Shown: one piece after another, positions 1 to 64,000 of the stretch
Position numbering within the stretch: position 1 is the stretch's first letter
Layout: each line of letters begins with the position of its first letter
Assembly: GCA_016866955.1 (NCBI GenBank)
Contig: VGKT01000002.1
Location: forward strand, 16,072 to 80,071
Length of the DNA: 64,000 nucleotides
Source of the DNA: Candidatus Pacearchaeota archaeon
GTDB taxonomy: Archaea > Nanobdellota > Nanobdellia > Pacearchaeales > GW2011-AR1
Direction of reading: 5' to 3'
Notes under the pieces: generated by a model
What the model saw: the letters and a program-made list of their open reading frames with translations, nothing else
What the model was told of the DNA's origin: nothing
The model's database searches: none
Made by a program: the position numbers and the translations under genes

Positions 1-58
1 CTGTACTTTGGTAACTAATGCGCCCATCTTATTTTTAGAAATAACAATCTCTTAAACC

Positions 59-637
59 TTATGGCAATACACCAGTACCTAACGAAGGAGTAGTTGTTCC
101 TGCAGGAGCTTCATAATAGTCCTTTCCTTCAAAGCCAAATATACCTGCAAGTATATTTGCAGGGAAACGCTTGATGGCAGTGTTGTATGTTTTAATGAGT
201 TTGATCCATTCTCCTCGAGCAACAGTAATGCGATTAGCAGTACCTGCAAGTTCATCCATCAGTTGTGTATATTGTTTATTTGCTTGTAAGGTCGGATAAT
301 TTTCAGAAGTAGAAATAGCACGTACCAGAGCAACCACATCTGCATTCATTTGTACTCCTGCAACATCCTTGCCCGTTGCATCAGCTTCTAACCAACGAGT
401 ACGAGAAGCAGTTACTTTCTCCACAAAACTTGTTTCAACACGCGCAGCCGAAGCAACCGTACTTACCAAATTAGGAATGAGTTCTGCTTGACGAGTATAT
501 TGATTGTTAACTTCACTCCATGCTCCATTAATACCTTGATCAAGCCCCACAAAGCGATTATATCCTCCAATACCCCACATAATTACTAAAAGTGCAACAA
601 CTCCCACTCCAATCCAGACCATCGAACTCGTTTTCAT
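59..637 (-). CDS. lemA: LemA family membrane protein
   Basis: N-terminal TM helix followed by a conserved LemA-like region (GAWSEVNNQYTRQAELIPNLV...). Sits next to a TPM-domain gene, the usual LemA partner. Confidence 0.75.
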   Translation of the reverse strand: MKTSSMVWIGVGVVALLVIMWGIGGYNRFVGLDQGINGAWSEVNNQYTRQAELIPNLVSTVASAARVETSFVEKVTASRTRWLEADATGKDVAGVQMNADVVALVRAISTSENYPTLQANKQYTQLMDELAGTANRITVARGEWIKLIKTYNTAIKRFPANILAGIFGFEGKDYYEAPAGTTTPSLGTGVLP

Positions 638-677
638 ATACTAAGTATCTTTTCCCTCTTTATAAAACTAAGGGACA

Positions 678-1406
678 TCATCTTCCTGCCCCTCCCCCTC
701 CACTCATTCCTCCCCCAAAGCCACTAAATCCTCCTCCTCCGAATGAAGAATGTCCTCCCCGTCCTCCGAAAAAAACAGGGAACAAACCAAAACGTTTCTT
801 TCCCGGTCCATGTACTACATACCACCAGAACCAAATAAATAATCCTAGAATCACCAACAATACAAGCACTTCTCCAAATGTATCGATTGTCTCCTCGTTT
901 CTCTGTCCCGAACGAATTTCCTCAGTATTCAATACTAATTCATCAGCAATCGCTTCAGCAAAAGCAACAATTCCTTCTGAAATATTCCCCCCATCACGAG
1001 CAGGCACATAATAGTTATCAAGATACCTTCCCACTTTTCCATCAGGTAAAATACCTTCCAAGCCATAACCAACTTCAACTTCAATTCGTTTTTCAGTAAC
1101 ACTATACAAAATCAACAATCCATTGTTCTTATCTTTCTTACCAATTCCCCATTCGCGAAATAACTTCGTACGATACGCAGAGGGAACATCGGGAGCAGTC
1201 GTATTCACCGAAACAAACACCACTTCTGCAGTCGTATTCTGCTCGACAAGCGTAAAAAGCGCTTCCAAAGAAGCACGATCCCCTTGAGTAAGCACATCCC
1301 CATAATCATTCACCCACCCTGAATACGAAGGAGAGAGTGCGGATACAAAAATACATGACAAGAAGAAAAGAAAAACAAAAGTAACAAAGCGTTGCATACT
1401 GCACAA
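678..1406 (-). CDS. TPM (TLP18.3/Psb32/MOLO-1) domain protein with Gly-rich C-terminal tail
   Basis: Signal/TM N-terminus, TPM-like core (GWVNDYGDVL...LLILYSVTEKRIEVEVGYGLEG), C-terminal TM helix and GGGFSGFGGG tail. Typical LemA neighbour. Confidence 0.7.
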   Translation of the reverse strand: MCSMQRFVTFVFLFFLSCIFVSALSPSYSGWVNDYGDVLTQGDRASLEALFTLVEQNTTAEVVFVSVNTTAPDVPSAYRTKLFREWGIGKKDKNNGLLILYSVTEKRIEVEVGYGLEGILPDGKVGRYLDNYYVPARDGGNISEGIVAFAEAIADELVLNTEEIRSGQRNEETIDTFGEVLVLLVILGLFIWFWWYVVHGPGKKRFGLFPVFFGGRGGHSSFGGGGFSGFGGGMSGGGGAGR

Positions 1407-1429
1407 GAAAAAAGCTCAGTTAATAAGTA

Positions 1430-1930
1430 TTACCACACGATTGTTTTCAAGGGTAACTTCACATAAATAATTTCACGTAGTTCATATAATTCAAGTGTTG
1501 CTTCAACCTGATCAGCAAAATAACGCAATTGGTAATCCTTATCAGTCTTAGGATCAAATGCATCGATAGCCATTTCCTTAGTACTTCCATGATCCATCAA
1601 CACGGCATGAGCATCAATTTCAAGCTTCATCCCATTGACTATGAAGGTATTTCCTTTCTTCAATTGTGCAATAGGTTTACTCCCCTTAACTTCAACAGGT
1701 CCAGATTCAACTGATAAATCTCCCACTCCTCGCTCGATTTCATCAAGTTCATCATCAAGTTCTTCTACAATTTCTTCAGCCTTTTGTTTCTTCTTAGCTT
1801 TTACAGGTTTAGCAGGAGCATAATCCACCCCATCATCATCAGCAAAAGCATCATCTAACGAAGCACCCCCGGCATGTTTCTCACTTTCAGCAGAAGTTTT
1901 CGATTTCTTCACAGTTTTTCTGCTAGCCAT
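1430..1930 (-). CDS. hypothetical acidic protein
   Basis: 166-aa ORF with a highly acidic/Lys-rich N-terminal half and a structured C-terminal half. I recognise no family. Confidence 0.45.
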   Translation of the reverse strand: MASRKTVKKSKTSAESEKHAGGASLDDAFADDDGVDYAPAKPVKAKKKQKAEEIVEELDDELDEIERGVGDLSVESGPVEVKGSKPIAQLKKGNTFIVNGMKLEIDAHAVLMDHGSTKEMAIDAFDPKTDKDYQLRYFADQVEATLELYELREIIYVKLPLKTIVW

Positions 1931-1964
1931 ACCGAAGTATTAGAAAAGTGCTTTTTAAGGATTC

Positions 1965-2225
1965 CTACCATTCTTTCTTTTCAACTAACAGATACTCATC
2001 ATCATGCTTGGGAGCATTCTGAAACATTCTTTGACGAAACACTTCATCTGCTTTTTTCCCCATTCCTTCCTTTCGGACTCCAGAAGTCTGTGTTACGTTC
2101 CCCTCTTTTACTTTCGGAAGCTTCACCTTTGCCAATTGCTTTCCAAATGAAGTGAGTATCTTCTTCGCATCTTCTTGTGCTTGTGCTTGTAAGGTAACCA
2201 TCTCCATTCTAAAGAAAGCGAGCAT
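1965..2225 (-). CDS. hypothetical small protein
   Basis: 86-aa ORF upstream of the TrmB regulator. No recognisable motif. Confidence 0.3.
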   Translation of the reverse strand: MLAFFRMEMVTLQAQAQEDAKKILTSFGKQLAKVKLPKVKEGNVTQTSGVRKEGMGKKADEVFRQRMFQNAPKHDDEYLLVEKKEW

Positions 2226-2233
2226 AAAAAGGT

Positions 2234-2956
2234 TTAGTTTTTTAGAATAGGGGTGGCTTCCTTGTACGTAGCAAGAAAAAGCTTCTTCATAAGTTTTGCA
2301 AACGGTTTATCACGAATAAGTAAAGTAGCATCAGATTTAATCAATCCAATCATAACTTCTTTATCATCAATAATGGAAAGAGCGATTCCTTCATTTTCAA
2401 TTTGACGATAATTTTTTTCAACTGTAATCCATTTATCAACATTCTGTTTTGTTTCAACATCATAACGCGTTAATGTTTTCAAATCAACATTTCGTTTAAC
2501 ATCAGCATCATGTATTCGCACCCATTCAGGTTTAAAGTCTGCTTTCCATTTAACATAATAGGAATACTTTTTTGCAACAGGAAGCAGTTTAACCAGTGTA
2601 TGAAATCCTTTATCTCCAAATTCAACAATCACAGGATCAACAGCTCTTTCAGTATATAGTTTTTGCAAACGTTTAACACTTCCACGAAGTTGATTGAGAG
2701 AAGTAGTACGTTTTTCAATAAGCTCGGAAAGTTGTTGAGGAGAAGTAGGAGCATACTGTTTAGTAGGGGCAGGTATAACACTTACCAGCGTCTTATGAAC
2801 TAAACTCTCTAAGATATCATAAATGCGACTATACGAAACACCACTCTTCGCGCTCAATACACTCGCAGGTAAAGTTCCCTGCATCAATAACGTATGATAT
2901 ACCTTAGCTTCATTTTTTGTCAATCCTAATTCTTGCAAATCTTCAATATCAGTCAT
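2234..2956 (-). CDS. TrmB-family transcriptional regulator
   Basis: N-terminal wHTH (LGLTKNEAKVYHTLLMQGTLPASVLSAKSGVSYSRIYDILESL) and a C-terminal TrmB-like domain. Confidence 0.75.
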   Translation of the reverse strand: MTDIEDLQELGLTKNEAKVYHTLLMQGTLPASVLSAKSGVSYSRIYDILESLVHKTLVSVIPAPTKQYAPTSPQQLSELIEKRTTSLNQLRGSVKRLQKLYTERAVDPVIVEFGDKGFHTLVKLLPVAKKYSYYVKWKADFKPEWVRIHDADVKRNVDLKTLTRYDVETKQNVDKWITVEKNYRQIENEGIALSIIDDKEVMIGLIKSDATLLIRDKPFAKLMKKLFLATYKEATPILKN

Positions 2957-3049
2957 ATCTTGTGCTATTTTCTGTTCTTTTTATATCTTACTAATACCAC
3001 CCCAAATAGGGTGGCATAAGTTGAAATATCTATTTTTTACCAGAAGAAA

Positions 3050-3241
3050 ATGGAAAACGTACCTTATGAAGAAAGAATAAACCATGCAGAAAGAAGAGAA
3101 CTGCAAGATGCAGCAACAGCTATCCTTAGAGAAGCAGGATTAGAGTGGGATGGAAGACCAAGAAGCCCTAATCATAGCATGCAATATAGAGAACATCTTC
3201 TTACGCAAACAGGGGCATATTGTAGTTGGAGGAGAAAATAA
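3050..3241 (+). CDS. hypothetical small protein, first gene of the nucleotidyltransferase cassette
   Basis: 63-aa ORF ending immediately before the GGAGG ribosome-binding site of the NTase gene. No family recognised. Confidence 0.3.
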   Translation: MENVPYEERINHAERRELQDAATAILREAGLEWDGRPRSPNHSMQYREHLLTQTGAYCSWRRK

Positions 3242-3242
3242 A

Positions 3243-3953
3243 ATGAGTTATTCAGGGAATCCATTTGATTTTTTAGATAAAGAAAGCTTAGCTCTAACAA
3301 GAAAAGCAAACGAAGAATGGCAAAGAGAAGAATATGAAAAAGATAGAAGATCATTAAATGAAGGATGTAAAAGAAAGTTTATAAGAAATTTAAGGACTAA
3401 CGAAAGAAAAACGATAGAAGAAATAGTAAAGTACAGTGGAAAAATATACCCGAGAGGAGAAATATATGTTTTCGGCAGTGCAGTAAGAAAATATAATCAA
3501 CATCAAGATATAGATCTTCTCTTTAAAAATGAGTTTCTGAAAGAGTTACAAAAAAATAAGATAGAAGAATATGTAAATACAAAGCTCAAATTTAAAAGAA
3601 AGCCGCAAATGCTTTTTGAAACAATCGAGATAGATGTAAGTGATATGGAACCTCTGGCGCAAAAGTTAATGCCTTGGTACAATATTGATGGAAAAAATAA
3701 ACAAAAAAGAAGAGCAAGAATAGCTTCTCAAGGAAATAAAGAAACAGATAAACCCTATGTTCATGCAGGCTTTCGAGAAATTGGTTTCAAATTATGTATT
3801 GAAGGGGCCGAAGTACCAATTCATTGTATATTTACTGGAAGCTATTATACTTTAAGAAATATAGTTAGAACATCAAAAATACAACTAGAAAAAGGAATAA
3901 TTTCTGAAGGTCCATTTGGAATAGAATTAACAAATAGGGAAAAAATAAAATGA
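3243..3953 (+). CDS. minimal polymerase-beta-type nucleotidyltransferase
   Basis: GS...DxD signature (IYVFGSAVRKYNQHQDIDLLF) with downstream acidic EIDVSD. GGAGG 8 nt upstream of the ATG at 3243. The ORF-track start at 3150 is probably too far upstream. AT-rich. Confidence 0.6.
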   Translation: MSYSGNPFDFLDKESLALTRKANEEWQREEYEKDRRSLNEGCKRKFIRNLRTNERKTIEEIVKYSGKIYPRGEIYVFGSAVRKYNQHQDIDLLFKNEFLKELQKNKIEEYVNTKLKFKRKPQMLFETIEIDVSDMEPLAQKLMPWYNIDGKNKQKRRARIASQGNKETDKPYVHAGFREIGFKLCIEGAEVPIHCIFTGSYYTLRNIVRTSKIQLEKGIISEGPFGIELTNREKIK

Positions 3954-4693
3954 AAATTGCAGTCATTGGAGATCCGCATGGAGAAATTGAAAGAGTAAGA
4001 GAAATGCAATTGAAAGATATAAAAGCAATTATCATTAATGGAGATTTGGGAAAGTGCGATATTGCACGTAAACAAAAGTTTAGCAACTTAGAGAGAACAG
4101 CAAAAGGATTACCTGAAAGAATATATTCTGCTGAAGAAAGAGAAAGAGCATTTTTAGAGTCATATGAAACGGCCCTATCTTTAAGCAGATACTTGGCATC
4201 AATTGCTCAAACGTACACTATTTATGGAAATGTCGAAAATGTACATTCAAAAGAAAAAACAGAAGAACTTTCAAGCGAAATAGGGAAAAGGCTACCCTTA
4301 CTTGAAGAAGGATTATACAAAGAGGGATGCAAGGTCTTCAACAATGAAATACTTGAAGTAGCAGGCAAAAAGATAGGAGGATTAGAATATTTTACAGATA
4401 CTCTAGAAAACGAAAAAAGAGCACAAAAAATACTTGAACGTATGGAGAGAGTAGATCTATTAATCACGCATCAGCCCCCATATGGTTCATTAGATAAGCT
4501 GAGTAATCCAAATTTACCTGCCGAATTAAAAGGAAAAAGAGTAGGAAGTAGAGCAATACGAACATATATCGAAACTATGCAACCTGCCCAAGTCTTCTGT
4601 GGACACGTACACGAGGGTGAAGGAAAAGAAAAAATAGGAAAAACAGAGGTATATAATTTAGGATTCTGTGGATACAAAATTGTTGAAATATAA
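3950..4693 (+). CDS. calcineurin-like metallophosphoesterase
   Basis: Phosphoesterase motifs GDPHG, INGDLG, GNVEN, THQPP and GHVHEG. Start overlaps the NTase stop (ATGA), suggesting an operon. Confidence 0.8.
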   Translation: MKIAVIGDPHGEIERVREMQLKDIKAIIINGDLGKCDIARKQKFSNLERTAKGLPERIYSAEERERAFLESYETALSLSRYLASIAQTYTIYGNVENVHSKEKTEELSSEIGKRLPLLEEGLYKEGCKVFNNEILEVAGKKIGGLEYFTDTLENEKRAQKILERMERVDLLITHQPPYGSLDKLSNPNLPAELKGKRVGSRAIRTYIETMQPAQVFCGHVHEGEGKEKIGKTEVYNLGFCGYKIVEI

Positions 4694-4694
4694 A

Positions 4695-5522
4695 TCAGTA
4701 AAATTTCGTAGTGATTTTCTTTCCCTCTAGTTCCACAATCGCATACTGCCCTTCATGTATTGAACCAGGATTGATGCAGAGCGTTCTTCCGAGCAAAGTT
4801 TTCCCTCTTCCTTCATGAATATGTCCCCCGATATGCATCAACGGACGATAACGTTGAATAACCCGACGTATCAACTTTGAACCATAATGCTTTCCTCGTA
4901 CCGCAGGATGTGCTTTCATACTGATTTTGTCAAGAGCAGTGTTGAAAGGCACGTTATGACTCACAAAAATAAGGTGCTTGCCAGTAAAGCGAGCAAACAA
5001 ACGTTGCAACTTCATCCACGAAGCACGAAATGTCTTGCTGAGAGGTTTGCCTGGGTTTGTCCCTCCATAAGCCCCAATAAATACATACTTTCCAAACACA
5101 AAAGAACGATAATCAATTCGATGCACATTCTTTAATGAACGCATCCACAGTCCCACTATATCCCTCCATTCCCAGGCCCAATAGCGCTTCCCTTTTGGCT
5201 TTGCTATATCTTGGCTATCAGACGTAATATGATCAACATTTCCAAACACCGTCACAACAGGAACAGGCAACGCATCAAGCGCTTGTAATGCTCGTTCACC
5301 TTGAGCAACATCTCGCGTCACTAATTGCTTATATTTCTGCTTTCCAAGTACTTCCCATAATTCCCTGTCCTGCCCATAACAATAGTTAAACCACAATGTT
5401 CGATAAGCAAACGAACAATAATCCCCATTAGATACCACAAGAGCAATCTTTTGTTCATTGATAATACGTTTTAATTTCGCGGGAAACGTTCCATGAAAAT
5501 CCCCCAGGACAAGCAGTTTCAT
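4695..5522 (-). CDS. calcineurin-like metallophosphoesterase
   Basis: Motifs GDFHG, SNGDY, GNVDH and GHIHEG. Convergent with the preceding phosphoesterase. Confidence 0.8.
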   Translation of the reverse strand: MKLLVLGDFHGTFPAKLKRIINEQKIALVVSNGDYCSFAYRTLWFNYCYGQDRELWEVLGKQKYKQLVTRDVAQGERALQALDALPVPVVTVFGNVDHITSDSQDIAKPKGKRYWAWEWRDIVGLWMRSLKNVHRIDYRSFVFGKYVFIGAYGGTNPGKPLSKTFRASWMKLQRLFARFTGKHLIFVSHNVPFNTALDKISMKAHPAVRGKHYGSKLIRRVIQRYRPLMHIGGHIHEGRGKTLLGRTLCINPGSIHEGQYAIVELEGKKITTKFY

Positions 5523-5546
5523 AAAGAAAAAAAGAAGTATCTCCTT

Positions 5547-5789
5547 TTAACCCTTCTCTTCTCGATAATGCCAATACAAAGCCATCACTTCTTGATACTC
5601 TTGTTCTAATAATGCCAAAGCAGGGGTTCCCCCTGCTCGCACAATTTCTTGACTATAATATCGTCCCAAAGCCCGTTGCAAACGTAAAAAAGAAGAATCA
5701 GTCGGACAACGAACGCGTTCTCCTTCATCCTGAAGGGTGATTGCTAATATAAATGCTGCACGATCACGTGGTTCAGGAAAAAGACGCAA
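5547..5789 (-). CDS. hypothetical protein, possibly the C-terminal fragment of a disrupted gene
   Basis: 80-aa ORF with a TTG start and an in-frame stop just upstream. It lies 85 nt (a frame-breaking distance) downstream of the 174-aa ORF. Confidence 0.25.
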   Translation of the reverse strand: MRLFPEPRDRAAFILAITLQDEGERVRCPTDSSFLRLQRALGRYYSQEIVRAGGTPALALLEQEYQEVMALYWHYREEKG

Positions 5790-5874
5790 TACCTCTGCAA
5801 ATCCCTGACCACGTATGCTTCAATAAGATTCAGCTGACATTGTAATGAAAAACATAAAAAAGAACTTTATAAAA

Positions 5875-6399
5875 CTATATGGAAAAATCTTCAGGTAAAT
5901 CTTTGAATGCAGATTCCAATCGCACTCGTTTAAAATGATGACGATAACAAATTCCTCCAATAAATTCAGCAAGTCCTAAAAAATCATCAACAAGTCGCGC
6001 TTCATAAGGTCTAATGTCTTCACGCAAGGCAACTTTCTCAGGAAATTGAAGCAAATACGCTAAACGATACTGTTGAGGTACTGCAGTTTTCACAAAATCA
6101 GCGGCAAGTTCAGATTCAGTTGGTTCATGTCCTAATCGTTGTCCTAAAAAGAATTTTTCACGTTGTACCCAGGTAATTTGAAATTGATTATAATGTGTAA
6201 ATGCAAGCATAGTAACTCCTGAACCAATACGTTTTTGATGAAAATTGGCCACATTCATAATCAGTCCTATTTGCCAAAGTTCATGAGGAGAAGTAATAAT
6301 ACGTCGATGAGCCTCTGTCAATGCTTCACCAGACCGATACGCTTCAAAAGATAAATCAGGATTAACTAAATGTAAATGAGCAGGACGAGGAACTTCCAT
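5875..6399 (-). CDS. hypothetical protein
   Basis: 174-aa ORF. No family recognised. May have been contiguous with 5547-5789. Confidence 0.45.
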   Translation of the reverse strand: MEVPRPAHLHLVNPDLSFEAYRSGEALTEAHRRIITSPHELWQIGLIMNVANFHQKRIGSGVTMLAFTHYNQFQITWVQREKFFLGQRLGHEPTESELAADFVKTAVPQQYRLAYLLQFPEKVALREDIRPYEARLVDDFLGLAEFIGGICYRHHFKRVRLESAFKDLPEDFSI

Positions 6400-6430
6400 A
6401 AAATAAAAATTAAATCTTACCTTAAAAGAA

Positions 6431-7741
6431 TTACGGTGTTAATCGATCTCGATCTCGAGGAAACATCGTTGCTTCTCGAATATTATCCAATCCGCATACT
6501 AATTGCGTCATACGTTCAAGTCCGATACTCCATCCTGCATGTGGTGGTGCTCCATATTTGAAACTTTCAATATAATCAGTAAAATCTTTTGGATTCAGTT
6601 TCTTTACTTTCAAACGTGTCAGCAATAAAGTGGGCAAATGAATACGCTGTCCTCCAGAGGTAATTTCAAGTCCTTTGTAAATACAATCAAATCCTTCACT
6701 TAATTCAGCCTTAGCATCTTCTCCCTTGGGCATTAAATAAAAAGCACGAAGAGATAATGGCCACGAATGTACAAATACCATATCATCAGGATAGAGTTCT
6801 CCCAATTTCTTTTCAGCTTCAGGAGATAAATCTTCTCCATAAGCAATTTTTATCTTATGTTTCTTCAAAAGAGCAATTGTTTCTTCATAGGAAAAGTAAT
6901 GCGCCTGAGGAACCTTGAGTGTTACTCCAAGTAAAGCAAGATCGGCCGCATTCTGTTTCAACACTTCCTCAATCATATGTTTCAAAACTTCTTCTTCATG
7001 TTTCATAATACTCATTTGATTTTCAAATGCAGCTTCAATATCCATTTGACGAATTTCATTGATATGCCGTACCGTATTATGTTTCTCAGCACGCCAAACT
7101 GGAGTCACCATAAACACTTTTTCAACACTACAAGCAAGCATTTGTTTATACAACTGAGGACTTTGTGCTAAACAACCTTGTTTCTCAAAATACTGTACTT
7201 TAAACAAATCGGCTCCCCCTTCAGAAGCGGCAGAGATAACGCAAGGAGGTTGCATCTCCAGGAATCCTTTTCCTGCAAAATGTGCACGGAATGCTTGTAA
7301 TAAGGTATGTTGAATCTTAAAGATCGCTTGAGTTTTTCTTCGATGAAAATCAAGAAATCGAGTATCAAGACGTTTAGGTAATTCAGTTTTAGAAAAATCA
7401 CTGACATCAATAGGCAAAGGATTCTCCGCTCCATGTACCACAACAAGAGAGGTGGGGGCAAGTTCTCTTCCACCAGGAGCTTTCGGAGCTTTTTTTACAA
7501 TCCCTTTCAACAAAACAACACTCTCTCGATTAACTTTGCCCATCGTATCAAATACACTCGCATCAGTTTCTCCTTTAAACCCAGTCACTTGAATTTCTCC
7601 GGAAATATCACGTACAACAGCAAACCGTAATTTACCTAATTCTCTACTATCATACCACCATCCTGCAAGCGTTACTTCTTTCCCTTCATCTTTAGAACTA
7701 ACATCTGCAATCAATACGCGCTTCTCAAATGAAACTGCCAT
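6431..7741 (-). CDS. aspS: aspartyl-tRNA synthetase (archaeal type)
   Basis: N-terminal OB-fold anticodon-binding domain, class II core and terminal motif 3 GLERMTQLVCGLDNIREATMFPRDRDRLTP. Confidence 0.9.
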   Translation of the reverse strand: MAVSFEKRVLIADVSSKDEGKEVTLAGWWYDSRELGKLRFAVVRDISGEIQVTGFKGETDASVFDTMGKVNRESVVLLKGIVKKAPKAPGGRELAPTSLVVVHGAENPLPIDVSDFSKTELPKRLDTRFLDFHRRKTQAIFKIQHTLLQAFRAHFAGKGFLEMQPPCVISAASEGGADLFKVQYFEKQGCLAQSPQLYKQMLACSVEKVFMVTPVWRAEKHNTVRHINEIRQMDIEAAFENQMSIMKHEEEVLKHMIEEVLKQNAADLALLGVTLKVPQAHYFSYEETIALLKKHKIKIAYGEDLSPEAEKKLGELYPDDMVFVHSWPLSLRAFYLMPKGEDAKAELSEGFDCIYKGLEITSGGQRIHLPTLLLTRLKVKKLNPKDFTDYIESFKYGAPPHAGWSIGLERMTQLVCGLDNIREATMFPRDRDRLTP

Positions 7742-7775
7742 AACTCTTCTTAGAACAACCCCGTTTTAAGCATTC

Positions 7776-8066
7776 CTATTCGCATAAAACAATGTTCTCT
7801 GCACGAGGATCATTCCAAATTTCAGAGAATTGGGTAAGATTCGAAACAGGTACCAAAGAAACAACTTTTCCTTGTTCACAATGCACCAGCACATCAATAC
7901 ACTGGTGCTGGTCATTACAAATAGCAGTTGTCCAGGTATATGTTTTTTCAGACTCAATAGTACCAACTACTTGACCCGTCACACTTCCCTGACCTAAAAA
8001 ATACCCTCCACCAAAGGCCCCCACTATAAGTAAAAGTGCTCCCCAGATAAATAATTTCATCATCAT
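7776..8066 (-). CDS. small secreted/membrane-anchored hypothetical protein
   Basis: N-terminal TM/signal (MMMKLFIWGALLLIVGAF) and 4 Cys. Overlaps the gatE stop by 4 nt. Confidence 0.4.
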   Translation of the reverse strand: MMMKLFIWGALLLIVGAFGGGYFLGQGSVTGQVVGTIESEKTYTWTTAICNDQHQCIDVLVHCEQGKVVSLVPVSNLTQFSEIWNDPRAENIVLCE

Positions 8067-9493
8067 CCAACCACCTTCTGCAAAATATCCATTGTTTTTT
8101 TCTTATCAATACCAGTACCAAGTTTTCCAATCACCAATCCCATATAGGCATTCGCTCGTAATCCCGGTTTTTCAGCAACAAGAGCACGGATAGTTTGTTC
8201 AAGTGCATTCTCATCAAGTCCAGGAGCAGGTAAAGAAGATGAAACACTCTTTCCCTCAACAACACTCTTCAATACTCCTTTAACGTGCCCTTCTGCAAGG
8301 CGTCCTGAAGCAACATATTCCAAAATCTCATCATAAATCGCTTCAGTCAACACTGAAGCACGTTCATCAGCAGTCATATGTGCTTTTGTTCCCACTTCTT
8401 GTGTCCACAACGTAATTAATTTAGCAGTTAATACAGGAGATACCGCATGTCGTTTTACAAGTGTAGTATACAATGGCACATACCCATCCAACACCAGAGT
8501 AACAAGATCCGAAGAGAGCCCTTGTTTCAAAAGATCTTGTCGAATATCGTGTTGTAAACGAGGAAGGGATTTCTTAAGTCCATCAAGTCGTTCTTTAGAA
8601 ATATACAACAAAGGGAGATCAGTTTCAGGATACATGCGTGCTTTCCCGGGCATTGGACGAAGAAACTTTGTTGTCCCATCAGGTAACGCCTGACGAACTT
8701 GACTAGCCCCTTGTTTCTCACTTTGCTGTCGAGCAATTTCAGTCAGAATCGTCTGTTCCATCATCGCCACATCTTGAAATCCTTTTACTTCGACACGAGG
8801 ATGTCCCGGACTACTGATGTTCACATCCTGACGAATCGTTCCAATTCCTCGTTTCACCTTACATGCACGAAGAATCTCCCCCAATTTCAATGCAGTTTCC
8901 TTTACCTGTACAGGAGTTGTCAAAGTAGGAGCAGTAGCAATTTCAACCAAAGGAATTCCTAAACGATCAAGACGATACACTACTTCTTTTCCTGATTTTT
9001 CTGAAACTAAGCGCGCAGAATCCTCTTCCAAACATACTGTGTCAATAGGTACCTTTCCAAACGAAGTTTCAATATAACCATTACGCGCCAATACAACCGT
9101 ACGCTGAAAACCAGAAGTATTCGAACCATCAATCACCAACTTTCGCATAATCTGTGTATGCTGATACACTTCACAATTGAGCAATAACGCCACACGTAAC
9201 GCCTCATCCAAAGCAGCAGGAGAAATAAGATGCGGAGGTTCTTCATCTAATTCAACTAAACAAGTCGAATCATGATATCCCTCGTACACAAACGTCTTCT
9301 CTTTCCCCGCTTCATGCTGCACAGCAACATCAACCTCCCCCGTCTCTCCAGCAATAGCATGCAACTTTCGTGTCACCCGCACGTCACCAGCATCTTGCCG
9401 TAAATAGCCCGGACACGCACAAAACAGTTTCCCTGTGTCTAATTGCTGATGTATCTCAAGTCCTGCCTTAAAACCGAGTGTTGGGGAGCGCAT
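8063..9493 (-). CDS. gatE: Glu-tRNA(Gln) amidotransferase subunit E (GatE-like, short form)
   Basis: GatB/GatE-family N-terminus (GLEIHQQLDTGKLFCACPGY...) with the GatE-characteristic YEGYHDSTCLVELDEEPP segment. At 476 aa it is shorter than typical GatE. Confidence 0.75.
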   Translation of the reverse strand: MRSPTLGFKAGLEIHQQLDTGKLFCACPGYLRQDAGDVRVTRKLHAIAGETGEVDVAVQHEAGKEKTFVYEGYHDSTCLVELDEEPPHLISPAALDEALRVALLLNCEVYQHTQIMRKLVIDGSNTSGFQRTVVLARNGYIETSFGKVPIDTVCLEEDSARLVSEKSGKEVVYRLDRLGIPLVEIATAPTLTTPVQVKETALKLGEILRACKVKRGIGTIRQDVNISSPGHPRVEVKGFQDVAMMEQTILTEIARQQSEKQGASQVRQALPDGTTKFLRPMPGKARMYPETDLPLLYISKERLDGLKKSLPRLQHDIRQDLLKQGLSSDLVTLVLDGYVPLYTTLVKRHAVSPVLTAKLITLWTQEVGTKAHMTADERASVLTEAIYDEILEYVASGRLAEGHVKGVLKSVVEGKSVSSSLPAPGLDENALEQTIRALVAEKPGLRANAYMGLVIGKLGTGIDKKKTMDILQKVVG

Positions 9494-9510
9494 ATAAAAG
9501 AAGATAAAAA

Positions 9511-9528
9511 GAGATTATAAAAAACTAC
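9511..9528 (-). promoter_or_regulatory. conserved gat promoter element (BRE/TATA) upstream of gatE
   Basis: GAGATTATAAAAAACTAC. The TATA box ends 23 nt before the ATG. Near-identical copies lie upstream of gatD and gatB. Confidence 0.6.
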
Positions 9529-9553
9529 TGGCTAGAAAGTAAAGAAAGGAAAT

Positions 9554-10531
9554 TTAGCCTTTAGGAGTAACAGTATACTTGAATCCGTAACGTTTAGTAT
9601 AGCGATTTAATTGCGCTTTGATCTCTTCACTCCCGATGTTACCTCGTAAAGAGTAGCGAGCAAAGCGACTATTTGCAGAATCTAAATGAACATGTGTTTC
9701 ATGATCTTTGTATCCATTTGTCATACTTTGAAATCCACTCAAAATACCTTTCATAGTATATGAAAGACCTTTCCCTCGTAAACCAGAAAGCTCAATTTCA
9801 AAAACACGATTAGAACGAAGCATTGTCTCAAGATGCTCTGCAGAGTTCAGGACTTGAGAAGCAATAAATTCATGAAAAAGATTTTCAGTAAATGACGGTT
9901 TCTCTAGTTGACTCTCCCGTGATGCTCGATCTTTAAGAGTTTTATTAAGTAATCCAAGATACAGTTCTCGATGACCTTGAGTAATAATTGCAGGAGTATA
10001 TCCTCGTTGTTCTAAAGCGAAATTTTGTACAAGACGAGCAGTTCTTCCATTTCCATCTCCATACGGGTGAATACGAATCAGTTCAATATGTGCTTGAGAA
10101 GCTCGAATAACAGGATGAATGTCCGTACGTTCATTTAAAAAATAACAAAGATTATCAATAGCAGAGAGAATACGTTCAGGAGGAATACCTGATAAATCTC
10201 CAAAAGTAACTTCCCCGCTTCTAAAATAACGAGCAATATTAGGACGAGGCTCAACGATACTTCCTAAAACAGCAAAAGTAGTTTTATCAAACCCATGTTC
10301 TGCAAGATATGCACGTGCTGAACTTAAATTTTTAATGTACTCTGAGCGTTTTTGCGCAACTTGCTTATTAGTAGGGCTATCCTCATTTTCAATTTCTAAA
10401 TTAGAAGAATGTTTATCAGAATCACGAATGAGGCCTGTAAATACTTCTCGAGCAAGACTACGAGAATATTCAGGATGCGTATTAATTCTCCCTATAGCTT
10501 CATCGATTTTTTTCAGAGTTTTATAAATCAT
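9554..10531 (-). CDS. Fic/DOC family protein (putative AMPylase)
   Basis: Canonical Fic motif HPYGDGNGRTARL. Has its own TATA-like element (GGTTTAAATAGGG) upstream. Confidence 0.85.
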   Translation of the reverse strand: MIYKTLKKIDEAIGRINTHPEYSRSLAREVFTGLIRDSDKHSSNLEIENEDSPTNKQVAQKRSEYIKNLSSARAYLAEHGFDKTTFAVLGSIVEPRPNIARYFRSGEVTFGDLSGIPPERILSAIDNLCYFLNERTDIHPVIRASQAHIELIRIHPYGDGNGRTARLVQNFALEQRGYTPAIITQGHRELYLGLLNKTLKDRASRESQLEKPSFTENLFHEFIASQVLNSAEHLETMLRSNRVFEIELSGLRGKGLSYTMKGILSGFQSMTNGYKDHETHVHLDSANSRFARYSLRGNIGSEEIKAQLNRYTKRYGFKYTVTPKG

Positions 10532-10594
10532 AAAGATTTGACCTAAAAACCCTATTTAAACCTTCCTATTTGTAACCTTTTAATAGTAACAACA

Positions 10595-11857
10595 CTAGCA
10601 AACCAATCGTTCACTGAACTCCCCCGCAACGTTTTCAAGCATTTTCTTTTCCAAATCTTTCTTCCATCCATAATGCCCGAGTATCCAACCCAACTTAACT
10701 AACGCCGTTTCAGCCAAGAGGTCTCCTAAAAATACCACCCCTGCATCAATAAGCTCTCGCCCGTTACTATACACGTACGGATCAACGCGCCCATTGATGG
10801 TTTGCGTCACACACCCGACAAAAAATCCTGCACGAATATGTTTTTTCAAGAGAGGAATCCAACTATTCCCTGATTCACTTACAGGTAAATGACCGAATCC
10901 GCTTGCTTCTACAATAATCCCTTTATATTTCAAAGCATAATAATCAAGAATATCAGGAGATTGCCCAGGATAAAATTTCACTAACGCAATCTTATCACTA
11001 CACACTGCATCAACCACACAAGGTTTGGTATGTCGAGGAGTAAATGAGCCAGTATACGTAACTCTATCGGGCCAGACCTTCGCAACAGGAACAGTATTCA
11101 CTGGTTGAAACGCATCTCTGCGAGAAGAATGTAATTTTCGCACTTTTGTCCCGAGCAATGCTTGACAATAGTCATCAGATTCGGTTGCGTGCCCCACCAC
11201 AAACACTCCAGCCGCTTTATCAATCACCATCCGAGCAGCACACTGGAGATTCAGATGTGCATCACTACTCGGGCGATCAATACTCCGCTGTGAATACGTT
11301 AACACCACTGGCTTCCCCAGATCTCGAAGCATAAATGAGAGAGCTGCAGCCGTATAATGCAAAAAGTCAGTACCATGTGTCACCACCACTCCCTGAATTG
11401 CAGGATCATTCACCAGGTTTCCTACTTCCTGCGCAATTAATTTCCAATGCTCGCTATCCATACTTTCACTCGCAATCTTAAACGGAATACGAATCACTTT
11501 CACCTCAACCATTTGAAATAATGCTGGATAATACTGTACGAAATCTTCGACAGAAGCCAAGGGTTTCACTCCCCCTGTCTTTGGATCCAGCACAGAAGCA
11601 ATCGTTCCCCCGGTAATCACCATCCCAATAACCGGTTTCCCAGAAGAGCGGCGAACAACAGAAGGAAGTTGAGAAACAGGAGCAGAACCAAGTACTTCTC
11701 CTCCTAAAATGTGATCAGCAGAAATACCAATATTATAGCCGCTTCCCAATTTCAATAAACAAATGCCCGGCTCATGACTTTCCAATACAGTACCTTCCAC
11801 TTCCTCTTGTGCAAGACGTAAGCGTACGCGATCTCCTGGTTTTCCTATAAAAGCCAT
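10595..11857 (-). CDS. gatD: Glu-tRNA(Gln) amidotransferase subunit D
   Basis: Asparaginase-like motifs (VITGGTIAS, VVTHGTDFL) following an N-terminal GatD-type domain. Confidence 0.9.
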   Translation of the reverse strand: MAFIGKPGDRVRLRLAQEEVEGTVLESHEPGICLLKLGSGYNIGISADHILGGEVLGSAPVSQLPSVVRRSSGKPVIGMVITGGTIASVLDPKTGGVKPLASVEDFVQYYPALFQMVEVKVIRIPFKIASESMDSEHWKLIAQEVGNLVNDPAIQGVVVTHGTDFLHYTAAALSFMLRDLGKPVVLTYSQRSIDRPSSDAHLNLQCAARMVIDKAAGVFVVGHATESDDYCQALLGTKVRKLHSSRRDAFQPVNTVPVAKVWPDRVTYTGSFTPRHTKPCVVDAVCSDKIALVKFYPGQSPDILDYYALKYKGIIVEASGFGHLPVSESGNSWIPLLKKHIRAGFFVGCVTQTINGRVDPYVYSNGRELIDAGVVFLGDLLAETALVKLGWILGHYGWKKDLEKKMLENVAGEFSERLVC

Positions 11858-11873
11858 ATCTTCCTACTATTGA

Positions 11874-11892
11874 GAAGGTTATAAAAAACTAC
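11874..11892 (-). promoter_or_regulatory. conserved gat promoter element upstream of gatD
   Basis: GAAGGTTATAAAAAACTAC. The TATA box ends 21 nt before the ATG. Confidence 0.6.
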
Positions 11893-11907
11893 GTATATAA
11901 AAGTAAG

Positions 11908-12321
11908 TTAATCCTTCTTACACCAAATCACATTGAGATAAGGGGGCCAGCTCGAACTTGGCAAAACAGTTACATGGGTAATCGGGGTTCTCCAACTTTT
12001 ATCTGAATTAGTCGTTTGAACCGACACATCATGCGCATGCACATCAGATCCACCCGTTCCCCCATAAGTAGCTGCACCTCGCGTAGTCTTGCCATCTAAA
12101 GCAGAAAATCGTGTCCAACCTGAAGGGCACGTCATATTAAACATAATAATTGCTCCAGAAGGAATACCTCCCAACGCACTCAATCCTTCTATTTCATTCG
12201 CACTATGTCCAAACACCGCAGGGTTAGCAGGGTTAGAATTATACGCCACTACTCCAACTACTAATAATAACAAAGCGAGTACAAAGAATCGTGTCTTTGT
12301 AATCATCACCTCCACTTTCAT
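11908..12321 (-). CDS. secreted/membrane-anchored protein, paralog of 15521-16780
   Basis: N-terminal FFVLALLLLVVGVVAYNSNPANPAVFGHSANEIEGL is nearly identical to the 419-aa protein. The DNA is about 90% identical over about 115 nt. Cys-containing C-terminus. Confidence 0.55.
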   Translation of the reverse strand: MKVEVMITKTRFFVLALLLLVVGVVAYNSNPANPAVFGHSANEIEGLSALGGIPSGAIIMFNMTCPSGWTRFSALDGKTTRGAATYGGTGGSDVHAHDVSVQTTNSDKSWRTPITHVTVLPSSSWPPYLNVIWCKKD

Positions 12322-12354
12322 AATTCAAAGGAGTAAAAGAACTATTTAAATGTT

Positions 12355-13860
12355 TTAATAGCTCTTAGCCCAATAGGCAAGAGTATATGTTTTTTCACCT
12401 GTTTGCACACATACTCCTTCTTTCGTTACTTCTTCAATTAAACGGGTTGTCGCTCCGTCAGTTGCATCCTTCAATTTCTTTTCAACACGAGGATCATCAA
12501 CCATATACACTTTGACTAATTTCCGTTCCTTAATCCCTTTTTGTAATTCTTTAAGAGAAGAAGCAGTTACAATTTGACTATCAAGGAAATGCTTCGCCTT
12601 AGCATATAAATCATGCTGAATAGTTTCCAATAATGTTTCAATATACGTTTTCACATTTCCTAAAGGTACTATTTCTTTCACACCTGTATCTCGGCGTATG
12701 ACCACTACCTGTTGTTTTGCTAAATCTTTTGGCCCTAATTCAACACGAACTGGAACCCCTTTCATTTCCCATTCATTAAATTTCCAACCAGGAGAATATC
12801 CTTCTCGATCATCAATTACAACAGAAAAGGGATGTAACGAATCACGTAATGCACGAGCTTGTGTAAGCACTTGCACTTTACTTTCATCAAATAAAATAGG
12901 AACAATAACGATTTGCTGTTTTGCCATTCGTGGAGGAATAACCAATCCTTTATCATCTCCGTGTACCATTACCAAACCCCCTAACAGACGTGTAGAAATA
13001 CCCCAGGAAGTCGGCCAAATTCCTTGTTGAACTCCTTGTTGATCTAAGAAAGAAATATTAAACGAGCGCGCAAATTCTTGTTTCAAAGAATGACTTGTTC
13101 CCATTTGCAATGCCTTTCCATCAGGCATAAGCGCTTCTACAGTCATACTCATATCCGCACCAGGGAACTTTTCAGCCGTACTCTTACGACCAGCTAATAC
13201 AGGAATTGCTAATTCTTGTTCGATCAATTTTTTATACGCTTGAAGCATTTCACGCATATTCGCTCGCGCTTCTTGTTGAGTCGCAAATGCACAATGTCCT
13301 TCTTGCCACAAAAACTCACGAGTACGCAAAAGAGGTTTCGTTTGTTTTACTTCCCATCGTATCACATTACACCATTGATTCAGTTTCATCGGTAAATCTC
13401 TCCAACTTCGTATCCATTTCGCAAATGAATCATAAATGATCGTCTCCGAGGTAGGGCGCAAAGCCAGTAATTGTCCCTGCTCTGTTCCTTTAATATAAGC
13501 AAGTTCAGGAGCAAATCCTTTTGCATGTTCCGCTTCCTTTTTGAAAAAAGAATCAGGAATTAAAAGTGGAAAATAAGCATTGTGCACTCCTTTTTCTGCC
13601 AAAACTGCATTGAAAGTAGTTTGAATGCGTTCCCATAAGGCATAGCCATTAGGTCTCAAAATCATAAATCCCTGAATAGGAGGATAATCAATCAATTCTG
13701 CCTTTTGAATAACTTGAGTATACCATTCAGAAAGGTCCTTAGATTTAGAAACCGAAAGCCCTTTTGTATCAACAGGGGTTTTGACAATCGATTCTGAAGG
13801 TTTCGATACTGTCGAAGATTTGATAGTACGTGCAGGTTTTCCACCCATGCTCCTTATCAA
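12355..13860 (-). CDS. proS: prolyl-tRNA synthetase (archaeal/eukaryotic type)
   Basis: Class II core, with the C-terminal zinc-binding domain ending in Tyr (...LAYWAKSY) characteristic of archaeal ProRS. Confidence 0.9.
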   Translation of the reverse strand: MIRSMGGKPARTIKSSTVSKPSESIVKTPVDTKGLSVSKSKDLSEWYTQVIQKAELIDYPPIQGFMILRPNGYALWERIQTTFNAVLAEKGVHNAYFPLLIPDSFFKKEAEHAKGFAPELAYIKGTEQGQLLALRPTSETIIYDSFAKWIRSWRDLPMKLNQWCNVIRWEVKQTKPLLRTREFLWQEGHCAFATQQEARANMREMLQAYKKLIEQELAIPVLAGRKSTAEKFPGADMSMTVEALMPDGKALQMGTSHSLKQEFARSFNISFLDQQGVQQGIWPTSWGISTRLLGGLVMVHGDDKGLVIPPRMAKQQIVIVPILFDESKVQVLTQARALRDSLHPFSVVIDDREGYSPGWKFNEWEMKGVPVRVELGPKDLAKQQVVVIRRDTGVKEIVPLGNVKTYIETLLETIQHDLYAKAKHFLDSQIVTASSLKELQKGIKERKLVKVYMVDDPRVEKKLKDATDGATTRLIEEVTKEGVCVQTGEKTYTLAYWAKSY

Positions 13861-13891
13861 GAAGGCCTACTTTATAAATCGTACCGAAAAA

Positions 13892-14046
13892 CGGCCCCAG
13901 GAAGAATCGAACTCCCGTTCTCAGGTTGCTTCGTATCGCACCACCGGGGTGATACGTCCTCCAAAAGGAGGATGATGCGTCAAGGAACCGTGGTTCCTTA
14001 CGCTACGCTCCGAAGCCTGATGTTCTATCCACTAAACTATGGGGCC
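13892..14046 (-). tRNA. tRNA-Arg (anticodon TCG) with a roughly 82-nt intron in the anticodon loop
   Basis: Hand-folded. Acceptor GGCCCCA/TGGGGCC, D-arm GTTT-AGTGGATA-GAAC, anticodon stem TCAGG/CCTGA, loop CTTCGG^intron^A, T-arm GGGAG-TTCGATT-CTTCC. Intron placed at the canonical 37/38 position. Confidence 0.55.
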
Positions 14047-14072
14047 TCACAAAACTACCTCATGCTCCCTTT

Positions 14073-15443
14073 TTAAACTTTGGACAAAGCTTGAAGAAGA
14101 AGCTTTCGAGCAAGAGTATAGTCTGCTCGCTTAGCACTCGCCTTCATAACCGCACCCATCAAAAAGTCAAGTGCTTTCACTTCTCCGGCTTTATAATCGC
14201 TTACTGCTTTCGGATGTGCATGCAATACAGAAGTGATAAAGCTCAAGAGCTGTTTTTCATCACGAATAGTGCTTTCAGCAACAGAAGGCATGCTACTCTG
14301 AGGATACCATGAGTTCAGAATTTCTTTCGCTTTCAAAGGAGTAAGTTTTCCACGTTGCACAAACTGTAAAAGTGCACTAAAATGAGCAGGTTGTATGTTC
14401 ACCTTTTCTAAAGAAACCTTATGATAGTTAAGAAAACGCAATAATTCAACCGTCACCCACGGAGCAGCGAACGCTCCATCAACTTCTTGTGCAACCTGCT
14501 CAAAAAAAGTAACCAAATCAATATCTGAAGCCAAGAGCTGTGCATCGCTCGAAGAAAGTTTATATTGCTTGACAAGTTTTGCACGTGTAGCATCAGGAGA
14601 TGCAGGTAATGCCGTACGAATATCGTGCACAAAAGATGAAACAAGTTCTAACACAGGTATATCAGGATCTGCAATAAATCGATAATCTGCAGCAGTTTCT
14701 TTCGAACGCATTACACTCGTTTTTCCTTTTACTGCATCCCATCGTCGAGTTTCTTCAACGTTCCCCCCTTCACGAGCTTGTCGTTCAAATTCAAACGCAA
14801 TAGCTTTTCCAATTTCATCAATACTATTAACATTCTTAATTTCAACACGTTTGCTAACACCAGGAATATTGATATTAACATCAACTTTGATACCAGCATT
14901 TGCATCAATTGCTTTCAAATAAGTAAGATGATGCACCAATTTTCCTAACCAGGCTTGCACTTCTTCTCCCGTTGAAAAATCAGGAGCAGTTACAATTTCA
15001 ACCAAGGGCAATCCTGAACGATTGTAATCTACGTTCCCGGTAGTCGGTTCCCAACTCGCAGGATCTTCTTCAAGATGCATCTCACTAATCTCAATCCCTT
15101 GAAAGGTGCCCTTAACACCCAAAGGAGTCGCGCCAGTCCCACTTAACGTCATCTGATATCCTTTTGGTAAATCAGGCCAGGCATAATGTTTTCGTATCCA
15201 AGGCATACGTGCATTCACCGTACATCCCAAGACCAAAGCAATTTGTACCGCTTTACGCACTGCTTCAAGATTCGGAGCACGAGGTTTTGCTCCTGGCTGT
15301 CCCGTACAGGTTGGACAAATCAACGTATTCGGAGCAAGCCCACGTTCACGTGAAGCAATACACGTACAAAACAATTTCTCACGTGTATTCAAATAACAAT
15401 GAATTTCAAGGCCAATCATTCCTTGAACCAGTTTCTGTTTCAT
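14073..15443 (-). CDS. gatB: aspartyl/glutamyl-tRNA amidotransferase subunit B
   Basis: GLEIHCYLNT..KLFC.C, ICPTCTGQPGAKP, RKHYAWPDLPKGYQ and a C-terminal GatB/YqeY domain (KAVSDYKAGEVKALDFLMGAVMK). Confidence 0.85.
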   Translation of the reverse strand: MKQKLVQGMIGLEIHCYLNTREKLFCTCIASRERGLAPNTLICPTCTGQPGAKPRAPNLEAVRKAVQIALVLGCTVNARMPWIRKHYAWPDLPKGYQMTLSGTGATPLGVKGTFQGIEISEMHLEEDPASWEPTTGNVDYNRSGLPLVEIVTAPDFSTGEEVQAWLGKLVHHLTYLKAIDANAGIKVDVNINIPGVSKRVEIKNVNSIDEIGKAIAFEFERQAREGGNVEETRRWDAVKGKTSVMRSKETAADYRFIADPDIPVLELVSSFVHDIRTALPASPDATRAKLVKQYKLSSSDAQLLASDIDLVTFFEQVAQEVDGAFAAPWVTVELLRFLNYHKVSLEKVNIQPAHFSALLQFVQRGKLTPLKAKEILNSWYPQSSMPSVAESTIRDEKQLLSFITSVLHAHPKAVSDYKAGEVKALDFLMGAVMKASAKRADYTLARKLLLQALSKV

Positions 15444-15460
15444 AAGTGTATACTAGTAAA

Positions 15461-15478
15461 GAGGTTATAAAAAACTAT
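15461..15478 (-). promoter_or_regulatory. conserved gat promoter element upstream of gatB
   Basis: GAGGTTATAAAAAACTAT. The TATA box ends 21 nt before the ATG. Confidence 0.6.
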
Positions 15479-15520
15479 CCAGCACAACAGCGCCAATTCA
15501 ATTCATCTAAACCAAAAAAT

Positions 15521-16780
15521 TTAATTCTTCACACAAGTATACATGTTACTATATGCATTAGACGTTTTGTCTGAAGGTGTAGCATACGAAACACTATACA
15601 CAAGTTGAGTATAGCCGCTTGGACAACTAGTTGCTGGATTGACATCTTGGCACGCAGTTATAAGGAAAGTACCTGCAGTAGCTGCTGCATTACCCTGTCT
15701 ATAATACCCCATACCACACCATGTTCCGGCTGGGATTGATGCGCTTGATCCTGATCCACTTCCGCCACCTGCTGAACAAGAATAATATTCGAAATTGGTA
15801 TATGAAGGACTTGTATAGCTTGCGGTATAACAGTATGCACTATTTGAAGCAGTGACATCAACATTACCGTACACAGTTGTCCCACTTACTGTATGTCGAC
15901 AAAGTCCAGTTGCACCAGATGCATAAACTTGAGCACCGGTCATAGCGGTAGGACCAGTTGATTTCCAAGTACAAGCGCTTGATCCTGATCCACTTCCTCC
16001 ACTCACGCATCGGTATTTACTTGTTACAGCGTAGCCTCTATTCCCACTGCGGTCGGTGTTGCTTGATGCACCTGTTTGGCCTCCATGAGTAAGTTGGATA
16101 ACGACAAAAGAATCTCTTGCATCATCAGTACTCGTAGTCCACAAGAAATCTGAGTCAGCATTTTGAGCCGTTCCTGAAAAACTAAAATGGATTAGTTCAT
16201 CATCAGTAGGTAATCTCTTACCAGCATTCCGACAAGCACCAAAAGCTGCTGGAAAAGTCGCAGGACCAGAATCAACAGCATCCAGAATAAGTTCTGAAGA
16301 TGCGCTTGATCCTGAACCGCCTGAAATAATTGGTAAATACCATATTTTTGCAGGAGGAAGAACGGCTCCGCTAATTCTTTGTGCTTTCCAATACATATTT
16401 TTCTTAATAGGCATCGTAATAGAACTTTGAGAGTATGTTGAATCTCCAGAGGGAAATGCATCCGTGGGTGTAGCAGTAGTTCCTGTGAATAAATTCACTT
16501 GTCCAATTTGAACAGAATAAACAATAACAAATCCGTCATTTGGTGCTTGATACACAGTGTCATAAGCAAAATTTTTTTGATAATCACCAAATTGCAATGA
16601 TGAACCACTCGTTGATCCACTTCCCCCTGCAGCAATCAACGCACGCAATCCTTCAATTTCATCAATACTATGTCCAAACACCGCAGGATTCGCAGGGTTA
16701 GAATTATACGCCACTACTCCAACTACTAATAATAACAGAGCACATACAAAAAACCAACGTTTATTCACCCCTCGTTGCAT
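15521..16780 (-). CDS. secreted modular Cys-rich protein, paralog of 11908-12321
   Basis: Same N-terminal signal-anchor and NPANPAVFGHS..EIEGL segment. Four domains separated by GGSGSGSSA-type linkers. Many Cys. Confidence 0.6.
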   Translation of the reverse strand: MQRGVNKRWFFVCALLLLVVGVVAYNSNPANPAVFGHSIDEIEGLRALIAAGGSGSTSGSSLQFGDYQKNFAYDTVYQAPNDGFVIVYSVQIGQVNLFTGTTATPTDAFPSGDSTYSQSSITMPIKKNMYWKAQRISGAVLPPAKIWYLPIISGGSGSSASSELILDAVDSGPATFPAAFGACRNAGKRLPTDDELIHFSFSGTAQNADSDFLWTTSTDDARDSFVVIQLTHGGQTGASSNTDRSGNRGYAVTSKYRCVSGGSGSGSSACTWKSTGPTAMTGAQVYASGATGLCRHTVSGTTVYGNVDVTASNSAYCYTASYTSPSYTNFEYYSCSAGGGSGSGSSASIPAGTWCGMGYYRQGNAAATAGTFLITACQDVNPATSCPSGYTQLVYSVSYATPSDKTSNAYSNMYTCVKN

Positions 16781-16800
16781 CAGTATCTTATCAAAAGGAA

Positions 16801-17802
16801 CTATTTAAAAGCTTTTGAAGCAAATGTCTGAGCCATTAATAAGGGAAATAAAAGGGTTGCATCCCCAAACACTTTCACATGCTTTCCTGGTTTCAATTTA
16901 CCCCAACTAATGGCCTCTTCAGGTAATGCTCCCGCATCACTCCCATCAAATTCTTGGGCCGTATTGATATATACTGCATATTCCGCCCCATTACGCAACA
17001 TTGCTGCATTCAACAATGCATGTTTAATCACTCCTGCACCCAAGATAACCAAACCTAAGTTTTGAAGCCCAATCGTCGCATCATTCAATCGTTGCGTATC
17101 CTTCGCAATATCAATCACTAGCTTCGGATGTTTGAACATACTAAAATACACATTATCTCCTAATGCCCCATCAGTCAATGCCGGACAGAATAATCGAATC
17201 CCCTGCTTCCACGCCCAGTAACAAATACTTCGTGTATCATTAATCTTCTTTCCCATCGCCCAGACAATATCACTAGGAGAAAGAGGAACTCCTGTTTTCA
17301 CACTTTCGGCATACAATTCATCCAATAACGGTTGAAACCATTTCTCAAATGCAACATATCGATTATTCGGTGCAAACACGTTACCAATACGATTAATACC
17401 CTTTGCACGAAGTTCTTTCCCCGAAGCATGAAAATCGCCGATATAAAAATCACCCAGACATTTGATAATATCTTCTTCAATCGCTCCTGCCGTACATACT
17501 CCCAAAGTAATATGCTGATGTTCAAACAAATAGCGAATACTCTCACGCACACCACTTGAGACCATATTACTCGTAAATCCAATAAAAATAGAAGCCTGTT
17601 CACTTCGCATCGTTTGCACAACCCCCACCGCATCAGCAAAAGCACTGGCCTGAAACCCGGTAGAGGCAAAACTAGCTAAAAGTTTCTCATAGTGCACACC
17701 CTCATTAAATTCATATCCTTTCACAGGAGTGCCCCCTACATCTGCACTTCTTCGCAATAAGTTTTTTCGAGCAATCTGTTCACGTTTCATCCAAAAAAGC
17801 AT
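16801..17802 (-). CDS. dys: deoxyhypusine synthase
   Basis: DHS-family motifs (GFTSNMVSSGVRE, TDGALGDN, LGAGVIKH). Confidence 0.85.
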   Translation of the reverse strand: MLFWMKREQIARKNLLRRSADVGGTPVKGYEFNEGVHYEKLLASFASTGFQASAFADAVGVVQTMRSEQASIFIGFTSNMVSSGVRESIRYLFEHQHITLGVCTAGAIEEDIIKCLGDFYIGDFHASGKELRAKGINRIGNVFAPNNRYVAFEKWFQPLLDELYAESVKTGVPLSPSDIVWAMGKKINDTRSICYWAWKQGIRLFCPALTDGALGDNVYFSMFKHPKLVIDIAKDTQRLNDATIGLQNLGLVILGAGVIKHALLNAAMLRNGAEYAVYINTAQEFDGSDAGALPEEAISWGKLKPGKHVKVFGDATLLFPLLMAQTFASKAFK

Positions 17803-17938
17803 ATACTACAGTATATAAATCCATATCGTAAGGAACAAGAATAGAACTCCCCCTCCTCTTCTGCTTACTCGCCAAATATGCTTCTTAACTCACTTGCTGT
17901 ACAATAAATTAAAAAAAAAGAAAATAGAGTATTGTAGT

Positions 17939-18424
17939 TTATCGGAAAGTATTTATCCCAATCATGACGCTTCTTTCTTCATCTCTTGCTTTTGATAGTT
18001 TTCTACTTGCTTCAATCAAAACAGGATACATATTTTTAGCCATTCCTTCAGAATATCCCATACTCTTAAGAACCATAGAATAATCATCTTCAGTAAGTCT
18101 CTTTCCTTCATTCATTCCAAAATAAAGATGAGTTTCACTGACCTTTCTCTGTTCAGCTATATATCCAGATAAAATTTTACCTTCAGTTGGATAGTTCTCA
18201 CAGAATTTTTCTATCCCTTCAGCCATTCCTCTTGCTTTCTGTTCATTTTTTGTTTCAACTCTAGCATAAACTCTTTCTCCATTATATTCTCCATTTTCAA
18301 GACCTAAAGCTTTTCCAAGCTTTGGCTTTCCTCTTTTGAGCTTTCCACTCAAGCTAGAGATTGGAATATCTATTCTATCCCAAGCAATCAATTCGAGAAT
18401 TCCGCGTTCCATTTTTTCATCCAT
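17939..18424 (-). CDS. hypothetical protein (AT-rich island)
   Basis: 161-aa ORF divergent from a TrmB-like regulator. No family recognised. Confidence 0.4.
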   Translation of the reverse strand: MDEKMERGILELIAWDRIDIPISSLSGKLKRGKPKLGKALGLENGEYNGERVYARVETKNEQKARGMAEGIEKFCENYPTEGKILSGYIAEQRKVSETHLYFGMNEGKRLTEDDYSMVLKSMGYSEGMAKNMYPVLIEASRKLSKARDEERSVMIGINTFR

Positions 18425-18560
18425 TATAACTCCCCTCCTTTCATTTCTTTATCTTCGTTTTTCATATGTGAGAAAACAAAAAAAGCTATATAATTTTATG
18501 AGGTGAAATTTATCACCTCATAAAGATAATAATTATAAACTCAAAATATCTAATTATAAC

Positions 18561-19259
18561 ATGTATGAACAACTAAAAGAATCTGGACTTACAGAAAATG
18601 AAATAAAAGTCTATTTAGCATTAATAAATAACGGTTCTAATTTAGCAGGAAAAATATCACGATTAACAGGTCTACATAGAAGAACGATATACGACACGAC
18701 AGAAATGCTTATACAAAAAGGACTAATAGGTTATATCTTAAAGAATAATAGAAGAATATTCTCAGCTACAAATCCTAATAAACTTTTAGAAAACTTAGAA
18801 GAAAAACAAGCAATGTTACTTCCACTGGTTCAACAGCTAAAAAGCAAATTAGATGAAAAAAAGGAAAAAGAAGAAACATTATTCTATAAAGGCAAACAAG
18901 CTTTAAAAAATATATTTGAAGATCAATTGAATGCAAAGGAAATTTTAATTTTAGGTGCAAACAGCGAAGCATACAAAATTTTGCAATTTTATTTTAAATG
19001 GTATGATCAAAAAAGAAAAGCAAGAAAGATACAAACAAGGATTATAACACATGATAGGAATATAAAACGCATTCCACTTGCAGAAATAAGATATATACAC
19101 GAGAAATACAATAATCCCTTAGCAATTAATATTTACAAAGACAAAGTAGCTATTATCCTCTGGGCAAAAGAACCAATAGCTATTTTAATAAAGAACAAGG
19201 AAATCTCAGATTCCTATAAGTTATACTTTGAATTAATGTGGAAAACAGCAAGTAAATAA
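18561..19259 (+). CDS. TrmB-like transcriptional regulator (second copy, AT-rich)
   Basis: N-terminal LTENEIKVYLALINNGSNLAGKISRLTGLHRRTIYDTTEMLIQKGLI wHTH typical of TrmB. Confidence 0.6.
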   Translation: MYEQLKESGLTENEIKVYLALINNGSNLAGKISRLTGLHRRTIYDTTEMLIQKGLIGYILKNNRRIFSATNPNKLLENLEEKQAMLLPLVQQLKSKLDEKKEKEETLFYKGKQALKNIFEDQLNAKEILILGANSEAYKILQFYFKWYDQKRKARKIQTRIITHDRNIKRIPLAEIRYIHEKYNNPLAINIYKDKVAIILWAKEPIAILIKNKEISDSYKLYFELMWKTASK

Positions 19260-19411
19260 GAGATAAGTGAACGATTCTAAAAAAATTTAATAAAATTAAA
19301 TTATGCAGTTAAAATAATTTTAACTTTGCCACTAATGATTTAAAAAATAGAACTAAGAAAGTAAAAAATAATTATATCTCCATAAAAGTTAATACTCGTT
19401 ATATTTTCAAA

Positions 19412-20431
19412 TTACTTCCCAAATCGTCGTTGTCGCTTCCCATATTCACGCAAAGCATCTTCAAAATCTCTGGCAGAAAAATCAGGAAAATACTTCTCGC
19501 TAAAATATAATTCTGCATACGCAGCTTGCAAAGGCATAAACCCAGAAGTACGTTGCTCGCCAGAAGTACGAATTACCAAATCAACCTTCGGTAATCCTGC
19601 CGTATCCAATGCTTCAAACAAGGAAGATTCAGTAATCTGTTTCTTCCCTTTCTGCAATAATCGAGCAGCACGAACAAGTTCATCAATCCCCCCATAATCT
19701 AAACATAACACCACCGTAAAATCAGTATAGGTTTTAGTTGCCTCTGCAATATGATATAATCCCTTTACCAATGAACGTGGAAGTCTATCTTTTCGTCCCA
19801 CATGTATAAATCGAATACGATACTGATGGGCATCTTGTTCTAAAGCAGATAAGGATTTCTCAATCAATGAAAAAATTGCCTTTCGTTCAATCTCTGGTCT
19901 CGTCCAATTTTCAGTAGAAAATCCCCAGAGCGAAAGGCACTTCACTCCTGCTCGTTGTGCTCCACGTAATAAGGATTGCATATGAGCATAACTTCCCGCA
20001 TGATAATGACCAAAGTGTACTTCTTTTCCCTGACGTTTTGCCCATCGTCTATTGCCATCAGGGATAATCGCGACATGAGTAGGAACAGGAAGAGAACGTG
20101 AAAATAATCGTTTTCCTAATGAACGAAAACTAGCAAGTTGATCTGCAAAAAAATGCGTTTTTCGAATAATTTCAAACGAAGAATAGGTTTTTCCTGATGA
20201 TTTCCAATGATACTGCATACTTTCAACTTTACTTAATCCAGGACTTCCTTGTAACCATGAAACAAGTGCATGTAATGTTGTAACGGTTCCTTGTGCACAT
20301 ACAAACACACCTCCATCATCTCGATTCACTACATAGCCAGTAATCTTCTGCTTCCGGCAATACTTAGCAACAAGTGCTCGAAAACGTATACCTTGAACAC
20401 GCCCTATAAGTTCTATTTGTATTTCATTCAT
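19412..20431 (-). CDS. uppS: fusion of acylphosphatase domain and cis-prenyltransferase (undecaprenyl-diphosphate synthase family)
   Basis: N-terminal acylphosphatase signature (IELIGRVQGIRFRALV...GYVVNRDDGGV), then UppS motifs IIPDGNRRWA and RTSGEQRTSGF. Confidence 0.8.
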   Translation of the reverse strand: MNEIQIELIGRVQGIRFRALVAKYCRKQKITGYVVNRDDGGVFVCAQGTVTTLHALVSWLQGSPGLSKVESMQYHWKSSGKTYSSFEIIRKTHFFADQLASFRSLGKRLFSRSLPVPTHVAIIPDGNRRWAKRQGKEVHFGHYHAGSYAHMQSLLRGAQRAGVKCLSLWGFSTENWTRPEIERKAIFSLIEKSLSALEQDAHQYRIRFIHVGRKDRLPRSLVKGLYHIAEATKTYTDFTVVLCLDYGGIDELVRAARLLQKGKKQITESSLFEALDTAGLPKVDLVIRTSGEQRTSGFMPLQAAYAELYFSEKYFPDFSARDFEDALREYGKRQRRFGK

Positions 20432-21471
20432 GCCACTTCCTCCACCAAAGCAGTTATAAAACGTTCAACTTCCGACGTAGTAATACGTCCCCCAATAGCA
20501 TCATCATGCCCTCCCCCCATAATCCCTGGAAAACCCTGCGCAATTCGTTCAAACACCAGCTTTACTCCTTTACCTCGTAATGAAATATTTGTTAATCCAC
20601 CTTTCCGATACGCAACAAACACAAACATGCCTGGATAGAGATATGAAAGTTTATTCGCAACGTCAGCACTCATACTTGTTGCTCCCCCATATTGCACAAC
20701 TAATACTTTTCCTCTAACTTCTCGTTCGCCGAGAATACGTTCTAACTCTACCTGGAGAAAAGCAGTTTTTTCTTGAAAAGAAGAAGGAGCATTATCTGAA
20801 AGAACTTGAGCAGGATCAGAACACTCAATTAAAAATCGAATCAAACTCCGCACATGTGAAAGAGAATCTTTTAAGCCAAAATTAAGTGATTGAGCTAAAG
20901 TTCCAATTCTTGTTGCATAATAAGCATCAAATGGTCCCTGAACAGTTCCCCCAAGTGCAGGAAAAGAAGTAGTAAATGAATTCCATTCTTGAGGAAGATA
21001 ATGATCTGCAATACACCCTGTAATGAGCAACCAAAGATCTTCAGTTCGTCCCAATGCGCGATACATTAAATACGAAACCGGCTCAGCACTTCGTGCCTTT
21101 CCAGATAACAAAGCTGGATTATATTCAATATATAATGGAAAATCAACACTAAAATCGGGTTTTGTAACAGCATGATGATCAAGTACAATCAATGGCAAAG
21201 AACGTTCTTTCGCAAACTGCACACTTTCAGGAGATAAAAAAGGTTTATCCAATACAACCAAAAGATCAGCCCCTTGTAACACTGCTTGTTCACAATAACC
21301 CACATCAAGTGCAGGATAGCTCCGTACAGGAATACCTATTCCTTTTCCTAATGTTCGACGAGCAATCAAAAAACTACATAACCCATCTGCATCATTATCA
21401 AACAAAAAAGCAGGACAGGAAGCTCCTTCTAAGCGAGAACGAAGATCATCCAAGGAAGCCTGAGAAAGCAT
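20428..21471 (-). CDS. DHH-family phosphoesterase (RecJ-like/nanoRNase-like)
   Basis: DNDADG, LDHH and GGGHDDAIGG (DHHA1) motifs. Confidence 0.75.
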   Translation of the reverse strand: MLSQASLDDLRSRLEGASCPAFLFDNDADGLCSFLIARRTLGKGIGIPVRSYPALDVGYCEQAVLQGADLLVVLDKPFLSPESVQFAKERSLPLIVLDHHAVTKPDFSVDFPLYIEYNPALLSGKARSAEPVSYLMYRALGRTEDLWLLITGCIADHYLPQEWNSFTTSFPALGGTVQGPFDAYYATRIGTLAQSLNFGLKDSLSHVRSLIRFLIECSDPAQVLSDNAPSSFQEKTAFLQVELERILGEREVRGKVLVVQYGGATSMSADVANKLSYLYPGMFVFVAYRKGGLTNISLRGKGVKLVFERIAQGFPGIMGGGHDDAIGGRITTSEVERFITALVEEVA

Positions 21472-21781
21472 CCCTCAACGAGAAAGAAACGGCTTTTAAG
21501 CCTTATGGAAAAAAGACAATAAAAAAGAATTATCGAGTCATAGATGCAGCTCTTCCAGCAGCTTCATAAGCGGCTTTTTCATCCTCAGGACTATACTACA
21601 TAGCACCTGTCGCATACAAAGCAATACCTATTCCAAGAGCTACAATCAAAAGAACAAATAACGCAGTTTTCCAATGAAAGTTACGTCGCACACTCTTCTT
21701 TACCATAACAAAAATAGGTACAAGCCCTATTTAAACATTACTCAAAAAAAATAAAAAATAAAAAATAAAAAAAGGCTTTTC

Positions 21782-22507
21782 TTAGTACCAGCGAGAAATG
21801 CGATAGGTTACTGCAACACGTGCAGAAACATCGAGTTCACGAGGAGTAAGAGAGGCAGCAGCAAATTTTGCATCTTCAGCAGAAGCAACACCTTCTCCAC
21901 GAGCATAATACACAACAGGAGCATAAGAATAGTCCTCATTTTGTATTGAAACAAGTGAACCAAGGCTTTTACCAACACCTAAAGCGAGAGCGGTTGCTTT
22001 TCGTTCAGCATCTTTTCCAGCAGCAGTCAATGCTTCAGCTTTCAAGGAAGCAGCATGTTCATCAGAAAGTTCAAAGTTAATACCTTGTACTAATCCTCCT
22101 GCTTCAACAACTGCATCAACGATACCGGCAACTGAACGCACATCACTCGTACGAATATGTATTGACTGACTTGCAACAAAACCTTTGAGAACTTGTTTTC
22201 CCGTTTCCCAAGAATAGTCCTGATATAATTGTTCAGTTTGCATTTGAATCGCAGAATCGGGAACTCCACGTGCACGAACAGCAGTTGCAACAGCATCACT
22301 TACAGTACGCATATTTGTTTGAGCTGTTTGTGCCGATTGATGACGTTGTTCAATTGCTACATACACCACCACTTCATCAGCAGGAGCATGTAACGTAACT
22401 TCTCCAATAGCTGAAACAGTAGGAACTGTTCCAGGAGCCATCACTAAATATCCCCCCAATGCAATAATGACCACTACCAATCCAATAAGTCCATAGGTAG
22501 AATTCAT
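21782..22507 (-). CDS. SIMPL-domain (DUF541) secreted protein
   Basis: N-terminal TM helix. Overall SIMPL-like composition and length. Confidence 0.6.
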   Translation of the reverse strand: MNSTYGLIGLVVVIIALGGYLVMAPGTVPTVSAIGEVTLHAPADEVVVYVAIEQRHQSAQTAQTNMRTVSDAVATAVRARGVPDSAIQMQTEQLYQDYSWETGKQVLKGFVASQSIHIRTSDVRSVAGIVDAVVEAGGLVQGINFELSDEHAASLKAEALTAAGKDAERKATALALGVGKSLGSLVSIQNEDYSYAPVVYYARGEGVASAEDAKFAAASLTPRELDVSARVAVTYRISRWY

Positions 22508-23091
22508 GATACACTACCTCCTTTCACTAAAGAAACGTAATAATTCCAAACAAGAAAAATTCCTATACCCACACAAGAACCAAGTAAAAACCACAAGGCA
22601 ATATCAGGTAAAATCACATTTGCACCAGGTTGAATCAAATCAGAAGGCATACGTTCCATAAGTGCACTACTTGCCGAAGCATCAGAAGCAACTTTCATAC
22701 TCGTATCAGATAGAACCGAAGTACCCACGCCACTTATTTTTATTAAAACAGCAAAGAGTCCTGAACCAAGCAATGCAGGAAGCACACCTTTGAGTAAAGG
22801 ACGAGGAGAAATAATAAATTGTGTATGTGCCAATTCATATTTCACTACCTTCTTACCTTTTACACTCCACCAAGAAGAAGCAGGCACCACCAATCCAGCA
22901 TCTACTAATTTCTTAATCGTATAATCAACGGTACTAAAGGGAAGAGACAAAGCCGAAACAAGTTCACCACTAGATGCAGGCCCAGCACTTAAACGATCAA
23001 GTAACACACGAGCAGTTTTGTTACGTAATGCTTCTGTAATCAACGATAAACGTGGATCATGTACATCGAGTTGAATAGATGTTCGCTTCAT
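22504..23091 (-). CDS. membrane-tethered wHTH transcriptional regulator
   Basis: N-terminal ArsR/TrmB-like wHTH (LSAGPASSGELVSALSLPFSTVDYTIKKLVDAGLV) and two C-terminal TM helices. Lies directly downstream of the giant gene. Confidence 0.5.
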   Translation of the reverse strand: MKRTSIQLDVHDPRLSLITEALRNKTARVLLDRLSAGPASSGELVSALSLPFSTVDYTIKKLVDAGLVVPASSWWSVKGKKVVKYELAHTQFIISPRPLLKGVLPALLGSGLFAVLIKISGVGTSVLSDTSMKVASDASASSALMERMPSDLIQPGANVILPDIALWFLLGSCVGIGIFLVWNYYVSLVKGGSVS

Positions 23092-23171
23092 AATATAAAT
23101 ACAAATAAGAACTATATAAAGCTCCCGAAGATTCCCATTCTAACGGGAATGTTCTTACTGCAATACTACAA

Positions 23172-26100
23172 TCAGCTTTGTAAAAATCGAGGAAGATAAA
23201 CACACTTGAACCAATTCAAGATACGTGAAATATCGGTCAAACGATCATCAAAACATCCTCGCGTTACAAACAGAGATCCTCGAGATTTATCACGACTTGT
23301 TTTAGAGTTCTTTCCAAGAATAACTCCTGCTTCTTCCAATTCTTCATCAGTACCTGGCACATCATCACGTACAGCAGAAGCAGTTCCTGAAGTTCTTCCA
23401 ATCAATGCTTGCACAGCAGCTTGATTCTTTTGTTTCTTCAAACTATCAAGGCTATCTGATTGAGAAGCATCAAGTCGTACATTTTCAGGATTAGATGGAA
23501 TAATTTTTTTACCAACAACACAAACAAGTTTTTTACTATCAAATTCCCCCTTACGCTTAGTACACATTTCCTCAGCAAGACTCTTACAATCAGCAGGACA
23601 CAACGCACGAGTTTCTCCTGCTTTAGTATCACAGATCTTATCTCCACATGCACTAGGAAGCGTAGTATTAGTAACAATTCCAATAGTACATCCCAAAGGA
23701 TTAGTACAAGTAATCGGAGGTACAAGGATATCTCCCGAACAAGGACAACTACCTGCACAAGCAACAGAAGTAGTCGCTTGACCTGCAAAACAAGGATTCA
23801 TATAAGAAAGTCCGTTTGCCCCACACACAGGAGACGCAGGTTGGCTTGCACAAGAAGGAACACAAGGGCCATAATAAGCAACAGCTACTTGCGCTTGTGC
23901 AGCTTTACAGGGGCTAGAATACGAAATACCATCCTCTCCACATACTAATGGACCAGCAGATATTGAACCAAATAGTGTAGGGCAAGTGGTTGAAATCGTA
24001 GAACACACTCCTTGATATGCAATCGTTATTCCTACTTGAGTAGCTAAACAAGCTTTATCATACGTTACTTCATTTGTACCACACACAGGAGCAGAAGGTT
24101 CGCTTGCGCACGCATATTCAGATCCCCCAGTACATTCATAGAATTCAAGAGACTGCATAACAACCAAAGTATTCTGAGGATTACCTGGCGTTTGTACTTC
24201 CAACTTCGTAAACGTAATACGATAATAGCGTGCAGAAACAGGGGAAGCAAGCATCCGTTTATTCACAGTGCGTGCATCACTCAAAGAAGCACTATCTCGT
24301 ATCGCCCAAGTAACACCGTCATCAGAAGACTCCAGAACAAACTGAGCAACTAATGGATTCCCTCCAAGAAGTTTAAATTGATACGCACCAATAGTACGAG
24401 GAGCAATAAATGAATACTGAATCCATTTTGGTGCACTAGCTGAAACAACCTGCGATTGCCAGAAGTTTGTCCCACCTGAGAAAGCACCCCAGGCCTGTCC
24501 TTGCGGACCACCAACCGTTGGATAATTCAATGCTTCACTATTACTTGATACGGTACCAACTGAAGAAGTATAACTTGACATCGTAGGAACAATAGTACCA
24601 CTCAACGATGTACACCCTGCCTGATTTGTATTCCCCGCACCATCGCTCACACACGTACAGCTACCTTCAAAGCAAGTATGAGTAAATCCAGGCAAACAAA
24701 GTATACCCACTGGAGGAGTCGTACATGCACCAGTAGAAACAATACTCACTCCAAGTGTTTCTGCTTCACATGAATTACCATACGTTACTCCATCATCCCC
24801 ACATACTGGTTTATACACTGCAGAACAAGTAACTGGTTCAGGAATTTTAACACAATGCAACTTTCCACAACCACTCAAACAGCCATTCGCGTCATAAGAA
24901 TTATCTTCAAGTGTACACTTTCCCCCAATTGGAATAAACACTTGAGGACAGGTAACTACATCGGCACAAAGGACAACATCATCTGATACTATATTTCCAC
25001 AAGTAATTGGACATCCCTTTTCATTGAGAACAGGGGCACCATAATGATATCCTTTAGGAGCACGAGGACAAGTCAAAGGCCCACATGCATCTCTGCCATT
25101 ACCTTCACAAGATAACGTACCGCAATCAATTTGACAACCAAAGTGATCAATACCTGGATTGGAATAAGAACAATCCGCAGGGGCAATACAAATCGGAGCA
25201 ACAGGACATACAAACGACTCTTCTCTGAATGCTGCACATTCTCCATCAGAACACGAAGTACAAGGTACAAAATCTCCTCCACGTTCAGGTGAAACACCAG
25301 GAGCAACACAATATAACTTGCTCACATAACACTTCTCTCCTTCACATGAATCAACCTTTTGCCCAAATTCACCAAAGGGATGTTCACTAATATAACATTC
25401 TTCATATAAGTTTTCAGAAACAAAAGATCCTTTACTATCGGTAAAACGTAACGCATGACGAGAATCTCTTCCAAAAGGATAATAGGCAAATTGTTTTGCA
25501 CGTTCACGTCCCTGACAAATACCAATAAAATTACGACTATATTTGCACTCCCAATAGAAAGCAACTCCCCCTCCTAAAGTATCAGCCCAACAAGCATTTC
25601 TATAATCTTTGCCATCTGCACCACACACAGGAGTATAATCGCTCGTACAATGATTTCCACCATCTCCTCCACCTTCTCCTCCACCTTTTCCTCCACCTTC
25701 TCCTCCACCTTTTCCTCCACCAACAATAGTAATGATAGGAGTACACAAAACAGAATCAATAGGTGCATGCGTTAAAGAATCAACACACACTCTTCCAACC
25801 CAAATAGGATCTCCACGAACAGTTTTTTCTCCACATAAATCAACATACCAATTATCAGGTTCGCTCGTCACATCATTACATCCGGCAGGACCGGGAAGAA
25901 TATACGAAAATGATGCTTGAGAGGTTCCCAAAGGATATACGCCTGAATAAAGTACCATCTCTCCGCTCATACCGTAAGCTCCAAAGAAGCTAGGCAACGG
26001 TCCAACTTTGCCATCTGTTCCTCCACCCGTCCCCTTATGAACAAGTCCTCCACGAGAATCAACCAAGTACCATGCTCCATCACCCACGTCTAATTGAAAA

Positions 26101-29100
26101 TAAACCGCAGCTAGATCTTTCTTAGTATCACAAGAGAGTCCAGTCTTTTGAATGCCCCATACTGCAGCAGGAGGTTGCACCTTACAGTCTTGTGGACAAC
26201 TACCCACCGATACCGTTTGAGTACATACCTCTGGCACTTTAGGGACATTGGGAGTAGTCGTAGGAGTAGTTGGTGGAGCAATCACCGTACAACGTTCAGC
26301 ATAAAGTGCCTTATATTCAACACTTTTTAAGAAGCCCTCTACAACTTGTGCACGAGTAGAAATTCCCTGTGTAAGTAAACCAGTCCAGTATGCTTTTCCT
26401 TGAGGATCTGAAGATCGTAAGAACAAACGTTCATACAATGTTTCAACAAACGCATCAGTACTCAACGTAACCAACCCATTAGCAAACGTTGTTGCATCAG
26501 GAGTACTACAACTAAAGGTACCTGAAGTAGAAGTTGCCTTGATAACTGGTAAGGCAAGACAGAAATGCACGTAGTGTGTTCCTCCCGAAAAGTAAGAAGG
26601 AGAATAGGGCACAACGCTACCCGAAGGATACATCGTACCCACCAAAGGAGCAACACTTGCTGCAGTTGTTTGACTCAATTTCCATTGTCCTCCAACATTT
26701 TCATACGTAAAGACAAGATTTCCACCCAAATGAGTCACAAATGAAGTCGTACTCATACCATCTCCACTCGAAGGTTGATAAACCGGACCACCATTCGAAC
26801 ACACACTCGAACCAATCGGAACAAAATCAACTACAATTTTACTTCCAGAACCAGTTCCACTCACTGGAATAGTAATAACCTGTGAAGAGCCATCTGCAAA
26901 ATAAAGTGTCAAAGTTCCTCCACTCCAAGGTTGCACTTTTGCAGCAAATACATCTAATTGATAAGTTCCAGCAGGATAGATTCCCAAAGACTGACCATAT
27001 TCATAATTCAATTGCTGACCATTTCCAATAAATACAAGAGGGTATGCATTGGTAGAAGAAGTCGACCAATATTCTCCTTGAAATGCATGTTGTAGATAGG
27101 CTGAAGTAATAGTCTTTGCAACAGGAAGAGACAATTGCACTATGAAATGATGATCAACTCCCCCGTACGCTGAAAAGGTTCCCCACGGACCAACGCGATC
27201 TTGATCAGCACCAAGATAAGTAGCAGTAATTTTTTGCTCTTGTTGTGTAGAAACAGGAACAACACCGCCAGGAAGACGAACACAGAACGTTGTTTGCTCA
27301 CCTGATTGAGCAGTATACCTTCCTCGTACAATTTGTCCTGAAGCATATTTAATCGAATTAAATGAGCCATGAGGAGGCAATGAAATAGACTGACCATCTA
27401 ACGTTAATGAACCATACGCTGGTCCTCCTTGCGAACCGATCTGCCAAACAGAAGGAGCAGTAAGAGAGAAACCAAGAGGAATCGTACCAATAGAAGATTT
27501 ACTCACAAATCCTGAAACAGGAACTTGCCAAGATGAACGAGAATATCCTTGGAAAGTACCTGCTTGATATCCTGCACTTGTTTCATCATACAAAACAGGG
27601 CAACCTGCAATACCCGTACCTTGTGTCGTAGGCGTTTGAGTAAGTGGAGTAACAAAAGAGGTAGAACTTCCTGGCAATTGCAAACACGTTAGTCCCGCAA
27701 TTCCATTGATACGTACCTGTGTTCCTGGAGGATACGAGCCGCGCCCATCAGGGAAGGATACAACTCCTCCTGGATAACCACCGACGAAATAGGTCCCATC
27801 TCCTTGAATATTGAAAAAGGAATAATAAGCTCCTGTTTGATAGACTACCGTCGTAGCATCATAACCTGCAGGGCGAGGATTCAAAGGTTGCGCACAACTT
27901 GTGGTTGTGGTTGTTGGAGTTGTAGTTGCAGGAGTAGCAGAAGAAGATGAAGAAGAACTTCCAATATACGTACCAGAACGACATTGAGCAGAAACAGTAA
28001 CAGGAGAACAGATATAAGCCGTTGCACTACCAGTAGAAGTTCGACAGGCACATCCTTGATAACCATCAGTTTTTTGCCAAGTAACTAATCGATTACTATC
28101 AGTTGATTCAAAAAATACCCCAATACCTGATAAGGTACATTGTCGTTCATTATTCGCAATCGCATACGTACCTCCACGCTGTGCACACATTGCTTGATTC
28201 TGAATATCAGTCATATCAAAAACATACCAAGGATAATAACAAGTATTTCCTCGCTTTTCACCCTGAAGACCTAGATACGAACAAGCAGAAGAAGCAGCCA
28301 AAGCTTCAAATCGAGGTTCATCGAAATAAGAATGACCAATTGTTTGGAGAGAGGTAGAAGAAACAGTGCACGCATTTCCTGTTGCTTCTCCTGTTTCACA
28401 AATGTTATTTCCACAAACTGCTTTATCTAATTGAGTAATACACGTATCTTTCTGAGGAATTACAAATGGACCAACAGAAGCTCGCTGAACACCATCACCA
28501 AATAATTTCAAAGTAACTTCTTCTCCAAATTTATAGATGAAATACGAATCAATTGTTTCCTGAGCTTTCATATTTCCTGTTGTTCCTTGTTGAATTAATT
28601 GATCCCATCCTCCACGAGAGTTGTAAAGCATGTATGAAGAAGCAAGAACCTTATTAACGCCAAAACTAAAGTCTTGACGTACCCCACTCCCATCAGGTAA
28701 ACATTCTTGTTTTCCTAATTGAATTGTCCATTCATCAATTTTCGGAGAAAGTAATGGAACAAATCCTGGGGCACTAGTTAATTGAGTAACAATTGGAGAA
28801 GAGAAACTGAGAGGAATAAGATCCGATGAAGGAGTAACGGTTTCACAAGGTTTCGCAACAATCTTCCCATTCGGACATTGATACGTTTCTCCACCGGTTG
28901 TACACGTATCAAAATTAATATCCAAGTTACAGGTTGGATCCCATCCAAAAGCTCCACACGTATCAGGGTCAGGACCAGTTGTTTCTCCATCAGTTCCTGA
29001 ACAAGGTCCAGACGTACAGGAAGGACTATCACACGGAACTTGTTGAGCAGGAGCTAAACAAGCATACGGCCCAGTACAAAGAGGAATACTATAACAGGTT

Positions 29101-30767
29101 TCAGCAGGGAGAGTAATAATAGCCTGGCTCCCAATAACTTCAGAAGAAATAATCGTAACCGCTACCCCTCCCACGTCTATCGATGGACCTGGTTGCCCGG
29201 AGGGACGATTAGGATCCCCAACAACCTCATCATGAGGAAAAAGTTTTTCAATAGGCTCAATCTTAACTCCCTCAGGAACAGGACCACAAGAAGGATCCCA
29301 TCTTTCAGTAGATTTAATTTTTGGAAGAGGATAATTCTCTGCTCCAGACCACACCCGGCTAGGAGCAGGTGTTTCACAGGCACCATATCGACTGGCAGTC
29401 AATTGTAGATTTGGGTTTTGGCAAGCAGCAACACGAAGAGTACACGAGTTTGAATAGGTTTTACCATCAGAGCCACAAACTGGAGTATAGTCCGCAAGGC
29501 ACCAGGTAGGGCATACAGTTGGGTTAGGAGTAGGAGTAGGAGTAGGAGCAGATTCAGTACTACATTCTTTTGTCACACGCACCCCTTCAGCAGAACAGAA
29601 CGAATCCCCTTCTTGTGCAAGTAATTCTTCACAACTTGGACGAGGACATAACATCTTACAATCTCCTGCTGCCACATCACCTGCAATCGTACATCCTTGC
29701 GCTTCCGCTTGATCAGAAAGTTCTGGACAGGTTCTCTTCGCAATCGTTTCATACACACTTTCAGGAGCAGGTTCCCAATTACTTGTATCCTTAACATAAT
29801 ACACGGGGAGAATTTTAAAATCACCGTCAACAGTACCATCTCCATTCAAATCACCTTCTATTCGTTGCCCATCAGGTACGCTTTCCCCTCCTTTTTCGCT
29901 CTCAACATCCGTACCAGTACAACCCTGACAAGTAACAAGCACTGGTTCACCTGGACCAGTTTTTTTAACCAAACCAATAACAGATAAACCTTCAGGAAGA
30001 GTATGCCCTTCTCCTTCTTCTTGAGGATACTTATATACATCTGCAAAATAATACTTATCATAACCATCTCCACCATCATCTCCACCATCACCATCTCCAC
30101 CATCATCTCCCCCTTCACTTCCGCCATCTCCCCCATCTCCTCCATCTCCCCCATCTCCTCCATCTCCTCCATCTCCCCCATCTCCTCCATCTCCCCCATC
30201 TCCTCCATCTCCCCCATCTCCTCCATCTCCTCCATCTCCTCCATCTCCACCATCATCTCCACCATCTCCTCCATCTCCACCATCATCATCATCATCACCA
30301 TCTCCCCCACTTCCGCCATCACCATCATCACTCAAATATTCAAACGTTACATGTCCCGTCGGAGAAAGTAAATCTGCAAAAGGAGCAAAAAAAGCAGCAA
30401 GGGGAGTTCGAGCAGGTTCAGCAGAAGGAACATCACTAAATCCAAACGCACGCAACACAAATAACGTACCCTGTCGAGTTGCTGCCACATCAGTTGTATA
30501 CAAAGGAACGGTAAAACAATCCCCAAGATTATCAGAGATACATTTCAAAGTACCTGAGCGAGGAACACTATCGGCAATATACAAAAGCGTTTCAGGTTTA
30601 ATCAATCCGTAAGTATATCCTGCAACCCAATATTGAATATCTTGTTCTCCAGCAAACGCACCATCTCGATTTCTATCAAAATTAAATGTTTTTAACGAAG
30701 CACCCGAAACAAAACTAACCAATAAACAAAGTCCAATTAAAAAGAAAACAAAACGCATTAAGCGCAT
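23172..30767 (-). CDS. giant secreted multidomain surface protein (2531 aa)
   Basis: Signal peptide, (GD)n/(GGDG)n low-complexity tract, PTPT linker, six Kazal-like modules (C..YxPVCG(S/A/D)DGxTYxNxC), F5/8 type C discoidin-like domain, DUF4214-like module, dockerin-like [11 protein letters not shown] motif, and GGGK/GGGE repeats. Confidence 0.85.
30060..30300. repeat. short-period coding repeat (ccatctcc[t/c])n encoding the Gly/Asp tract of the giant protein
   Basis: Seen directly in the sequence. Confidence 0.85.
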
Positions 30768-31273
30768 ATGGTTTCACTCCCCAAAGGAATACGAAGATAT
30801 TCTTTTTCAGTTGACATATTACGTATCACCACTGTTCCCGTAACTGCATCAACGGAGTGTGCACGCACGCGATACGAAAGAACACCATCACGAATAGGCA
30901 ATAATCCTTCTCCTCGCCAGAAAAACCAAGAATACGTTCGCTCTTTCACCGTCGTAGGTTGGGCAGAAGAATCAATAAACGTCCATCCAAGAGGAAGTTG
31001 TTCTTCGAGTAAAAAAGAAGAAGGAGGATTAAAGGCATTCACATTCACTTTAACTTGTACCGTTAGAACATTCCCTTCATCTTCAATAATCGCACGTTGT
31101 AAACAAATATGTTCGTCAGAAAAAAATCGAGCGGCACCCATTCCCCCTAAACTCAAAACCACTAAACAAATACCTATCAAAAGTCCGATACTAATCGCAC
31201 CGAGTCCTCGCTGAGAAGCAATCACCTGCATCATATACTGGGCATGTACGCATTTATAAATACTCCTCGACAA
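30758..31273 (-). CDS. hypothetical membrane-anchored protein, co-transcribed with the giant gene
   Basis: One TM helix. Overlaps the giant gene start by 10 nt. The real start may be the internal Met-Met at about 31232, preceded by ATTTATAAA. Confidence 0.45.
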
Positions 31274-31296
31274 AAAAGTACCCTCTAAAAATAAGA

Positions 31297-31317
31297 TTGT
31301 TGAATGACAACAATCTT
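31297..31317. promoter_or_regulatory. perfect 8-bp inverted repeat GATTGTTG-N5-CAACAATC adjacent to the TATA box of the giant-protein operon region
   Basis: gattgttgaatgacaacaatc is immediately followed by tttatatagg. Candidate operator. Confidence 0.4.
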
Positions 31318-31530
31318 TATATAGGAAAAAAGAAAATAAAAGATATGAATAAATGGCTTGAAATTCTTCTTGGACTTATCCTTATTATAGTACCAGTAGG
31401 ACTTGCATTAAGCACCTGGCCACTCTGGTGGACAAATGCACTTATTGTTCTCACAGGTGGACTCTTCTGGGGACTCATTGGTCTTGGCCTCTTATTTCTC
31501 CTCCTAGGTATTTCTGATTTGAAAGGATAA
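31297..31530 (+). CDS. small hypothetical membrane protein
   Basis: Two TM helices. The start is more likely MNKW at 31346, 18 nt after the TTTATATAGG box. Confidence 0.35.
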   Translation: MLNDNNLYIGKKKIKDMNKWLEILLGLILIIVPVGLALSTWPLWWTNALIVLTGGLFWGLIGLGLLFLLLGISDLKG

Positions 31531-31531
31531 T

Positions 31532-31723
31532 ATGAACACGGGCCCTCAGAAGCTTTTTATATACCTCACAAATGCAAAATATGCTCTTGATAACTTTACC
31601 TCAAATAAAAGAAAAAAGAATAAGAAAAAAATCTTGAAACAAGGGGGTATTCCAATAAAAAAGATACTAAAGCAGCGCTTATGCGTGGATAATATGTTCA
31701 GAAAAATTCGAAGGAAAAGTTAA
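31532..31723 (+). CDS. hypothetical basic small protein
   Basis: 63-aa Lys-rich ORF. Weak support. Confidence 0.2.
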   Translation: MNTGPQKLFIYLTNAKYALDNFTSNKRKKNKKKILKQGGIPIKKILKQRLCVDNMFRKIRRKS

Positions 31724-31915
31724 CAAAAGTGAGGAGAGCCTATCTGTTGATGTCCTGGAGAACAGGTTGTAGTGCCGCAACTTGTCTGATATGCAGGTGA
31801 AGAAACCATACGACAGAAACCCCAACGAAACGTTCGTTTTGCGGAACCTTAACAAGAAACGACTATTTAATTGTTATTTATGTTGGGTTGATAGGATAGA
31901 CTAATGTTCCGAGCG

Positions 31916-34060
31916 CTAAACTCTTTTTGCACAAGTAACGCTTGTTAAATATCCGCAACGATCTCCGGTACAAGCAGGGGCTGCAACCCAAGAAGTGCCA
32001 TCCCATGATACCTTCACGTTTCCTTTACGTCTACATCCGTGCGTCCAGCATTGTGTTGTATGATTTGTAGAATAAGCATGTCCTGCTTCAACACAAAGTC
32101 GATCTAAAGATTGTTTAACTTGAGCAGCAGAACGAGCGGGAGAGATAGTAACAGTTTGAACAGTCGCACAAGTAACGCTTGTTAAATATCCGCAACGATC
32201 TCCGTCACAAGCAGGGGCTGCAACCCAAGAAGTGCCATCCCATGATACCTTCACGTTTCCTTTACGTCTACATCCGTGCGTCCAGCATTGTGTTGTATGA
32301 TTTGTAGAATAAGCATGTCCTGCTTCAACACAAAGTCGATCTAAAGATGGTTTAACTTGAGCAGCAGAACGAGCGGGAGAGATAGTAACAGTTTGAACAG
32401 CATTCACAGGTTTAGGAATCGCAACAGTAAATGTTTGCACAGGTTTAGGAATCGCAACAGTAAATGTTTGTCCAGAACTCAAGGTCACCACTAACGTTGC
32501 CCCTTCAAAGGGCGTATGAGCTGGTTGCATATACAGAACAAAGGGAGTCGTCCCAATACCAAAGGGAATCTCTTGCTTATACGCTTTGTTCACAAGGGTC
32601 CTTGATGAATCATTATACACTACAATCGGCCAAGCTCGGGTATTTGTAGTTGACCAATATTCTCCTGCCCAAGCATGAGTAAGATCTAATCCACGAATAA
32701 CACCACCAGTAGTAGAAGTAAGATTAAAACGAACAGCGAAATCAGTTCCTCCTGCTTGGACAAATTGATTCCATTGTCCTGCACGATCTTCACTCTGATC
32801 ACGATACGAAGCGGTACCTGAAGCTACCTGTGTGCATGCTCCATTACTACATCCTCCCGGACAAGTAAAGGGAGTAAGCGCCATTCCACCAGAAGCACAA
32901 TAGTTTTCTTGCACCATATTACCATTGCATGAATCAGTTTGAGGAGTTCCTCCCTGAGTAGTGCTTCCCTGCACAAAGATGTTTTTACCATCAGGAGCAT
33001 AGGAAGTAACATCGCTATCAGTGCATTCCGAAGTCCCACATTCAGGATTCCAAACTTTTTCTCCAGTAAAACCACTACATGCAATAAAATAGGCTCTTCC
33101 ATTTTGCAGTCTGAAATCTTCGTTTGTTCCAGAAGGTGAAGGTTGATAAGTTCGATTAGTGCTGAACCATTTTGCATTACCATTTTCAAGTGTAGGCTCT
33201 GTAATGGTATTACAACTTATTCCTTTCCGCTGTAACTCTCCCAATACGTTAGACGCCTTGTAATTAAATCTATTACTACATCTTGGCTCAGAAACAAGAT
33301 TATAACCGGATACAAGACTTATGTTTAAGGTTCCATCAATAAAATAACCAGTAAATGTAACTGGGCCTGTTGTTCTAACAAGAATTCCTTCATTTGTTTT
33401 TAAAGCAGGATTAAAATCATTGGACCATTTACCAAAGAGATAAGATGATGATTCATATTTGTTATTCCTTAATAAATAAATACTTGCCCCATTTGAACCA
33501 GTAACCCATTTGCTTAAATTGCCATCAGGCATTTGGACAGGAGCACCATAATACCCTGAAGAAAGATTAACAGAAATATAATTGCTTGGAGAGATACAAG
33601 CCCCATTTGAACAGCCATTAGGACACTCCAAAGGTTTAGAGTAAAGTAATCCGCCATCGCAATAAAATTCAACCAAGGTATTTTTTGTTTTATTCATTCC
33701 GATATTGTCATAGGGTCTTTCTTGTGCACAATAATCAGTTATTGTATATGGCGTACAGGCTGATTGATTTAAACATTTTGTTGCTCCGGTTGTAGTTCCA
33801 AGAACCTCATAGTTCTTTCCACCGTCGCTATCCGTACACGTAGCAGGAGGAACAGAAGGCACTGAAGTATTCACTGAAGTATTCACTGAAGTATTCACTG
33901 AAGTATTCACTGAAGTATTCACTGAAGTATCAGGACTAAATCGAACATCCGGGGATTTTGCAAACCAACTAAACGGATTCCACCACACCGCACTCACCAA
34001 CGAAACAGACAAAAGCGCCACTAACAAGAAAATAAAAACAACACGGGCCCCTTTATGCAT
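31916..34060 (-). CDS. secreted repeat-containing protein sharing a domain with the giant protein
   Basis: Signal peptide, (NTSV)6 repeat, and a Cys-rich region. The HAWAGEYWSTTNTRAWPIVVY segment is homologous to [20 protein letters not shown] in the giant protein. Two tandem 80-aa C-terminal repeats. Confidence 0.75.
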   Translation of the reverse strand: MHKGARVVFIFLLVALLSVSLVSAVWWNPFSWFAKSPDVRFSPDTSVNTSVNTSVNTSVNTSVNTSVPSVPPATCTDSDGGKNYEVLGTTTGATKCLNQSACTPYTITDYCAQERPYDNIGMNKTKNTLVEFYCDGGLLYSKPLECPNGCSNGACISPSNYISVNLSSGYYGAPVQMPDGNLSKWVTGSNGASIYLLRNNKYESSSYLFGKWSNDFNPALKTNEGILVRTTGPVTFTGYFIDGTLNISLVSGYNLVSEPRCSNRFNYKASNVLGELQRKGISCNTITEPTLENGNAKWFSTNRTYQPSPSGTNEDFRLQNGRAYFIACSGFTGEKVWNPECGTSECTDSDVTSYAPDGKNIFVQGSTTQGGTPQTDSCNGNMVQENYCASGGMALTPFTCPGGCSNGACTQVASGTASYRDQSEDRAGQWNQFVQAGGTDFAVRFNLTSTTGGVIRGLDLTHAWAGEYWSTTNTRAWPIVVYNDSSRTLVNKAYKQEIPFGIGTTPFVLYMQPAHTPFEGATLVVTLSSGQTFTVAIPKPVQTFTVAIPKPVNAVQTVTISPARSAAQVKPSLDRLCVEAGHAYSTNHTTQCWTHGCRRKGNVKVSWDGTSWVAAPACDGDRCGYLTSVTCATVQTVTISPARSAAQVKQSLDRLCVEAGHAYSTNHTTQCWTHGCRRKGNVKVSWDGTSWVAAPACTGDRCGYLTSVTCAKRV
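31927..32406. repeat. 2 x 240-bp near-identical tandem duplication inside the 714-aa gene
   Basis: Direct comparison. The sequence from gcacaagtaacgcttgttaaatatccgcaacg to agtttgaacag recurs with only a few mismatches. Confidence 0.85.
32418..32483. repeat. 2 x 33-bp direct repeat (TFTVAIPKPVQ twice)
   Basis: cacaggtttaggaatcgcaacagtaaatgtttg occurs twice in tandem. Confidence 0.8.
33858..33930. repeat. 12-nt tandem repeat (tcactgaagtat)x6 encoding (NTSV)n
   Basis: Seen directly in the sequence. Confidence 0.85.
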
Positions 34061-34062
34061 AC

Positions 34063-34082
34063 GAGAGAGAGAGAGAGAGAGA
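34063..34082. repeat. (GA)10 dinucleotide microsatellite between the TATA box and start codon of the 714-aa gene
   Basis: gagagagagagagagagaga sits between the ATG (34058-34060, minus strand) and CTATATAAA (34085-34093). Confidence 0.95.
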
Positions 34083-34084
34083 CG

Positions 34085-34093
34085 CTATATAAA
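34085..34093 (-). promoter_or_regulatory. TATA box of the 714-aa secreted-protein gene
   Basis: CTATATAAA lies 24 nt from the leaderless ATG. The spacer is entirely (GA)10. Confidence 0.55.
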
Positions 34094-34424
34094 CATTTCG
34101 CCAAAAACGGCTCAGTAGAAGAGGAGATAAAACGTAAAGAAAACCAGTAGGTTAGAAGACTCTACTCGCAACAAAATGCAATTATAAAAGTACAAAAACA
34201 TGAGGAAGTGCAAGCGTGGTGTGAAGAACCTGAAGCGCATCAAAAAAAGAGTCCCAAGCTCAAGATAAAGAGATCTGCATATATTCATACCGAGTAAGAA
34301 AAAGAAGGAAGGGGAACTATTATTTTCTTATGGGGTAAGAAAATACCTGAATACCTGCTCTCGCACTTCATCAAAACATACATTCAGAACCTCACAAAAA
34401 GGTAAGTAAACAATAAACCTATCT

Positions 34425-34979
34425 TTACTTCTCACTCAACTTAACTGCTGCACGAATATTTTTATTCAATTGTTCCATAGAATCATCTAATTGTTGTTTA
34501 TTCTTAGTTCCAGTACATACCAACTTCCCGTTACTAAACAATAAGAACGTAGCCGTAGGCTCAACTAATTTATACACCAACCCTGGAAATTGTTCAGGTT
34601 CATATTCTGTATTTTCAAGTTGTAATGCAAGTACATTCAAATTCAATTGTAAATCGATGCTTCCAGAAGCAACAATATTCTGCACGGTAATCTTTGGAAC
34701 AGTGGTGATACGTACTCCAATTTTACCAATTTGTTTCATCACTGCTTTAATGACTTCTTTTACTTGTGCCACCGATTTAGTACCCGTACACACCAGATTT
34801 CCAGAACTAAACACTAACACTGCAGATTTTGGTTTCTCGATACGCAACACCAAACCAGGAAATTGCTCAGGATTATATTCAGTATTACTTTGAGAACGTG
34901 CAAGTTTAGTCAAAGAAACTTCCTTACCTAAAGAAGCGGTAGCAACAATATTTTGGACCTTCAAATCCGATGTACCCAT
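34425..34979 (-). CDS. tbp: TATA-box binding protein
   Basis: Two direct repeats, each with a QNIVA..NTEYxPEQFPGLV..LxFSxGxLVCTGTK signature. Confidence 0.9.
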   Translation of the reverse strand: MGTSDLKVQNIVATASLGKEVSLTKLARSQSNTEYNPEQFPGLVLRIEKPKSAVLVFSSGNLVCTGTKSVAQVKEVIKAVMKQIGKIGVRITTVPKITVQNIVASGSIDLQLNLNVLALQLENTEYEPEQFPGLVYKLVEPTATFLLFSNGKLVCTGTKNKQQLDDSMEQLNKNIRAAVKLSEK

Positions 34980-35053
34980 ATCGGTGTTTATATAGTACTT
35001 CCTTTATAAAGGTGCCGTTTATAAAGGGATAGAGAAGAAGAAAAAAGGGCCTC

Positions 35054-36766
35054 TCACTGTAATCCAAAACCACCAGAGGCGTGTTGTTTCTTCACCAACG
35101 CCTTAATCTCATCCAAGGTAGCTATATCATGCGGTTTCCGATCAGGACGATAATGTAAAATACGTGGAAAACGTAATCCAAATCCTGAAGTATACCGTGG
35201 ACTTGGTTGAATATTTTGATACGTAATACTCACCACAAGTTGGGGTTTCACTCGGACCATATTTCCTTCAGTATGCGTAATCAACGGTTTCAAAAGTTTT
35301 GTCATTGCTTCATAGGTCATCCCTTCTTCCTCTTTCTCTTTCAATCCACTACTCACCATTCCCAATTCTTTGTAATGTGCCCCTTCTTTACATGCAACCA
35401 CATAACTCGTCAACCAGCCCCCTCGTTTACCAGTTCCTGTCTCTGCACCCACAATAACCACATCTAAATCAGCTACAAGAGGTTTTAGTTTAACCATGTA
35501 CCCTACTCGCCTCCCTGGGCGATAAGGAGCATCTAACTTCTTAATCATAATACCCTCTTCACCTAAAGCAAGCGCTTTTTTGTAAAATCGTTCAGCAACA
35601 GCCAGGTCATCAGTAACTATCTGTTCAGAAGGATGAATCTCTTTATGAACAGGAATAATCTTCTCAAGTAATTTCCTTCGCTCGACAAAAGGCAATTCAG
35701 TCACCCCTTCTCCTTTATAATACAACACATCAAACACATTGACGACCACTGGCAATTGTTTCACTAATTCTTCAATATGATGCTTTCGTCTAATACGTTG
35801 GCTAATTGCTTCGAATGGTTTTGTCTTGCCTGTTTTCGGGTCATGCCCCACTACCTCAGCATCTAAAATATAAGTAGTATTTCCCAACGTTTTCTGCATC
35901 ACTTGTACTACATCAGGAAATTGATGTGTAACTGATTCCAATTTTCGAGTAAACAAACGAATTTCTCCTTTTTCATCACGCATCAGCACCATCCGAAACC
36001 CATCATACTTATGTTCCAAAGCAGCAGGTTTCCCACAAATCTCAAATGCTTCAGCTAAATCCGTCACTTTCACCGGCAACATAACTTGCAAAGGTTTATT
36101 CGGATGTAACACCATTTTCCGCAACGCAGCTTTCCCTCGCGCAGCAGCATGTAGCACGCCCGCAAAGTCAGTAGTCAAATCATAACTCTCTTGCACCAAT
36201 GCAATGACTTCACTTTCATCAGGATACCAGGCTTGTGCAATCGCATCAACCAACACCGCCCCTTGGACACCAATACGCAAATCGCCCAATAAAGTCCGTA
36301 CAATATATTTTGCTTCCAAAGCTGAAGCCTGTCCTAACAATCCTTCAACCACTCCAAGCTTTCGTTCCACACTTCCTTTCCCACTCAATCCCAAAATACT
36401 TTCTAATTGGGTAAAAAGATAAGCAGTAGTCAAAGATTTTGAAAACAATCCTTTTTGTGTTCGTTTTTCAACAAGTTTCTCCGTAATCTCTCCCAAATCT
36501 CCTTGTGTTGCAAACAAAGCCTCAATCTTTTCAAAGGTCTTTCCAAATGTTTGTGCAAGTCCTTTCATCACTAATTGCTTCGAAATACCAAATTCTCGAT
36601 TATCATAATCAGCAGTTACTTTTCCATGAAGCAAATACACAAATCGTGCATCTTCTTTTAACAAAAGAGGTAAAAACTTCGCAAGAATATCGCGTTTCTC
36701 CAAACGCTTGGTTGTTCCTCCAAGCTTCTCATACACTTCAACTAATTCCTTATACTGCATCACCAT
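35054..36766 (-). CDS. lig: ATP-dependent DNA ligase
   Basis: Adenylation motif I KYDGFR, OB domain and conserved C-terminal ligase motifs. Confidence 0.9.
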   Translation of the reverse strand: MVMQYKELVEVYEKLGGTTKRLEKRDILAKFLPLLLKEDARFVYLLHGKVTADYDNREFGISKQLVMKGLAQTFGKTFEKIEALFATQGDLGEITEKLVEKRTQKGLFSKSLTTAYLFTQLESILGLSGKGSVERKLGVVEGLLGQASALEAKYIVRTLLGDLRIGVQGAVLVDAIAQAWYPDESEVIALVQESYDLTTDFAGVLHAAARGKAALRKMVLHPNKPLQVMLPVKVTDLAEAFEICGKPAALEHKYDGFRMVLMRDEKGEIRLFTRKLESVTHQFPDVVQVMQKTLGNTTYILDAEVVGHDPKTGKTKPFEAISQRIRRKHHIEELVKQLPVVVNVFDVLYYKGEGVTELPFVERRKLLEKIIPVHKEIHPSEQIVTDDLAVAERFYKKALALGEEGIMIKKLDAPYRPGRRVGYMVKLKPLVADLDVVIVGAETGTGKRGGWLTSYVVACKEGAHYKELGMVSSGLKEKEEEGMTYEAMTKLLKPLITHTEGNMVRVKPQLVVSITYQNIQPSPRYTSGFGLRFPRILHYRPDRKPHDIATLDEIKALVKKQHASGGFGLQ

Positions 36767-36983
36767 ACTCTGATTGACAAAGACGAGTATAAAAGCATAT
36801 CTTTCAAAAGAAAATTCCTACCGACGATAAAAACTACTTACCGTCGATACAAAAAGAAGTGCAAACACTAACGAAAGAATCATCACTCTCTTGTACGTCG
36901 TTTCTCCAACAATTACTCATATATAAACATTTATTTTTTCCTCAAAACAACAACTATATAAAAACAAAAAAGAGAAGAATGAT

Positions 36984-37685
36984 ATGAAAAAAGAAACAAG
37001 ATATCAACTCTTCTTACTCACTCTTTTCCTGGCCGTCTGGATCTGGGCAGCAAGTGACCCGGTATATCCACATGATTGGCTCCTTGAAAATTATCTCACT
37101 TTCATCACTGTCCCCTTAATACTTATCACTGCACGCTATTTCCGTCTTTCTAATCTTTCATATACGCTCATCACGCTATTTATGATACTCCATACAATTG
37201 GTAGTCATTATACGTATGCAGAAGTTCCCTTTGGTTATACCCTCCAAGACTGGTTTGGTTCAAGTAGAAACATGTACGATCGCTTAGTACACTTTTGTTT
37301 CGGTTTTCTCATTGCTTACCCCATGCGTGAAATCTTTATGCGTATTGGAAAACAGCGTGGATTCTGGAGTTATTGGATTCCAATTGAACTCACGCTAGCA
37401 ACATCTTGTATATATGAACTCATTGAATGGGGTGTTGCAGCAATAGTAAATCCTGAAGCAGGACTCGCTTTCCTCGGAAGTCAAGGAGATATTTGGGATG
37501 CACAAAAAGATATGGCTCTTGCAGGAGTGGGCGCACTTATCGCCTTAGGTATTGTCTTTTTCATTAACCTCAAATATAATAAAAACGTCTGGTCAGATTT
37601 CAAAGCCTCATTACGCATCCCAAAAGATGACAAACCATTGGGAGAAGTTAAACTCAGAGAATTAGTAAAGAGAAATAACTACTAA
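36984..37685 (+). CDS. DUF2238 (YjdF-like) membrane protein
   Basis: Multi-TM protein with HTIGSHYTYAEVPFG, characteristic of the family. Confidence 0.6.
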   Translation: MKKETRYQLFLLTLFLAVWIWAASDPVYPHDWLLENYLTFITVPLILITARYFRLSNLSYTLITLFMILHTIGSHYTYAEVPFGYTLQDWFGSSRNMYDRLVHFCFGFLIAYPMREIFMRIGKQRGFWSYWIPIELTLATSCIYELIEWGVAAIVNPEAGLAFLGSQGDIWDAQKDMALAGVGALIALGIVFFINLKYNKNVWSDFKASLRIPKDDKPLGEVKLRELVKRNNY

Positions 37686-37732
37686 TATTCTAAGCACTCA
37701 TAATCTTATAAAGAAGGAAAAAATAAAAAGAT

Positions 37733-38410
37733 ATGGAAAAAATATCTGCAGGAAATTATGATCTCAACGTATTACTTCATGGAGGGTATGAGTCAGACAT
37801 TATTTCAATGATTTACGGACCTTCAGGTGCAGGAAAAACTAATTATTGCTTACTCGTTGCAATTTCACAAGCGAAAAAAGGAAACAAAGTAGTGTTTATC
37901 GATACTGAAGGGGGATTCAGCATTGAACGCATTACTCAACTTGCAGGGGAAGAAACAGAAAAAATACTTCCCAACATCAGTGTACTTCAACCAACCTCAT
38001 TTGGAGAACAACAACAGGCATTTCAACAACTCAATAAATATCTCAAACAAGGCATCAGTGTCCTCATTATTGATGGCATGACCATTCTGTATCGCCTTGA
38101 AAACGTAGGAGTGTCCGAAGAACAAATGCGAAATACAAATAGACAACTTGCAAAACAAATGCAACAACTTGCAGAAATTGCACGTAAACGACATATTCCA
38201 GTCATTATCACCAACCAAGTCTATCGCTGGGAAGAAACAACCAAAATGGTTGGAGGTGATGTCATGCAATATTGGAGTAAATGCCATATAGAACTTACCA
38301 AAGAAAATGGCATGAGAAAAGCAGTCATACGGAAACATCGCTCATTACCTGAACGAGAACTTAACTTTGAAATAACGGAAAAAGGAATTAAAAAGAAAGG
38401 GCTTTTTTAA
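37733..38410 (+). CDS. radB: RadB-like recombinase paralog (RecA/RadA superfamily)
   Basis: Walker A GPSGAGKT and Walker B VLIIDG in a roughly 225-aa RecA-fold protein lacking the RadA N-terminal domain. Confidence 0.75.
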   Translation: MEKISAGNYDLNVLLHGGYESDIISMIYGPSGAGKTNYCLLVAISQAKKGNKVVFIDTEGGFSIERITQLAGEETEKILPNISVLQPTSFGEQQQAFQQLNKYLKQGISVLIIDGMTILYRLENVGVSEEQMRNTNRQLAKQMQQLAEIARKRHIPVIITNQVYRWEETTKMVGGDVMQYWSKCHIELTKENGMRKAVIRKHRSLPERELNFEITEKGIKKKGLF

Positions 38411-38450
38411 GCTCTTAAAATAAAAATAAAAAATAGAAAGAAAAAGAGAA

Positions 38451-38630
38451 TTATCTCTTCTTTTTCTGAGATACGTCACAGCATTCTTTGCACGCAAATT
38501 GATGTACAAGCAAGAGAACTGCTGCAATACCTATGATCAAACTACTCGAACCGAGAAGCGCTGGCCAAAATGCAAGGACTGCGATCACAAGATACAACAC
38601 AGTTTGAACAAGAGAACAATTACATTTCAT
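38451..38630 (-). CDS. small Cys-containing membrane protein (59 aa, not in the ORF track)
   Basis: MKCNCSLVQTVLYLVIAVLAFWPALLGSSSLIIGIAAVLLLVHQFACKECCDVSQKKKR. GAGGTGA 4 nt upstream of the ATG. Confidence 0.4.
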   Translation of the reverse strand: MKCNCSLVQTVLYLVIAVLAFWPALLGSSSLIIGIAAVLLLVHQFACKECCDVSQKKKR

Positions 38631-38691
38631 GTCTTCACCTCAAAAATACTAAGAAAAAGGGCTTAATAAAGGTTACTCAAGAAAAAAAGAG

Positions 38692-38952
38692 TTACAAGCC
38701 TTTAGCCATGGCTTCAGTATCTTTTTGCACAGCAACAACCGCTTGTTTTACTACCTTTTCAACGCCCGCGGCATGGCGAATAGTCATGATAACAGGTTTT
38801 GAATAATGCTCTTTTTTCCAAGCAGCGAAATCAACCCCTTGTTCATAAAGGTACGCGCGAAGAGCCTCAGCAACAGTAACATTGTCTAAAGACAGAGTAG
38901 CTTCAGATTTAGAAGACAAAGTAAGTGTAATATGCATACAAAGCTGAGACAA
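38692..38952 (-). CDS. rpoL: DNA-directed RNA polymerase subunit L (Rpo11)
   Basis: Size and pattern (LDNVTVAEALRAYL...VDFAAWKKEHY.KPVIMTIRHAAG) match the RpoL/Rpb11 fold. Confidence 0.6.
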   Translation of the reverse strand: MSQLCMHITLTLSSKSEATLSLDNVTVAEALRAYLYEQGVDFAAWKKEHYSKPVIMTIRHAAGVEKVVKQAVVAVQKDTEAMAKGL

Positions 38953-38975
38953 AAAGCGATTTATAAAGCTTGCCC

Positions 38976-39536
38976 TTACTCTTCATCAACCAAGGAAATA
39001 TCCTTCCCCATCAAATCCTGAGCCGTAGCATCAGCAATCGCTTGTACTGAAGAGGCCGCAACAATGCTTTTGGTCGTAGAAGCATGAGGGGTATGAGGTA
39101 AGTAACTTCCCCCTCTTCGTACATTCACCCCATAATATCGTTCTAAAGTACTTAACGCCACATAATCTCGTCCCACCACTCCATTTTCAAGCAATTTAAT
39201 ATCTTCTTTTTTCACACCCGTTGCATCACTCACTTGTTTTCGAGTCATATTACGCACTTTACGTTGCTTCTGCAATTCCCAATGAAAATGATCTGCTAAT
39301 CCTGCCCGTAATTCATCATCACGCAAAGGCTTGCGATACTCCTCAAATTTCAATAATCCCCGTTTAGTATGACTTGGGGCTCCTGGAACAGCACGAGATA
39401 AAGGAGTCATCGTTCCTTCAGTCACCACATCAGGCACTTTCTTCACAATTAACAACCCTTCACGCCGTGCATAGGATTCAGGGACTTTGACAATCTTACC
39501 ATCTGCAATTGCCTCTACATAGGATACTAAAGCCAT
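38976..39536 (-). CDS. hypothetical HTH-containing protein
   Basis: XRE-like HTH (MTRKQVSDATGVKKEDIKLLENG) in the middle of a 186-aa protein. Confidence 0.45.
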   Translation of the reverse strand: MALVSYVEAIADGKIVKVPESYARREGLLIVKKVPDVVTEGTMTPLSRAVPGAPSHTKRGLLKFEEYRKPLRDDELRAGLADHFHWELQKQRKVRNMTRKQVSDATGVKKEDIKLLENGVVGRDYVALSTLERYYGVNVRRGGSYLPHTPHASTTKSIVAASSVQAIADATAQDLMGKDISLVDEE

Positions 39537-39576
39537 ACTACAATAAGGAGAAATCTACTTTAAAGGGATTATGGTG

Positions 39577-41445
39577 TTAGGAATGTATATCTTTAGTGCT
39601 ATGAAAAACAATATATAACAATAGAACTAATCCGATTAAACTTAGTATCCGACCAATATAATTAAAGATATTATATGACTGATAAAATTCTATGCCTTTA
39701 GAATAATAATCTGGAGTAGCGGACATCATTCCAGGACCTATTATTTCAATAGGAATCTCTTTTTTAGATATAATATCTCTAGCTTTCCAAGAAGAATGAT
39801 AAAATTCTTTAAATATTACTTTTCCTTTTTCAGAACCATTTAGATAAACAATAACCAAATCTGGATTTTCTCTCTCAAACAAATAATTTAACTCTGCAAT
39901 GTTATTTGAATAAGAAATTATAGATTTTTTATTTAAATATTCATAAATATTCTTTGTAGAATCAAAAAAATCAATTGAGTTGACCTTCTTAAATAATAAA
40001 TTAGCACTTTCGAATTTCTTATCTGCTAAACTATCATTATTTACTTCTATATGACTTACACCAAACCAATCAAGATAATATAATGTTGAATTTAAATCCG
40101 AAGAACCCCATATCGAATCAATAAAATAAAAAGTATAATTTTGAAAAACTATTCCTTGATCATAATATCCTGAAATTTGACTCTGTCCAGGATAAAAGAA
40201 ATTCATCGCTTTTGCACTATAACCTACTGCTGCAAATCTATAATTATTAAAATTATTATTCATGGATAAATTATTATTTTCAAAATTATCCCAGAATACT
40301 CCAAAATTACTATCCCAATATTCATGACTATAATTATTGTTATTATCTCTTATAGCCTGATAACTCCAAATTAGCCCTAATATCAATATTAATATAACAA
40401 TTATTTTTAGATATTTTATATGATTAAATTTATTTAACATAATACCTAAAGAAATACAAATAATAACTGCTAAAAGAAAAATAAATCTTGCAGATTCTAT
40501 TCCAGCAGGATAAAACTTTCCAAGACCTCCCGATAATAAAAATAAAGAGATAATTCCAGCAGCAATTAAAAAGTTTAATATTTTATCTTTTCTTAAAAGT
40601 TTAAATCTATAAGCATAAACAAAAATAATACATAAGAATAAAGAAAATAATACCCCTATAGAACCGCCGTAATGACCCCATCTGAAAGTCTCATTGACTC
40701 CTAAAAAAGATATAAAACTAGGAATATAATTCATCTCTTTTGCTATATAACTTGAAGATTTTAATAAGAAAGGAATTAGCCAACATGAAGAAATAAGAAT
40801 ACCTGGAATTACAAACTTTATTATATATATAAGTTTATTATAAATATTTGAATTAACAAATAAGATTCTAAGAGATAAAATAAAAATAACACATAGGCCT
40901 GTGAATATATGACTTAATATAGAAATTGCAATAATAGGTGCAAGCAATAAAGAATATTTAGGTTTTGAAAAAGAATATTCTAATAATAACATAGAAATAG
41001 GAATAGTCCATAGAGAAAACATAAATGGATAATTTCCAACGGCTATAAAATAATAAGAATTTGCCAATACAGTTAAAAAAAAGAGTGAAGAAATAAGAGA
41101 ATTAAGTATATTTTTAATATAATAATTTAACAAAAAGAAAATACCCGATGTAGTTATAACTATACTTAAAAAACACAAAATAACACTACCAAAAAATAGA
41201 TCATTAAACATATTTAATAAATAATAAAATAAAGGAGGATAATATTGTAATAATGGGCCTCCAGAATACCATGCATAATTCCAACTAGCTCCTGGAAAAG
41301 ACTGCATATATTTAACTTTACTCAAGTGTCCTAATGAATCTAGTCCGATAGGATGATTTGTGTTCAAAACAGGATAAAATAATATAAAACTTACTAAGAT
41401 TATTATTAAAGCAGAATAAAAATTGTTTAATTTGAAAAAGTCCAT
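39577..41445 (-). CDS. polytopic membrane protein, putative GT-C-fold glycosyltransferase
   Basis: About 14 TM helices followed by a C-terminal soluble domain. AT-rich. Architecture resembles PMT/ArnT/AglB-type GT-C enzymes. No catalytic motif verified. Confidence 0.5.
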   Translation of the reverse strand: MDFFKLNNFYSALIIILVSFILFYPVLNTNHPIGLDSLGHLSKVKYMQSFPGASWNYAWYSGGPLLQYYPPLFYYLLNMFNDLFFGSVILCFLSIVITTSGIFFLLNYYIKNILNSLISSLFFLTVLANSYYFIAVGNYPFMFSLWTIPISMLLLEYSFSKPKYSLLLAPIIAISILSHIFTGLCVIFILSLRILFVNSNIYNKLIYIIKFVIPGILISSCWLIPFLLKSSSYIAKEMNYIPSFISFLGVNETFRWGHYGGSIGVLFSLFLCIIFVYAYRFKLLRKDKILNFLIAAGIISLFLLSGGLGKFYPAGIESARFIFLLAVIICISLGIMLNKFNHIKYLKIIVILILILGLIWSYQAIRDNNNNYSHEYWDSNFGVFWDNFENNNLSMNNNFNNYRFAAVGYSAKAMNFFYPGQSQISGYYDQGIVFQNYTFYFIDSIWGSSDLNSTLYYLDWFGVSHIEVNNDSLADKKFESANLLFKKVNSIDFFDSTKNIYEYLNKKSIISYSNNIAELNYLFERENPDLVIVYLNGSEKGKVIFKEFYHSSWKARDIISKKEIPIEIIGPGMMSATPDYYSKGIEFYQSYNIFNYIGRILSLIGLVLLLYIVFHSTKDIHS

Positions 41446-42494
41446 ATCTTATTACCTATAAAATTTAATATGAATGAAAACCCAATAGCTATAATCTGTG
41501 AAATTAGGTAATAAACTCCTAAAAGTTCGGTAAATGAATATAATACTGCTAAATTAATAATAAGAGCACAAATACTCACAATCAAAAATTTATAATATTT
41601 CGATAAAATCTTATATTTAATGCTTTCATTGAAAGTTAATACCTTATTTAAAATAAAATTACTTGAAGCCGCTAAAAAGAAAGAAAGAATAGCTGAAAAT
41701 ATATAATAAACTCCTAAAAGTTCAGTAAATGAATATAATACTGCTAAATTAATAAATGTGCCAATTAATCCGACTAAAGAAAATTTAATGAATTTACCGG
41801 ATAGATTTCTATGAGAAAAAATATAACTTGATAGGTTTCTAAGATAATAAATAATCTCTTTTATTCCTGCCTTACTCTTTCCATGAACGCGATTAGTGAA
41901 AATTATAGGTACTTCTTTAATTTTAGAATACTTGGCTTTAACAATAATCTCCAATAAAATCTTAAATCCCTTTGGATTAATTTTTATCCCATTTAAACAT
42001 TCTTTTTTTATCATAAAAAATCCAGACATTGGATCTTTAATGTTAGTAAATACTCTGGCCAAAAAAGTTGCTCCCTTAGAAAGAATTTTTCTATAATTTC
42101 CCCAACCAACTATATTTCCTCCTTTGACATACCTACTACCTATAACAATATCAACATCTTCATCTTTTATTAAAGAGTACATTTTATTTATGCTATCAGA
42201 AGGATGACTCAAATCCGCATCCATAACTGCAAGCACTTTGCTTTTTGATATTTTAAAACCTGCTAATACTGCTGAAGAAAGCCCCAATTTTCCAGTTCTA
42301 TGTATAACTCTAACTTTCTTATCTTTCTTTGATATATAATCTAATAAATCGCCAGTACCATCAGGAGAGTTATCATCAACTATAATGATTTCCCCATTTA
42401 TTCTATTTTTATTGAACTTTTTTTTTAAATTATTTATTAGAATAACAATATTCTCTTTCTCATTATATGTGGGAATTACGACTGATAAATCCAT
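41427..42494 (-). CDS. GT2 polyprenol-phosphate glycosyltransferase (DPM1-like) fused to a GtrA-like domain
   Basis: VVIPTYNE, DDNSPDGT and DADLSH motifs. The C-terminal 4-TM GtrA-like module has an internal repeat (NLAVLYSFTELLGVYY twice). Confidence 0.8.
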   Translation of the reverse strand: MDLSVVIPTYNEKENIVILINNLKKKFNKNRINGEIIIVDDNSPDGTGDLLDYISKKDKKVRVIHRTGKLGLSSAVLAGFKISKSKVLAVMDADLSHPSDSINKMYSLIKDEDVDIVIGSRYVKGGNIVGWGNYRKILSKGATFLARVFTNIKDPMSGFFMIKKECLNGIKINPKGFKILLEIIVKAKYSKIKEVPIIFTNRVHGKSKAGIKEIIYYLRNLSSYIFSHRNLSGKFIKFSLVGLIGTFINLAVLYSFTELLGVYYIFSAILSFFLAASSNFILNKVLTFNESIKYKILSKYYKFLIVSICALIINLAVLYSFTELLGVYYLISQIIAIGFSFILNFIGNKIWTFSN

Positions 42495-42527
42495 AAGAAA
42501 GATAATAAAAAAAATAGCTTTTAATAC

Positions 42528-43208
42528 TTAACTATTCAATTCATTATTTAATACAAGATATTGTTCAGAATTTTTTAGCTCATCAATTCCTTTCAAAACT
42601 GCTTTTTCATTGATTATTACTGAAGGATAATCTGTAATATTGTAAAATTCCATTAACAAATCTAATGACTTTATATCTAAATCTGCAGCAATAGGAATTA
42701 AAACAATATCATCAGGATATTTATTATCTAAGTCCACTAAATAATTACTTATTCCGCCTTGAATACCTTTAGTTACAATTGAAGGATTTCTATATTTATA
42801 CAAATAAACTATTGTATTAATTTTTAGCCCACAATTTTTCTTCTGATTGATATAATTTTCCCAAAGTAGAATTCTCAATAAATCATACCTTTTATGAAGA
42901 TTTATTAAATCAGGAGTTATCTTATTAGAATTATCATATTTTTCCAATTTAACTGCAGTCTTATAAACTTCTTCATTTAAATCATAAACAACCTTAGACT
43001 TCTCCTTGCAACTTAAATTATGGTTGTTTAATATATCAAAAGAATATCCAATATCAGATACCGATATTTCATAGTCATAATACAAGTCAGAAATAGCACT
43101 AACCCTATTATTTTCATAATATGTTCCAAACAAAAGACCTACTCCAAGTAAAAATACTGCAATCAATATTGCTTCTAAAAATACTAGCTTATTGAATAAA
43201 GTTACCAT
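42528..43208 (-). CDS. hypothetical membrane-anchored protein (glycosylation island)
   Basis: N-terminal TM. AT-rich. Overlaps the upstream GT2 gene. Confidence 0.4.
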   Translation of the reverse strand: MVTLFNKLVFLEAILIAVFLLGVGLLFGTYYENNRVSAISDLYYDYEISVSDIGYSFDILNNHNLSCKEKSKVVYDLNEEVYKTAVKLEKYDNSNKITPDLINLHKRYDLLRILLWENYINQKKNCGLKINTIVYLYKYRNPSIVTKGIQGGISNYLVDLDNKYPDDIVLIPIAADLDIKSLDLLMEFYNITDYPSVIINEKAVLKGIDELKNSEQYLVLNNELNS

Positions 43209-44434
43209 TTTTGATCCTTTACAACATACCTATAGATAGATACGACCCATACAATAGGATATATCATAAGATAAATAAGGGTATAAAAAACTATCCTTGA
43301 AAATACTTTAAAAGATAACTTTTTCATATAGCCTGTTTTTATCAGAATAAATCTATAATATATCATTGAAGAGATAAACAATAAAATCAAATAAAATATA
43401 ATTACTGAAGGATAATAATTGAAGAGATTGAAATGAAATAAACTAGCACCTAAAGATGAAGAATAAATTAAAGTTAAAATTGATGAAAATAATTGTTTCA
43501 TTAATAAGTATAATGAAAAAAAGAATCCAAATAAGCTTAAGAAAATACTAAGAGAGACAAAAGGCAAAACAAACACTCCAAACATTCCTTTTTTGAAGAA
43601 TATTGAACGATATTTGAAGAGTGCTTGCAAACCTCCTAATCCCCATCTAGTTCTCTGTCTAAACCATTGTTTGAAAGTAGTAGGAACGATAGTAGATACT
43701 CTAGCATCCAAGCACATACCGGTTTTATAATTATGACTCAATAAATTCCAAGTTATATCTATATCTTCAGTTATACTAGTTGGATCAAATCCACCCACTT
43801 TTTTAACATAAGTTTTTCTATAAACACTTAAAGGCCCATTAGTTACATAAACAGAATCTATAAAATCTAATAATTTTCTTGTCCAGCCCATTAGTAAGTA
43901 CTCAACTGCTTGAATCTTTGATAAATAATTATTATCAGAATTTCTAGCGCTTACAAAAGAAGTAACTGCAGACATTCTAAAATCTTCAAAATATCCCACT
44001 ATTTTTTTCAATGAATCTTTTGAAGGAAAACTATCTGAATCTACCACTGCAATTAATTCTCCATTTGCTAATTTTATTCCCTTGTTTAAAGAATCAGCTT
44101 TTCCTGAGTTTGGTTTATCTAATAATATAACCTTCTTATATTTAGAAACATATTTTTGAATAACTTTCTTTGTCCCATCTTTACTGCCATCATTAATTAC
44201 TATAATTTGTATTTTATCTTTAGGATAATCTAAATCCAATAAATGATCAATTGTATTTGCAATACTATCTTCTTCGTTATATGCAGGAACTAAAAAACTA
44301 ACAGAAGGATAATTTTTAACTGGAGGAGAATAAAATAATAATTTTCTATTCTTGATAAACAATATGACAAAAAAAGCAAACATTATGATTGCAATAAACA
44401 TTAAACCAAAATAAATCCTTATTATTAACTCCAT
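43202..44434 (-). CDS. processive GT2 glycosyltransferase (chitin/cellulose/hyaluronan-synthase-like)
   Basis: VPAYNEE, DSDS (DxD), TEDID and QRTRW (QxxRW) motifs with C-terminal TM helices. Confidence 0.75.
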   Translation of the reverse strand: MELIIRIYFGLMFIAIIMFAFFVILFIKNRKLLFYSPPVKNYPSVSFLVPAYNEEDSIANTIDHLLDLDYPKDKIQIIVINDGSKDGTKKVIQKYVSKYKKVILLDKPNSGKADSLNKGIKLANGELIAVVDSDSFPSKDSLKKIVGYFEDFRMSAVTSFVSARNSDNNYLSKIQAVEYLLMGWTRKLLDFIDSVYVTNGPLSVYRKTYVKKVGGFDPTSITEDIDITWNLLSHNYKTGMCLDARVSTIVPTTFKQWFRQRTRWGLGGLQALFKYRSIFFKKGMFGVFVLPFVSLSIFLSLFGFFFSLYLLMKQLFSSILTLIYSSSLGASLFHFNLFNYYPSVIIFYLILLFISSMIYYRFILIKTGYMKKLSFKVFSRIVFYTLIYLMIYPIVWVVSIYRYVVKDQKW

Positions 44435-44439
44435 ATTTA

Positions 44440-45027
44440 TTACTTAACTCCTTCTGAAATATTTTCTTTATTTTCCTCTATTACCTCTTCTTGATCGTCA
44501 TCTCTGCCTTCTCCTTCATTGACTTCTTTTCCGGAGTCTGCATGGAAATATTCATGAAATTGCGCACTCAAACTTAATTCATTCGTATGCCCCATTTTCT
44601 TTTTTACTAATAAACCCATAGCAACAAATCGCTTAATATGATCATAGGCCTTATTTCCCCTGATTTTAACAAGAACCGATTGTTTCATCGGTTGTTTATA
44701 GGCAATAATAGCCAAGGTTTCTTGTTCAGCTTTACTAAATTCACTGTTTCCGGTAGCTAAAGTATTAACCAAAGTCGCATATTCTGGAGCAACATCCATT
44801 TTCCATAAATCCCCCTGTCGCACTACACGAATACCTGAACTAGCATACGCATCAGTTAAATCATTCAAAATTTTCTTTAACAGCAAAGGATTCACATCAG
44901 TTAAAGCAACCAATTCAGTAATGGTCATATATTTACCCGCAATAAACAAAGCAGCTTCGACTTTACGCTCTGCTTCATGTGCATGGGCATCATCAACTTC
45001 TTCTACACTCATACGAGAAAGGTCCAT
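44440..45027 (-). CDS. scpB: segregation and condensation protein B
   Basis: Tandem wHTH ScpB pattern (KVEAALFIAGKYMTITELVALT...) and an acidic C-terminal tail. Confidence 0.65.
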   Translation of the reverse strand: MDLSRMSVEEVDDAHAHEAERKVEAALFIAGKYMTITELVALTDVNPLLLKKILNDLTDAYASSGIRVVRQGDLWKMDVAPEYATLVNTLATGNSEFSKAEQETLAIIAYKQPMKQSVLVKIRGNKAYDHIKRFVAMGLLVKKKMGHTNELSLSAQFHEYFHADSGKEVNEGEGRDDDQEEVIEENKENISEGVK

Positions 45028-45056
45028 AAAAAAGAGAAGGGAAACCGCTTTTAAAA

Positions 45057-45626
45057 CTATACGCCTGAGTCAATCAATAAAGTCTCAATAATTCCTGCAA
45101 TCAAAAGAAGAGGCAAGATGACGCATACAAAAGTAATCAAAGAAGTGCGTAACATTAAACTAAAGGTCTCTTTCCTACGAACGCCACTTAAAGAAAGCAA
45201 TACTGAGATACTTTCTACTCCTAATCGCAGACCCAAAGCCAAAGCTATAAACAAAGCAGGTAATTCAAAAACACCATGAGGTAATAAACGCCACATTGCT
45301 CCGAATCCTTCTTTCGCACTAACCAAAGCTGCAACATATCCCAGAATACTTCCATTCAAAAATACAATACCTAACGGTAACAAACCAAAAAGAATACCCC
45401 CGATCATCCCAATGAAAGCAGCTTGAAAATTATTAAGAAAAATAAAATAAAACAAATCAAAGCCCTCTAACGTGCTCGCTTGAGTAAATAATTTTTCTAA
45501 ATAAGGATCAAATCCAGTAAAGAGAGAAGGAACAAAAAAAGCAATCAAAGCAGAACAGAAGAAAAGAGCAATAACAATACCTACGTAAAGTTGTAATGAA
45601 AGAAGAGACGAACGAAGAGAAATCAT
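45057..45626 (-). CDS. SpoIIM/DUF95-family membrane protein
   Basis: Multi-TM protein with a LLPHGVFELPALFIALALG segment typical of the family. Confidence 0.55.
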   Translation of the reverse strand: MISLRSSLLSLQLYVGIVIALFFCSALIAFFVPSLFTGFDPYLEKLFTQASTLEGFDLFYFIFLNNFQAAFIGMIGGILFGLLPLGIVFLNGSILGYVAALVSAKEGFGAMWRLLPHGVFELPALFIALALGLRLGVESISVLLSLSGVRRKETFSLMLRTSLITFVCVILPLLLIAGIIETLLIDSGV

Positions 45627-46441
45627 TTGAAAAACTTCCTTAACAACGCAATTTTATTAGGGTAGTATAATCGCAAAATAAACCCATAAAGTAACCCTAC
45701 CACAAGTCCCCCAAAATGTGCCGTATTCCCAATTGGTAAGGGAAAAAAGAAGCTAATGATTACCAGTGGAACGATTGCCACAACTGGGGCCCATGCCAAA
45801 GGTAATGCAAGAGGAAGGGCATATCTCTGCCAACGTGCATTAAACGTAAACATACTTACCAACATGCCAAGAAGAAGTATATTCAAAAGAAATTGCACAA
45901 AAGGAACAGGATATAATTCATCAACCAAAACCTGTGCAATAAAAACTAATAATGGCCCCGCAACCAAATAAATCTTATGTCGTGGAATAAGCACCGCCAT
46001 AACACCCAACAAACCAAATAACGCCCCTGATGCTCCTGCCGCATACGTATCAAGTCCTCCAAAAATCCAATCACCACGAGGAAGAGAAGAACCAATACCC
46101 GCACCAATAGCAAAAAAGGCAACGGCAACAACACCAGAAATAAAGTATAAGCTCAGAAAACGTCGTTTACCAATAATTCGTTCACAAAAAGCTCCTAAAA
46201 AGAACAACGTAAACATATTAACAAATAAATGAAAGAAACTTTGATGCATAAACATACTAGTAATAATCGTCCAAAGATGTTCTCCCCCCAATAATGCTCG
46301 AGGTTGTGCTTCGATCATTCCAATATCCAAAATACCTAATCGAATGAGAAAAGAAAAAAGAAAAAAGAAAAAGACGTTTGCACAAATTAACCAAAACGTA
46401 GCTCCAATATGCTTAAACAAAGAAAAAGGAAATTGAGACAT
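45623..46441 (-). CDS. rhomboid-family intramembrane serine protease
   Basis: TSMFMHQSFFHLFVNM, catalytic GASGALFGL (GxSG) and downstream AHFGGL histidine. Confidence 0.7.
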   Translation of the reverse strand: MSQFPFSLFKHIGATFWLICANVFFFFLFSFLIRLGILDIGMIEAQPRALLGGEHLWTIITSMFMHQSFFHLFVNMFTLFFLGAFCERIIGKRRFLSLYFISGVVAVAFFAIGAGIGSSLPRGDWIFGGLDTYAAGASGALFGLLGVMAVLIPRHKIYLVAGPLLVFIAQVLVDELYPVPFVQFLLNILLLGMLVSMFTFNARWQRYALPLALPLAWAPVVAIVPLVIISFFFPLPIGNTAHFGGLVVGLLYGFILRLYYPNKIALLRKFFK

Positions 46442-47154
46442 TAGCGTTTCTTTTTAGATTTAGATGAACCAAATAATTTTTTGACATTACCTTTCATACG
46501 TTTCAATAATCCCTTTTCCTTCAAACGTTCTTTTGCTCGTATAGCACGTTTCACTGCACGTTCTTTAGCCTTCTTACGCACGTCTGCTTTAATTTTACGT
46601 TGGCGTACTTTCTCATCAGCAACTTGTACAGTATCCAAATGTGCACTCACTTTATTCAATGTTGCTTGTACCTTAGCCAATTCTTTTTCAAGTTCAGCAA
46701 TCACCGGAGTAGTGTCACGTAATGTCAATACTTCACCACATTCAGCACATACATAATCTTGCAATAGTGCTTGATCTTCAGTTAAATGCACTGCACAATG
46801 AGCACAAGTATAGAATCGACCAGTCTTTTGTGAATGTATTTGTTCTTGTAACGAAGTTTGTTGTGTTATCAATGAAGTTTGATAGGATGCAATACTCTTA
46901 GAAAGACTGAGGGTCCAGAAATAAGTATACCATCCTCCCTTTTTTGCATCTTTTTTACGAATAAAACTAACCAATCCTGCATCGGCAAGACGATACAAGA
47001 TATTACGTGTTTGATTAATAGTTAGTTTCAATTTCTTTGCAATAAGAAATTCATTTACATTTTTCTTTTCATAAAGAGAATCAACTACTCCGAGAGCTGG
47101 AGGACCAACCAATGCAGAAAGAATCGTTTTAAGAAGGGGACGTAAATCGGTCAT
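46441..47154 (-). CDS. tfe: transcription factor E alpha (TFIIE-alpha homolog)
   Basis: N-terminal wH, zinc ribbon CAHC...CAEC and a basic C-terminal extension. Confidence 0.7.
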   Translation of the reverse strand: MTDLRPLLKTILSALVGPPALGVVDSLYEKKNVNEFLIAKKLKLTINQTRNILYRLADAGLVSFIRKKDAKKGGWYTYFWTLSLSKSIASYQTSLITQQTSLQEQIHSQKTGRFYTCAHCAVHLTEDQALLQDYVCAECGEVLTLRDTTPVIAELEKELAKVQATLNKVSAHLDTVQVADEKVRQRKIKADVRKKAKERAVKRAIRAKERLKEKGLLKRMKGNVKKLFGSSKSKKKR

Positions 47155-47253
47155 CGAGGAGCGTGTAAAAGTCTGTTAAAAAAGCTTTCGTGAAATTGTA
47201 ACCATTCTATAATGAATATAAACCTATATAAATGAATTTAGAAAATTGACATA

Positions 47254-47751
47254 ATGTTCTGGAATAAAAAAGAAGAAGAAAAGAAAGCCCTTCCAGATTT
47301 ACCTCAAACTCCTAGTTTTAGCGTTCCGAATGATATCCCAACACGCGCACTCCCTCAATTCCCCGAACATCCCCAACTCCAACCTACTTCTTCTTTCCAC
47401 GATGATCTTGAAACAGTACAAATCCATCCCTCCACACAACCGCGCACCACAGAATTTGGAGGTTCTTCATTTCAAGCACCTACCCTCACTCAACAAGCAA
47501 CACCAGAATATAAACCAAGTGCAATAAAAACAAAACAAGAAGAAGTCTTCGTAAAATTAGATAAGTTTCAATCAGCACGTAAAGCGTTATCGAGTGCGCA
47601 ACATCAAATAGAAGACATTGCAGGAACACTCAAACGCATACGCGAAACAAAATTGCGCGAAGAACAAGAACTTGCGTCCTGGGAAAAAGAAGTGACAACT
47701 GCAAAAACAAAGATAGATGAAATAAACGCCATGTTATTTGAGAAACTCTAA
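47254..47751 (+). CDS. hypothetical Pro/Gln-rich coiled-coil protein
   Basis: Leaderless start 21 nt after the TATATAAA box. No family recognised. Confidence 0.4.
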   Translation: MFWNKKEEEKKALPDLPQTPSFSVPNDIPTRALPQFPEHPQLQPTSSFHDDLETVQIHPSTQPRTTEFGGSSFQAPTLTQQATPEYKPSAIKTKQEEVFVKLDKFQSARKALSSAQHQIEDIAGTLKRIRETKLREEQELASWEKEVTTAKTKIDEINAMLFEKL

Positions 47752-48095
47752 TGACTGCTGAATATATACGTTTTGCTCAGCAGGAGGCAGTACAAGGACA
47801 AAAGAATTTACTTGAATCACAAGTACATCTGCTTCAAGGATTAAAAAAATTCAAAGCTTATCGTCTCCTTCGTGCAGAAGAACTTCGTCTCAAAATTCAA
47901 TTAAAACAACAATATGATGCACTTATTGAACAGCTTGACATTCTAAATCGTATTCTCCCTCAAACTGAATTCAAACCAACTCCTCAACCAAAACAAATAA
48001 CAAAACAAGAACGAGAAGTATCTCCAACAATACAAGAACACTCTCTCGAAGATGAACTTGCAGCAATTCAACGTAAACTACAATCGCTCAAATAA
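47751..48095 (+). CDS. hypothetical coiled-coil protein
   Basis: ATGA overlap with the previous gene. Predicted coiled coil. Confidence 0.4.
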   Translation: MTAEYIRFAQQEAVQGQKNLLESQVHLLQGLKKFKAYRLLRAEELRLKIQLKQQYDALIEQLDILNRILPQTEFKPTPQPKQITKQEREVSPTIQEHSLEDELAAIQRKLQSLK

Positions 48096-48140
48096 GTAAG
48101 CTAACAAAAACTTCTTATACCACTTCCGCTCAAAAGCAGT

Positions 48141-50291
48141 ATGATAGCCACTCGTCAAGACCTCATTAAGAAATACTTAGACTATTTCAAAATTAAAAAG
48201 CACCATCACCTTCCTTCAGCCTCTCTTATTCCCGAAAACGATCCAACCGTTCTTTTTACCACGGCAGGTATGCACCCTCTTGTCCCTTATTTGCTCGGTC
48301 AAAAACACCCTTTGGGAAAACGATTGGTAAGTGTCCAAAAATGCATTCGTACAGGAGATATTGATGAAGTAGGGGATACTACGCACCACACCTTCTTTGA
48401 AATGTTAGGAAATTGGTCATTAGGAGATTATTTTAAAAAAGAAGCAATTGAATTCAGCTTTGAGTTCTTAACACACGTTCTTGCAATTCCAAAAGAAAAA
48501 ATCGCAATTTCTTGTTTTATTGGTGACCAAGATGCCCCACGAGATAAAGAATCAGAACAATATTGGAAAGAGAAAGGAATCCCTTCAGAACGTATTGCCT
48601 TTCTCCCAAAAAAGAACAATTGGTGGGGTCCTGCTGGAGAAACAGGCCCTTGTGGACCAGATACTGAAATGTTTTACTGGAAACCTGCAAGCCCTGCCCC
48701 CAAGACTTTCAATCCGCATGATGAAAACTGGGTAGAAATCTGGAATGATGTATTCATGCAATATGAAAAAACAAAGATAAAGGCGATATTAGCAGATGCA
48801 GTTAACGCCCTTATAGATAAAGAAAAAGGGCTTAATAAAGAGCTGGCAGAAATAATATTAAATACAAACAAAAGAATAATAGTAGTTACAAATGCAAACC
48901 CTCAAGAGATTAAATCAAAACTGCAAAATTATAATTTCGAAGTCTTTAGTCTGTTAAAAGAGCCCGATAAATCAAATCCAAAGTACTTCAAAGAGCTTTT
49001 AGAAAAATATAATCTATCTCCACATGAAGTTATCTATTTTGATCATAAAGAAGAAAATGTCAAATCAGCAAGCCAAAATAATATTAATTCAATGCTGTAT
49101 AAAAGCAATGCTCAAGTTAAAGAATTTATTGATAATACTTCGGGAAATTATATTTCCTTAAAACAACAAAATGTAGATACCGGAATGGGAGTAGAACGTA
49201 CCCTTGCCGTTCTCCAAGGATATGAAGACAATTACCTCACAAGCATATTCCAACCACTTATCAAAGAAATAGAAAAGCTCAGCACTAAAACATATGGAAA
49301 AAACAAAGAAGAAACCAGAGGAATGCGAATCATAGCCGACCATATTCGTGCGGCAACATTCATCATAGGAGATAATCGAGGAGTAAAACCAAGCAACATT
49401 GGACAAGGATATGTTGTTCGAAGACTCATTCGTCGAGCAATACGATATATGAAACAACTAGGCATCTCTCCAGGAAATATACCTGCATTAGTAAAAAAAA
49501 TCATCCCTCTTTATTCTGATTATCAAGAACTCCACACCAATAAGGCATTTATTCTCCAACAACTTGAAGAAGAAGAAACAAAATTCAACAAAACCCTCGA
49601 ATCAGGTATCAAAAAGTTTAACGAATTAGCAAAAATGCACAAACAGATCATTCCAGGAAACGATGCTTTCCTCCTCTTCCAATCATATGGCTTCCCTATT
49701 GAAATGACTCAAGAACTTGCCCAAGAACAAGGAATAAAGATAGATCTTGAAGGATATAACACAGAATTTCAAAAACATCAAGATCTCTCACGTACCTCTT
49801 CAGCAGGTATGTTCAAATCAGGACTTGCAGATGATAGTCAAGCAACACGCAAACTCCATACTGCAACGCACTTACTCAATGAAGCACTACGTCAAGTACT
49901 TGATAAAGAGATTAAACAAAGAGGAAGCAACATTACTCCTGAACGTTTACGATTTGATTTTAATTTCCCACGTAAACTTACCGAAGAGGAAGTAAAAAAA
50001 ATAGAACAATGGGTTAATCTAAAAATACAAGCTTCGCTTTCCATCCATCGAGAAGAAGTCCCACTTGCAGATGCAGTAAGTTCAGGAGCCCAACATGAAT
50101 TCGGAGGAAAATACCCTGAAATGGTTTCCGTATATACTGTAATTGATCCTTCAGAATCACGAGGATGGAGCTCAAAAGAATTTTGTACAGGACCTCATGT
50201 TGCAAATACAAAGGAACTCGGTTCATTTAAGATTCTTAAAGAAGAAGCAGTAGCAGCAGGCATTCGAAGAATTAAAGCAATTGTTGCTTAA
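48141..50291 (+). CDS. alaS: alanyl-tRNA synthetase, compact form with a roughly 140-aa inserted domain
   Basis: FTTAGMHPLVPY, HHTFFEMLGNWSLGDYFK, DTGMGVERT and editing-domain HTATHLL / CTGPHV motifs. Carries an AT-rich insertion between WNDVFMQY and DTGMGVER. Confidence 0.85.
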   Translation: MIATRQDLIKKYLDYFKIKKHHHLPSASLIPENDPTVLFTTAGMHPLVPYLLGQKHPLGKRLVSVQKCIRTGDIDEVGDTTHHTFFEMLGNWSLGDYFKKEAIEFSFEFLTHVLAIPKEKIAISCFIGDQDAPRDKESEQYWKEKGIPSERIAFLPKKNNWWGPAGETGPCGPDTEMFYWKPASPAPKTFNPHDENWVEIWNDVFMQYEKTKIKAILADAVNALIDKEKGLNKELAEIILNTNKRIIVVTNANPQEIKSKLQNYNFEVFSLLKEPDKSNPKYFKELLEKYNLSPHEVIYFDHKEENVKSASQNNINSMLYKSNAQVKEFIDNTSGNYISLKQQNVDTGMGVERTLAVLQGYEDNYLTSIFQPLIKEIEKLSTKTYGKNKEETRGMRIIADHIRAATFIIGDNRGVKPSNIGQGYVVRRLIRRAIRYMKQLGISPGNIPALVKKIIPLYSDYQELHTNKAFILQQLEEEETKFNKTLESGIKKFNELAKMHKQIIPGNDAFLLFQSYGFPIEMTQELAQEQGIKIDLEGYNTEFQKHQDLSRTSSAGMFKSGLADDSQATRKLHTATHLLNEALRQVLDKEIKQRGSNITPERLRFDFNFPRKLTEEEVKKIEQWVNLKIQASLSIHREEVPLADAVSSGAQHEFGGKYPEMVSVYTVIDPSESRGWSSKEFCTGPHVANTKELGSFKILKEEAVAAGIRRIKAIVA

Positions 50292-51061
50292 ACAAGTACT
50301 TCCCATAGAAGCACCACCATTCCTAATATCCCCGTATATACTGCAAACCATCGTAAATAGACCCGTCGTATCAATAAACGAGTGAACGCGAAATGTACTC
50401 CACATATTCCTACTCCAAATGCAACCATCGTTCCCCAAAAATAAGAAAGAGGTAATGAAGCTGAACCGAGATGTAACACTTGTGCTCCAAACACAACAGG
50501 AAGGGATAATAAAAATGAAAAACGCACTGCCTCACGTTCAGATAAACCAACCCAAAGGCCCATACTAATCGTGCTTCCTGAACGAGAAATCCCTCGCATT
50601 AAGGACAATAATTGCGCACACCCTATCAAAAAAGCACTTCTGAAGGTAAAGGAGCATGTTCGTCCTGGAGCATAACTACCAATGCTCAAGATCAAACTCG
50701 TTACTAACCATCCCCCACTCAATAAAATCCAAGAAGAGGTTTCTAAAAGCCTAAAAGTATGAAGAACGCCTCCCACAACCGCTAACGGAATAAACGCCAC
50801 TCCTAACAACAACCCCTCTCGTCCCGGCCCTTCTTTCCATGAACCTGAAAGTAAGGCCCGAACAATAGAAACAAGGTCTTCTCCAAAATAAACAAACAAG
50901 GCCATCAAAGTACCAAAATGCAATGCAGATAAGAAAGCAACATCAGGAGTATATCCAACTAATCGTCCAACAAGCAACATATGTCCTGAACTAGAAATAG
51001 GCAACCATTCAGTAATTCCCTGAACAACGGCTAAAAGAAGAGTAATCCAAAGATCTTGCAT
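50288..51061 (-). CDS. uppP: undecaprenyl-diphosphatase
   Basis: GITEWLPISSSGHMLL signature, 8 TM helices. Confidence 0.85.
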   Translation of the reverse strand: MQDLWITLLLAVVQGITEWLPISSSGHMLLVGRLVGYTPDVAFLSALHFGTLMALFVYFGEDLVSIVRALLSGSWKEGPGREGLLLGVAFIPLAVVGGVLHTFRLLETSSWILLSGGWLVTSLILSIGSYAPGRTCSFTFRSAFLIGCAQLLSLMRGISRSGSTISMGLWVGLSEREAVRFSFLLSLPVVFGAQVLHLGSASLPLSYFWGTMVAFGVGICGVHFAFTRLLIRRVYLRWFAVYTGILGMVVLLWEVLV

Positions 51062-51110
51062 CGTTGCACAGGAAAAAAAGAGTTAATAAAGAATTTGTTT
51101 TATTCCGATC

Positions 51111-51266
51111 TTAATAACACTCGGTACACATTAATGGCAATTGTAACTGTTTCGCACGAATCGCACGTAATACCAGAAACTCATTGCCATAGAAGGTATC
51201 ATATTCCACATCAAATGCTTCGCCACACAAGCTACACATTGCCGGGATCAATACTGTTTGTTCCAT
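51111..51266 (-). CDS. small zinc-ribbon protein (51 aa, not in the ORF track)
   Basis: MEQTVLIPAMCSLCGEAFDVEYDTFYGNEFLVLRAIRAKQLQLPLMCTECY, with CxxC...CxxC. GGAGGTGA 7 nt upstream of the ATG. Confidence 0.45.
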   Translation of the reverse strand: MEQTVLIPAMCSLCGEAFDVEYDTFYGNEFLVLRAIRAKQLQLPLMCTECY

Positions 51267-51527
51267 ACCTCGTCACCTCCTTAGAACAAGGCGTATAAAA
51301 TCTATATAACCACACTACAAAAACAAAACAACTATTACGCAAAACAAAAACATAAATACCTAGTCACTCTCAAAAGACAATCTACTGTAAAAAAGAAAAG
51401 TAACAAAAACAAATCAAAAAATCAACGAATACCCCTCTTGTCACTTTCCCCCCTTTAAATACAAAAATACTATTTAAATCAAAAAAGAAAAAAGAAATGT
51501 ATCGATTTGTAACTTAAAAGAGAGTAT

Positions 51528-52205
51528 CTAAGAAAAACGAGCAGAAAGCGATGAAAGAGTTTGAGTAGCATCTCGTGTATAATCAAATCGTTTACGAAAA
51601 AGATATGCGATTTGAGGAGCAGAAATATGATTACAAGAATATGCACAAAAAAGAGCATCTCCCAAAGCATATCCTCGTTGATGAATAACAAAGTCTTGAA
51701 GTGAAAGAGCGCCTCGAGAAAAGCGAGTAATAAAAGAAACAAGTCTGCTCTGTTGAGAAAGAGTCATTGATGAAAAATCAGGGAGATTGACAAAATCACT
51801 CTGACGTTGAGGATAAATAAGTTTTGATCCAAAGTAAGCTAGTGCTTCAGAAAGTATCTGAAATGAAACCGCTTCATCTTCCGAAAGAGAGCCAGTTTTA
51901 ATAGGAGAAAGAGAGGAATGAAGAAAATGAGTTGCTTCTTCAGCAATGTCTCCTACATCATAACGTCCAATGCAAATAACAGGTTGTGAGTCACAGGTAA
52001 AACTATCACCACATACACGATTTCTTTCAAAAAAAGAACGGAAAGAAGCAGGCAAACAAACATCTGAAAAAGAGAATCCGTTTCGCCCTATCCAATAAAC
52101 CTCAGGATAACGATGCACAGGCAAACCAAGTTCTTGAGAGATATCTTCAAGCGCAGAAAAAACCATTTCTTCAACTTGTTCTCGACGAGTTGGCATGACA
52201 ATCAA
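51528..52205 (-). CDS. hypothetical protein (downstream of leuS)
   Basis: 225-aa ORF. No family recognised. Confidence 0.4.
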   Translation of the reverse strand: MIVMPTRREQVEEMVFSALEDISQELGLPVHRYPEVYWIGRNGFSFSDVCLPASFRSFFERNRVCGDSFTCDSQPVICIGRYDVGDIAEEATHFLHSSLSPIKTGSLSEDEAVSFQILSEALAYFGSKLIYPQRQSDFVNLPDFSSMTLSQQSRLVSFITRFSRGALSLQDFVIHQRGYALGDALFCAYSCNHISAPQIAYLFRKRFDYTRDATQTLSSLSARFS

Positions 52206-52234
52206 AAGGAAAAAAGAGGTATTAAAGAATATCG

Positions 52235-54700
52235 TTACTCAACAAATAACGCAGGTTTCCCCGGCTTTGCCTTCCCCGCTTTACCTTGCGGATCATATTT
52301 CTTCGGATCATTCACTGCAAAAACTCTGATAGGCTTTCCTACTCGCTTGGTCAAAGAGTCAGGAGCATAATTTCCTACTTCTTTCGGCAATACATACACA
52401 TACACCTGCGTTCCTTCTTCCCCAGTCTTTTCCTTCACCAATCGCAACACATTCATAATATCGCTTACCGTCTTCTCCACCGCTTGTTCCACAACATCAA
52501 ACGCAGGATTTATTTTAGAAGTATCTACCTTCGGCCACGATTCTGTAGCAATCAAAGTCTTATTACCAAGTCGCGACCATAATTCTTCACAAACATGAGG
52601 AATAATTGGTGACATACCTAGTAAAAGAGATTCATAAGCTGCTCGTGAAATACTTTCTTTCTCTGAGAGAGACGAAACAAGTTCCATAAAAGAAACAATG
52701 CCTTTATTGAATTCAATAGATTCGTAATTTTTTTCTAATTGTGTTAAAAATGAAGCAATTTTATGATCTACAATAGGATCAGACACTTTTCCAACTTTAT
52801 CAGCAAGTGCAATAAATCGTTTAATAACTTTAAAGGCCCCTTCAATTCCTTTATCGTCCCATTCAATAGCTTTATCTGGACTTGCAACAAACATAATGAA
52901 TAAACGTGCAGTATCAATACCATATTTTGCAGAAATTTCTTCAGCAGTGACCGTATTTCCGTGACTCTTACTCATACGTTCTCCACCTTTATGCACAATA
53001 CCTTGATTAAACAATTTTTGAAATGGTTCATCAAAAGTTACAAGTCCACAATCTCGTAAAAATTTGGTAAAGAAACGAGCATATAAAAGATGTAAAACGG
53101 CATGTTCCATTCCTCCAATATATTGATCTGCAGGCATCCAATAAGCAACTTTCTTAGAATCAAAGAGGGCTTTTTTATTGTCAGGATCACAATATCGTAA
53201 ATAATACCAACTCGAGTCAATAAAAGTAGCCATCGTATCAGTTTCACGCTTTGCTTTTCCTTTACAAGTAGGACAAGAAGTTTCAACAAACGCTTTACAA
53301 GTAACTAAGGGGTTGCCTTTACCAGTAAAAGTAACATCAACTGGAAGCTGTACTGGAAGTTGTTTCTCAGGAACGGGCACAATTCCACATTTCGAACAAT
53401 ATACTATCGGAATAGGAGTGCCCCAGTAGCGCTGACGAGAAACAAGCCAATCGCGCAAACGATATTCAGTGGTAATCGCTCCTTTTTTGAGTTTGACAAG
53501 ATGAGCAGAGATAACTTTTTTGGCTTTTTCATTTTCTAAACCATCAAAAGTATCTGAATCAATCAAAATTCCTCTACCAATATAAGCTTCTTTCATTTTT
53601 TTATCAATTTTTCCATTTACTTGACAAATAACTTGTTTGATAGGCAAGGCATATTTTTGTGCAAAATCAAAATCTCGTTGATCATGCGCAGGAACACCCA
53701 TAACAAAGCCCGTACCATAATCTGCAACAACAAAATTAGAAGCAAAGATAGGTAAACGCTCACCAGTAAGCGGATGAAGTGCAAAAAGACCCGTATTAAA
53801 CCCTTCTTTCTCTTTAGTAACATCTAATTTTTCAGAAGCAGAAACAGTTTGTAAAAAAGAACGATATGCTTTCTCTTGAGGAGTCCCTTTCAATAAATCA
53901 CCTAAAAGAGGATGACGAGCAGCACATGTTAAAAAAGTAACCCCATAAAGAGTATCGGGACGAGTAGTGAACACTTCGAAGGATTGTTTTGTTCCTTCTA
54001 AGATAAACGTAACTTTTGTTCCTTCACTCTTTCCAATCCAATTGCGTTGCATTTCTTTAACTCGCTCATTCCATTGTAAAGTATCTAAACCTGAAAGTAA
54101 TTCATCAGCATAAGCGGTAATTTTGAAAAACCATTGTTCCAATTGTTCGAGAGAGACAGGTTGATCACAACGCCAACAGTTTCCATCAATAACTTCTTCA
54201 TTCGCCAAAGTAGTAGCGCAGGTTTTACAATAATTAACTGGTGCTTTCTTACGGTAGGCAATACCTTTTTCAAGCATTTTTAAGAAAATCCATTGATTCC
54301 AACGATAGTAATCAGGAAGATGTGTAGAAACTTCACGATCCCAATCATAACTTAAGCCTAATTCTTTCATAAGTTTTCGAATAGTAGCGATAGCATCATT
54401 AGTATAGGTTGCAGGATGACTCTTGGCTTTAATTGCCGCATTTTCAGCAGGTAATCCAAATGCGTCAAAACCCATAGGATACAAGACATTCTTACCTTGC
54501 ATACGTTTAAAGCGAGCAATAATATCCCCAATAGAATAACACTTAACATGCCCCATATGCAAGTAGCTTGCGGAAGGATAAGGAAACATTTCTAAACAAT
54601 AAAATTTATCCTTTTTCCCTTCTTTTGCTTTAAAGGCTCCTTGTTTTTCCCATTCCTTTTGCCACTTTTGCTCTATTTTCTTAAAATCAAAATCAGCCAT
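52235..54700 (-). CDS. leuS: leucyl-tRNA synthetase
   Basis: HMGH motif (PYPSASYLHMGHVKCY), KMSKS as RMSKSHGN, and zinc-knuckle cysteines. Confidence 0.9.
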   Translation of the reverse strand: MADFDFKKIEQKWQKEWEKQGAFKAKEGKKDKFYCLEMFPYPSASYLHMGHVKCYSIGDIIARFKRMQGKNVLYPMGFDAFGLPAENAAIKAKSHPATYTNDAIATIRKLMKELGLSYDWDREVSTHLPDYYRWNQWIFLKMLEKGIAYRKKAPVNYCKTCATTLANEEVIDGNCWRCDQPVSLEQLEQWFFKITAYADELLSGLDTLQWNERVKEMQRNWIGKSEGTKVTFILEGTKQSFEVFTTRPDTLYGVTFLTCAARHPLLGDLLKGTPQEKAYRSFLQTVSASEKLDVTKEKEGFNTGLFALHPLTGERLPIFASNFVVADYGTGFVMGVPAHDQRDFDFAQKYALPIKQVICQVNGKIDKKMKEAYIGRGILIDSDTFDGLENEKAKKVISAHLVKLKKGAITTEYRLRDWLVSRQRYWGTPIPIVYCSKCGIVPVPEKQLPVQLPVDVTFTGKGNPLVTCKAFVETSCPTCKGKAKRETDTMATFIDSSWYYLRYCDPDNKKALFDSKKVAYWMPADQYIGGMEHAVLHLLYARFFTKFLRDCGLVTFDEPFQKLFNQGIVHKGGERMSKSHGNTVTAEEISAKYGIDTARLFIMFVASPDKAIEWDDKGIEGAFKVIKRFIALADKVGKVSDPIVDHKIASFLTQLEKNYESIEFNKGIVSFMELVSSLSEKESISRAAYESLLLGMSPIIPHVCEELWSRLGNKTLIATESWPKVDTSKINPAFDVVEQAVEKTVSDIMNVLRLVKEKTGEEGTQVYVYVLPKEVGNYAPDSLTKRVGKPIRVFAVNDPKKYDPQGKAGKAKPGKPALFVE

Positions 54701-54732
54701 GACACACCCTCAAAAACGAATAATATAAACCT

Positions 54733-55110
54733 TTAGAACCCAGTATCCAAACCAGCAAGAAGACCTTTCTTTCGTAATTGTGTCAACATAGATCCTTGAT
54801 ATTTGAAGATCAAATCGCCCTTTTCAGGATCATCAGGCCAAACAGCAATCAATACGTAATCCCCTGGTCGTAACCATAATCCTCGGCGATACCGACCAGG
54901 TACTCGACAATTACGACTCTTTCCATCAGTACTTTTTACTTCCATTCTATTACCCCCATAGCGCTGTACAATTACTCCAATTAATTCATCTTTCTTAGGA
55001 AGACGCGCCCGAACAACAACTTCTCCCCCTTCAACAACAGGTTCTTCACTCTCTTCTTTTACTTCTTCAAAATCTCCATATGCATCATCAGCCATACTGC
55101 ACGTCCGCAA
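54733..55110 (-). CDS. eif1a: translation initiation factor 1A
   Basis: S1/OB pattern (GVIVQRYGGNRMEVKSTDGKSRNCRVPGRYRRGLWLRPGDYVLI). N-terminal acidic extension. Confidence 0.85.
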   Translation of the reverse strand: MRTCSMADDAYGDFEEVKEESEEPVVEGGEVVVRARLPKKDELIGVIVQRYGGNRMEVKSTDGKSRNCRVPGRYRRGLWLRPGDYVLIAVWPDDPEKGDLIFKYQGSMLTQLRKKGLLAGLDTGF

Positions 55111-55127
55111 TCTCCATTTAAAAACGT

Positions 55128-56081
55128 TTACAACTGTTTATACAAGAAACCGTAAAAGAAATAAAGAAGAGGGATAACAATAAAGATATAAGCAAAAGAA
55201 AGCAACAATTCAATTCCTTCTCCAAGAAAAGCATACGTACCAAATGAAAAAGTCAGTCTTAGTAAGAAAAAGGGAAGAGCACAAACAAAAATAGTCAAAG
55301 CCAAAAGAAGTGAATAGCCAAACACGTTCCATCGTTTTCCACGCATTCGTGCCCAAACTGCACGAATTGCCGCAAATCCAGTCGTTTTACGAGCAACCAC
55401 TTCATATAAGGTAAATGAAACGCCCAACAACCAATACCCTCCCAGAAAACATAAACCAATCATACCGACAATTCCCACTAAAGAACCAAATGAAAGAATA
55501 TCGGGATTGTCAAAAGAAAGAATCTGAGAAAGTGTCAAAACAAGTACTGTACCAAAAAAGAGTAATAGTCCCCCTAAAACAAGCACCAATAACAAAGCAA
55601 GAACACTCACAAAGAAAGAACCAAATCGTGCACGAGCATCGCGCAATAATACTCTTGCAGGTTTAAAGGTCCCAAAGAAACCAATCAATAACGCCAACAT
55701 ACCAAGTAAACCAAAAATACTAGTAATAATGCCAAGGAGGGTTTGTATTCCAAAGAAAGGCAATAATTCTTGTTGTAATTCTGTCAATATAACTTCTTGT
55801 GCCTTAAGAGCACTTACCAAAGATTCAGAAGCACCCTCTAAAAAAATTGAAGAAAGTAATGATTGATAGTGTGCTTGTGCTGCTTCATATTGTACTAATG
55901 CACCCTGTACACCCATAAGGTGAGCAACACCTTCTGAAACAAGCAACAGTACAAGAAGAGGAAGAAACATACAAATGAAAAGAATACTCGCAATCGTTTT
56001 CAAATGCAATTGGTATAGTTTCCAAGAAGAAGTAAGTAACGAGCGAAACGTCATTGTACTTTCACCATAAAGAGCATACAA
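55128..56081 (-). CDS. hypothetical polytopic membrane protein
   Basis: About 8 TM helices. No family recognised. Confidence 0.5.
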   Translation of the reverse strand: MYALYGESTMTFRSLLTSSWKLYQLHLKTIASILFICMFLPLLVLLLVSEGVAHLMGVQGALVQYEAAQAHYQSLLSSIFLEGASESLVSALKAQEVILTELQQELLPFFGIQTLLGIITSIFGLLGMLALLIGFFGTFKPARVLLRDARARFGSFFVSVLALLLVLVLGGLLLFFGTVLVLTLSQILSFDNPDILSFGSLVGIVGMIGLCFLGGYWLLGVSFTLYEVVARKTTGFAAIRAVWARMRGKRWNVFGYSLLLALTIFVCALPFFLLRLTFSFGTYAFLGEGIELLLSFAYIFIVIPLLYFFYGFLYKQL

Positions 56082-56119
56082 AGAACACCTATTTAAACCC
56101 CTCGCCTATAGAATGAAAG

Positions 56120-56626
56120 ATGATCATCATCCATAGTACCCCCACGCTTTCTTCAACCAGTCCCGAAGCATTTACGCTCCATGAAAAGTCTTGGATAGGT
56201 GAAAAAGTACAAAATCGCATCGAATATATGCCAGTAGAAGCACTTTTTCTTCTAGAGAGAAGAAAAGCAAAGATAGAAAGTACAAAATCTCTCTCTCACA
56301 CGCAACTTATTACTAAACTCAAGAAACAAGATAAACATATTCTCACCACCTACGCAACTTATCAGGATCTTCGTACCAAAGGATATATTGTAAAGTCCGC
56401 TCTCAAATTCGGAGGAGATTTTAGAGTCTACGAGAAAGGCACCACACCTGAAACAACGCACGCAAAATGGATTGTGCATACATTTCAAAGTACGCAAAAA
56501 ACAGACTGGCATAACATCGCAGCAAAGCTCCGTGTCACCCACGCCACTAAGAAAGCATTCCTCATCGCCCTTACTGACCGAGACAATTCTGTTTCTTATT
56601 ACGAAATGAACTGGCAACGTACCTAA
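56120..56626 (+). CDS. endA: tRNA-splicing endonuclease (homotetrameric type)
   Basis: Catalytic-domain pattern YQDLRTKGYIVKSALKFGGDFRVYEKG...H.KW.VH. Confidence 0.8.
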   Translation: MIIIHSTPTLSSTSPEAFTLHEKSWIGEKVQNRIEYMPVEALFLLERRKAKIESTKSLSHTQLITKLKKQDKHILTTYATYQDLRTKGYIVKSALKFGGDFRVYEKGTTPETTHAKWIVHTFQSTQKTDWHNIAAKLRVTHATKKAFLIALTDRDNSVSYYEMNWQRT

Positions 56627-56700
56627 CCCTTTATTTCACAATATACACAATATCAGGGAAGAATATAACATCTTTTATACTCTCAAACTTAATTAAGAAG

Positions 56701-57675
56701 ATGATTAACGCAGAGAAAGTAACTGAAATAAAATCCCTGATCATGGCTTTTGTTCAAGCTCGCGGTCCAAGCCTTCCCGTTCATATTGCTCGAGATGTCA
56801 CAATCGATCCACTTTTCGCCTCAGCTTTTCTCTCTGAACTCTTTCGCGAACATAAACTTCGCATGTCTCATCTCAAGGTAGGAAGTACTGCCCTCTATTT
56901 GCTTCCCGGACAAGAGCAACAATTAGAAAATTTCACGCACTATCTTAATCAACGTGAACAAGAAGCTTATCATCTCATCAAAAAAGCGGGGCTTATTGCA
57001 CATCACCAACTCAACCCCATTATGCAAGTTGCCATCACCCATATTCCTGATTTTGTTCAATCACTTGAACAACAAGGAGTCAAATATTGGCATTATGCAT
57101 TTCTTCCAGCCGAAGAACTCAACACAAGACTCAATCAACTCACCAAACCGACCATTAAAGAATCGTATCTTGAAGAACCTGAACAAAAAAAGGAACTTCT
57201 TCCTTCACCCAGTAGTTCACTTGCCGATATCAAACAAGCAATTGTAGAACAAGAAACTGCCTTCAAAGCAATACAACAAAAACCCCGAAAAGTAAAACAA
57301 CCAAAACAAAAAGCTCCCCCTCAGTCACTCCCCACCTCTCTCTCATTCTCTCCTCAACCAGAGCAACTGAAACCCCTCTTACCATTTACTCAAATAAGTA
57401 AAACATTCCTCGAAAGCAAGCACTTTCAATCAATCAACATACAAAAAGAAGAGAAAAAAGAATGCCAAATACAAGCAACAAAGGAAACAATTACCTATAC
57501 AATTCTAGCTAAAAACCGTAAAAAACTCCAAGAAACCGATCTCCAAGAAGCAATCACCCTTCTCCAATCAAATCGCACCCCCCTTATCCTTATCTTCCAA
57601 GCGCCGTTAGATAAAAAAGGCCTTGCTCTCCTCGAGCCCTGGAAGAACCTCATTCAGACTCTTTCTTTGACATAA
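56701..57675 (+). CDS. hypothetical protein (possible winged-helix N-terminus)
   Basis: 324-aa ORF. No confident family. Confidence 0.45.
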   Translation: MINAEKVTEIKSLIMAFVQARGPSLPVHIARDVTIDPLFASAFLSELFREHKLRMSHLKVGSTALYLLPGQEQQLENFTHYLNQREQEAYHLIKKAGLIAHHQLNPIMQVAITHIPDFVQSLEQQGVKYWHYAFLPAEELNTRLNQLTKPTIKESYLEEPEQKKELLPSPSSSLADIKQAIVEQETAFKAIQQKPRKVKQPKQKAPPQSLPTSLSFSPQPEQLKPLLPFTQISKTFLESKHFQSINIQKEEKKECQIQATKETITYTILAKNRKKLQETDLQEAITLLQSNRTPLILIFQAPLDKKGLALLEPWKNLIQTLSLT

Positions 57676-57706
57676 CCTTTAAATACCATTTTTCCACCAC
57701 CTAGAC

Positions 57707-57994
57707 ATGGGAAGAATCAAATCATTGATGGTAAAGCGTGCAGCTAAGCAAATCAATGCACAAACCACCACGTTTACTGAAGGATATGAACATAATAAGA
57801 AACTCTTAGGAAAAGGCCTCCTTCCAAGTAAATCAATACGAAACAAAATTGCAGGATACATTGCTCGTATGAATAAAATGAAACGCCTTTTCTCTGAACG
57901 TGAAGCTCGTAGACTTGCTCGTGAAGAAGAAAAGAAAGCAAAATTAGCTGAAATTGCAGCAAAAATGCAATCCCAAGATATCCAAGCTGCCTAA
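57707..57994 (+). CDS. rps17e: 30S ribosomal protein S17e
   Basis: MGRIKSLMVKRAAKQI...SKSIRNKIAGYI matches S17e conservation. Confidence 0.8.
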   Translation: MGRIKSLMVKRAAKQINAQTTTFTEGYEHNKKLLGKGLLPSKSIRNKIAGYIARMNKMKRLFSEREARRLAREEEKKAKLAEIAAKMQSQDIQAA

Positions 57995-58038
57995 GAACCT
58001 AACAAATAATTTTTCTCTAGCATATTTCTTTTTTTTAA

Positions 58039-58110
58039 TGGCTGTAGAGAGAATCGAACTCTCGACCCCTGCCTTATGAGAGCAGTGCTCTACCACTGAG
58101 CTACACAGCC
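58039..58110 (-). tRNA. tRNA-Met (anticodon CAT), elongator type
   Basis: Hand-folded. GGCTGTG-TA-GCTC-AGTGGT-AGAGC-A-CTGCT-CTCATAA-GGCAG-GGGTC-GAGAG-TTCGATT-CTCTC-TACAGCC-A. Confidence 0.85.
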
Positions 58111-58160
58111 GTAGCAAGCAACGGGGAAGCGTTTATAAGGTTTTCAGCCCATCCCTTTTT

Positions 58161-58358
58161 ATGGCACTTGAAACAGTAGTGAGTGAAGTCACGGGAATTG
58201 TCCGTTGGCTCCAAGCACTAGGTATTTTACTCGTAGGATATGTCGTCTTTGAAATCATCACTTTTTATATCAACATTCGCAGATATCGTGAACTTCTCAA
58301 AATCAAAGAGGATATGATACGTATTGAAAAGAAGATTGACAAATTAGGAAGAAAGTAA
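58161..58358 (+). CDS. small hypothetical membrane protein
   Basis: 65-aa ORF with one TM helix and a basic tail. Confidence 0.3.
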   Translation: MALETVVSEVTGIVRWLQALGILLVGYVVFEIITFYINIRRYRELLKIKEDMIRIEKKIDKLGRK

Positions 58359-58361
58359 AAT

Positions 58362-58715
58362 CTAAACTTTCGTGAAAAATCGTATCCCGTCTCCATCCTT
58401 TCGCGGAATCAAATGTAAATGTGCATGCGGTACCACTTGCCCCGCAGGTTCTAAATTATTCATTATCACGTTAAACCCATCTCCAAGTTTCTTATCAAGC
58501 AACGAAGAAGCAACTGCTTTCGTAAAGGTCAAAAGTTCAGAACCCCAATTGTCAGGCAAATCAAATAATGTAACAAAATGTTGTTTAGGAATAATCAACA
58601 CATGTCCTGGAGCAACAGGATGTGCATCTTTCAAAGCAATAAATCGATCACTCACTCGTATAACCTCTCCTTTTACTTCCCCAGCAATAATCTTACAAAA
58701 AATACACGAATTCAT
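58362..58715 (-). CDS. HIT-family (histidine triad) hydrolase
   Basis: CIFCKI and HAHLHLIP (HxHxHxx) motifs. Confidence 0.85.
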   Translation of the reverse strand: MNSCIFCKIIAGEVKGEVIRVSDRFIALKDAHPVAPGHVLIIPKQHFVTLFDLPDNWGSELLTFTKAVASSLLDKKLGDGFNVIMNNLEPAGQVVPHAHLHLIPRKDGDGIRFFTKV

Positions 58716-59524
58716 TATTTCTCATCACTTAATGCACTATAAAAAGATTCACGCAATACCTGACGATTTGTCTCTGCACGTGAATTTCCTGCAAATACTC
58801 CTTCCCACCATCCTTTTTCTTCAGGTTGTCCAACCAATGACGCAGCCAATTTAGCAATTTCCTTACTAAAACTACTTCTCGAAGCATATACACTCATAGG
58901 AATACGTGTAAAAGTTGCACCTACATGTTTCTTATCATCAGGTAATTGAGCAACCACTGGAATATCGGTTGCAAGTTCAATATCGCTTAAACTCAACTCA
59001 TATTTTGAATCTCGCAATTTATTTAACACAATGCCTGCAATCGGCTTTCCTCGCTGTTTCGCCACTTGTGCTGCACGCAACGTACTCGACAAGGTGGGAT
59101 AATCAGGGGTTGAAACTACAAACAAGGCATCACTTGCAATAATCGCAGATAACGTCTCATCATTCAAATGAGGTGAAGAATCTAATACAACAAAATCATA
59201 TTCTTCCTTAATTCCTGCAAGTCGATCTTTCAATTTAAACGCAGGAATTGCTCGACCATAACTTTGATGCCCAGGAATAACATCAACTCCATATCTCGTA
59301 TGAACCGCACTAATTGGTCTAGCCTTTCCATCTAACACTTCATGTATCGTTTTATGTGGTTCAAGAATATCCATATGGTGTCCTACATGCGGAGTCGTAT
59401 AATTCGCATCCACTAACAACACTTTTTTTCCATATTCTTGCGCAAGTGTTGTTGCAAGTGAAGCAGCAACAGTAGTTTTACCCACCCCTCCTTTAATTGA
59501 AATCACCCCTATGGTTGTACCCAT
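58715..59524 (-). CDS. ParA/MinD-family ATPase
   Basis: Deviant Walker A ISIKGGVGKTT. Overlaps the HIT gene start by 1 nt. Confidence 0.85.
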   Translation of the reverse strand: MGTTIGVISIKGGVGKTTVAASLATTLAQEYGKKVLLVDANYTTPHVGHHMDILEPHKTIHEVLDGKARPISAVHTRYGVDVIPGHQSYGRAIPAFKLKDRLAGIKEEYDFVVLDSSPHLNDETLSAIIASDALFVVSTPDYPTLSSTLRAAQVAKQRGKPIAGIVLNKLRDSKYELSLSDIELATDIPVVAQLPDDKKHVGATFTRIPMSVYASRSSFSKEIAKLAASLVGQPEEKGWWEGVFAGNSRAETNRQVLRESFYSALSDEK

Positions 59525-59606
59525 AGACTGCAGTATCTATGTTTGTTTATAAATATAAGTAAAAAAATAGGTATCTTTATAACACGACCAAAGAACAAAG
59601 TAGCAA

Positions 59607-59677
59607 GGGCCCATAGTTCAGTGGTAGAACGCCTGGCTGGCAGTCAGGAGGTGTGAGTTCGATTCTCGCTGGGTCCA
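59607..59677 (+). tRNA. tRNA-Ala (anticodon GGC)
   Basis: Hand-folded. G3:U70 pair in the acceptor stem (GGGCCCA / TGGGTCC). Anticodon loop CTGGCAG. Confidence 0.85.
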
Positions 59678-59680
59678 GAT

Positions 59681-60460
59681 TTATTCCACAAACAACAAAC
59701 TCGCCATCACTGCAATACCTAAGATAAAGGCAAGCACTTGTCCTAAGGAACGGCGAGTAGTAGCATCTTTATGTAATTCAGGAATTAAATCAGCAGTCGC
59801 AATGTAAATAAATCCACCTGCAGCAAGAGGAAGCAACCAATGTACCAATCCTTCAATACGTCCTGCAACCAAAAGGGTGACAATCGCGCCCACCACTGCA
59901 GCCAATGCAGTCAAGAAATTCAACCACAACGCTCGTTTACGCGTAAATCCTCCATGAAGTAATACCCCGAAGTCTCCAATTTCTTGCGGAATCTCGTGAA
60001 GCATCACGGCAAGCGCGGTTGCAATACCGGTATGCCAATTTACTAAGAATGCTCCTGCAATCAATACTCCATCCAAGAAATTATGTAAAGCATCTCCAAT
60101 CAAATTAGTATAGGCAAAAGCGTGTACATGTTCTTTCTCATCAATGGGCATATGACAATGTCGCCAATGAATTACTTTTTCCAATAAAAAGAACAACACC
60201 ATTCCTCCCAATACGCCCAAACTAATGCGCATAACAAATCCTCCTGCTTCTTCAACGGCTTCAGGTAACAAATGTAAGAATACGTCTCCCAACAGTGCTC
60301 CAGCAGCGAAACTAATCAAATAAATAACCACGGTCTTCAATTTCTTTAATTGTACTCCAAAAGTAGCAAGGCCTACAAATGAGAGTAAACTCACAACAAA
60401 CACAGACAACAACGACCAAAACCAAATATCGTACATAGGAGAATATACCAGAAGTAACAC
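59681..60460 (-). CDS. zupT: ZIP-family divalent metal transporter
   Basis: HEIPQEIGDFGVLL and His-rich TM motifs. Confidence 0.85.
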   Translation of the reverse strand: MLLLVYSPMYDIWFWSLLSVFVVSLLSFVGLATFGVQLKKLKTVVIYLISFAAGALLGDVFLHLLPEAVEEAGGFVMRISLGVLGGMVLFFLLEKVIHWRHCHMPIDEKEHVHAFAYTNLIGDALHNFLDGVLIAGAFLVNWHTGIATALAVMLHEIPQEIGDFGVLLHGGFTRKRALWLNFLTALAAVVGAIVTLLVAGRIEGLVHWLLPLAAGGFIYIATADLIPELHKDATTRRSLGQVLAFILGIAVMASLLFVE

Positions 60461-60637
60461 TTAAATCTTACTTCACTCGCAATCCCCGAGGATTACTCAT
60501 ACGCACCACTTACATATAGACAAGCACCATCACCAGAGCCATAATACCTACAAAGGCAAAGCCAAACGGCCAGAACAACCACCCCCTTCCTCCATCCCAC
60601 ATCATGAGAACAAATAATAAAAAGAGTGTATATATAA

Positions 60638-62110
60638 CTACTTCACGCGTGTTTCAACGTTCTTTCCCAGCGTAACAAGTTTTTCTCCCCGTATCACCTT
60701 TCGTACTACTTCAACTACTCCTCCCAATTCTACAACCACTTGCTTGGTACTATCTCTATCACGAATCGTAACGTTGTCTGTTTTCTCACTCTCAGGATCA
60801 ATCGTGATACACAAAGGGGTACCACTTTCATCCTGTCGCGCATAGCGTTTCCCAATACTTCCCGATTCATCATACACAACCCCCCATCCTTCTGCACGTA
60901 ATTCCTTAACTAAGGCACGAGCAATCTTCTCTTCTTTCCCTTTACCAGTTAAAGGAAATACTGCAACCTGAGCAGGAGCAAGATAAGCAGGAAGATGTAA
61001 AATAACGTTATCGCGTTTCACATCATGTTCATACGCATTGCATAACAAAGCCATCACAATTCTATCCATACCGAACGTTGGTTCAATAACACGGGGCACC
61101 ACTTTCTGTTTTGTCTTTTCATCAAATACTTCTAATTTTTGCTTTGAGAACTGCACATGTTGTCCTAAATCATACTGTCCTCTATTTGCATTCCCTCCGA
61201 CTTCGTTACTCCCAAACGGATATTCAAAGTCTAAATCAAACGTAGCAGAAGAATAATGACTTAATTCTGTTTTCATATGTTCTCGAATCTTGATCTTCTC
61301 AGCAAGCCCTAACGAATCAAACCAAAGCAGTTGCTCAGCTAACCAATACGCATGCCACTCATCCAATCTTCCTTCTTTCACCATTGCACCAATTGTAGTT
61401 TCTTTCAAGGTTTCCTTCCCCTTTACTTGAGTCTCAGCATCCAATAAACGTACCTTCACTTTCTTATGTCCAGCATCAAGCAACGCACAGGTCTTCTCAT
61501 CAGGATGTATAAAGAATTCAAATTCTCCAATTGTAAATTCACGGCATCTAAAAATAAAATCACGCGGAGCAATTTCATTCCGGAAACACCGCCCCACTTG
61601 TGCAATACCAAAGGGCAATTGCTTTCGAGCAGTTTCTTGCACCAACTTGAAATCCATAAACATCGCTTGTGCCGTTTCTCCACGTAAATAAGCTTCCGTA
61701 GGTTTCAACGCCCCCACATTCGTTTTAAACATAAGGCTAAACTCTCCTTGTACCTCATACTTCCCACCACAGGCAGAACAGTTCACTTTCCCCACTTCAC
61801 TCTTATCCAACTTAGTTGCTTGCTTACATTTAGTACATACAACCGCCACATCTGAAAAAGAGGCAACATGTCCTGAAGCTTGCCAAGTAGTAGGATGACT
61901 AATCACACTTGCTTCAATACCAGCCATATCATCCCGAGCAACAAACCATTTCCAAAAGTCTCGCTTTACGTTTTGAAATAATTCAACCCCTAATGGTCCA
62001 TAATCCCAAAAGCCTGAGAATCCTCCATAGATATCACTTGAGCGAAAGATAAATCCCTTCCGCTTGCAAAACTGTGCAAGCTCATCAATCGTCAAAGCAG
62101 AACTAACCAT
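60638..62110 (-). CDS. glyS: glycyl-tRNA synthetase (archaeal/eukaryotic alpha2 type)
   Basis: FRSSDIYGGFSGFWDYGPLG N-terminal signature. Class II motifs. Confidence 0.9.
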   Translation of the reverse strand: MVSSALTIDELAQFCKRKGFIFRSSDIYGGFSGFWDYGPLGVELFQNVKRDFWKWFVARDDMAGIEASVISHPTTWQASGHVASFSDVAVVCTKCKQATKLDKSEVGKVNCSACGGKYEVQGEFSLMFKTNVGALKPTEAYLRGETAQAMFMDFKLVQETARKQLPFGIAQVGRCFRNEIAPRDFIFRCREFTIGEFEFFIHPDEKTCALLDAGHKKVKVRLLDAETQVKGKETLKETTIGAMVKEGRLDEWHAYWLAEQLLWFDSLGLAEKIKIREHMKTELSHYSSATFDLDFEYPFGSNEVGGNANRGQYDLGQHVQFSKQKLEVFDEKTKQKVVPRVIEPTFGMDRIVMALLCNAYEHDVKRDNVILHLPAYLAPAQVAVFPLTGKGKEEKIARALVKELRAEGWGVVYDESGSIGKRYARQDESGTPLCITIDPESEKTDNVTIRDRDSTKQVVVELGGVVEVVRKVIRGEKLVTLGKNVETRVK

Positions 62111-62160
62111 AGCAAGCTATGTTATTACAAGGTATATAAAGGATACTAAATAAGAAGACA

Positions 62161-62289
62161 TTATTTCAAACCGCCCATTCTACAGACCGTAGTACTGCAG
62201 CTTAGACATTTACCTTTTGCAATTTTAGTGCCTTTTGAAGTCTTAGATTCAACAGGATTCTTTATGTCAACCTTCTTCTTACACTTCAC
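62161..62289 (-). CDS. small zinc-ribbon-like protein, tandem paralog of 62371-62565 (42 aa, GTG start, not in the ORF track)
   Basis: VKCKKKVDIKNPVESKTSKGTKIAKGKCLSCSTTVCRMGGLK aligns with KAKKKVKIKDPVIEKTARGGFIAKGKCPETGITVCAMMS of the neighbour. Confidence 0.35.
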   Translation of the reverse strand: MKCKKKVDIKNPVESKTSKGTKIAKGKCLSCSTTVCRMGGLK

Positions 62290-62370
62290 TAAATATCAAT
62301 CTAAAAAATAAAAAATGATTCCTCCCCCACTCCCTAGGGTAGAGGATCATTTGAGTATAATTAATTAAAA

Positions 62371-62565
62371 TTAAAATCCTTTTTTAGCTTCGCCAGCCTT
62401 TATAGCAGCGTTTGCTTTATCTTCAGACATCATCGCACAAACGGTGATTCCAGTTTCAGGGCACTTTCCTTTAGCGATAAATCCGCCTCTGGCAGTTTTT
62501 TCTATAACTGGGTCTTTGATCTTTACTTTCTTTTTTGCTTTGACGCTATATCCTTCAATTGCCAT
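62371..62565 (-). CDS. small basic protein, degenerate zinc-ribbon-like
   Basis: MAIEGYSVKAKKKVKIKDPV... GGAGGT 6 nt upstream of this ATG. The ORF-track start at 62583 is probably too long. Confidence 0.5.
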   Translation of the reverse strand: MAIEGYSVKAKKKVKIKDPVIEKTARGGFIAKGKCPETGITVCAMMSEDKANAAIKAGEAKKGF

Positions 62566-62655
62566 TTTAACCTCCATAAACAAAAAGGGGAAATGCTCCT
62601 TTTAAACCCTTCCAAGAACAAACAAGCTTAAAAACCAAGTCAAAGATCAAAGTCT

Positions 62656-63339
62656 ATGTCTTCCTATCACTTCTGGAAATATCAGGTAATTACTCATAAT
62701 CCTCGTCATTTTTTAGATGTACGCAAACCAACTTCAAGTGAAAGGGACGAAATCGCAGAGGTCTTTAAAAAACTTCCCTTCTTACTAGGCACCAATAAAT
62801 GGTCATTAACCGGAGGACTAACAATCCCCGCTTCAACAGGAAACATACTTCGATGCCATGGAGATATTGATATCGGAGTCAAGGTAGAAGATATGGAAGA
62901 AGTAAGTGGGCGAATACTCTCGAAAGGATATGGATTATACACTCGAGTATTTATGGGTCACAGTTCAAGAAAAGAAAAAGTAGATATTTATGAAGCAATT
63001 GATCCAAAACAAGCAAGAATAAAAAAGAACGTACGATTTGTACGAATAGATGATCGGCACAAAATAGTTCGTCATGGGTACCTTTTAGATTATATGGATG
63101 TCTATTTATGCGAAGAACAAGGAGAAATGATACGTTGTCTTGAAGATGGATTTACAGCACCCAAAGAATGGCACGTCGGAGGAATGTATCAAGGTCAATG
63201 CCCCGAACAATCGTTCCCTCTGAGAGATTTACAATACATTAAAGCAATAAAAGAAAGAATAATAGCGCGAGGAAAGGAGCGAAGAAGAGAAAAAGACGTG
63301 TTTGACGACGAAACGCTAAAAAGCCTACTCGGAAGATAA
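62656..63339 (+). CDS. hypothetical protein with possible nucleotidyltransferase-fold signature
   Basis: TGGLTIPASTGNILRCHGDIDIGV resembles a G[GS]...DxD NTase motif. Otherwise unassigned. Confidence 0.4.
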   Translation: MSSYHFWKYQVITHNPRHFLDVRKPTSSERDEIAEVFKKLPFLLGTNKWSLTGGLTIPASTGNILRCHGDIDIGVKVEDMEEVSGRILSKGYGLYTRVFMGHSSRKEKVDIYEAIDPKQARIKKNVRFVRIDDRHKIVRHGYLLDYMDVYLCEEQGEMIRCLEDGFTAPKEWHVGGMYQGQCPEQSFPLRDLQYIKAIKERIIARGKERRREKDVFDDETLKSLLGR

Positions 63340-63359
63340 GGATATCCCTGCTAGTAAGA

Positions 63360-63432
63360 AAGCGCACGCCCGGATTTGAACCGGGGAAAAGTCGCTCTGC
63401 AGGCGACCGCAGTAACCGCTGTGCCACGTGCG
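63360..63432 (-). tRNA. tRNA-Cys (anticodon GCA)
   Basis: Hand-folded. GCGCACG acceptor, anticodon stem-loop GTCGC-CTGCAGA-GCGAC, T-arm CCCGG-TTCAAAT-CCGGG, U73 discriminator. Confidence 0.75.
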
Positions 63433-63488
63433 CATCTCTGTTTGGTGTTTCTGAGTTCTTTTAAAGATATGGTTAAAGAAGATACATA

Positions 63489-63563
63489 CGCTCCCGACAG
63501 GATTTGAACCTGCGACCTGCGGATTAGAAGTCCGCTGCTCTATCCAAGCTGAGCTACGGGAGC
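63489..63563 (-). tRNA. tRNA-Arg (anticodon TCT)
   Basis: Hand-folded. GCTCCCG-TA-GCTC-AGCTTGGATA-GAGC-A-GCGGA-CTTCTAA-TCCGC-AGGTC-GCAGG-TTCAAAT-CCTGT-CGGGAGC-G. Confidence 0.85.
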
Positions 63564-63681
63564 TTAACAAGAGGACAAAGAGACGAGCTTTAAACGTTTC
63601 GAAAAAAGAATATCTTATACGATCTATAAAAATGCACTGTTTTTTAAAAAGATAATTAAAGGAAGAAAATAATACTTCTAA

Positions 63682-64000
63682 ATGAAAATAACGCTGGGTG
63701 CAAATCTTATTGGAGTAAAAGACATTCTTAAAGCAAAAAAATGGTACGCACAAGTATTCGGTATGAAAACAGTTGAATGTCGTCCTCCTGAATTTTTAGA
63801 AATGACGTTGGGCAAAAATACCTTTTATATTGAAACAAAAAATCCAAAACGAGCAAAAGGATTTGAAGAAGAATTTAGAGTAGGGGAACGCTCCTCAGCG
63901 ATCATTGTAGTTTCAGATATGCACGCATTCATAAAAAAGTGCAAAAAATTAAAAGTGACAATCATTGTTCAACCAGTTCAACAGTTTTGGGGAGGATGGA
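63682..64000 (+). CDS. VOC/glyoxalase-family protein (3' partial at window edge)
   Basis: MKITLGANLIGVKDILKAKKWYAQVFGMKTVECRPPEFLEMTLGKNTFYIETKNPKRAKG... has glyoxalase-like beta-alpha-beta-beta-beta composition. Runs off the window. Confidence 0.5.
   Translation, partial: MKITLGANLIGVKDILKAKKWYAQVFGMKTVECRPPEFLEMTLGKNTFYIETKNPKRAKGFEEEFRVGERSSAIIVVSDMHAFIKKCKKLKVTIIVQPVQQFWGGW

Follow-up and report, generated by a model that had tools for sequence, protein, structure and literature searches.

A perfect (TC)10 tract in the TATA-to-ATG spacer of a leaderless archaeal gene: a possible slow dial on the expression of a secreted protein

Introduction

[quoted passage not shown] In bacteria, phase variation through the slippage of repeats is textbook knowledge, and contingency loci in promoter spacers include the (TA)n tract between the -35 and -10 elements of Haemophilus influenzae hifA/hifB, the poly-G and poly-C tracts of Neisseria meningitidis porA and opc, the poly-A tract of Mycoplasma hyorhinis vlp, and the poly-C tract of Bordetella fim. 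Archaeal promoters work like eukaryotic TATA promoters. Microsatellites in eukaryotic promoters, such as yeast promoter tandem repeats and GA-repeat/GAGA elements, tune expression, and they act upstream of the core promoter, mainly via nucleosome positioning or dedicated factors. The DPANN archaea are uncultured episymbionts with host-contact proteins that evolve very fast, and diversity-generating retroelements have been reported in DPANN/CPR genomes. The canonical archaeal leaderless promoter, as known from Sulfolobus/Saccharolobus, Haloferax, and Pyrobaculum, consists of a BRE, a TATA box, and an Inr at the start codon (PMC2151090, PMC7531240, PMC7289017). Phase variation was reviewed in 2025 (PMC11868660), and that review places archaeal phase-variable loci among future extensions.

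The question arises from a 64,000-nucleotide stretch of DNA (the window) of a DPANN archaeon of the Pacearchaeota/Woesearchaeota from Lake Tanganyika, in which a (GA)10 microsatellite precedes the gene for a 714-aa secreted protein. A sequence-only reading had interpreted this tract as a candidate phase-variation switch.

Results

Anatomy of the promoter

The features of the locus are compiled in Table 1. The gene is archaeal, since genes for TBP, ATP-dependent DNA ligase, and RadB adjoin it, the window holds an intron-containing tRNA, and the closest genomes belong to the Pacearchaeota/Woesearchaeota. The ORF 34060..31916 confirmed the start on the minus strand, and the position of (GA)10 inside the TATA-to-ATG spacer was confirmed as well. 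Read on the minus strand from 34101 to 34058, the order is GCGAAATG, TTTATATA, GCG, (TC)10, GT, and ATG. Counting the 8-mer TTTATATA as the box, the spacer is 25 nt long, and (TC)10 makes up 20 of these. The earlier value of 24 nt is obtained only if the next G is counted into the box, and the repeat forms most of the spacer but not, as had been stated, all of it.

With an 8-bp box and an A-rich BRE-like element directly upstream, the promoter is of the archaeal TATA type, and both TTTATATA and GCGAAATG are kept in the related lineages L004 and L092. The archaeal BRE is A-rich and adjoins the TATA box (PMC7289017), and in haloarchaea it reads CGAAA (PMC2151090); from its position, the BRE-like GCGAAATG would point transcription at the 714-aa gene. 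No Shine-Dalgarno-like purine motif was found upstream of the ATG, which rules out an SD-led start. An extension of the ORF upstream of 34060 was also ruled out, as an in-frame TAG lies within the TATA box. The five T-runs that follow the TBP gene argue for separate transcription of the 714-aa gene, as oligo-T and oligo-pyrimidine signals are archaeal terminators (PMC2151090). The stretch that contains them is missing in L092 and L003, where the promoter lies within 47 nt of the TBP stop codon. In the 364-nt intergenic region, we found only short, unconvincing small ORFs and no Rfam matches.

Table 1. Features of the 714-aa gene, its promoter, and related sites (window positions)
Feature	Position	Strand	Basis
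Gene for the 714-aa predicted secreted, Cys-rich modular protein	31916..34060	-	ORF and translation
Predicted Sec-type signal peptide MHKGARVVFIFLLVALLSVSLVSA, then conserved motif VWWNPFSWF	33989..34060	-	translation
12-nt x 5.9 perfect in-frame tandem repeat encoding (TSVN)n just past the leader	33860..33930	-	TRF, translation
3' in-frame tandem duplications, two copies of 237 nt (98% identity) and two of 33 nt (100%)	31929..32470	-	TRF, translation
ATG of the 714-aa gene	34060-34058	-	aligned with the L004 and L092 orthologue starts
GT dinucleotide between (TC)10 and ATG	34062-34061	-	sequence
(GA)10 on the plus strand, perfect (TC)10 on the coding strand	34063-34082	-	Tandem Repeats Finder (TRF) and direct reading
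GCG between TATA box and (TC)10	34085-34083	-	sequence
TATA box TTTATATA	34093-34086	-	8/8 match to the lineage consensus TTTWWATA
BRE-like purine/A-rich element GCGAAATG	34101-34094	-	read from sequence; abuts the 5' side of the TATA box
TATA-like CTTTTATA, farther upstream of the 714-aa gene	34190-34183		
Intergenic stretch that follows the TBP gene (34425-34979) and contains five runs of T (5 nt or longer)	34103..34424	-	
11-nt direct repeat GGGCCCGTGTT, upstream copy	34040..34050	-	
11-nt direct repeat GGGCCCGTGTT, downstream copy	31535..31545	-	
T8 run inside the TATA-to-ATG spacer of gene 41427..42494	42507-42514	-	

Spacing rule of the lineage and rarity of the tract

Promoters of the lineage are leaderless, and the distance from the TATA box to the ATG is tightly constrained, mostly to 21-22 nt. 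A total of 109 perfect TATA boxes were compared in 812 kb, made up of the window and 80 related genome loci; the spacer measured 21 nt in 53 cases, 22 nt in 12, 23 nt in 8, and 25 nt in 2. The leaderless BRE/TATA design is found at most genes of the window, and the other perfect TATA promoters there are all at 21-22 nt (12/12), which leaves the 714-aa gene alone at 25 nt. This spacing occurs at background frequency in the lineage (2/109 promoters) and lies outside the start distance of 21-23 nt, within which the orthologues fall. As the distance in the lineage is fixed at 21-22 nt, (TC)10 occupies a spacing-critical position, in agreement with the earlier view that the repeat sits where spacing matters in a leaderless promoter.

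Chance does not account for the tract. A first-order Markov model predicts about 8e-7, or roughly 1e-6, dinucleotide tracts of 10 units per window. (GA)10 is the longest simple repeat of the window and its only dinucleotide tract of more than 5 units, and although the 812 kb contain four dinucleotide tracts with 6 or more units, the other three are all AT/TA. A scan of viral contigs for a TATA box followed by at least 7 TC units and an ATG gave zero matches, and a metagenome-wide scan with the pattern TTTATATAGCG N{4,34} GTATGCATAAAG gave only two, L010 and L011; both were rejected as chance matches within an unrelated coding region.

The composition of the spacer is likewise unusual, with a purine fraction of 0.12 compared to a mean of 0.41 in 17 canonical spacers, and a GC content of 0.56 compared to 0.35. 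An organism-wide rule of purine-poor spacers that would guard against upstream starts was rejected, as the 17 canonical spacers range from 14 to 71% purine. The tract is also a perfect homopurine/homopyrimidine mirror repeat of 20 bp, exceeding the criterion of about 15 bp for H-DNA, and mirror tracts of this kind are prone to form triplexes under negative supercoiling. It might accordingly be supposed that the repeat acts through an H-DNA triplex or as a regulator site, independently of any length-dependent spacing, and the TC-rich spacer kept in L004 and L092 would fit such a role. However, the TC-richness of the relatives is fully explained by common descent, because the leader diverges like the flanking genes (79-86% versus 83-87% nucleotide identity). 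Moreover, the spacers of L098 and L003 are T-rich without a TC pattern, no other promoter in the 812 kb has such a tract, and no candidate binding protein is known. We consider a structural or protein-binding function of the tract very improbable.

Tract length in other assemblies and in relatives

The tract is covered by six other assemblies (L001, L002, L005, L006, L007, and L008), and all six contain exactly 10 units. They are consensus sequences of 99.9-100% identity from at least five samples and different assemblers, and they comprise two SNP haplotypes. As these contigs reproduce the tract identically across samples and assemblers, an assembly artefact as the source of (GA)10 was ruled out. 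No variation in tract length within the population was seen among the six consensus assemblies. Phase variation by a varying tract had been suggested, with identical counts named as the outcome that would speak against it, and identical counts are what we found within the population (6/6 assemblies, two haplotypes). Such uniformity could mean that 10 units are under selection, that the tract mutates rarely, or that the consensus masks minor alleles.

In three related lineages (L004, L092, and L003), the spacer of the orthologous promoter is TC-rich or T-rich but imperfect, and it measures exactly 21 nt. The promoter reads GCGTCTCTCTCTCTTTCTCGT in L004 and GGGCTTCTCTCTCTTTCTCGC in L092, L093, and L095, and in L003 it has decayed, with a TATA box that is now TTTACAAA. 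An imperfect TC-rich stretch of 16 nt in the 21-nt spacer of the orthologues compares with 20 nt in 25 nt in the window, so that the window tract is 4 nt longer than the homologous stretch, with a clean 4-nt alignment gap inside the tract. The spacer of the more distant homologue L098 is also 21 nt and has no repeat. A protein search with the 51-aa leader for further orthologous promoters gave no candidates. As the orthologous spacers all measure 21 nt, the window tract appears to be a derived, perfected expansion by two units, and parsimony over only four lineages suggests 21 nt as the ancestral and 25 nt as the derived state. The tract-length difference was seen only between lineages, at 76-90% nucleotide identity. 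GA copy number, for which a comparison across relatives had been recommended, thus differs between lineages (16 versus 20 nt) but not among the six close assemblies. On present evidence, the tract moves on the timescale of strain divergence and not as a rapid on/off switch within the population.

These data also bear on the view that the tract is a true contingency locus, at which high-frequency gain or loss of units would switch the secreted protein on (8-10 units) or off (other lengths) via the TATA-to-start register, as an archaeal equivalent of promoter-spacer phase variation in bacteria. The perfect 10-unit dinucleotide tract lies where the promoter is most sensitive to spacing, its length differs between lineages, and the secreted protein that it would control is rich in repeats and differs between strains by replacement or deletion. 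A second gene with the same VSAVWWNPFxWF leader, in the related genome L015, carries (TA)15 in its core promoter (373-402), and long promoter microsatellites occur in two of the five genes with exactly this leader, the other three being at the canonical 21 nt. In addition, slippage on repeats has been seen in vitro with the archaeal replicative polymerases PolB and PolD (PMC4134008). The tract is a slippable perfect repeat between spacing-dependent elements, but the length polymorphism within the population or among close isolates that marks promoter-spacer contingency loci was not found in the six other covering assemblies. Furthermore, the fixed allele deviates from the canonical register, which would be odd for a mostly-ON locus unless OFF is favored, the archaeal tolerance of short leaders blurs any on/off behavior, and our literature search found no documented SSR-based phase variation in archaea. 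The loci are also too few for statistics. We regard a true contingency locus as unlikely, and it is quite unlikely that the tract represents the first simple-sequence contingency promoter in Archaea, at which slippage would switch or grade the expression of a variable secreted protein, recurring in the DPANN VSAVWWNPFxWF-leader family with (TC)10 here and (TA)15 at L015.

Predicted start site and proposed effect of tract length

RNA polymerases universally prefer a purine at +1 and a pyrimidine at -1 (PMC7289017). If the GCG at 34083-34085 is left aside, no purine follows the TATA box before G34062, which lies 23 nt after the box. We infer that G34062 is the start site, which would give a 2-nt leader, because it is the first purine past the tract, lies 23 nt from the TATA box, and is preceded by a C. 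This distance is within the range observed in the lineage (23-nt spacers in 8/109 promoters), and in M. jannaschii the TATA-to-start spacing is 23 +/- 2 nt, with archaeal starts tolerating a variation of a few nucleotides (PMC2699501).

The following explanation can be proposed. The 21-nt spacer of the orthologues would represent the standard register, in which transcription would begin at the A of the ATG, about 22 nt downstream of the TATA box. Replication slippage in the lineage of the window would have converted the stretch into a perfect (TC)10, adding two units and pushing the ATG to 25 nt. As the coding strand of the tract offers no purine and RNA polymerase prefers a purine after a pyrimidine, initiation is predicted to slide to G34062. 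The resulting mRNA with its 2-nt leader would probably still be translated, perhaps less well. With 8 units the ideal register would be regained, with 11 or more no purine would be in reach, and with 6 or fewer the start site would fall inside the ORF. The tract could in this way be a mutable dial on the expression of a fast-evolving secreted protein. On balance, we lean toward the view that it is a slippage-born microsatellite in the core promoter of a leaderless archaeal gene that acts as a slow, mutable expression dial.

It had been suggested that a change in length could switch translation on or off. The tract length has changed in evolution, but a strict on/off effect is doubtful, as spacing changes and short leaders are tolerated. 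Haloarchaea translate very short 5' leaders, including a 4-nt leader on hsp70 mRNA, and the bases that flank the start modulate expression in these organisms (PMC4574771). In E. coli, 5-10 extra nucleotides abolish 70S initiation (PMC7531240). A slow expression tuner is more likely than a proven on/off switch.

The secreted protein and variation of its locus by other routes

The 714-aa protein is predicted to be secreted, and its retention at the surface is putative. Its signal peptide, with a cleavage site predicted from the sequence pattern, and its Cys-rich extracellular-type modules are those of an environment-facing product, and its homologues are DPANN/CPR extracellular multi-domain proteins with S-layer, CARDB, PEGA, and laminin-G domains. 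The description as a repeat-rich secreted surface protein agrees with the Sec-type signal peptide and with the tandem repeats, several of which are in frame, but no anchor was seen in the protein. No Pfam family passed the cutoff with the whole protein or its segments, and no PDB sequence match was found. The AlphaFold model has a mean pLDDT of 53, with confidence confined to the signal helix and the two CTDSDGG...CPxGCxxGAC modules, and gave no significant PDB fold match. In an exact look-up, the 714-aa product was absent from the record, because assemblies break within the gene; the contigs of L005, L006, and L007 stop inside the (TSVN)n-coding repeat.

The leader is kept in L004, L092, L098, L015, and L013, and the mature protein is replaced in relatives. 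In L094, L096, and L097, a different sequence follows TBP, and in L003 a deletion exactly between the two copies of GGGCCCGTGTT removed 2.5 kb including the 714-aa gene. The locus thus varies by routes other than tract length, namely protein replacement and deletion. No invertase or reverse transcriptase was seen adjoining the locus.

That the gene is clearly dispensable, as illustrated by L003 with its decayed TATA box and deletion and by the other sequence downstream of TBP in L094, L096, and L097, would agree with promoter decay, in which a slippage accident, neutral or mildly deleterious, has reduced or abolished the expression of a gene that is being lost, without any adaptive or reversible role. 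The spacer is out of register, its 25 nt being at the lineage background frequency, and its GC content is above normal across a region that must melt. However, the 714-aa ORF is intact, and the units of its internal tandem repeats (12, 33, and 237 nt) are in all three cases multiples of three with near-perfect copies, which suggests recent evolution under selection for an open frame. In addition, the TATA box and the BRE-like element are perfect, and G34062 would still give a start at 23 nt, a spacing that other genes use. We consider promoter decay unlikely.

Discussion

The slow expression dial that we favor shares several aspects with the bacterial promoter-spacer loci. In both, a perfect simple repeat separates two promoter elements, and the output depends on the distance between them; a surface or secreted product is encoded downstream, and slippage is the presumed mechanism. 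In contrast to the bacterial loci, the elements are an archaeal TATA box and a leaderless start instead of sigma-70 -35/-10 hexamers, a change in length would shift both the start site and the leaderless 5' end, and one tract length is found in all covering assemblies, switching being only proposed. With canonical leaderless promoters, the promoter has in common a BRE-like A-rich element, an 8-bp TATA box, the lack of a Shine-Dalgarno motif, and an ATG at about the start distance; it differs by its 25 nt versus 21-22 nt and by a spacer that is nearly all dinucleotide repeat, low in purine and high in GC. As proposed here, repeat length would be a heritable, mutable modifier of TATA-type transcription, as in eukaryotic promoter microsatellites. 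Unlike these, the tract itself makes up the spacer of the core promoter, and no factor of the kind on which they depend is known for this organism. Invertase-driven tail-fibre switching of the haloarchaeal virus phiCh1 (cited in PMC10791045) and the retroelement systems also target surface or adhesion proteins of archaea or archaeal viruses, but they use site-specific inversion and mutagenic retrohoming, which are entirely other mechanisms.

Where a repeat makes up the TATA-to-start spacer of a leaderless gene, a single mutation would affect both the start position and the translatability of the mRNA; such a repeat, if it works, would provide a simple, testable model for stochastic surface-protein control in DPANN archaea. 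Even without switching, the locus is a natural experiment, as its natural 21- and 25-nt alleles bear on the strictness with which archaeal RNA polymerase measures distance from the TATA box. In any case, the tight 21-nt TATA-to-ATG rule is of direct use for start-codon annotation in Pacearchaeota/Woesearchaeota genomes. With respect to the other promoters of the window, the claim of the sequence-only reading that none contains a simple repeat is nearly correct, the one exception being the T8 run in the spacer of gene 41427..42494.

The core promoter of the 714-aa gene contains a dinucleotide tract

The gene for the 714-aa secreted protein is preceded by a well-formed archaeal core promoter on the minus strand, the elements of which are listed in the table below. 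In the sequence-only reading, a GA repeat was proposed to fill the entire spacer between TATA box and start codon and to be a candidate phase-variation switch. The perfect (GA)10 tract in this spacer was recovered by Tandem Repeats Finder and confirmed by direct reading; as it is the longest simple repeat of the window, in which a first-order Markov model of the same DNA expects only ~8e-7 dinucleotide tracts with 10 units, the tract is real and chance can be excluded. It does not make up the whole spacer, however, but 20 of its 25 nt. In comparison to 17 canonical spacers, the purine fraction is low (0.12 versus a mean of 0.41) and the GC fraction is high (0.56 versus 0.35).

Features of the promoter region of the 714-aa gene
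Feature	Position	Strand	Remark
TBP gene	34425-34979	-	next upstream of the 714-aa gene, same strand
BRE-like, A-rich element GCGAAATG	34101-34094	-	sequence reading
TATA box TTTATATA	34093-34086	-	sequence reading
Spacer, GCG then (TC)10 then GT		-	between TATA box and ATG; sequence reading
Perfect (GA)10	34063-34082	+	(TC)10 on the coding strand
Start codon ATG	34060-34058	-	opens the 714-codon ORF ending at 31916

The in-frame upstream codon within the TATA box is TAG, and an earlier start of the ORF is therefore impossible; no SD-like motif was found in the sequence upstream of the ATG. Read-through from TBP is unlikely to supply mRNA fit for translation, as the stretch between the TBP gene and the promoter contains five T-runs of 5 nt or more. 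From TBP to the promoter, the intergenic DNA (34103-34424) measures 364 nt in the window, 138 nt in the related contig L004, and 46-47 nt in the relatives L092 and L003, and neither a convincing ORF nor an Rfam match was found in the extra DNA of the window.

TBPs encoded in Pacearchaeota/Woesearchaeota (GTDB Nanoarchaeota) MAGs share 78-92% identity with the TBP of the window, the exact sequence of which was found on contigs from the JGI samples 3300020200 and 3300020197, which, judging from the MAG records, belong to a Lake Tanganyika depth series. Next after the TBP gene comes one for an ATP-dependent DNA ligase, RadB is encoded nearby, and the genes for TFE-alpha, ScpB, and AlaRS are also within the window. 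The organism is a freshwater DPANN archaeon, for which a TATA/BRE promoter is the right reference frame. Rfam, but not ARAGORN, reported a tRNA gene with a long intron at 13892-14046 (155 nt in all).

The spacer exceeds the usual TATA-to-ATG distance by two repeat units

When the best TATA-like 8-mer was sought upstream of the non-overlapping ORFs of the window, the TTTWWATA box nearly always preceded the ATG by 21 or 22 nt. Twelve perfect-box promoters had this spacing, and the 714-aa gene alone had 25 nt. We then widened the count to 812 kb by adding 80 loci of related genomes to the window, considering perfect boxes ahead of the first ATG in ORFs that encode 100 aa or more (n=109). Spacers of 21 nt (53 of 109), 22 nt (12), and 23 nt (8) were followed by 24 and 25 nt (2 each), with every remaining length occurring 0-5 times. 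These counts make leaderless genes the majority, presumably with the A of the ATG as the first transcribed base, and place a 25-nt spacer at background frequency. The excess over the mode is four bases, exactly two TC units. The tight leaderless geometry of the Pacearchaeota/Woesearchaeota group also helps start-codon calling; TTTWWATA spacing corrects several "first-start" TTG/GTG ORF calls of the window (for example, 13848 instead of 13860, 31231 instead of 31273).

Tract length differs between lineages and is uniform in the sampled population

Contigs encoding exactly the TBP of the window were taken as its population, and six of them span the tract. Four are 100% identical to the window (L001, L002, L005, L006), and two share a single SNP at 35324 (L007, L008). 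All six carry (TC)10, as counted from consensus assemblies, which hide minor alleles, and no tract-length variation was seen among these six contigs of two haplotypes. The SNP, an A-to-G change within the DNA ligase gene, also occurs in L009 and thereby sets apart a second haplotype of the lake population; L009 ends before the tract, and L007 and L008 of the G haplotype do not differ from the A haplotype in their (TC)10.

A difference in tract length was found between lineages only. L004 (TBP with 87% nucleotide identity) reads TTTATATA GCGTCTCTCTCTCTTTCTCGT ATG; L092, L093, and L095 (83%) read TTTATATA GGGCTTCTCTCTCTTTCTCGC ATG; and L003 (90%) has a decayed promoter, TTTACAAA TTGCTTTTTCTTATTTTTTGT ATG. 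The spacer is exactly 21 nt in all three lineages, and a multiple alignment with the window shows one clean 4-nt gap within the tract. Tract length has therefore changed in evolution. L098, a remoter homologue with the same leader type, combines TTTAAATA with a 21-nt non-repetitive spacer. By parsimony, the aligned sequences point to an ancestral promoter with an imperfect TC-rich 21-nt spacer, from which the window lineage would have lost a TT interruption and gained two units, which is what slippage does after a tract has turned perfect.

The 714-aa gene encodes a variable secreted protein

The N-terminus, MHKGARVVFIFLLVALLSVSLVSA followed by VWWNP, is built like a Sec signal peptide, with its charged, hydrophobic, and small-x-small regions. 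Across lineages, the promoter is orthologous, and the leader with the first ~45 codons retains 79-86% nucleotide identity, about the rate of the flanking genes; past VWWNP(F/S), the mature proteins encoded by the window, by L004, and by L092 cannot be aligned or have only shuffled Cys-rich modules in common. The independent assemblies L001 and L002 break off at 33970, three bases from the point where the window and L004 diverge (33970-33975), and L005, L006, and L007 terminate within a 12-nt repeat of the gene. These ends suggest assembly-graph branching from co-occurring variants, and that co-occurring strains bear different passenger domains after a common leader.

No Pfam family scored above the cutoff for the 714-aa protein, no PDB sequence match was obtained, and its AlphaFold model, confident for the signal helix and two CTDSDGG...CPxGCxxGAC modules only, gave no fold match. 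Its homologues come from DPANN and CPR organisms and are large, extracellular, and composed of multiple domains.

The gene is absent from L003, where codon 8 is joined directly to window position 31545, the missing stretch being bounded precisely by the copies of GGGCCCGTGTT at 34040-34050 and at 31535-31545. This 11-nt direct repeat flanks the gene in the window, and L003 (ERR14822415) carries an exact 2.5-kb deletion between the copies, retaining (2286-2360) only the first 8 codons behind the decayed TATA box. Such a loss, together with the off-register spacing, would fit promoter decay of a dispensable gene. We consider this improbable for the window, as the TATA box and BRE are perfect and the ORF is intact with in-frame repeats: three further perfect or near-perfect tandem repeats have units of 12, 33, and 237 nt, all multiples of three, which argues that the reading frame is held open by selection.

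Tract length as a candidate tuner of expression

Phase variation through promoter spacers is known from the bacterial loci hif, porA, opc, vlp, and fim. The mechanism proposed here resembles these cases, except that it would act on a TATA promoter and a leaderless mRNA. The literature searched yielded no documented case of SSR-based phase variation in an archaeon: a review from 2025 places archaeal loci under future work (PMC11868660), a preprint claims that contingency loci are known in archaea, with no detail in its text (PMC12633550), and the traceable archaeal example, cited in PMC10791045, is the invertase-based system of virus phiCh1. Archaeal PolB and PolD slip on repeats in vitro (PMC4134008).

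In M. jannaschii, 94% of promoters have a spacing of 23 +/- 2 nt (PMC2699501), and a purine at +1 after a pyrimidine is a universal preference (PMC7289017). Leaderless mRNAs require the start codon at or very close to the 5' end, and haloarchaeal mRNAs with a 4-nt leader are still translated, their output being modulated by flanking bases (PMC4574771; PMC7531240). The canonical start, 22 nt past the box, would be T34064 within the purine-free tract, and the nearest purine is G34062, 23 nt from the box and preceded by C; a 2-nt leader (pppGU-AUG) is therefore predicted for the (TC)10 allele, which would probably be expressed. With 8 units, a perfect leaderless start would be regained, and 9 units would put a G at 21 nt. 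With 11 or more units, all purines would lie beyond 24 nt, predicting pyrimidine initiation and a longer SD-less leader, and with 6 or fewer, the start site would fall within the ORF. In such a scheme, the tract can work as a dial that is ON across a plateau of ~8-10 units and OFF on either flank.

We lean slightly toward the view that the tract is a candidate length-dependent tuner that would turn slowly. True phase variation by tract length, as a fast contingency switch, appears doubtful: length polymorphism among close relatives, its defining property, was looked for and not observed, although consensus assemblies may mask minor alleles, L015, a second member of the leader family, has (TA)15 in its core promoter, and two of the five genes with the exact VSAxWWNPFxW leader motif have long promoter microsatellites, the other three having 21-nt spacers. 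Geometry, target, and evolutionary length change thus speak for the original phase-variation proposal, whereas switching within the population was not seen. A role of the tract in H-DNA formation or factor binding is permitted by the sequence, but we regard it as very improbable. The locus is best described as an unproven candidate switch, in which a known promoter-spacer mechanism would have moved to an archaeal leaderless promoter; as a single locus, it is a neat candidate that offers a clean natural 21-versus-25-nt contrast.

Other repeats and related genes

The proposal that no other promoter of the window contains a simple repeat was nearly correct. The sole exception in any core promoter is a T8 homopolymer (42507-42514, minus strand) in the TATA-to-ATG spacer of a family-2 glycosyltransferase/GtrA gene (41427..42494), located in a low-GC island (40-44 kb, GC 0.24-0.27) with two glycosyltransferases. 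Tandem duplications with a 21-nt period, equal to the TATA-to-ATG spacer length, are found immediately upstream of a TrmB-like gene (18510-18559; gene at 18561, +), across the ATG of a DUF2238 gene (36966-37004; ATG at 36984, +), and in the leader-coding part of a homologue in L013 (~1905-1950).

Three of the four dinucleotide tracts with at least 6 units in the 812 kb are upstream of leader-family genes. In L015, from the related Nanoarchaeota MAG H43-bin007_1, (TA)15 at 373-402 stops 13 nt short of the ATG (416) of a gene for a 498-aa protein, the leader of which (...FISFVSAVWWNPFTWF) matches that of the window gene; a BRE-adjacent TTTATATA would be 37 nt from this ATG, and (AT)9 is present ~100 nt upstream of (TA)15, at 278-295.

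A secreted giant protein of 2531 aa (23172-30767) contains three Kazal-type inhibitor domains, a DUF4214, and an F5/8 type C domain, and has a region of ~160 aa in common with the 714-aa protein, at 29% identity. The start of its gene overlaps a small upstream ORF (30758-31273), and it contains long in-frame repeats of 9 nt x 30 (30063-30329) and 12 nt x 5.5 (25656-25721).

Follow-up and report, generated by a model that had tools for sequence, protein, structure and literature searches.

Bacterial surface adhesins such as Rib and alpha C of group B Streptococcus, SasG/Aap and Bap carry tandem domain repeats that are identical at the DNA level. DPANN archaea are thought to be attached to other cells, with surface proteins as the likely determinants of partner choice, and almost none of the domains of these surface proteins is annotated. 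The gene described here lies next to the TBP and ATP-dependent DNA ligase genes, the exact sequences of which NCBI lists under Candidatus Pacearchaeota archaeon, in a 64-kb stretch of DNA (hereafter the window) from the MAG of a tiny freshwater archaeon, a Pacearchaeota (DPANN) of Lake Tanganyika.

31916 to 34060, minus strand: gene of a Cys-rich multi-domain protein of 714 aa and 30 Cys, predicted to be secreted (ORF list, ATG start); its N-terminus is the only hydrophobic segment.

The JGI gene call on contig L009 is identical to this ORF; this 24-kb contig was assembled from IMG sample 3300020193 which, like sample 3300020200, is a Lake Tanganyika metagenome (PMC8245535). Our analysis makes it highly probable that the locus is an intact, expressed-looking, lineage-specific mosaic gene coding for a disulfide-rich surface or extracellular protein, predicted to be Sec-exported and probably N-glycosylated, whose C-terminal six-cysteine (Cys6) modules were joined at the 3' end and then duplicated, and which may serve in binding or adhesion.

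The architecture of the protein is a chain of independently folding modules, ordered as signal peptide, (D/N)TSV sequon stalk, CTDSD-type Cys domain, orphan middle domain, second CTDSD-type domain, beta-sandwich and two Cys6 modules.

33989 to 34060, minus strand: signal-peptide coding region (aa 1-24, MHKGARVVFIFLLVALLSVSLVSA), from hydropathy.
33860 to 33930, minus strand: 12-nt tandem repeat, 5.9 copies, 100% identical (TRF, repeat search, sequon count).
33587 to 33844, minus strand: first 'CTDSDGG...CPNGCSNGAC' Cys-rich domain (aa 73-158), from homologue matches.
33035 to 33586, minus strand: middle domain (aa 159-342), from homologue matches.
32825 to 33034, minus strand: second CTDSD-type Cys-rich domain (aa 343-412), from homologue matches and alignment.
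32441 to 32824, minus strand: domain shared with the giant protein of the window (aa 413-540), a nine-strand beta-sandwich (BLASTP, shuffle test, AlphaFold2, family HMM).
32405 to 32470, minus strand: 33-bp perfect tandem duplication (QTFTVAIPKPV twice), found by TRF.
32162 to 32398, minus strand: Cys6 module copy 1 (aa 555-633), with the derived residues P571 and D619.
31925 to 32161, minus strand: Cys6 module copy 2 (aa 634-712), with the ancestral-like residues Q650 and T698, as in the homologous protein P0124.

None of the five domain types matched Pfam, NCBIfam or the PDB in sequence searches, which were run with the whole protein, the shared domain, the Cys6 module and the CTDSD domain as queries, and protein-based scans of viral contigs and genome contigs found no relatives. 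Hydropathy revealed neither a membrane anchor nor a known archaeal sorting signal, so that release of the protein instead of display is possible. The N-x-S/T sequons number 15, vs 9.8 +/- 2.7 in shuffled sequences; together with the hydrophobic N-terminus they are consistent with a Sec-exported archaeal surface glycoprotein. Some of these sequons are found just C-terminal of the signal peptide, where the 12-nt array, initially read as six repeats encoding (NTSV)n, is real and perfectly conserved among its copies. Its product is DTSV(NTSV)5, one DTSV followed by five NTSV, and therefore provides five tandem sequons, not six. The first CTDSD domain, which has no Pfam or PDB match of its own, is matched by 119 of the 120 homologues listed, with 222 instances in those matches, and the Pfam domains found in the same proteins include S_layer_C, CARDB, PEGA, Kazal and discoidin. 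Among the same 120 matches listed, the sole full-length homologue of the middle domain is found in P0001 (residues 676-862, 60% identity).

The beta-sandwich recurs in the neighboring 2531-aa giant protein, which likewise has an N-terminal signal-like segment as its only hydrophobic segment.

26865 to 27233, minus strand: giant-protein copy of the beta-sandwich domain (aa 1179-1301 of 2531), from BLASTP and the family HMM.

BLASTP aligns residues 379-538 of the 714-aa protein with residues 1143-1301 of the giant (30% identity, 67 bits, E 5e-15). The alignment of the shared domain reaches a Smith-Waterman score of 157; 1000 shuffled sequences score 29.3 +/- 5.2 and at most 57 (z = 24.6), and elsewhere in the giant protein no stretch scores above 39. 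A homologous domain common to both secreted proteins, as proposed in the original prediction, is thus well established, and comparison with shuffled sequences leaves the real alignment far above chance. Similarity extends across the whole domain of about 125 aa, with the motifs D..G.W, H...GE.WST, YPLVV and GG(T)L. The fold prediction called for by the original prediction is also confident, the AlphaFold2 model showing a beta-sandwich of nine strands (pLDDT 96.3, pTM 0.90); Foldseek comparison of this model with the PDB and BFVD returned generic beta-sandwiches only (best E 1.6e-3, TM at most 0.49). A family HMM detects the domain exactly once in the 714-aa protein, exactly once in the giant and nowhere else in the 64-kb window; its scores of 155 and 146 bits on these proteins are no independent evidence, as both are rows of its alignment. 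Two word-indexed searches of 5.8 billion recovered about eight carriers of the domain: the first, with the 714-aa protein, yielded P0003, P0006 (three copies) and P0119, and P0122 and P0123 came from the profile search. What does not stand is the description of the two secreted proteins as a family. Only about 125 aa are common out of 714 and 2531 aa, which points to one mobile domain and not to two paralogous proteins.

The 33-bp direct repeat, whose two copies are 100% identical as predicted, comprises the last beta-strand of the shared domain (E117-122 of the model, aa 532-537) and the adjoining linker. Beyond it lies the large tandem duplication, which had been described as 240 bp long with few mismatches and as coding for two 80-aa Cys4 modules. 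The duplication is genuine, and consists of whole-domain repeats of near-identical DNA, but its period is 237 nt: the two units (31925-32398; 98% identical by TRF and repeat search) are in frame and encode 79 aa each, with six cysteines in each copy, at positions 577, 592, 597, 618, 623 and 631 of copy 1 and 656, 671, 676, 697, 702 and 710 of copy 2. Six nucleotides distinguish the copies, three inside the unit and three at its 3' edge. The interior differences, CCA/CAA (P571/Q650) and GAC/ACC (D619/T698), are all non-synonymous; with dS = 0 and three non-synonymous nucleotides, the two to three substitution events between the copies are too few for inferring selection. An in-frame duplication with dS = 0 agrees with the very recent origin suggested at the outset. 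The 12-nt and 33-bp repeats likewise preserve the frame and are young.

An exhaustive HMMER search of 1.84 billion cluster representatives recovered one true homologue of the Cys6 module, P0124 (E 8e-35); a word-indexed search yielded no match. All six cysteines are kept in P0124, and dN/dS is 0.17-0.20 (about 0.18) at a dS of 0.79, which argues for a folded domain under purifying selection. The structure model of the module is weak (pLDDT 65), and its comparison with the PDB returned nothing, with E above 1. Exact-pattern DNA scans found the module neither in genome contigs nor, with two patterns, in metagenome contigs; the latter result is weak, as the first pattern lies inside a stretch identical to L009 and was nonetheless unmatched, so that the collection evidently lacks this contig. 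The GC and GC3 contents of the module, compared with those of host genes, reveal no direction of transfer.

A reading of the module as a degenerate metallopeptidase (M12B/reprolysin-like) fragment, which would make the protein a protease, is almost certainly wrong. Residues 636-696 match Pfam Reprolysin_2 (PF13574) with E 2e-5, and VEAGHAYSTNH bears some likeness to HExxHxxGxxH; however, the 25 bits of this match fall below the gathering cut-off of 27, Val replaces the first His of the zinc motif and Ser its Gly, and the motif is not conserved, since the central His is a Tyr in P0124 (VEAGYAYSLSH). Moreover, a module of 79 aa is far too short for a catalytic domain of 195 positions, and the PDB provided no matches. 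We therefore rejected membership in peptidase family M12B on the basis of the sub-threshold score and the non-conserved motif.

Equally remote is the possibility that the 237-nt pair represents the template and variable repeats of a diversity-generating retroelement (DGR). DGRs are frequent in DPANN and common in Pacearchaeota and Woesearchaeota, and at five of the six mismatches an A of copy 2 stands against a different base of copy 1. Nevertheless, the polarity is reversed at one interior mismatch, and three mismatches fall at the edge of the repeat; the copies are arranged in tandem and both code for protein; and of 231 interior positions just 3 differ, although adenines are numerous. The Y[AVILMC]DD motif is absent from all ORFs of at least 200 aa in the 64-kb window, and the precomputed genes of 24425-44979 include no reverse-transcriptase Pfam match. 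With no reverse transcriptase found among these ORFs and genes and with mismatches of mixed polarity, a DGR target is effectively refuted.

The number of modules was compared in three assemblies representing two haplotypes, i.e., the source contig, L009 (100% identical over 15,175 nt) and L018, a 4-kb contig from sample 3300020200 that carries the second haplotype and shows a single difference in the 2061 nt of the gene that it covers. Each of the three carries the module twice and the 33-bp unit twice, and their 12-nt arrays are the same. Hence the original suggestion that the domain count might vary between strains finds no support in this small sample, in which both haplotypes have exactly two modules, and the recurrence of the duplication in L009 and L018, from separate samples, implies that it is not a one-off assembly artefact. 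It thus appears quite improbable that short-read assembly produced either the duplication or a copy number of exactly two. Logan contigs (k = 31) do break within the repeat, L019 beginning at 31958, and longer arrays could be collapsed by short-read assemblers to the minimum of distinguishable copies; against this, two copies are present in the source contig (at least 64 kb), in L009 and in L018 with its other haplotype, interior differences and distinct flanks tell the copies apart, and the frame is intact.

The single haplotype difference lies at position 32349, where copy 1 of the window has CCA (P) and L018 has CAA (Q), as copy 2 does. This difference fits a conversion tract as readily as a point mutation, and the absence of synonymous divergence would also be expected if older duplicates were kept near-identical by ongoing gene conversion, the concerted evolution that had been offered as an alternative to recent duplication. 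We nevertheless consider gene conversion unlikely. The counterparts of the gene in the related loci L001 and L006 are entirely devoid of modules, which excludes a long history of the array at this locus, and the GAC/ACC difference is maintained in both haplotypes. P0124 has Q and T, as copy 2, and the L018 haplotype has Q in copy 1 too; with Q ancestral according to P0124, a single A-to-C change on the branch leading to the window is enough to account for position 32349. Recent duplication thus remains our preferred explanation.

Relatives with flanking DNA 87-96% identical to the window reveal that variation between related populations is at the level of the gene, and not of module copy number. 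In L001, the ligase gene is followed by the TBP gene (100% aa identity) and then by the gene of P0003, which stops right after the shared domain. On the other side, L006 has P0123, which also stops after the shared domain; a 158-aa gene and then the beginning of the giant gene come next. As both counterparts end there, the Cys6 modules would have been added at the 3' end in a lineage-specific manner, and the 33-bp duplication, located at the exact end point of P0003 and P0123, would lie at the junction. L001 also retains the signal peptide but continues with another gene body: its DNA is 86% identical to the window from 34144 to 33974, without DNA similarity beyond, so that conservation of the gene body at the DNA level is confined to the signal-peptide region, and the N-termini of P0003 and the 714-aa protein share 70% aa identity. 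The conserved stretch includes a candidate promoter.

34063 to 34093, minus strand: putative promoter region directly 5' of the ATG, with a TATA-like box TTTATATA (34086-34093) followed by (CT)10 (34063-34082), from TRF and sequence reading.

In L012, the gene is deleted altogether, with the loss of 2505 nt between 11-nt direct repeats.

34040 to 34050, minus strand: upstream copy of the 11-nt direct repeat GGGCCCGTGTT, in codons 4-7 (L012 comparison, repeat search).
31535 to 31545, minus strand: downstream copy of the same 11-nt repeat GGGCCCGTGTT, 370 nt beyond the stop codon (L012 comparison, repeat search).

Contig ends cluster at 33901-33997 in six assemblies. We tentatively raise the rather unlikely possibility that, in this Pacearchaeota population, surface-protein cassettes are exchanged preferentially in the slot between TBP and the giant gene, a hot spot in which the promoter and signal-peptide region would act as a recombination anchor, bodies would be swapped (L001), captured domains added (the window), and genes excised between short direct repeats (L012). 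If so, strains could come to differ in how they recognize a host or partner, much as in cassette-based antigenic variation, and the clustered contig ends would reflect real population heterogeneity starting just after the signal peptide.

The history that we propose draws on three relatives and one outgroup module, on which the order and direction of fusion and duplication rest. The relatives keep the promoter-proximal signal peptide and the C-terminal beta-sandwich around another body without Cys6 modules, and the nearest relatives of the middle domain and the Cys6 module lie in unrelated proteins of other DPANN-like genomes. A single Cys6 module would have been joined at the 3' end, behind the beta-sandwich, with the 33-bp duplication as a possible mark of the junction. 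The module may next have been duplicated in tandem and in frame by slipped-strand or unequal recombination, presumably before the split of the two sampled lake haplotypes and, judging from dS = 0, very recently. The protein may contribute to cell-surface binding or adhesion to a host, a partner cell or a polymer, and its specificity could change at this locus through domain gain, duplication, replacement and loss.

Such a history would be nothing unusual for surface proteins, here evolving in domains that lack annotation, and the value of the locus is descriptive, not conceptual. It nonetheless offers a compact and well-resolved case in which 3' domain capture, immediate in-frame duplication, body replacement and clean deletion can be proposed side by side. 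Two small uncurated domain families are defined, the confident beta-sandwich and the Cys6 module; with CTDSDGG as a third and very widespread uncurated family, all are candidates for inclusion in domain databases.

Compared with adhesins of the Rib/alpha C type, the 714-aa protein shares predicted secretion, near-identical in-frame domain repeats of about 79 aa, short perfect repeats elsewhere in the gene, and a locus that differs between strains. Unlike in these adhesins, the repeated module is Cys-rich, archaeal, present in two copies and without a cell-wall anchor; no Rib, G5 or other repeat domain was matched in Pfam or NCBIfam, which argues against homology, and no copy-number variation was seen in the small sample of three assemblies. 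A second bacterial resemblance concerns the 'WDGTSW...L.gVsC' repeats (P0121, P0126-P0131), whose core aligns with the C-terminal 30 aa of the module (hhalign probability 95%, E 3.9e-8 in a single comparison). They cover just 30 of the 79 residues, whereas the Cys6 module adds an N-terminal helix and extra cysteines. The phmmer matches to WDGTSW proteins are motif-driven (E 1e-5 or weaker), and P0125-P0131 were rejected as homologues of the module since the short WDGT(S/N)W motif drives the matches; the 30-aa profile similarity between the module end and WDGTSW-type repeats remains.

P0124 (916 aa, Logan ERR14822415, locus L008) is 77-80% identical at the aa level and 77-81% at the nt level over exactly the 79-aa module. 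It differs in having its only module close to the N-terminus, a transmembrane anchor at the C-terminus and an otherwise unrelated sequence, in a genome of 32% GC where its gene lies beside pilus-type T2SSE/T2SSF genes. P0003 (590 aa), encoded by the 87%-identical relative L001, has the same position, promoter-proximal region and signal peptide, and also a CTDSD domain and a C-terminal beta-sandwich. In contrast, its body is unrelated, its beta-sandwich is just 28% identical, and it lacks the (NTSV)n array, the middle domain, the 33-bp duplication and the Cys6 modules. Finally, although much smaller and with none of its domains in Pfam, the 714-aa protein resembles the large surface proteins of DPANN and CPR, including the neighboring Kazal/discoidin/DUF4214 giant of 2531 aa, in its signal peptide, its many cysteines and its mosaic of small domains, and it shares its CTDSDGG-type domain with at least 119 such proteins, some of which carry S_layer_C, CARDB or PEGA.

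The 714-aa gene (31916-34060, minus strand, ATG start) is intact and encodes five unannotated domain types. The JGI gene caller makes the same 714-aa call on an identical contig. The gene belongs to a minus-strand run that comprises, in order, an ATP-dependent DNA ligase and the TATA-box-binding protein (TBP), both neighbors of the gene, then the 714-aa gene itself, a 158/171-aa membrane protein, the 2531-aa giant protein (with Kazal, DUF4214 and F5/8-type-C domains), an ArsR-like HTH membrane protein and a SIMPL-family protein. The 158/171-aa protein (30758-31273, minus strand) has one N-terminal transmembrane segment and no family matches; its gene overlaps the start of the giant gene by 10 nt, and the two are conserved together in the related loci L006 and L012. 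The protein may anchor the giant or act as its partner. NCBI records the exact ligase and TBP sequences under 'Candidatus Pacearchaeota archaeon'. DNA identical to the window was found in IMG metagenomes 3300020193 and 3300020200, which are Lake Tanganyika metagenomes (Tran et al., 2021; PMC8245535). The layout of the protein is as follows.

Layout of the 714-aa protein (minus strand, 31916-34060)
aa 1-24: signal-like hydrophobic N-terminus, the sole hydrophobic segment of the protein
aa 44-67: six (D/N)TSV repeats, with five N-x-S/T sequons
aa 73-158 (33587-33844) and 343-412 (32825-33034): two copies of the Cys-rich CTDSD domain (CTDSDGG...CPNGCSNGAC)
aa 159-342: middle domain
aa 413-540: domain shared with the giant protein
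aa 531-552: QTFTVAIPKPV twice, the product of the 33-bp duplication
aa 555-633 and 634-712: two Cys6 modules

Sequence searches of Pfam, NCBIfam and PDB returned no match for any of these domains. Nearly all of the 120 database matches listed for the protein fall on the CTDSD domain, with 222 instances across these listed matches and as many as six in one protein (homologue P0002). They are DPANN and Patescibacteria proteins, some of which also carry S_layer_C, CARDB, PEGA, Kazal or discoidin domains, and the domain is extremely common in the surface proteins of both groups. The middle domain has a sole full-length homologue among the retrieved matches (P0001, 60% identity). The 714-aa protein contains 15 sequons (9.8 +/- 2.7 expected from shuffles). 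A single N-x-S/T occurs in the 2531 residues of the giant protein, versus 11.2 +/- 3.0 in shuffles (0 of 500 as low), which suggests that N-glycosylation is avoided in the giant and enriched in the 714-aa protein.

A BLASTP comparison with the giant protein yielded one significant alignment (379-538 vs. 1143-1301, 30% identity, E 5e-15). Its Smith-Waterman score of 157 (z = 24.6; 1000 shuffles of the segment from the giant gave 29.3 +/- 5.2) speaks for the predicted common domain; the best other segment of the giant scored 39. The homology is real and confined to one domain. The two proteins had been described as a family of secreted proteins: the mobile domain stands, but nothing else is common to both, and they do not form a usual protein family. 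The shared domain is rare, being carried by P0003, P0006 (three copies) and P0119 in the search with the 714-aa protein, and by P0122 and P0123 in addition after a profile search. By the family HMM, the 714-aa protein and the giant contain exactly one copy each. AlphaFold2 modeled it, from nine aligned sequences, as a nine-strand beta-sandwich with very high confidence (pLDDT 96.3, pTM 0.90). It is thus a real, mobile extracellular domain. Foldseek found no close solved or viral structure for this model (best E 1.6e-3, TM at most 0.49), its weak matches being lectins, PA14 and GLEYA-type adhesin domains, archaeal pilins and PCuAC copper chaperones.

Tandem Repeats Finder and a direct-repeat search recovered three repeats in the gene: a 12-nt unit in 5.9 copies (33860-33930, 100% identical), a 33-nt unit in two copies (32405-32470, 100% identical) and a 237-nt unit in two copies (31925-32398, 98% identical). 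The original prediction was right about the 33-bp repeat and about the presence of the other two; the 12-nt array encodes one DTSV and five NTSV instead of NTSV throughout, and the tandem unit is 237 nt (79 aa) instead of 240 bp (80 aa), with six cysteines per module instead of four. All three periods are multiples of three, hence the reading frame is kept. Slipped-strand or unequal recombination would account for the origin of the repeats.

The Cys6 module had no match in a word-indexed search of 5.8 billion proteins. HMMER, run exhaustively on 1.84 billion cluster representatives, returned one true homologue, P0124 (E 8e-35), which bears a single copy (residues 124-202 of 916), is otherwise unrelated and ends in a C-terminal membrane anchor; the other HMMER matches have only a WDGT(S/N)W motif in common with the module and were set aside. 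At the P0124 locus, L008, DNA similarity to the window starts and stops at the module borders. With dS 0.79, dN/dS 0.17-0.20 and all six cysteines conserved between the module and P0124, the module is a folded domain that purifying selection maintains. AlphaFold2 modeled it poorly (pLDDT 65; one helix, three strands), and no structural neighbors were found for this model. A sub-threshold Reprolysin_2 match, which would make the protein a protease, was dismissed as spurious, since P0124 does not conserve the pseudo-HExxH motif. By profile comparison (hhalign), the last 30 residues of each module, KVSWDGTSWVAAPAC.GDRCGYLTSVTCA (31925-32015 and 32162-32252), align at 95% probability to the core of a 'WDGTSW...L.gVsC' repeat from bacterial multi-repeat proteins, a likeness that may reflect remote common origin or convergence.

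The 237-nt copies differ at three interior nucleotides, which reflect two non-synonymous events in copy 1, and at three further positions at the 3' edge (dS 0). Since P0124 has Q and T at the two variable sites, like copy 2 (Q650, T698), copy 2 is ancestral at these sites and copy 1 carries the derived residues P571 and D619. L018, a second haplotype from the lake (sample 3300020200), covers 2061 nt of the gene and departs from the window at one position there (32349 C to A, P571 to Q). It thus has the duplication and D619 without P571, so that the duplication and the T-to-D change are older than the haplotype split, and P571 is a younger polymorphism. The counterparts in two relatives, L001 (ligase and TBP 87% identical in nucleotides, TBP 100% in amino acids) and L006 (158-aa gene and giant gene start at 67% nucleotide identity), stop directly after the shared domain; the Cys6 modules were therefore added in the window's lineage only. 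The 33-bp duplication, a second copy of the shared domain's last beta-strand and linker, lies exactly at that junction. A diversity-generating retroelement was rejected, as mismatch polarity is mixed and no reverse transcriptase turned up (no Y[AVILMC]DD motif among window ORFs of 200 aa or more, no Pfam match to one in 24425-44979).

Contig L009, 24 kb long and from another sample, carries the entire gene at 100% identity, and L018 has it with unchanged repeat counts. This agreement makes a one-off mis-assembly very unlikely; a longer array collapsed to two copies in assembly is possible. The duplications are, as predicted, recent, and they are in frame and reproducible across assemblies. Variation in domain count between strains had also been anticipated; the window, L009 and L018 assemblies display none. 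Within the giant gene, a 9-nt (GGD)n repeat (30063-30329, minus strand) is where the two lake haplotypes diverge by far the most, with ~68 mismatches and indels of -12 and +6 nt within ~230 nt, versus at most 5 differences in the other 3.7 kb; it is a hypervariable acidic low-complexity region.

For the 714-aa gene, variation lies at the whole-gene level: in relatives it is replaced or lost. At L001, DNA similarity (86%) extends across the promoter region and through the signal peptide as far as about 33974, beyond which the sequences are unrelated; the 590-aa product has a different body and a beta-sandwich just 28% identical. At L012 (Logan ERR14822415; flanks 90-96% identical) the gene is absent, and the junction (2331-2353), GTATGCATAAAGGGGCCCGTGTT, continues directly at window position 31545. 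The change is a 2505-nt deletion between 11-mers GGGCCCGTGTT (34040-34050 and 31535-31545); deletion is favored over insertion because the ATG and first seven codons remain, fused to downstream intergenic DNA. Contigs of six other assemblies (L010, L011, L013-L016) end at 33901-33997, either within the stretch of the 12-nt repeat and signal peptide or immediately upstream. This clustering is partly technical (12-nt array, k = 31 assembly) and may partly mark the point where population alleles diverge. That surface-protein cassettes are exchanged in this slot, with the signal peptide as anchor, is conceivable but rather unlikely. Upstream, at 34063-34093, (CT)10 separates a TATA-like box (TTTATATA, 34086-34093) from the start codon; the L001 version is shorter and interrupted, and a longer or shorter tract could affect the leader or the expression of the gene.

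A low-GC block (39577-44434; 0.24-0.27 vs. ~0.39 elsewhere) encodes GT2-family glycosyltransferases and a GtrA-like protein. It resembles an island for glycosylation or surface polysaccharides and may have arrived by horizontal transfer. An Rfam tRNA match spanning 155 nt (13892-14046, minus strand), not detected by ARAGORN, is probably an intron-containing archaeal tRNA.

The 714-aa protein would be exported through Sec, with a presumably N-glycosylated NTSV stalk and predicted disulfide bonds, and would likely serve binding or adhesion at the surface of an episymbiotic archaeon. Its domains are curated in no database, but the protein belongs to a well-known kind of microbial surface protein, mosaic in build and bearing repeats.

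Follow-up and report, generated by a model that had tools for sequence, protein, structure and literature searches.

A surface hairpin in the catalytic core of a short bacterial-type alanyl-tRNA synthetase (AlaRS) carries a complete, in-frame HAD-like domain, here termed the mini-HAD. The host gene, alaS, occupies positions 48141–50291 (+ strand; 716-aa open reading frame) of the window, a 64 000-nucleotide stretch of DNA from a Candidatus Pacearchaeota archaeon. The nested domain, predicted to be a cap-less HAD fold and assigned to subtype A, comprises 121 residues (aa 216–336; positions 48786–49148, + strand). Alignment with P0006, an ortholog without the insert, set its bounds, and the gap in insert-less orthologs, a match to the profile TIGR01509 and an AF2 model all point to it.

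Apart from this domain, the alignment columns indicate a complete synthetase with intact catalytic-core and editing-site invariants. The alaS product (716 aa) matched NF002436 with 796 bits (cutoff 529) and TIGR00344 with 579 bits (cutoff 457); in Pfam, the match to PF01411 was split into two stretches and PF07973 covered aa 662–711. The A. aeolicus AlaRS (1RIQ) also aligned in two stretches (E = 4.6e-92), and the AlaXM model matched aa 570–713. The N-terminal part of the aminoacylation domain (aa 1–215; 48141–48785, + strand; aligned to 1RIQ residues 7–204) ends in the strand NWVEIWNDVFMQYEKT, which contains the invariant Asn202 and Val204. After the insert come the hairpin's return strand and class II motif 3 (YISLKQQNVDTGMG; 49149–49190, + strand; aligned from 1RIQ residue 209 onward), with the invariant Asp346, Gly348, and Gly350. 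The zinc motifs of the editing domain, HTATH (aa 573–577) and CTGPH (aa 682–686), lie at 49857–50198 (+ strand), as located by invariant columns, PF07973, and the AlaXM model. All AlaRS invariants are kept in the alignment (R70, N202, V204, D346, G348, G350, E352, R353, H573/H577, and C682/H686). The host is a full-length member of the short AlaRS of DPANN archaea and some bacteria (NF002436, ~595 aa), with aminoacylation, tRNA-recognition, and editing domains and without a C-Ala domain. Some insert-bearing synthetases are labelled "HAD-IA family hydrolase" at NCBI, so that alaS can look absent from annotations.

Alignment to the A. aeolicus structure places the insert at 1RIQ residues 205–208: a hairpin tip of 2–4 residues, which would join the WNDVFMQY strand to the DTGMG strand of motif 3, is swapped for a 121-aa segment. 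The short-AlaRS model accordingly resumes at query residue 327 after its profile position 208. The spacing from FMQY to NVDTGMG, 13–14 residues in the short AlaRS family, is 135 in the window AlaRS; it was 13–14 in 68 insert-less relatives and 135–146 in 11 insert-bearing loci, with no intermediates. The preliminary description, made from the letters of the sequence, had put the typical spacing at about a dozen residues, in line with these counts, and the extra segment at ~140 residues; the in-frame segment is real, but its size is 121–125 aa. In the full-length AF2 model, strands at 197–212 and 335–350 flank the insert and the linkers joining it to AlaRS are very short and confidently modelled. 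The attachment point lies 8–9 residues along the strands from the alanine-pocket residues.

The inserted segment is predicted to be a whole cap-less HAD-fold domain and not half of one. In isolation, it scored 41.3 bits (cutoff 29.4) at E = 1.6e-10 against TIGR01509 (HAD subfamily IA variant 3), over profile positions 45–153 without the cap region; the same profile gave 38.7 bits with the full protein. PF00702 matched with 26.9 bits (cutoff 26.4). Its AF2 model (pLDDT 86.4, pTM 0.78) shows a five-strand Rossmannoid core of five beta-alpha units with no cap, and a small hairpin after beta 1 forms the squiggle/flap of the HAD superfamily. The C1 alpha-helical cap is absent: the ~30 residues from D219 to T250 are modelled as the flap hairpin and one core helix. 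Foldseek matched the model with a probability of 1.00 to many HAD structures, including YihX, the sEH phosphatase domain, 2pr7, and MDP-1, and a viral structure library yielded generic HAD matches only. The HAD resemblance noted in the preliminary description is borne out by both profiles, but the segment taken there for the C-terminal half is a complete cap-less core.

The catalytic positions of the HAD superfamily can be traced through the domain, with departures from the canonical pattern. At motif I (ILADAVNAL), the codon of Asp219 (48795–48797, + strand) occupies the nucleophile position, where 114/115 family members have Asp, in a YihX-like D-x-x-N form. The +2 residue is Val here, mostly V/I/M in the family, and never Asp in the counts shown for 115 members, so that a DxD motif is lacking; the preliminary description, which saw no clean DxD motif I, overlooked the nucleophile itself. 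Motif II (IIVVTNA) corresponds to Thr250-Asn251 (48888–48893, + strand; Thr/Ser in ~75% and Asn in ~90% of members), the Thr position being Val in the subtype B inserts of AlaRS. Motif III is represented by Lys277 (48969–48971, + strand; Lys in 114/115 members), aligned with the motif III Lys of YihX. At motif IV (YFDHKEEN), Asp301-His302...Asn306 (49041–49058, + strand) show His for the second Asp, according to family counts and an HMM alignment that pairs YFDHKEENIKSA of the insert with FFDDNADNIEGA of YihX. Position 301 is D/E in 114/115 members, the sole exception being a divergent AlaRS insert (P0070), and His302, found in 96% of members, aligns to the second Asp of the YihX "DD". Across AlaRS-nested, free-standing, and other-host members, conservation reaches 99% for D219, 99% for K277, 99% for D/E at 301, and 96% for H302. 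The hydrophobic residue at Asp+2, His at the position of the direct Mg ligand in motif IV, and Val in the subtype B motif II mean that canonical HAD chemistry may be impaired, and the mini-HAD may be a binding module. Asp+2 is, however, not universal within subfamily IA variant 3, since the active enzyme YihX has Gly there.

YihX (HAD4, the E. coli alpha-D-glucose-1-phosphatase of subfamily IA variant 3), together with the related sEH N-terminal phosphatase domain, is the best match in sequence and fold. It shares with the insert the Rossmannoid core, the motif III Lys, the lack of Asp+2, and Asn at +3 (FDLGNV vs ADAVNA); motif IV is in register (FFDDNADN vs YFDHKEEN), with DD in YihX and DH in the insert. 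In contrast to the insert, with its short flap, YihX has a ~70-aa alpha-helical C1 cap between motifs I and II; it is a stand-alone enzyme, and its identity to the insert is 18–19%. Cap-less (C0) HADs, namely MDP-1, KdsC-type phosphatases, and 2pr7 (an uncharacterized 137-aa C. glutamicum protein), resemble the insert in size and lack of a cap, and 2pr7 superimposes over the whole length with a TM score of 0.72. Identities are low: 2pr7, MDP-1, and YrbI range from 9 to 14%, and KDN9P phosphatase reaches 18%. These C0 HADs have a canonical DxD motif I and an acidic motif IV and, unlike the mini-HAD, are not known to be nested in other proteins.

The closest architectural analogy is the INS editing domain of bacterial ProRS, a YbaK-like, independently folding alpha/beta domain that interrupts the catalytic domain of a class II synthetase in the stretch from motif 2 to motif 3, with free-standing homologs (YbaK, ProXp), lineage-dependent presence, and a proven editing function. 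Fold, synthetase, and loop all differ, and INS is fixed in large clades, whereas the AlaRS insert is polymorphic among close relatives. Inteins resemble the mini-HAD in other respects: they sit in frame at conserved sites of essential genes, occur sporadically in close relatives, have histories decoupled from their hosts, and use several essential hosts. The mini-HAD differs from them in having no Hint fold, splice-junction residues, or homing endonuclease, and, from the selection on it and the full-length model, we infer that it is retained in the product as a folded domain.

The nested mini-HAD is translated, and purifying selection on it equals that on the AlaRS core in strength (dN/dS against a sister strain, 0.072 for the insert and 0.059 for the core). 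As the preliminary description had stated, the insert (~28% GC) is more AT-rich than its surroundings, with a GC fraction of 0.281 vs 0.384 for the rest of alaS. Its GC3 is nevertheless native (0.207; genome coding mean 0.244 ± 0.068, with 34% of 363-nt coding windows lower), so the low GC stems from amino-acid composition. In this one strain pair, insert dS was ~5x that of the core (0.67 vs 0.12). Mismatch positions against the sister strain (L001) delimit a high-divergence tract at 48785–49155 (+ strand; 12.4% of nucleotides) that coincides with the insert, compared with 2.6–3.4% in the adjacent alaS flanks and 0–1% in most of the remaining shared locus. This tract points to recombination; because the 5' end of alaS is another divergent island, recombination here may be general and not insert-specific.

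The insert was patchily distributed among the 121 AlaRS compared (that of the window and its 120 best database matches). It occurred at the same site in 40/121, which thus have the long spacing, whereas the nearest orthologs of all are without it; an equal spacing in related AlaRS, named in the preliminary description as a refuting observation, therefore gave a mixed outcome. In insert-less orthologs, Gly-Lys stands in the place of aa 216–336. Positional orthologs without the insert have a core identity of 84%, and the gene order Rhomboid-TFIIEalpha-orf165-orf114-alaS-BacA(-LeuRS) is kept in the insert-less P0006 and L013. Since such close positional orthologs do without it, AlaRS itself does not need the insert. 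For these key comparisons, paralogy (two alaS genes in a genome, only one of them bearing the insert) was rejected, since P0006 and L013 share the syntenic position of the window gene; no assembly with two loci was seen among the 80 loci listed by a pattern-based, non-exhaustive scan. The AlaRS inserts form two subtypes that are ~37% identical to each other. On a neighbor-joining tree of the AlaRS core, clades mixing genes with and without the insert had bootstrap values of 84–100%, and at least 16–22 state changes (gains or losses) were needed. By this tree, the insert has been gained or lost many times. Core and insert identities were uncorrelated (Spearman 0.02). A recent insertion of foreign DNA tolerated at a surface loop, one of the two readings offered in the preliminary description, fails because the ~37%-identical subtypes are old in the clade, purifying selection is core-like (dN/dS 0.07 vs 0.06), and GC3 is native. 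A new accessory domain, the other reading, is the better of the two.

Profile searches place the insert in a large family whose members are mostly free-standing, ~127 aa long, and encoded by Patescibacteria (CPR) and DPANN archaea. We retrieved 2143 representatives at E < 1e-3 and 4557 proteins, mostly of 127–131 aa, at E < 1e-8; the few with source names came from Patescibacteria, Saccharibacteria, Pacebacteria, and Nanoarchaeota. Other hosts carrying the mini-HAD nested or fused are LeuRS, class I aminoacyl-tRNA synthetase (aaRS), a class II D/K/N aaRS, GyrA, a VTT membrane protein, and uL22 (a fusion), and inserts from different host proteins group together. In two LeuRS (P0144 and P0177), GNAT, Ser_hydrolase, NUDIX, and Ham1 domains are co-nested with the mini-HAD, and one protein (P0126) is a HEPN fusion. 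The neighborhood evidence for stand-alone members comes from four loci, two further loci being uninformative: NUDIX adjoins the gene in L092, L093 reads GNAT...Ser_hydrolase-miniHAD-glyoxalase...APH, and L096 groups HAD, HIT, abhydrolase, mini-HAD, and NUDIX genes.

On balance, we think that the mini-HAD is probably an autonomous accessory phosphohydrolase that uses AlaRS as a carrier and whose presence or absence is exchanged by recombination. In this view, Asp219 would serve as nucleophile, with the phosphoryl group bound by Lys277 and Asp301/His302 either coordinating a metal or supplying the acid. By analogy with YihX, the absence of Asp+2 would favor substrates with good leaving groups; YihX turns over glucose-1-phosphate at ~10 per second despite lacking Asp+2 (PMC4251788). 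The occurrence of stand-alone members in NUDIX, HIT, GNAT, and serine-hydrolase islands, and the co-nesting of the same domains in LeuRS, would make small by-products of phosphorylated or nucleotide type the likely substrates. AlaRS would provide co-expression and co-localization with aminoacylation unchanged, and lineages would exchange the presence or absence of the domain by homologous recombination through the near-invariant flanks. A bolder version, which we regard as decidedly doubtful, would make the mini-HAD a mobile domain cassette of CPR and DPANN that moves between genomes and unrelated essential genes (AlaRS, LeuRS, other aaRS, GyrA, and uL22) by recombination into permissive conserved loops and is kept as a working enzyme, perhaps protecting the target to which it is tethered, or cleaning up at sites that form adenylates or are attacked by toxins. 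If true, this would be intein-like population biology without splicing.

An accessory phosphohydrolase has to be weighed against a selfish or neutral passenger, an unlikely reading that several observations nonetheless suit. Such a passenger would bring no benefit to the cell, occupy a permissive hairpin of an essential gene, be spread and lost by recombination between alleles, and be under purifying selection only for foldability and for leaving AlaRS unpoisoned. The patchiness among very close orthologs, an insert history decoupled from that of the host gene, and a synonymous coalescence deeper than that of the flanks are consistent with it, as is the intein-like host range, with one family nested in several unrelated essential genes and inserts clustering across hosts. 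Yet D219, K277, D/E301, and H302 are unneeded for folding and still 96–99% conserved in nested and free-standing forms, and dN/dS is at the low level of the AlaRS core. The cassette is also without a nuclease, splicing, or transposition signature or terminal repeats, and the fact that reduced genomes carry thousands of stand-alone copies speaks for a role in the cell. Quite unlikely, in our estimate, is a helper acting in cis on AlaRS, by hydrolyzing, close to its active site, pyrophosphate or mis-activated Ser/Gly-adenylate, or by contacting tRNA to compensate for the missing C-Ala. Insertion between the two strands forming the alanine pocket, short rigid linkers, and the predominance of aaRS among nested hosts speak for such a helper, and a HAD without a general acid would, by analogy with YihX, suit anhydride-type substrates. 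However, orthologs with 82–87% core identity work without the insert, the attachment point is 8–9 residues away from the pocket residues along the strands, and the family, mostly free-standing, is also found in GyrA, a membrane protein, and uL22. The AlaRS inserts are about neutral (net charge ~−0.5) and therefore have no RNA-binding signature, which leaves an RNA-binding adaptation unsupported.

Immunity tethered to its target, in which the domain would remove a phosphate or nucleotide installed by a toxin on the host protein or destroy an adenylate-mimicking inhibitor at its target, strikes us as very unlikely. It would explain the presence of the family in typical toxin and antibiotic targets (aaRS, gyrase, and ribosome), and the HEPN fusion, the free-standing copies among GNAT, APH, nucleotidyltransferase, and glyoxalase genes, and the MDP-1 and PNKP-type phosphatases among the fold matches are compatible with it. 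Cap-less HADs commonly act on macromolecular substrates. The case is nevertheless purely circumstantial: the patchiness can be explained otherwise, the PADLOC defence-system library gave no match to the mini-HAD, and we know of no cognate toxin. Local AT-richness and the abrupt break in a conserved domain might suggest an artefact or a removable element, which we consider next to impossible. Misassembly, raised in the preliminary description, and a spliced intron are both contradicted by the same architecture, always in frame, in 39 further protein clusters (NCBI, JGI, ENA, and Logan), by a 97%-identical allele on 6 independent contigs, by a dN/dS of 0.07, and by a fold confidently predicted alone and in context. 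For an intein, no Hint or intein Pfam match was obtained, as the earlier reading of the sequence had anticipated. The insert junctions lie between K and I and between N and Y in the window and at other residues elsewhere, instead of the Cys/Ser/Thr start and the His-Asn end followed by Cys/Ser/Thr. A transposable or MITE-like element was rejected too: no pair of repeats (inverted repeats or target-site duplication) brackets 48786 and 49148.

Where an aaRS carries a nested domain, this usually signals an additional function, for example editing or regulation. In the literature searched, which lay mostly outside subscription journals, we found no description of a HAD domain in AlaRS or of multi-insert aaRS of this kind. 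The existence of orthologs with and without the insert makes its effect testable by direct comparison. The insert also exposes a large, uncharacterized family of ~127-aa HAD-like proteins, whose named members found here all come from ultra-small symbionts (Patescibacteria and DPANN) and whose active site bears an unusual signature (D...K...[DE]H, lacking Asp+2). The mini-HAD recurs in several translation and replication proteins, along with GNAT, NUDIX, Ham1, and serine-hydrolase inserts. It is relevant to two questions: in what form reduced genomes carry their accessory enzymes, and how essential genes of CPR and DPANN are remodelled by recombination.

The alanyl-tRNA synthetase gene alaS (48141..50291, + strand) encodes a 716-aa protein with a full-length, though piecewise, match to the short AlaRS model NF002436 (796 bits, cutoff 529); the TIGR00344 match (579 bits) is also split, and Pfam PF01411 covers two separate stretches. 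When aligned to the A. aeolicus AlaRS structure (1RIQ), residues 7–211 correspond to 7–204 and residues 337–551 to 209–426, and therefore ~125 residues stand in place of four hairpin-turn residues. Against the nearest ortholog lacking the insert, the extra segment maps to aa 216–336 (48786..49148, + strand), slightly smaller than the ~140 aa of the preliminary description, which had correctly recognized a large in-frame insert between conserved AlaRS motifs and its AT-richness (~28% GC). The spacer from FMQY to NVDTGMG was 13–14 residues long in 68 of the loci fetched here and 135–146 in 11, with no intermediates, and the GC content of the insert was 0.281 vs 0.384 in the remainder of alaS. 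All AlaRS invariants are kept across the catalytic and editing domains (R70, N202, V204, D346, G348, G350, E352, R353, H573/H577, and C682/H686). In the full-length model (pLDDT 84.1, pTM 0.66, junction confidence 81–93), strand 197–212 passes almost directly into the HAD strand 215–219 and the last HAD helix (323–332) leads directly into strand 335–350; thus, the HAD domain is modeled as mounted by short linkers on the tip of a two-stranded ribbon, whose inner ends form the alanine pocket. Some related AlaRS (e.g. P0004, P0032, P0037, and P0117) read EIGN for EIWN in the pocket strand and DFGGG for DTGMG in motif 3 (aligned to window aa 200–201 and 346–350), a variant scattered on the core tree (the core being AlaRS without the insert) among insert-bearing and insert-less proteins.

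The isolated insert matched TIGR01509 (HAD-IA variant 3; E 1.6e-10, 41.3 bits, curated cutoff 29.4) and scored marginally above the PF00702 cutoff. Its AlphaFold model, built with 38 homologous inserts, is confident (pLDDT 86.4, pTM 0.78); it consists of five beta-alpha units, has a small flap hairpin following strand 1, and lacks a cap. Top Foldseek matches in the PDB were all HAD proteins, led by YihX of E. coli and the soluble epoxide hydrolase phosphatase domain; the cap-less, 137-aa protein 2pr7 aligned with a TM of 0.72. A resemblance to HAD proteins had been noted from the sequence as a C-terminal-half pattern with motifs II–IV, but motif I was missed: it reads ILADAVNAL, and its Asp219 is invariant in 38/38 aligned inserts and present in 114/115 members of the wider family. 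A clean DxD is indeed absent, as the +2 position is mostly V/I/M and never Asp, though the Asp at the nucleophile position is kept. Motifs II and III are T250-N251 and K277, respectively. Motif IV is D301-H302...N306, which HMMER pairs with FFDDNADN of YihX, so that His takes the place of the second Asp in the "DD" signature. YihX and HAD-IA variant 3 proteins, the closest enzyme relatives, have a cap and a DD motif IV, whereas the insert is cap-less with D-H. The absence of DxD does not by itself imply an inactive protein, because YihX, with FDLGNV as motif I, is an active glucose-1-phosphatase (apparent kcat ~10 per second; PMC4251788). In one 713-aa AlaRS (P0070), the insert at this site has diverged strongly: it retains the motif I Asp but has lost the Lys and DH of motifs III/IV (VSFGNTN), and may be a decaying copy.

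Inserts of 119–129 aa occupied exactly the same site in 39 of the 120 best database relatives and in the window's protein (40/121 sequences, the insert-bearing ones drawn from NCBI, JGI, ENA, and Logan). The long spacing, first described against typical AlaRS, is thus shared by many relatives and missing from P0006 and P0007, which are 84% and 82% identical to the window's protein in the core; identity to the next insert-bearing protein is only 73%. A 97%-identical allele was found on six contigs, and dN/dS against it was 0.072 for the insert and 0.059 for the core. The insert is real, translated, and selected. The suggestion of recently acquired foreign DNA did not hold: GC3 of the insert (0.207) lies within the genome coding distribution (0.244 ± 0.068, with 34% of equally long coding windows lower), and the inserts form two old subtypes only ~37% identical to each other (subtype A, the window's, ...VDAINCL...VVTNA...; subtype B, ...VDGMxCLYD...VVNxF...). 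The GC deficit lies in codon positions 1 and 2 and amounts to a Lys/Asn/Ile/Glu-rich composition.

Insert-less alaS genes (P0006 and locus L013, the species representative Pacearchaeota Baikal-deep-G141) and insert-bearing ones (L006, L008, and L009) share a Rhomboid-TFIIEalpha-orf165-orf114-alaS-BacA(-LeuRS) neighborhood; they are positional orthologs, not paralogs. On the core tree, clades of mixed state were recovered with neighbor-joining bootstraps of 100% (window+P0001+P0006+P0007, and P0017+P0090), 96% (P0009+P0093+P0064), 90% (P0010+P0038), and 84% (P0016+P0043), and a single shallow group (68% support, 77–84% core identity) contained subtype-A, subtype-B, and empty alleles. At least 19 state changes were required (16–22 over bootstraps; random expectation 34), and core and insert identities were uncorrelated among insert-bearing pairs (Spearman 0.02). 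The history of the insert is decoupled from that of its host gene, and its distribution is patchy. Relative to a sister strain (L001), the window differs by 0–1% over most of ~13 kb, whereas the insert stands out as a tract of 12.4% divergence with ends that match those of the domain (48785–49155; dS 0.67 vs 0.12 in the core). A second divergent island (10–20% nucleotide divergence) spans the first 260 nt of alaS and the upstream spacer (47970..48400), where substitutions within the ORF mainly affect third codon positions. Recombination is clearly widespread in this population, and insert presence, absence, and subtype are probably exchanged by homologous recombination through near-invariant flanks, a scenario that fits all of these data.

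The two strains also differ at LeuRS (window 52235..54700, − strand; L001 13201..15903), where the gene body is replaced altogether: the window encodes an 821-aa bacterial-type body (HMGH...WLVSRQRYWGTPIP...KMSKS), and L001 a 900-aa archaeal-type body. The two proteins largely agree over the first ~19 aa and are ~95% identical in the last ~100 aa; overall identity is only ~40%, and much lower still in the middle part that was replaced, making LeuRS a mosaic between otherwise nearly identical strains. Upstream of ~44520 the strains cease to align (40–55% mismatches) and gene content differs. Elsewhere in the window, a tRNA match at 13892..14046 (− strand) spans 155 nt vs a 71-nt model and probably contains an intron; four other tRNAs lie at 58039–58110, 59607–59677, 63361–63433, and 63489–63563.

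A profile of the AlaRS inserts retrieved 2143 representatives among 1.84 billion (E<1e-3), many of them 123–135 aa long and matched end to end, and a profile of non-AlaRS members retrieved 4557 proteins (E<1e-8), most of 127–131 aa. Source names, where given, were Patescibacteria, Saccharibacteria, Pacebacteria, and Nanoarchaeota, and the common signature is D, no Asp at +2, TN, K, and [DE]H. This mini-HAD is also nested in other class I aaRS (P0174 and P0178, both with a co-nested GNAT, and P0142), and, as the only nested domain, in a class II D/K/N-type aaRS (P0179), GyrA (P0180, locus L099), and a VTT membrane protein (P0184); it is fused to the N-terminus of archaeal ribosomal protein uL22 (P0127, P0130) and follows a HEPN-like domain in P0126 (RxxxxH; weak Cas13b HEPN match). 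Several enzyme-like domains are nested at once in two metagenomic LeuRS, listed with locus L098: GNAT and Ser-hydrolase accompany the mini-HAD in P0144 (1318 aa), NUDIX and Ham1/ITPase in P0177 (1349 aa). A neighbor-joining tree of the mini-HAD unites AlaRS subtypes A and B, with a few stand-alone proteins and the HEPN fusion falling within subtype B, and sets the inserts of LeuRS, other aaRS, and GyrA apart in a cluster of their own; the mini-HAD has therefore switched host genes on more than one occasion. Genes for stand-alone members adjoin NUDIX (L092), lie in an island GNAT...Ser-hydrolase-miniHAD-glyoxalase...APH...nucleotidyltransferase (L093), or occur in the company of HAD, HIT, abhydrolase, and NUDIX genes (L096). 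Small hydrolases and transferases of this same guild are co-nested in LeuRS; two further neighborhoods were uninformative. Table 11 translation of the P0180 and P0150 loci does not give the recorded proteins, which suggests an alternative genetic code in these hosts.

The window thus encodes an intact AlaRS with a cap-less domain of the HAD family, folded and under selection, at the tip of a permissive hairpin; AlaRS as such does not require this domain. On balance, we favor a putative autonomous phosphohydrolase for which AlaRS serves as carrier: Asp219 would be the nucleophile, Lys277 would bind the phosphoryl group, Asp301/His302 would hold a metal or act as acid, and the substrate would probably be a small compound, phosphorylated or nucleotide-type, that has a good leaving group. 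That the domain is a passenger cassette, kept only foldable, seems unlikely to us. We also doubt that it assists the synthetase reaction or tRNA binding in cis, given the orthologs without the insert, the non-aaRS hosts of the mini-HAD, and the neutral charge of the inserts. Target-tethered immunity appears improbable, and an artefact, intein, or intron exceedingly so. The insert resembles inteins in its population behavior but has none of their defining features; neither Hint domain or intein signature, nucleophilic junction residue, nor terminal repeat was found, and the preliminary description had likewise noted the lack of intein signatures.

Like the AlaRS insert, the INS editing domain of ProRS sits within a class II synthetase between motifs 2 and 3 and has stand-alone homologs; it is the closest architectural analogue. 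Insertions in general favor aaRS as hosts, as a 2026 survey notes (PMC13114784). In the literature searched, neither a HAD domain in AlaRS nor multi-insert synthetases of the P0144/P0177 kind were described. The sequences themselves are public, and NCBI and JGI pipelines have named some insert-bearing AlaRS (P0020, P0077, and P0102) "HAD-IA family hydrolase" or "HAD superfamily hydrolase". Such misnaming could make alaS look missing from genomes that encode it.
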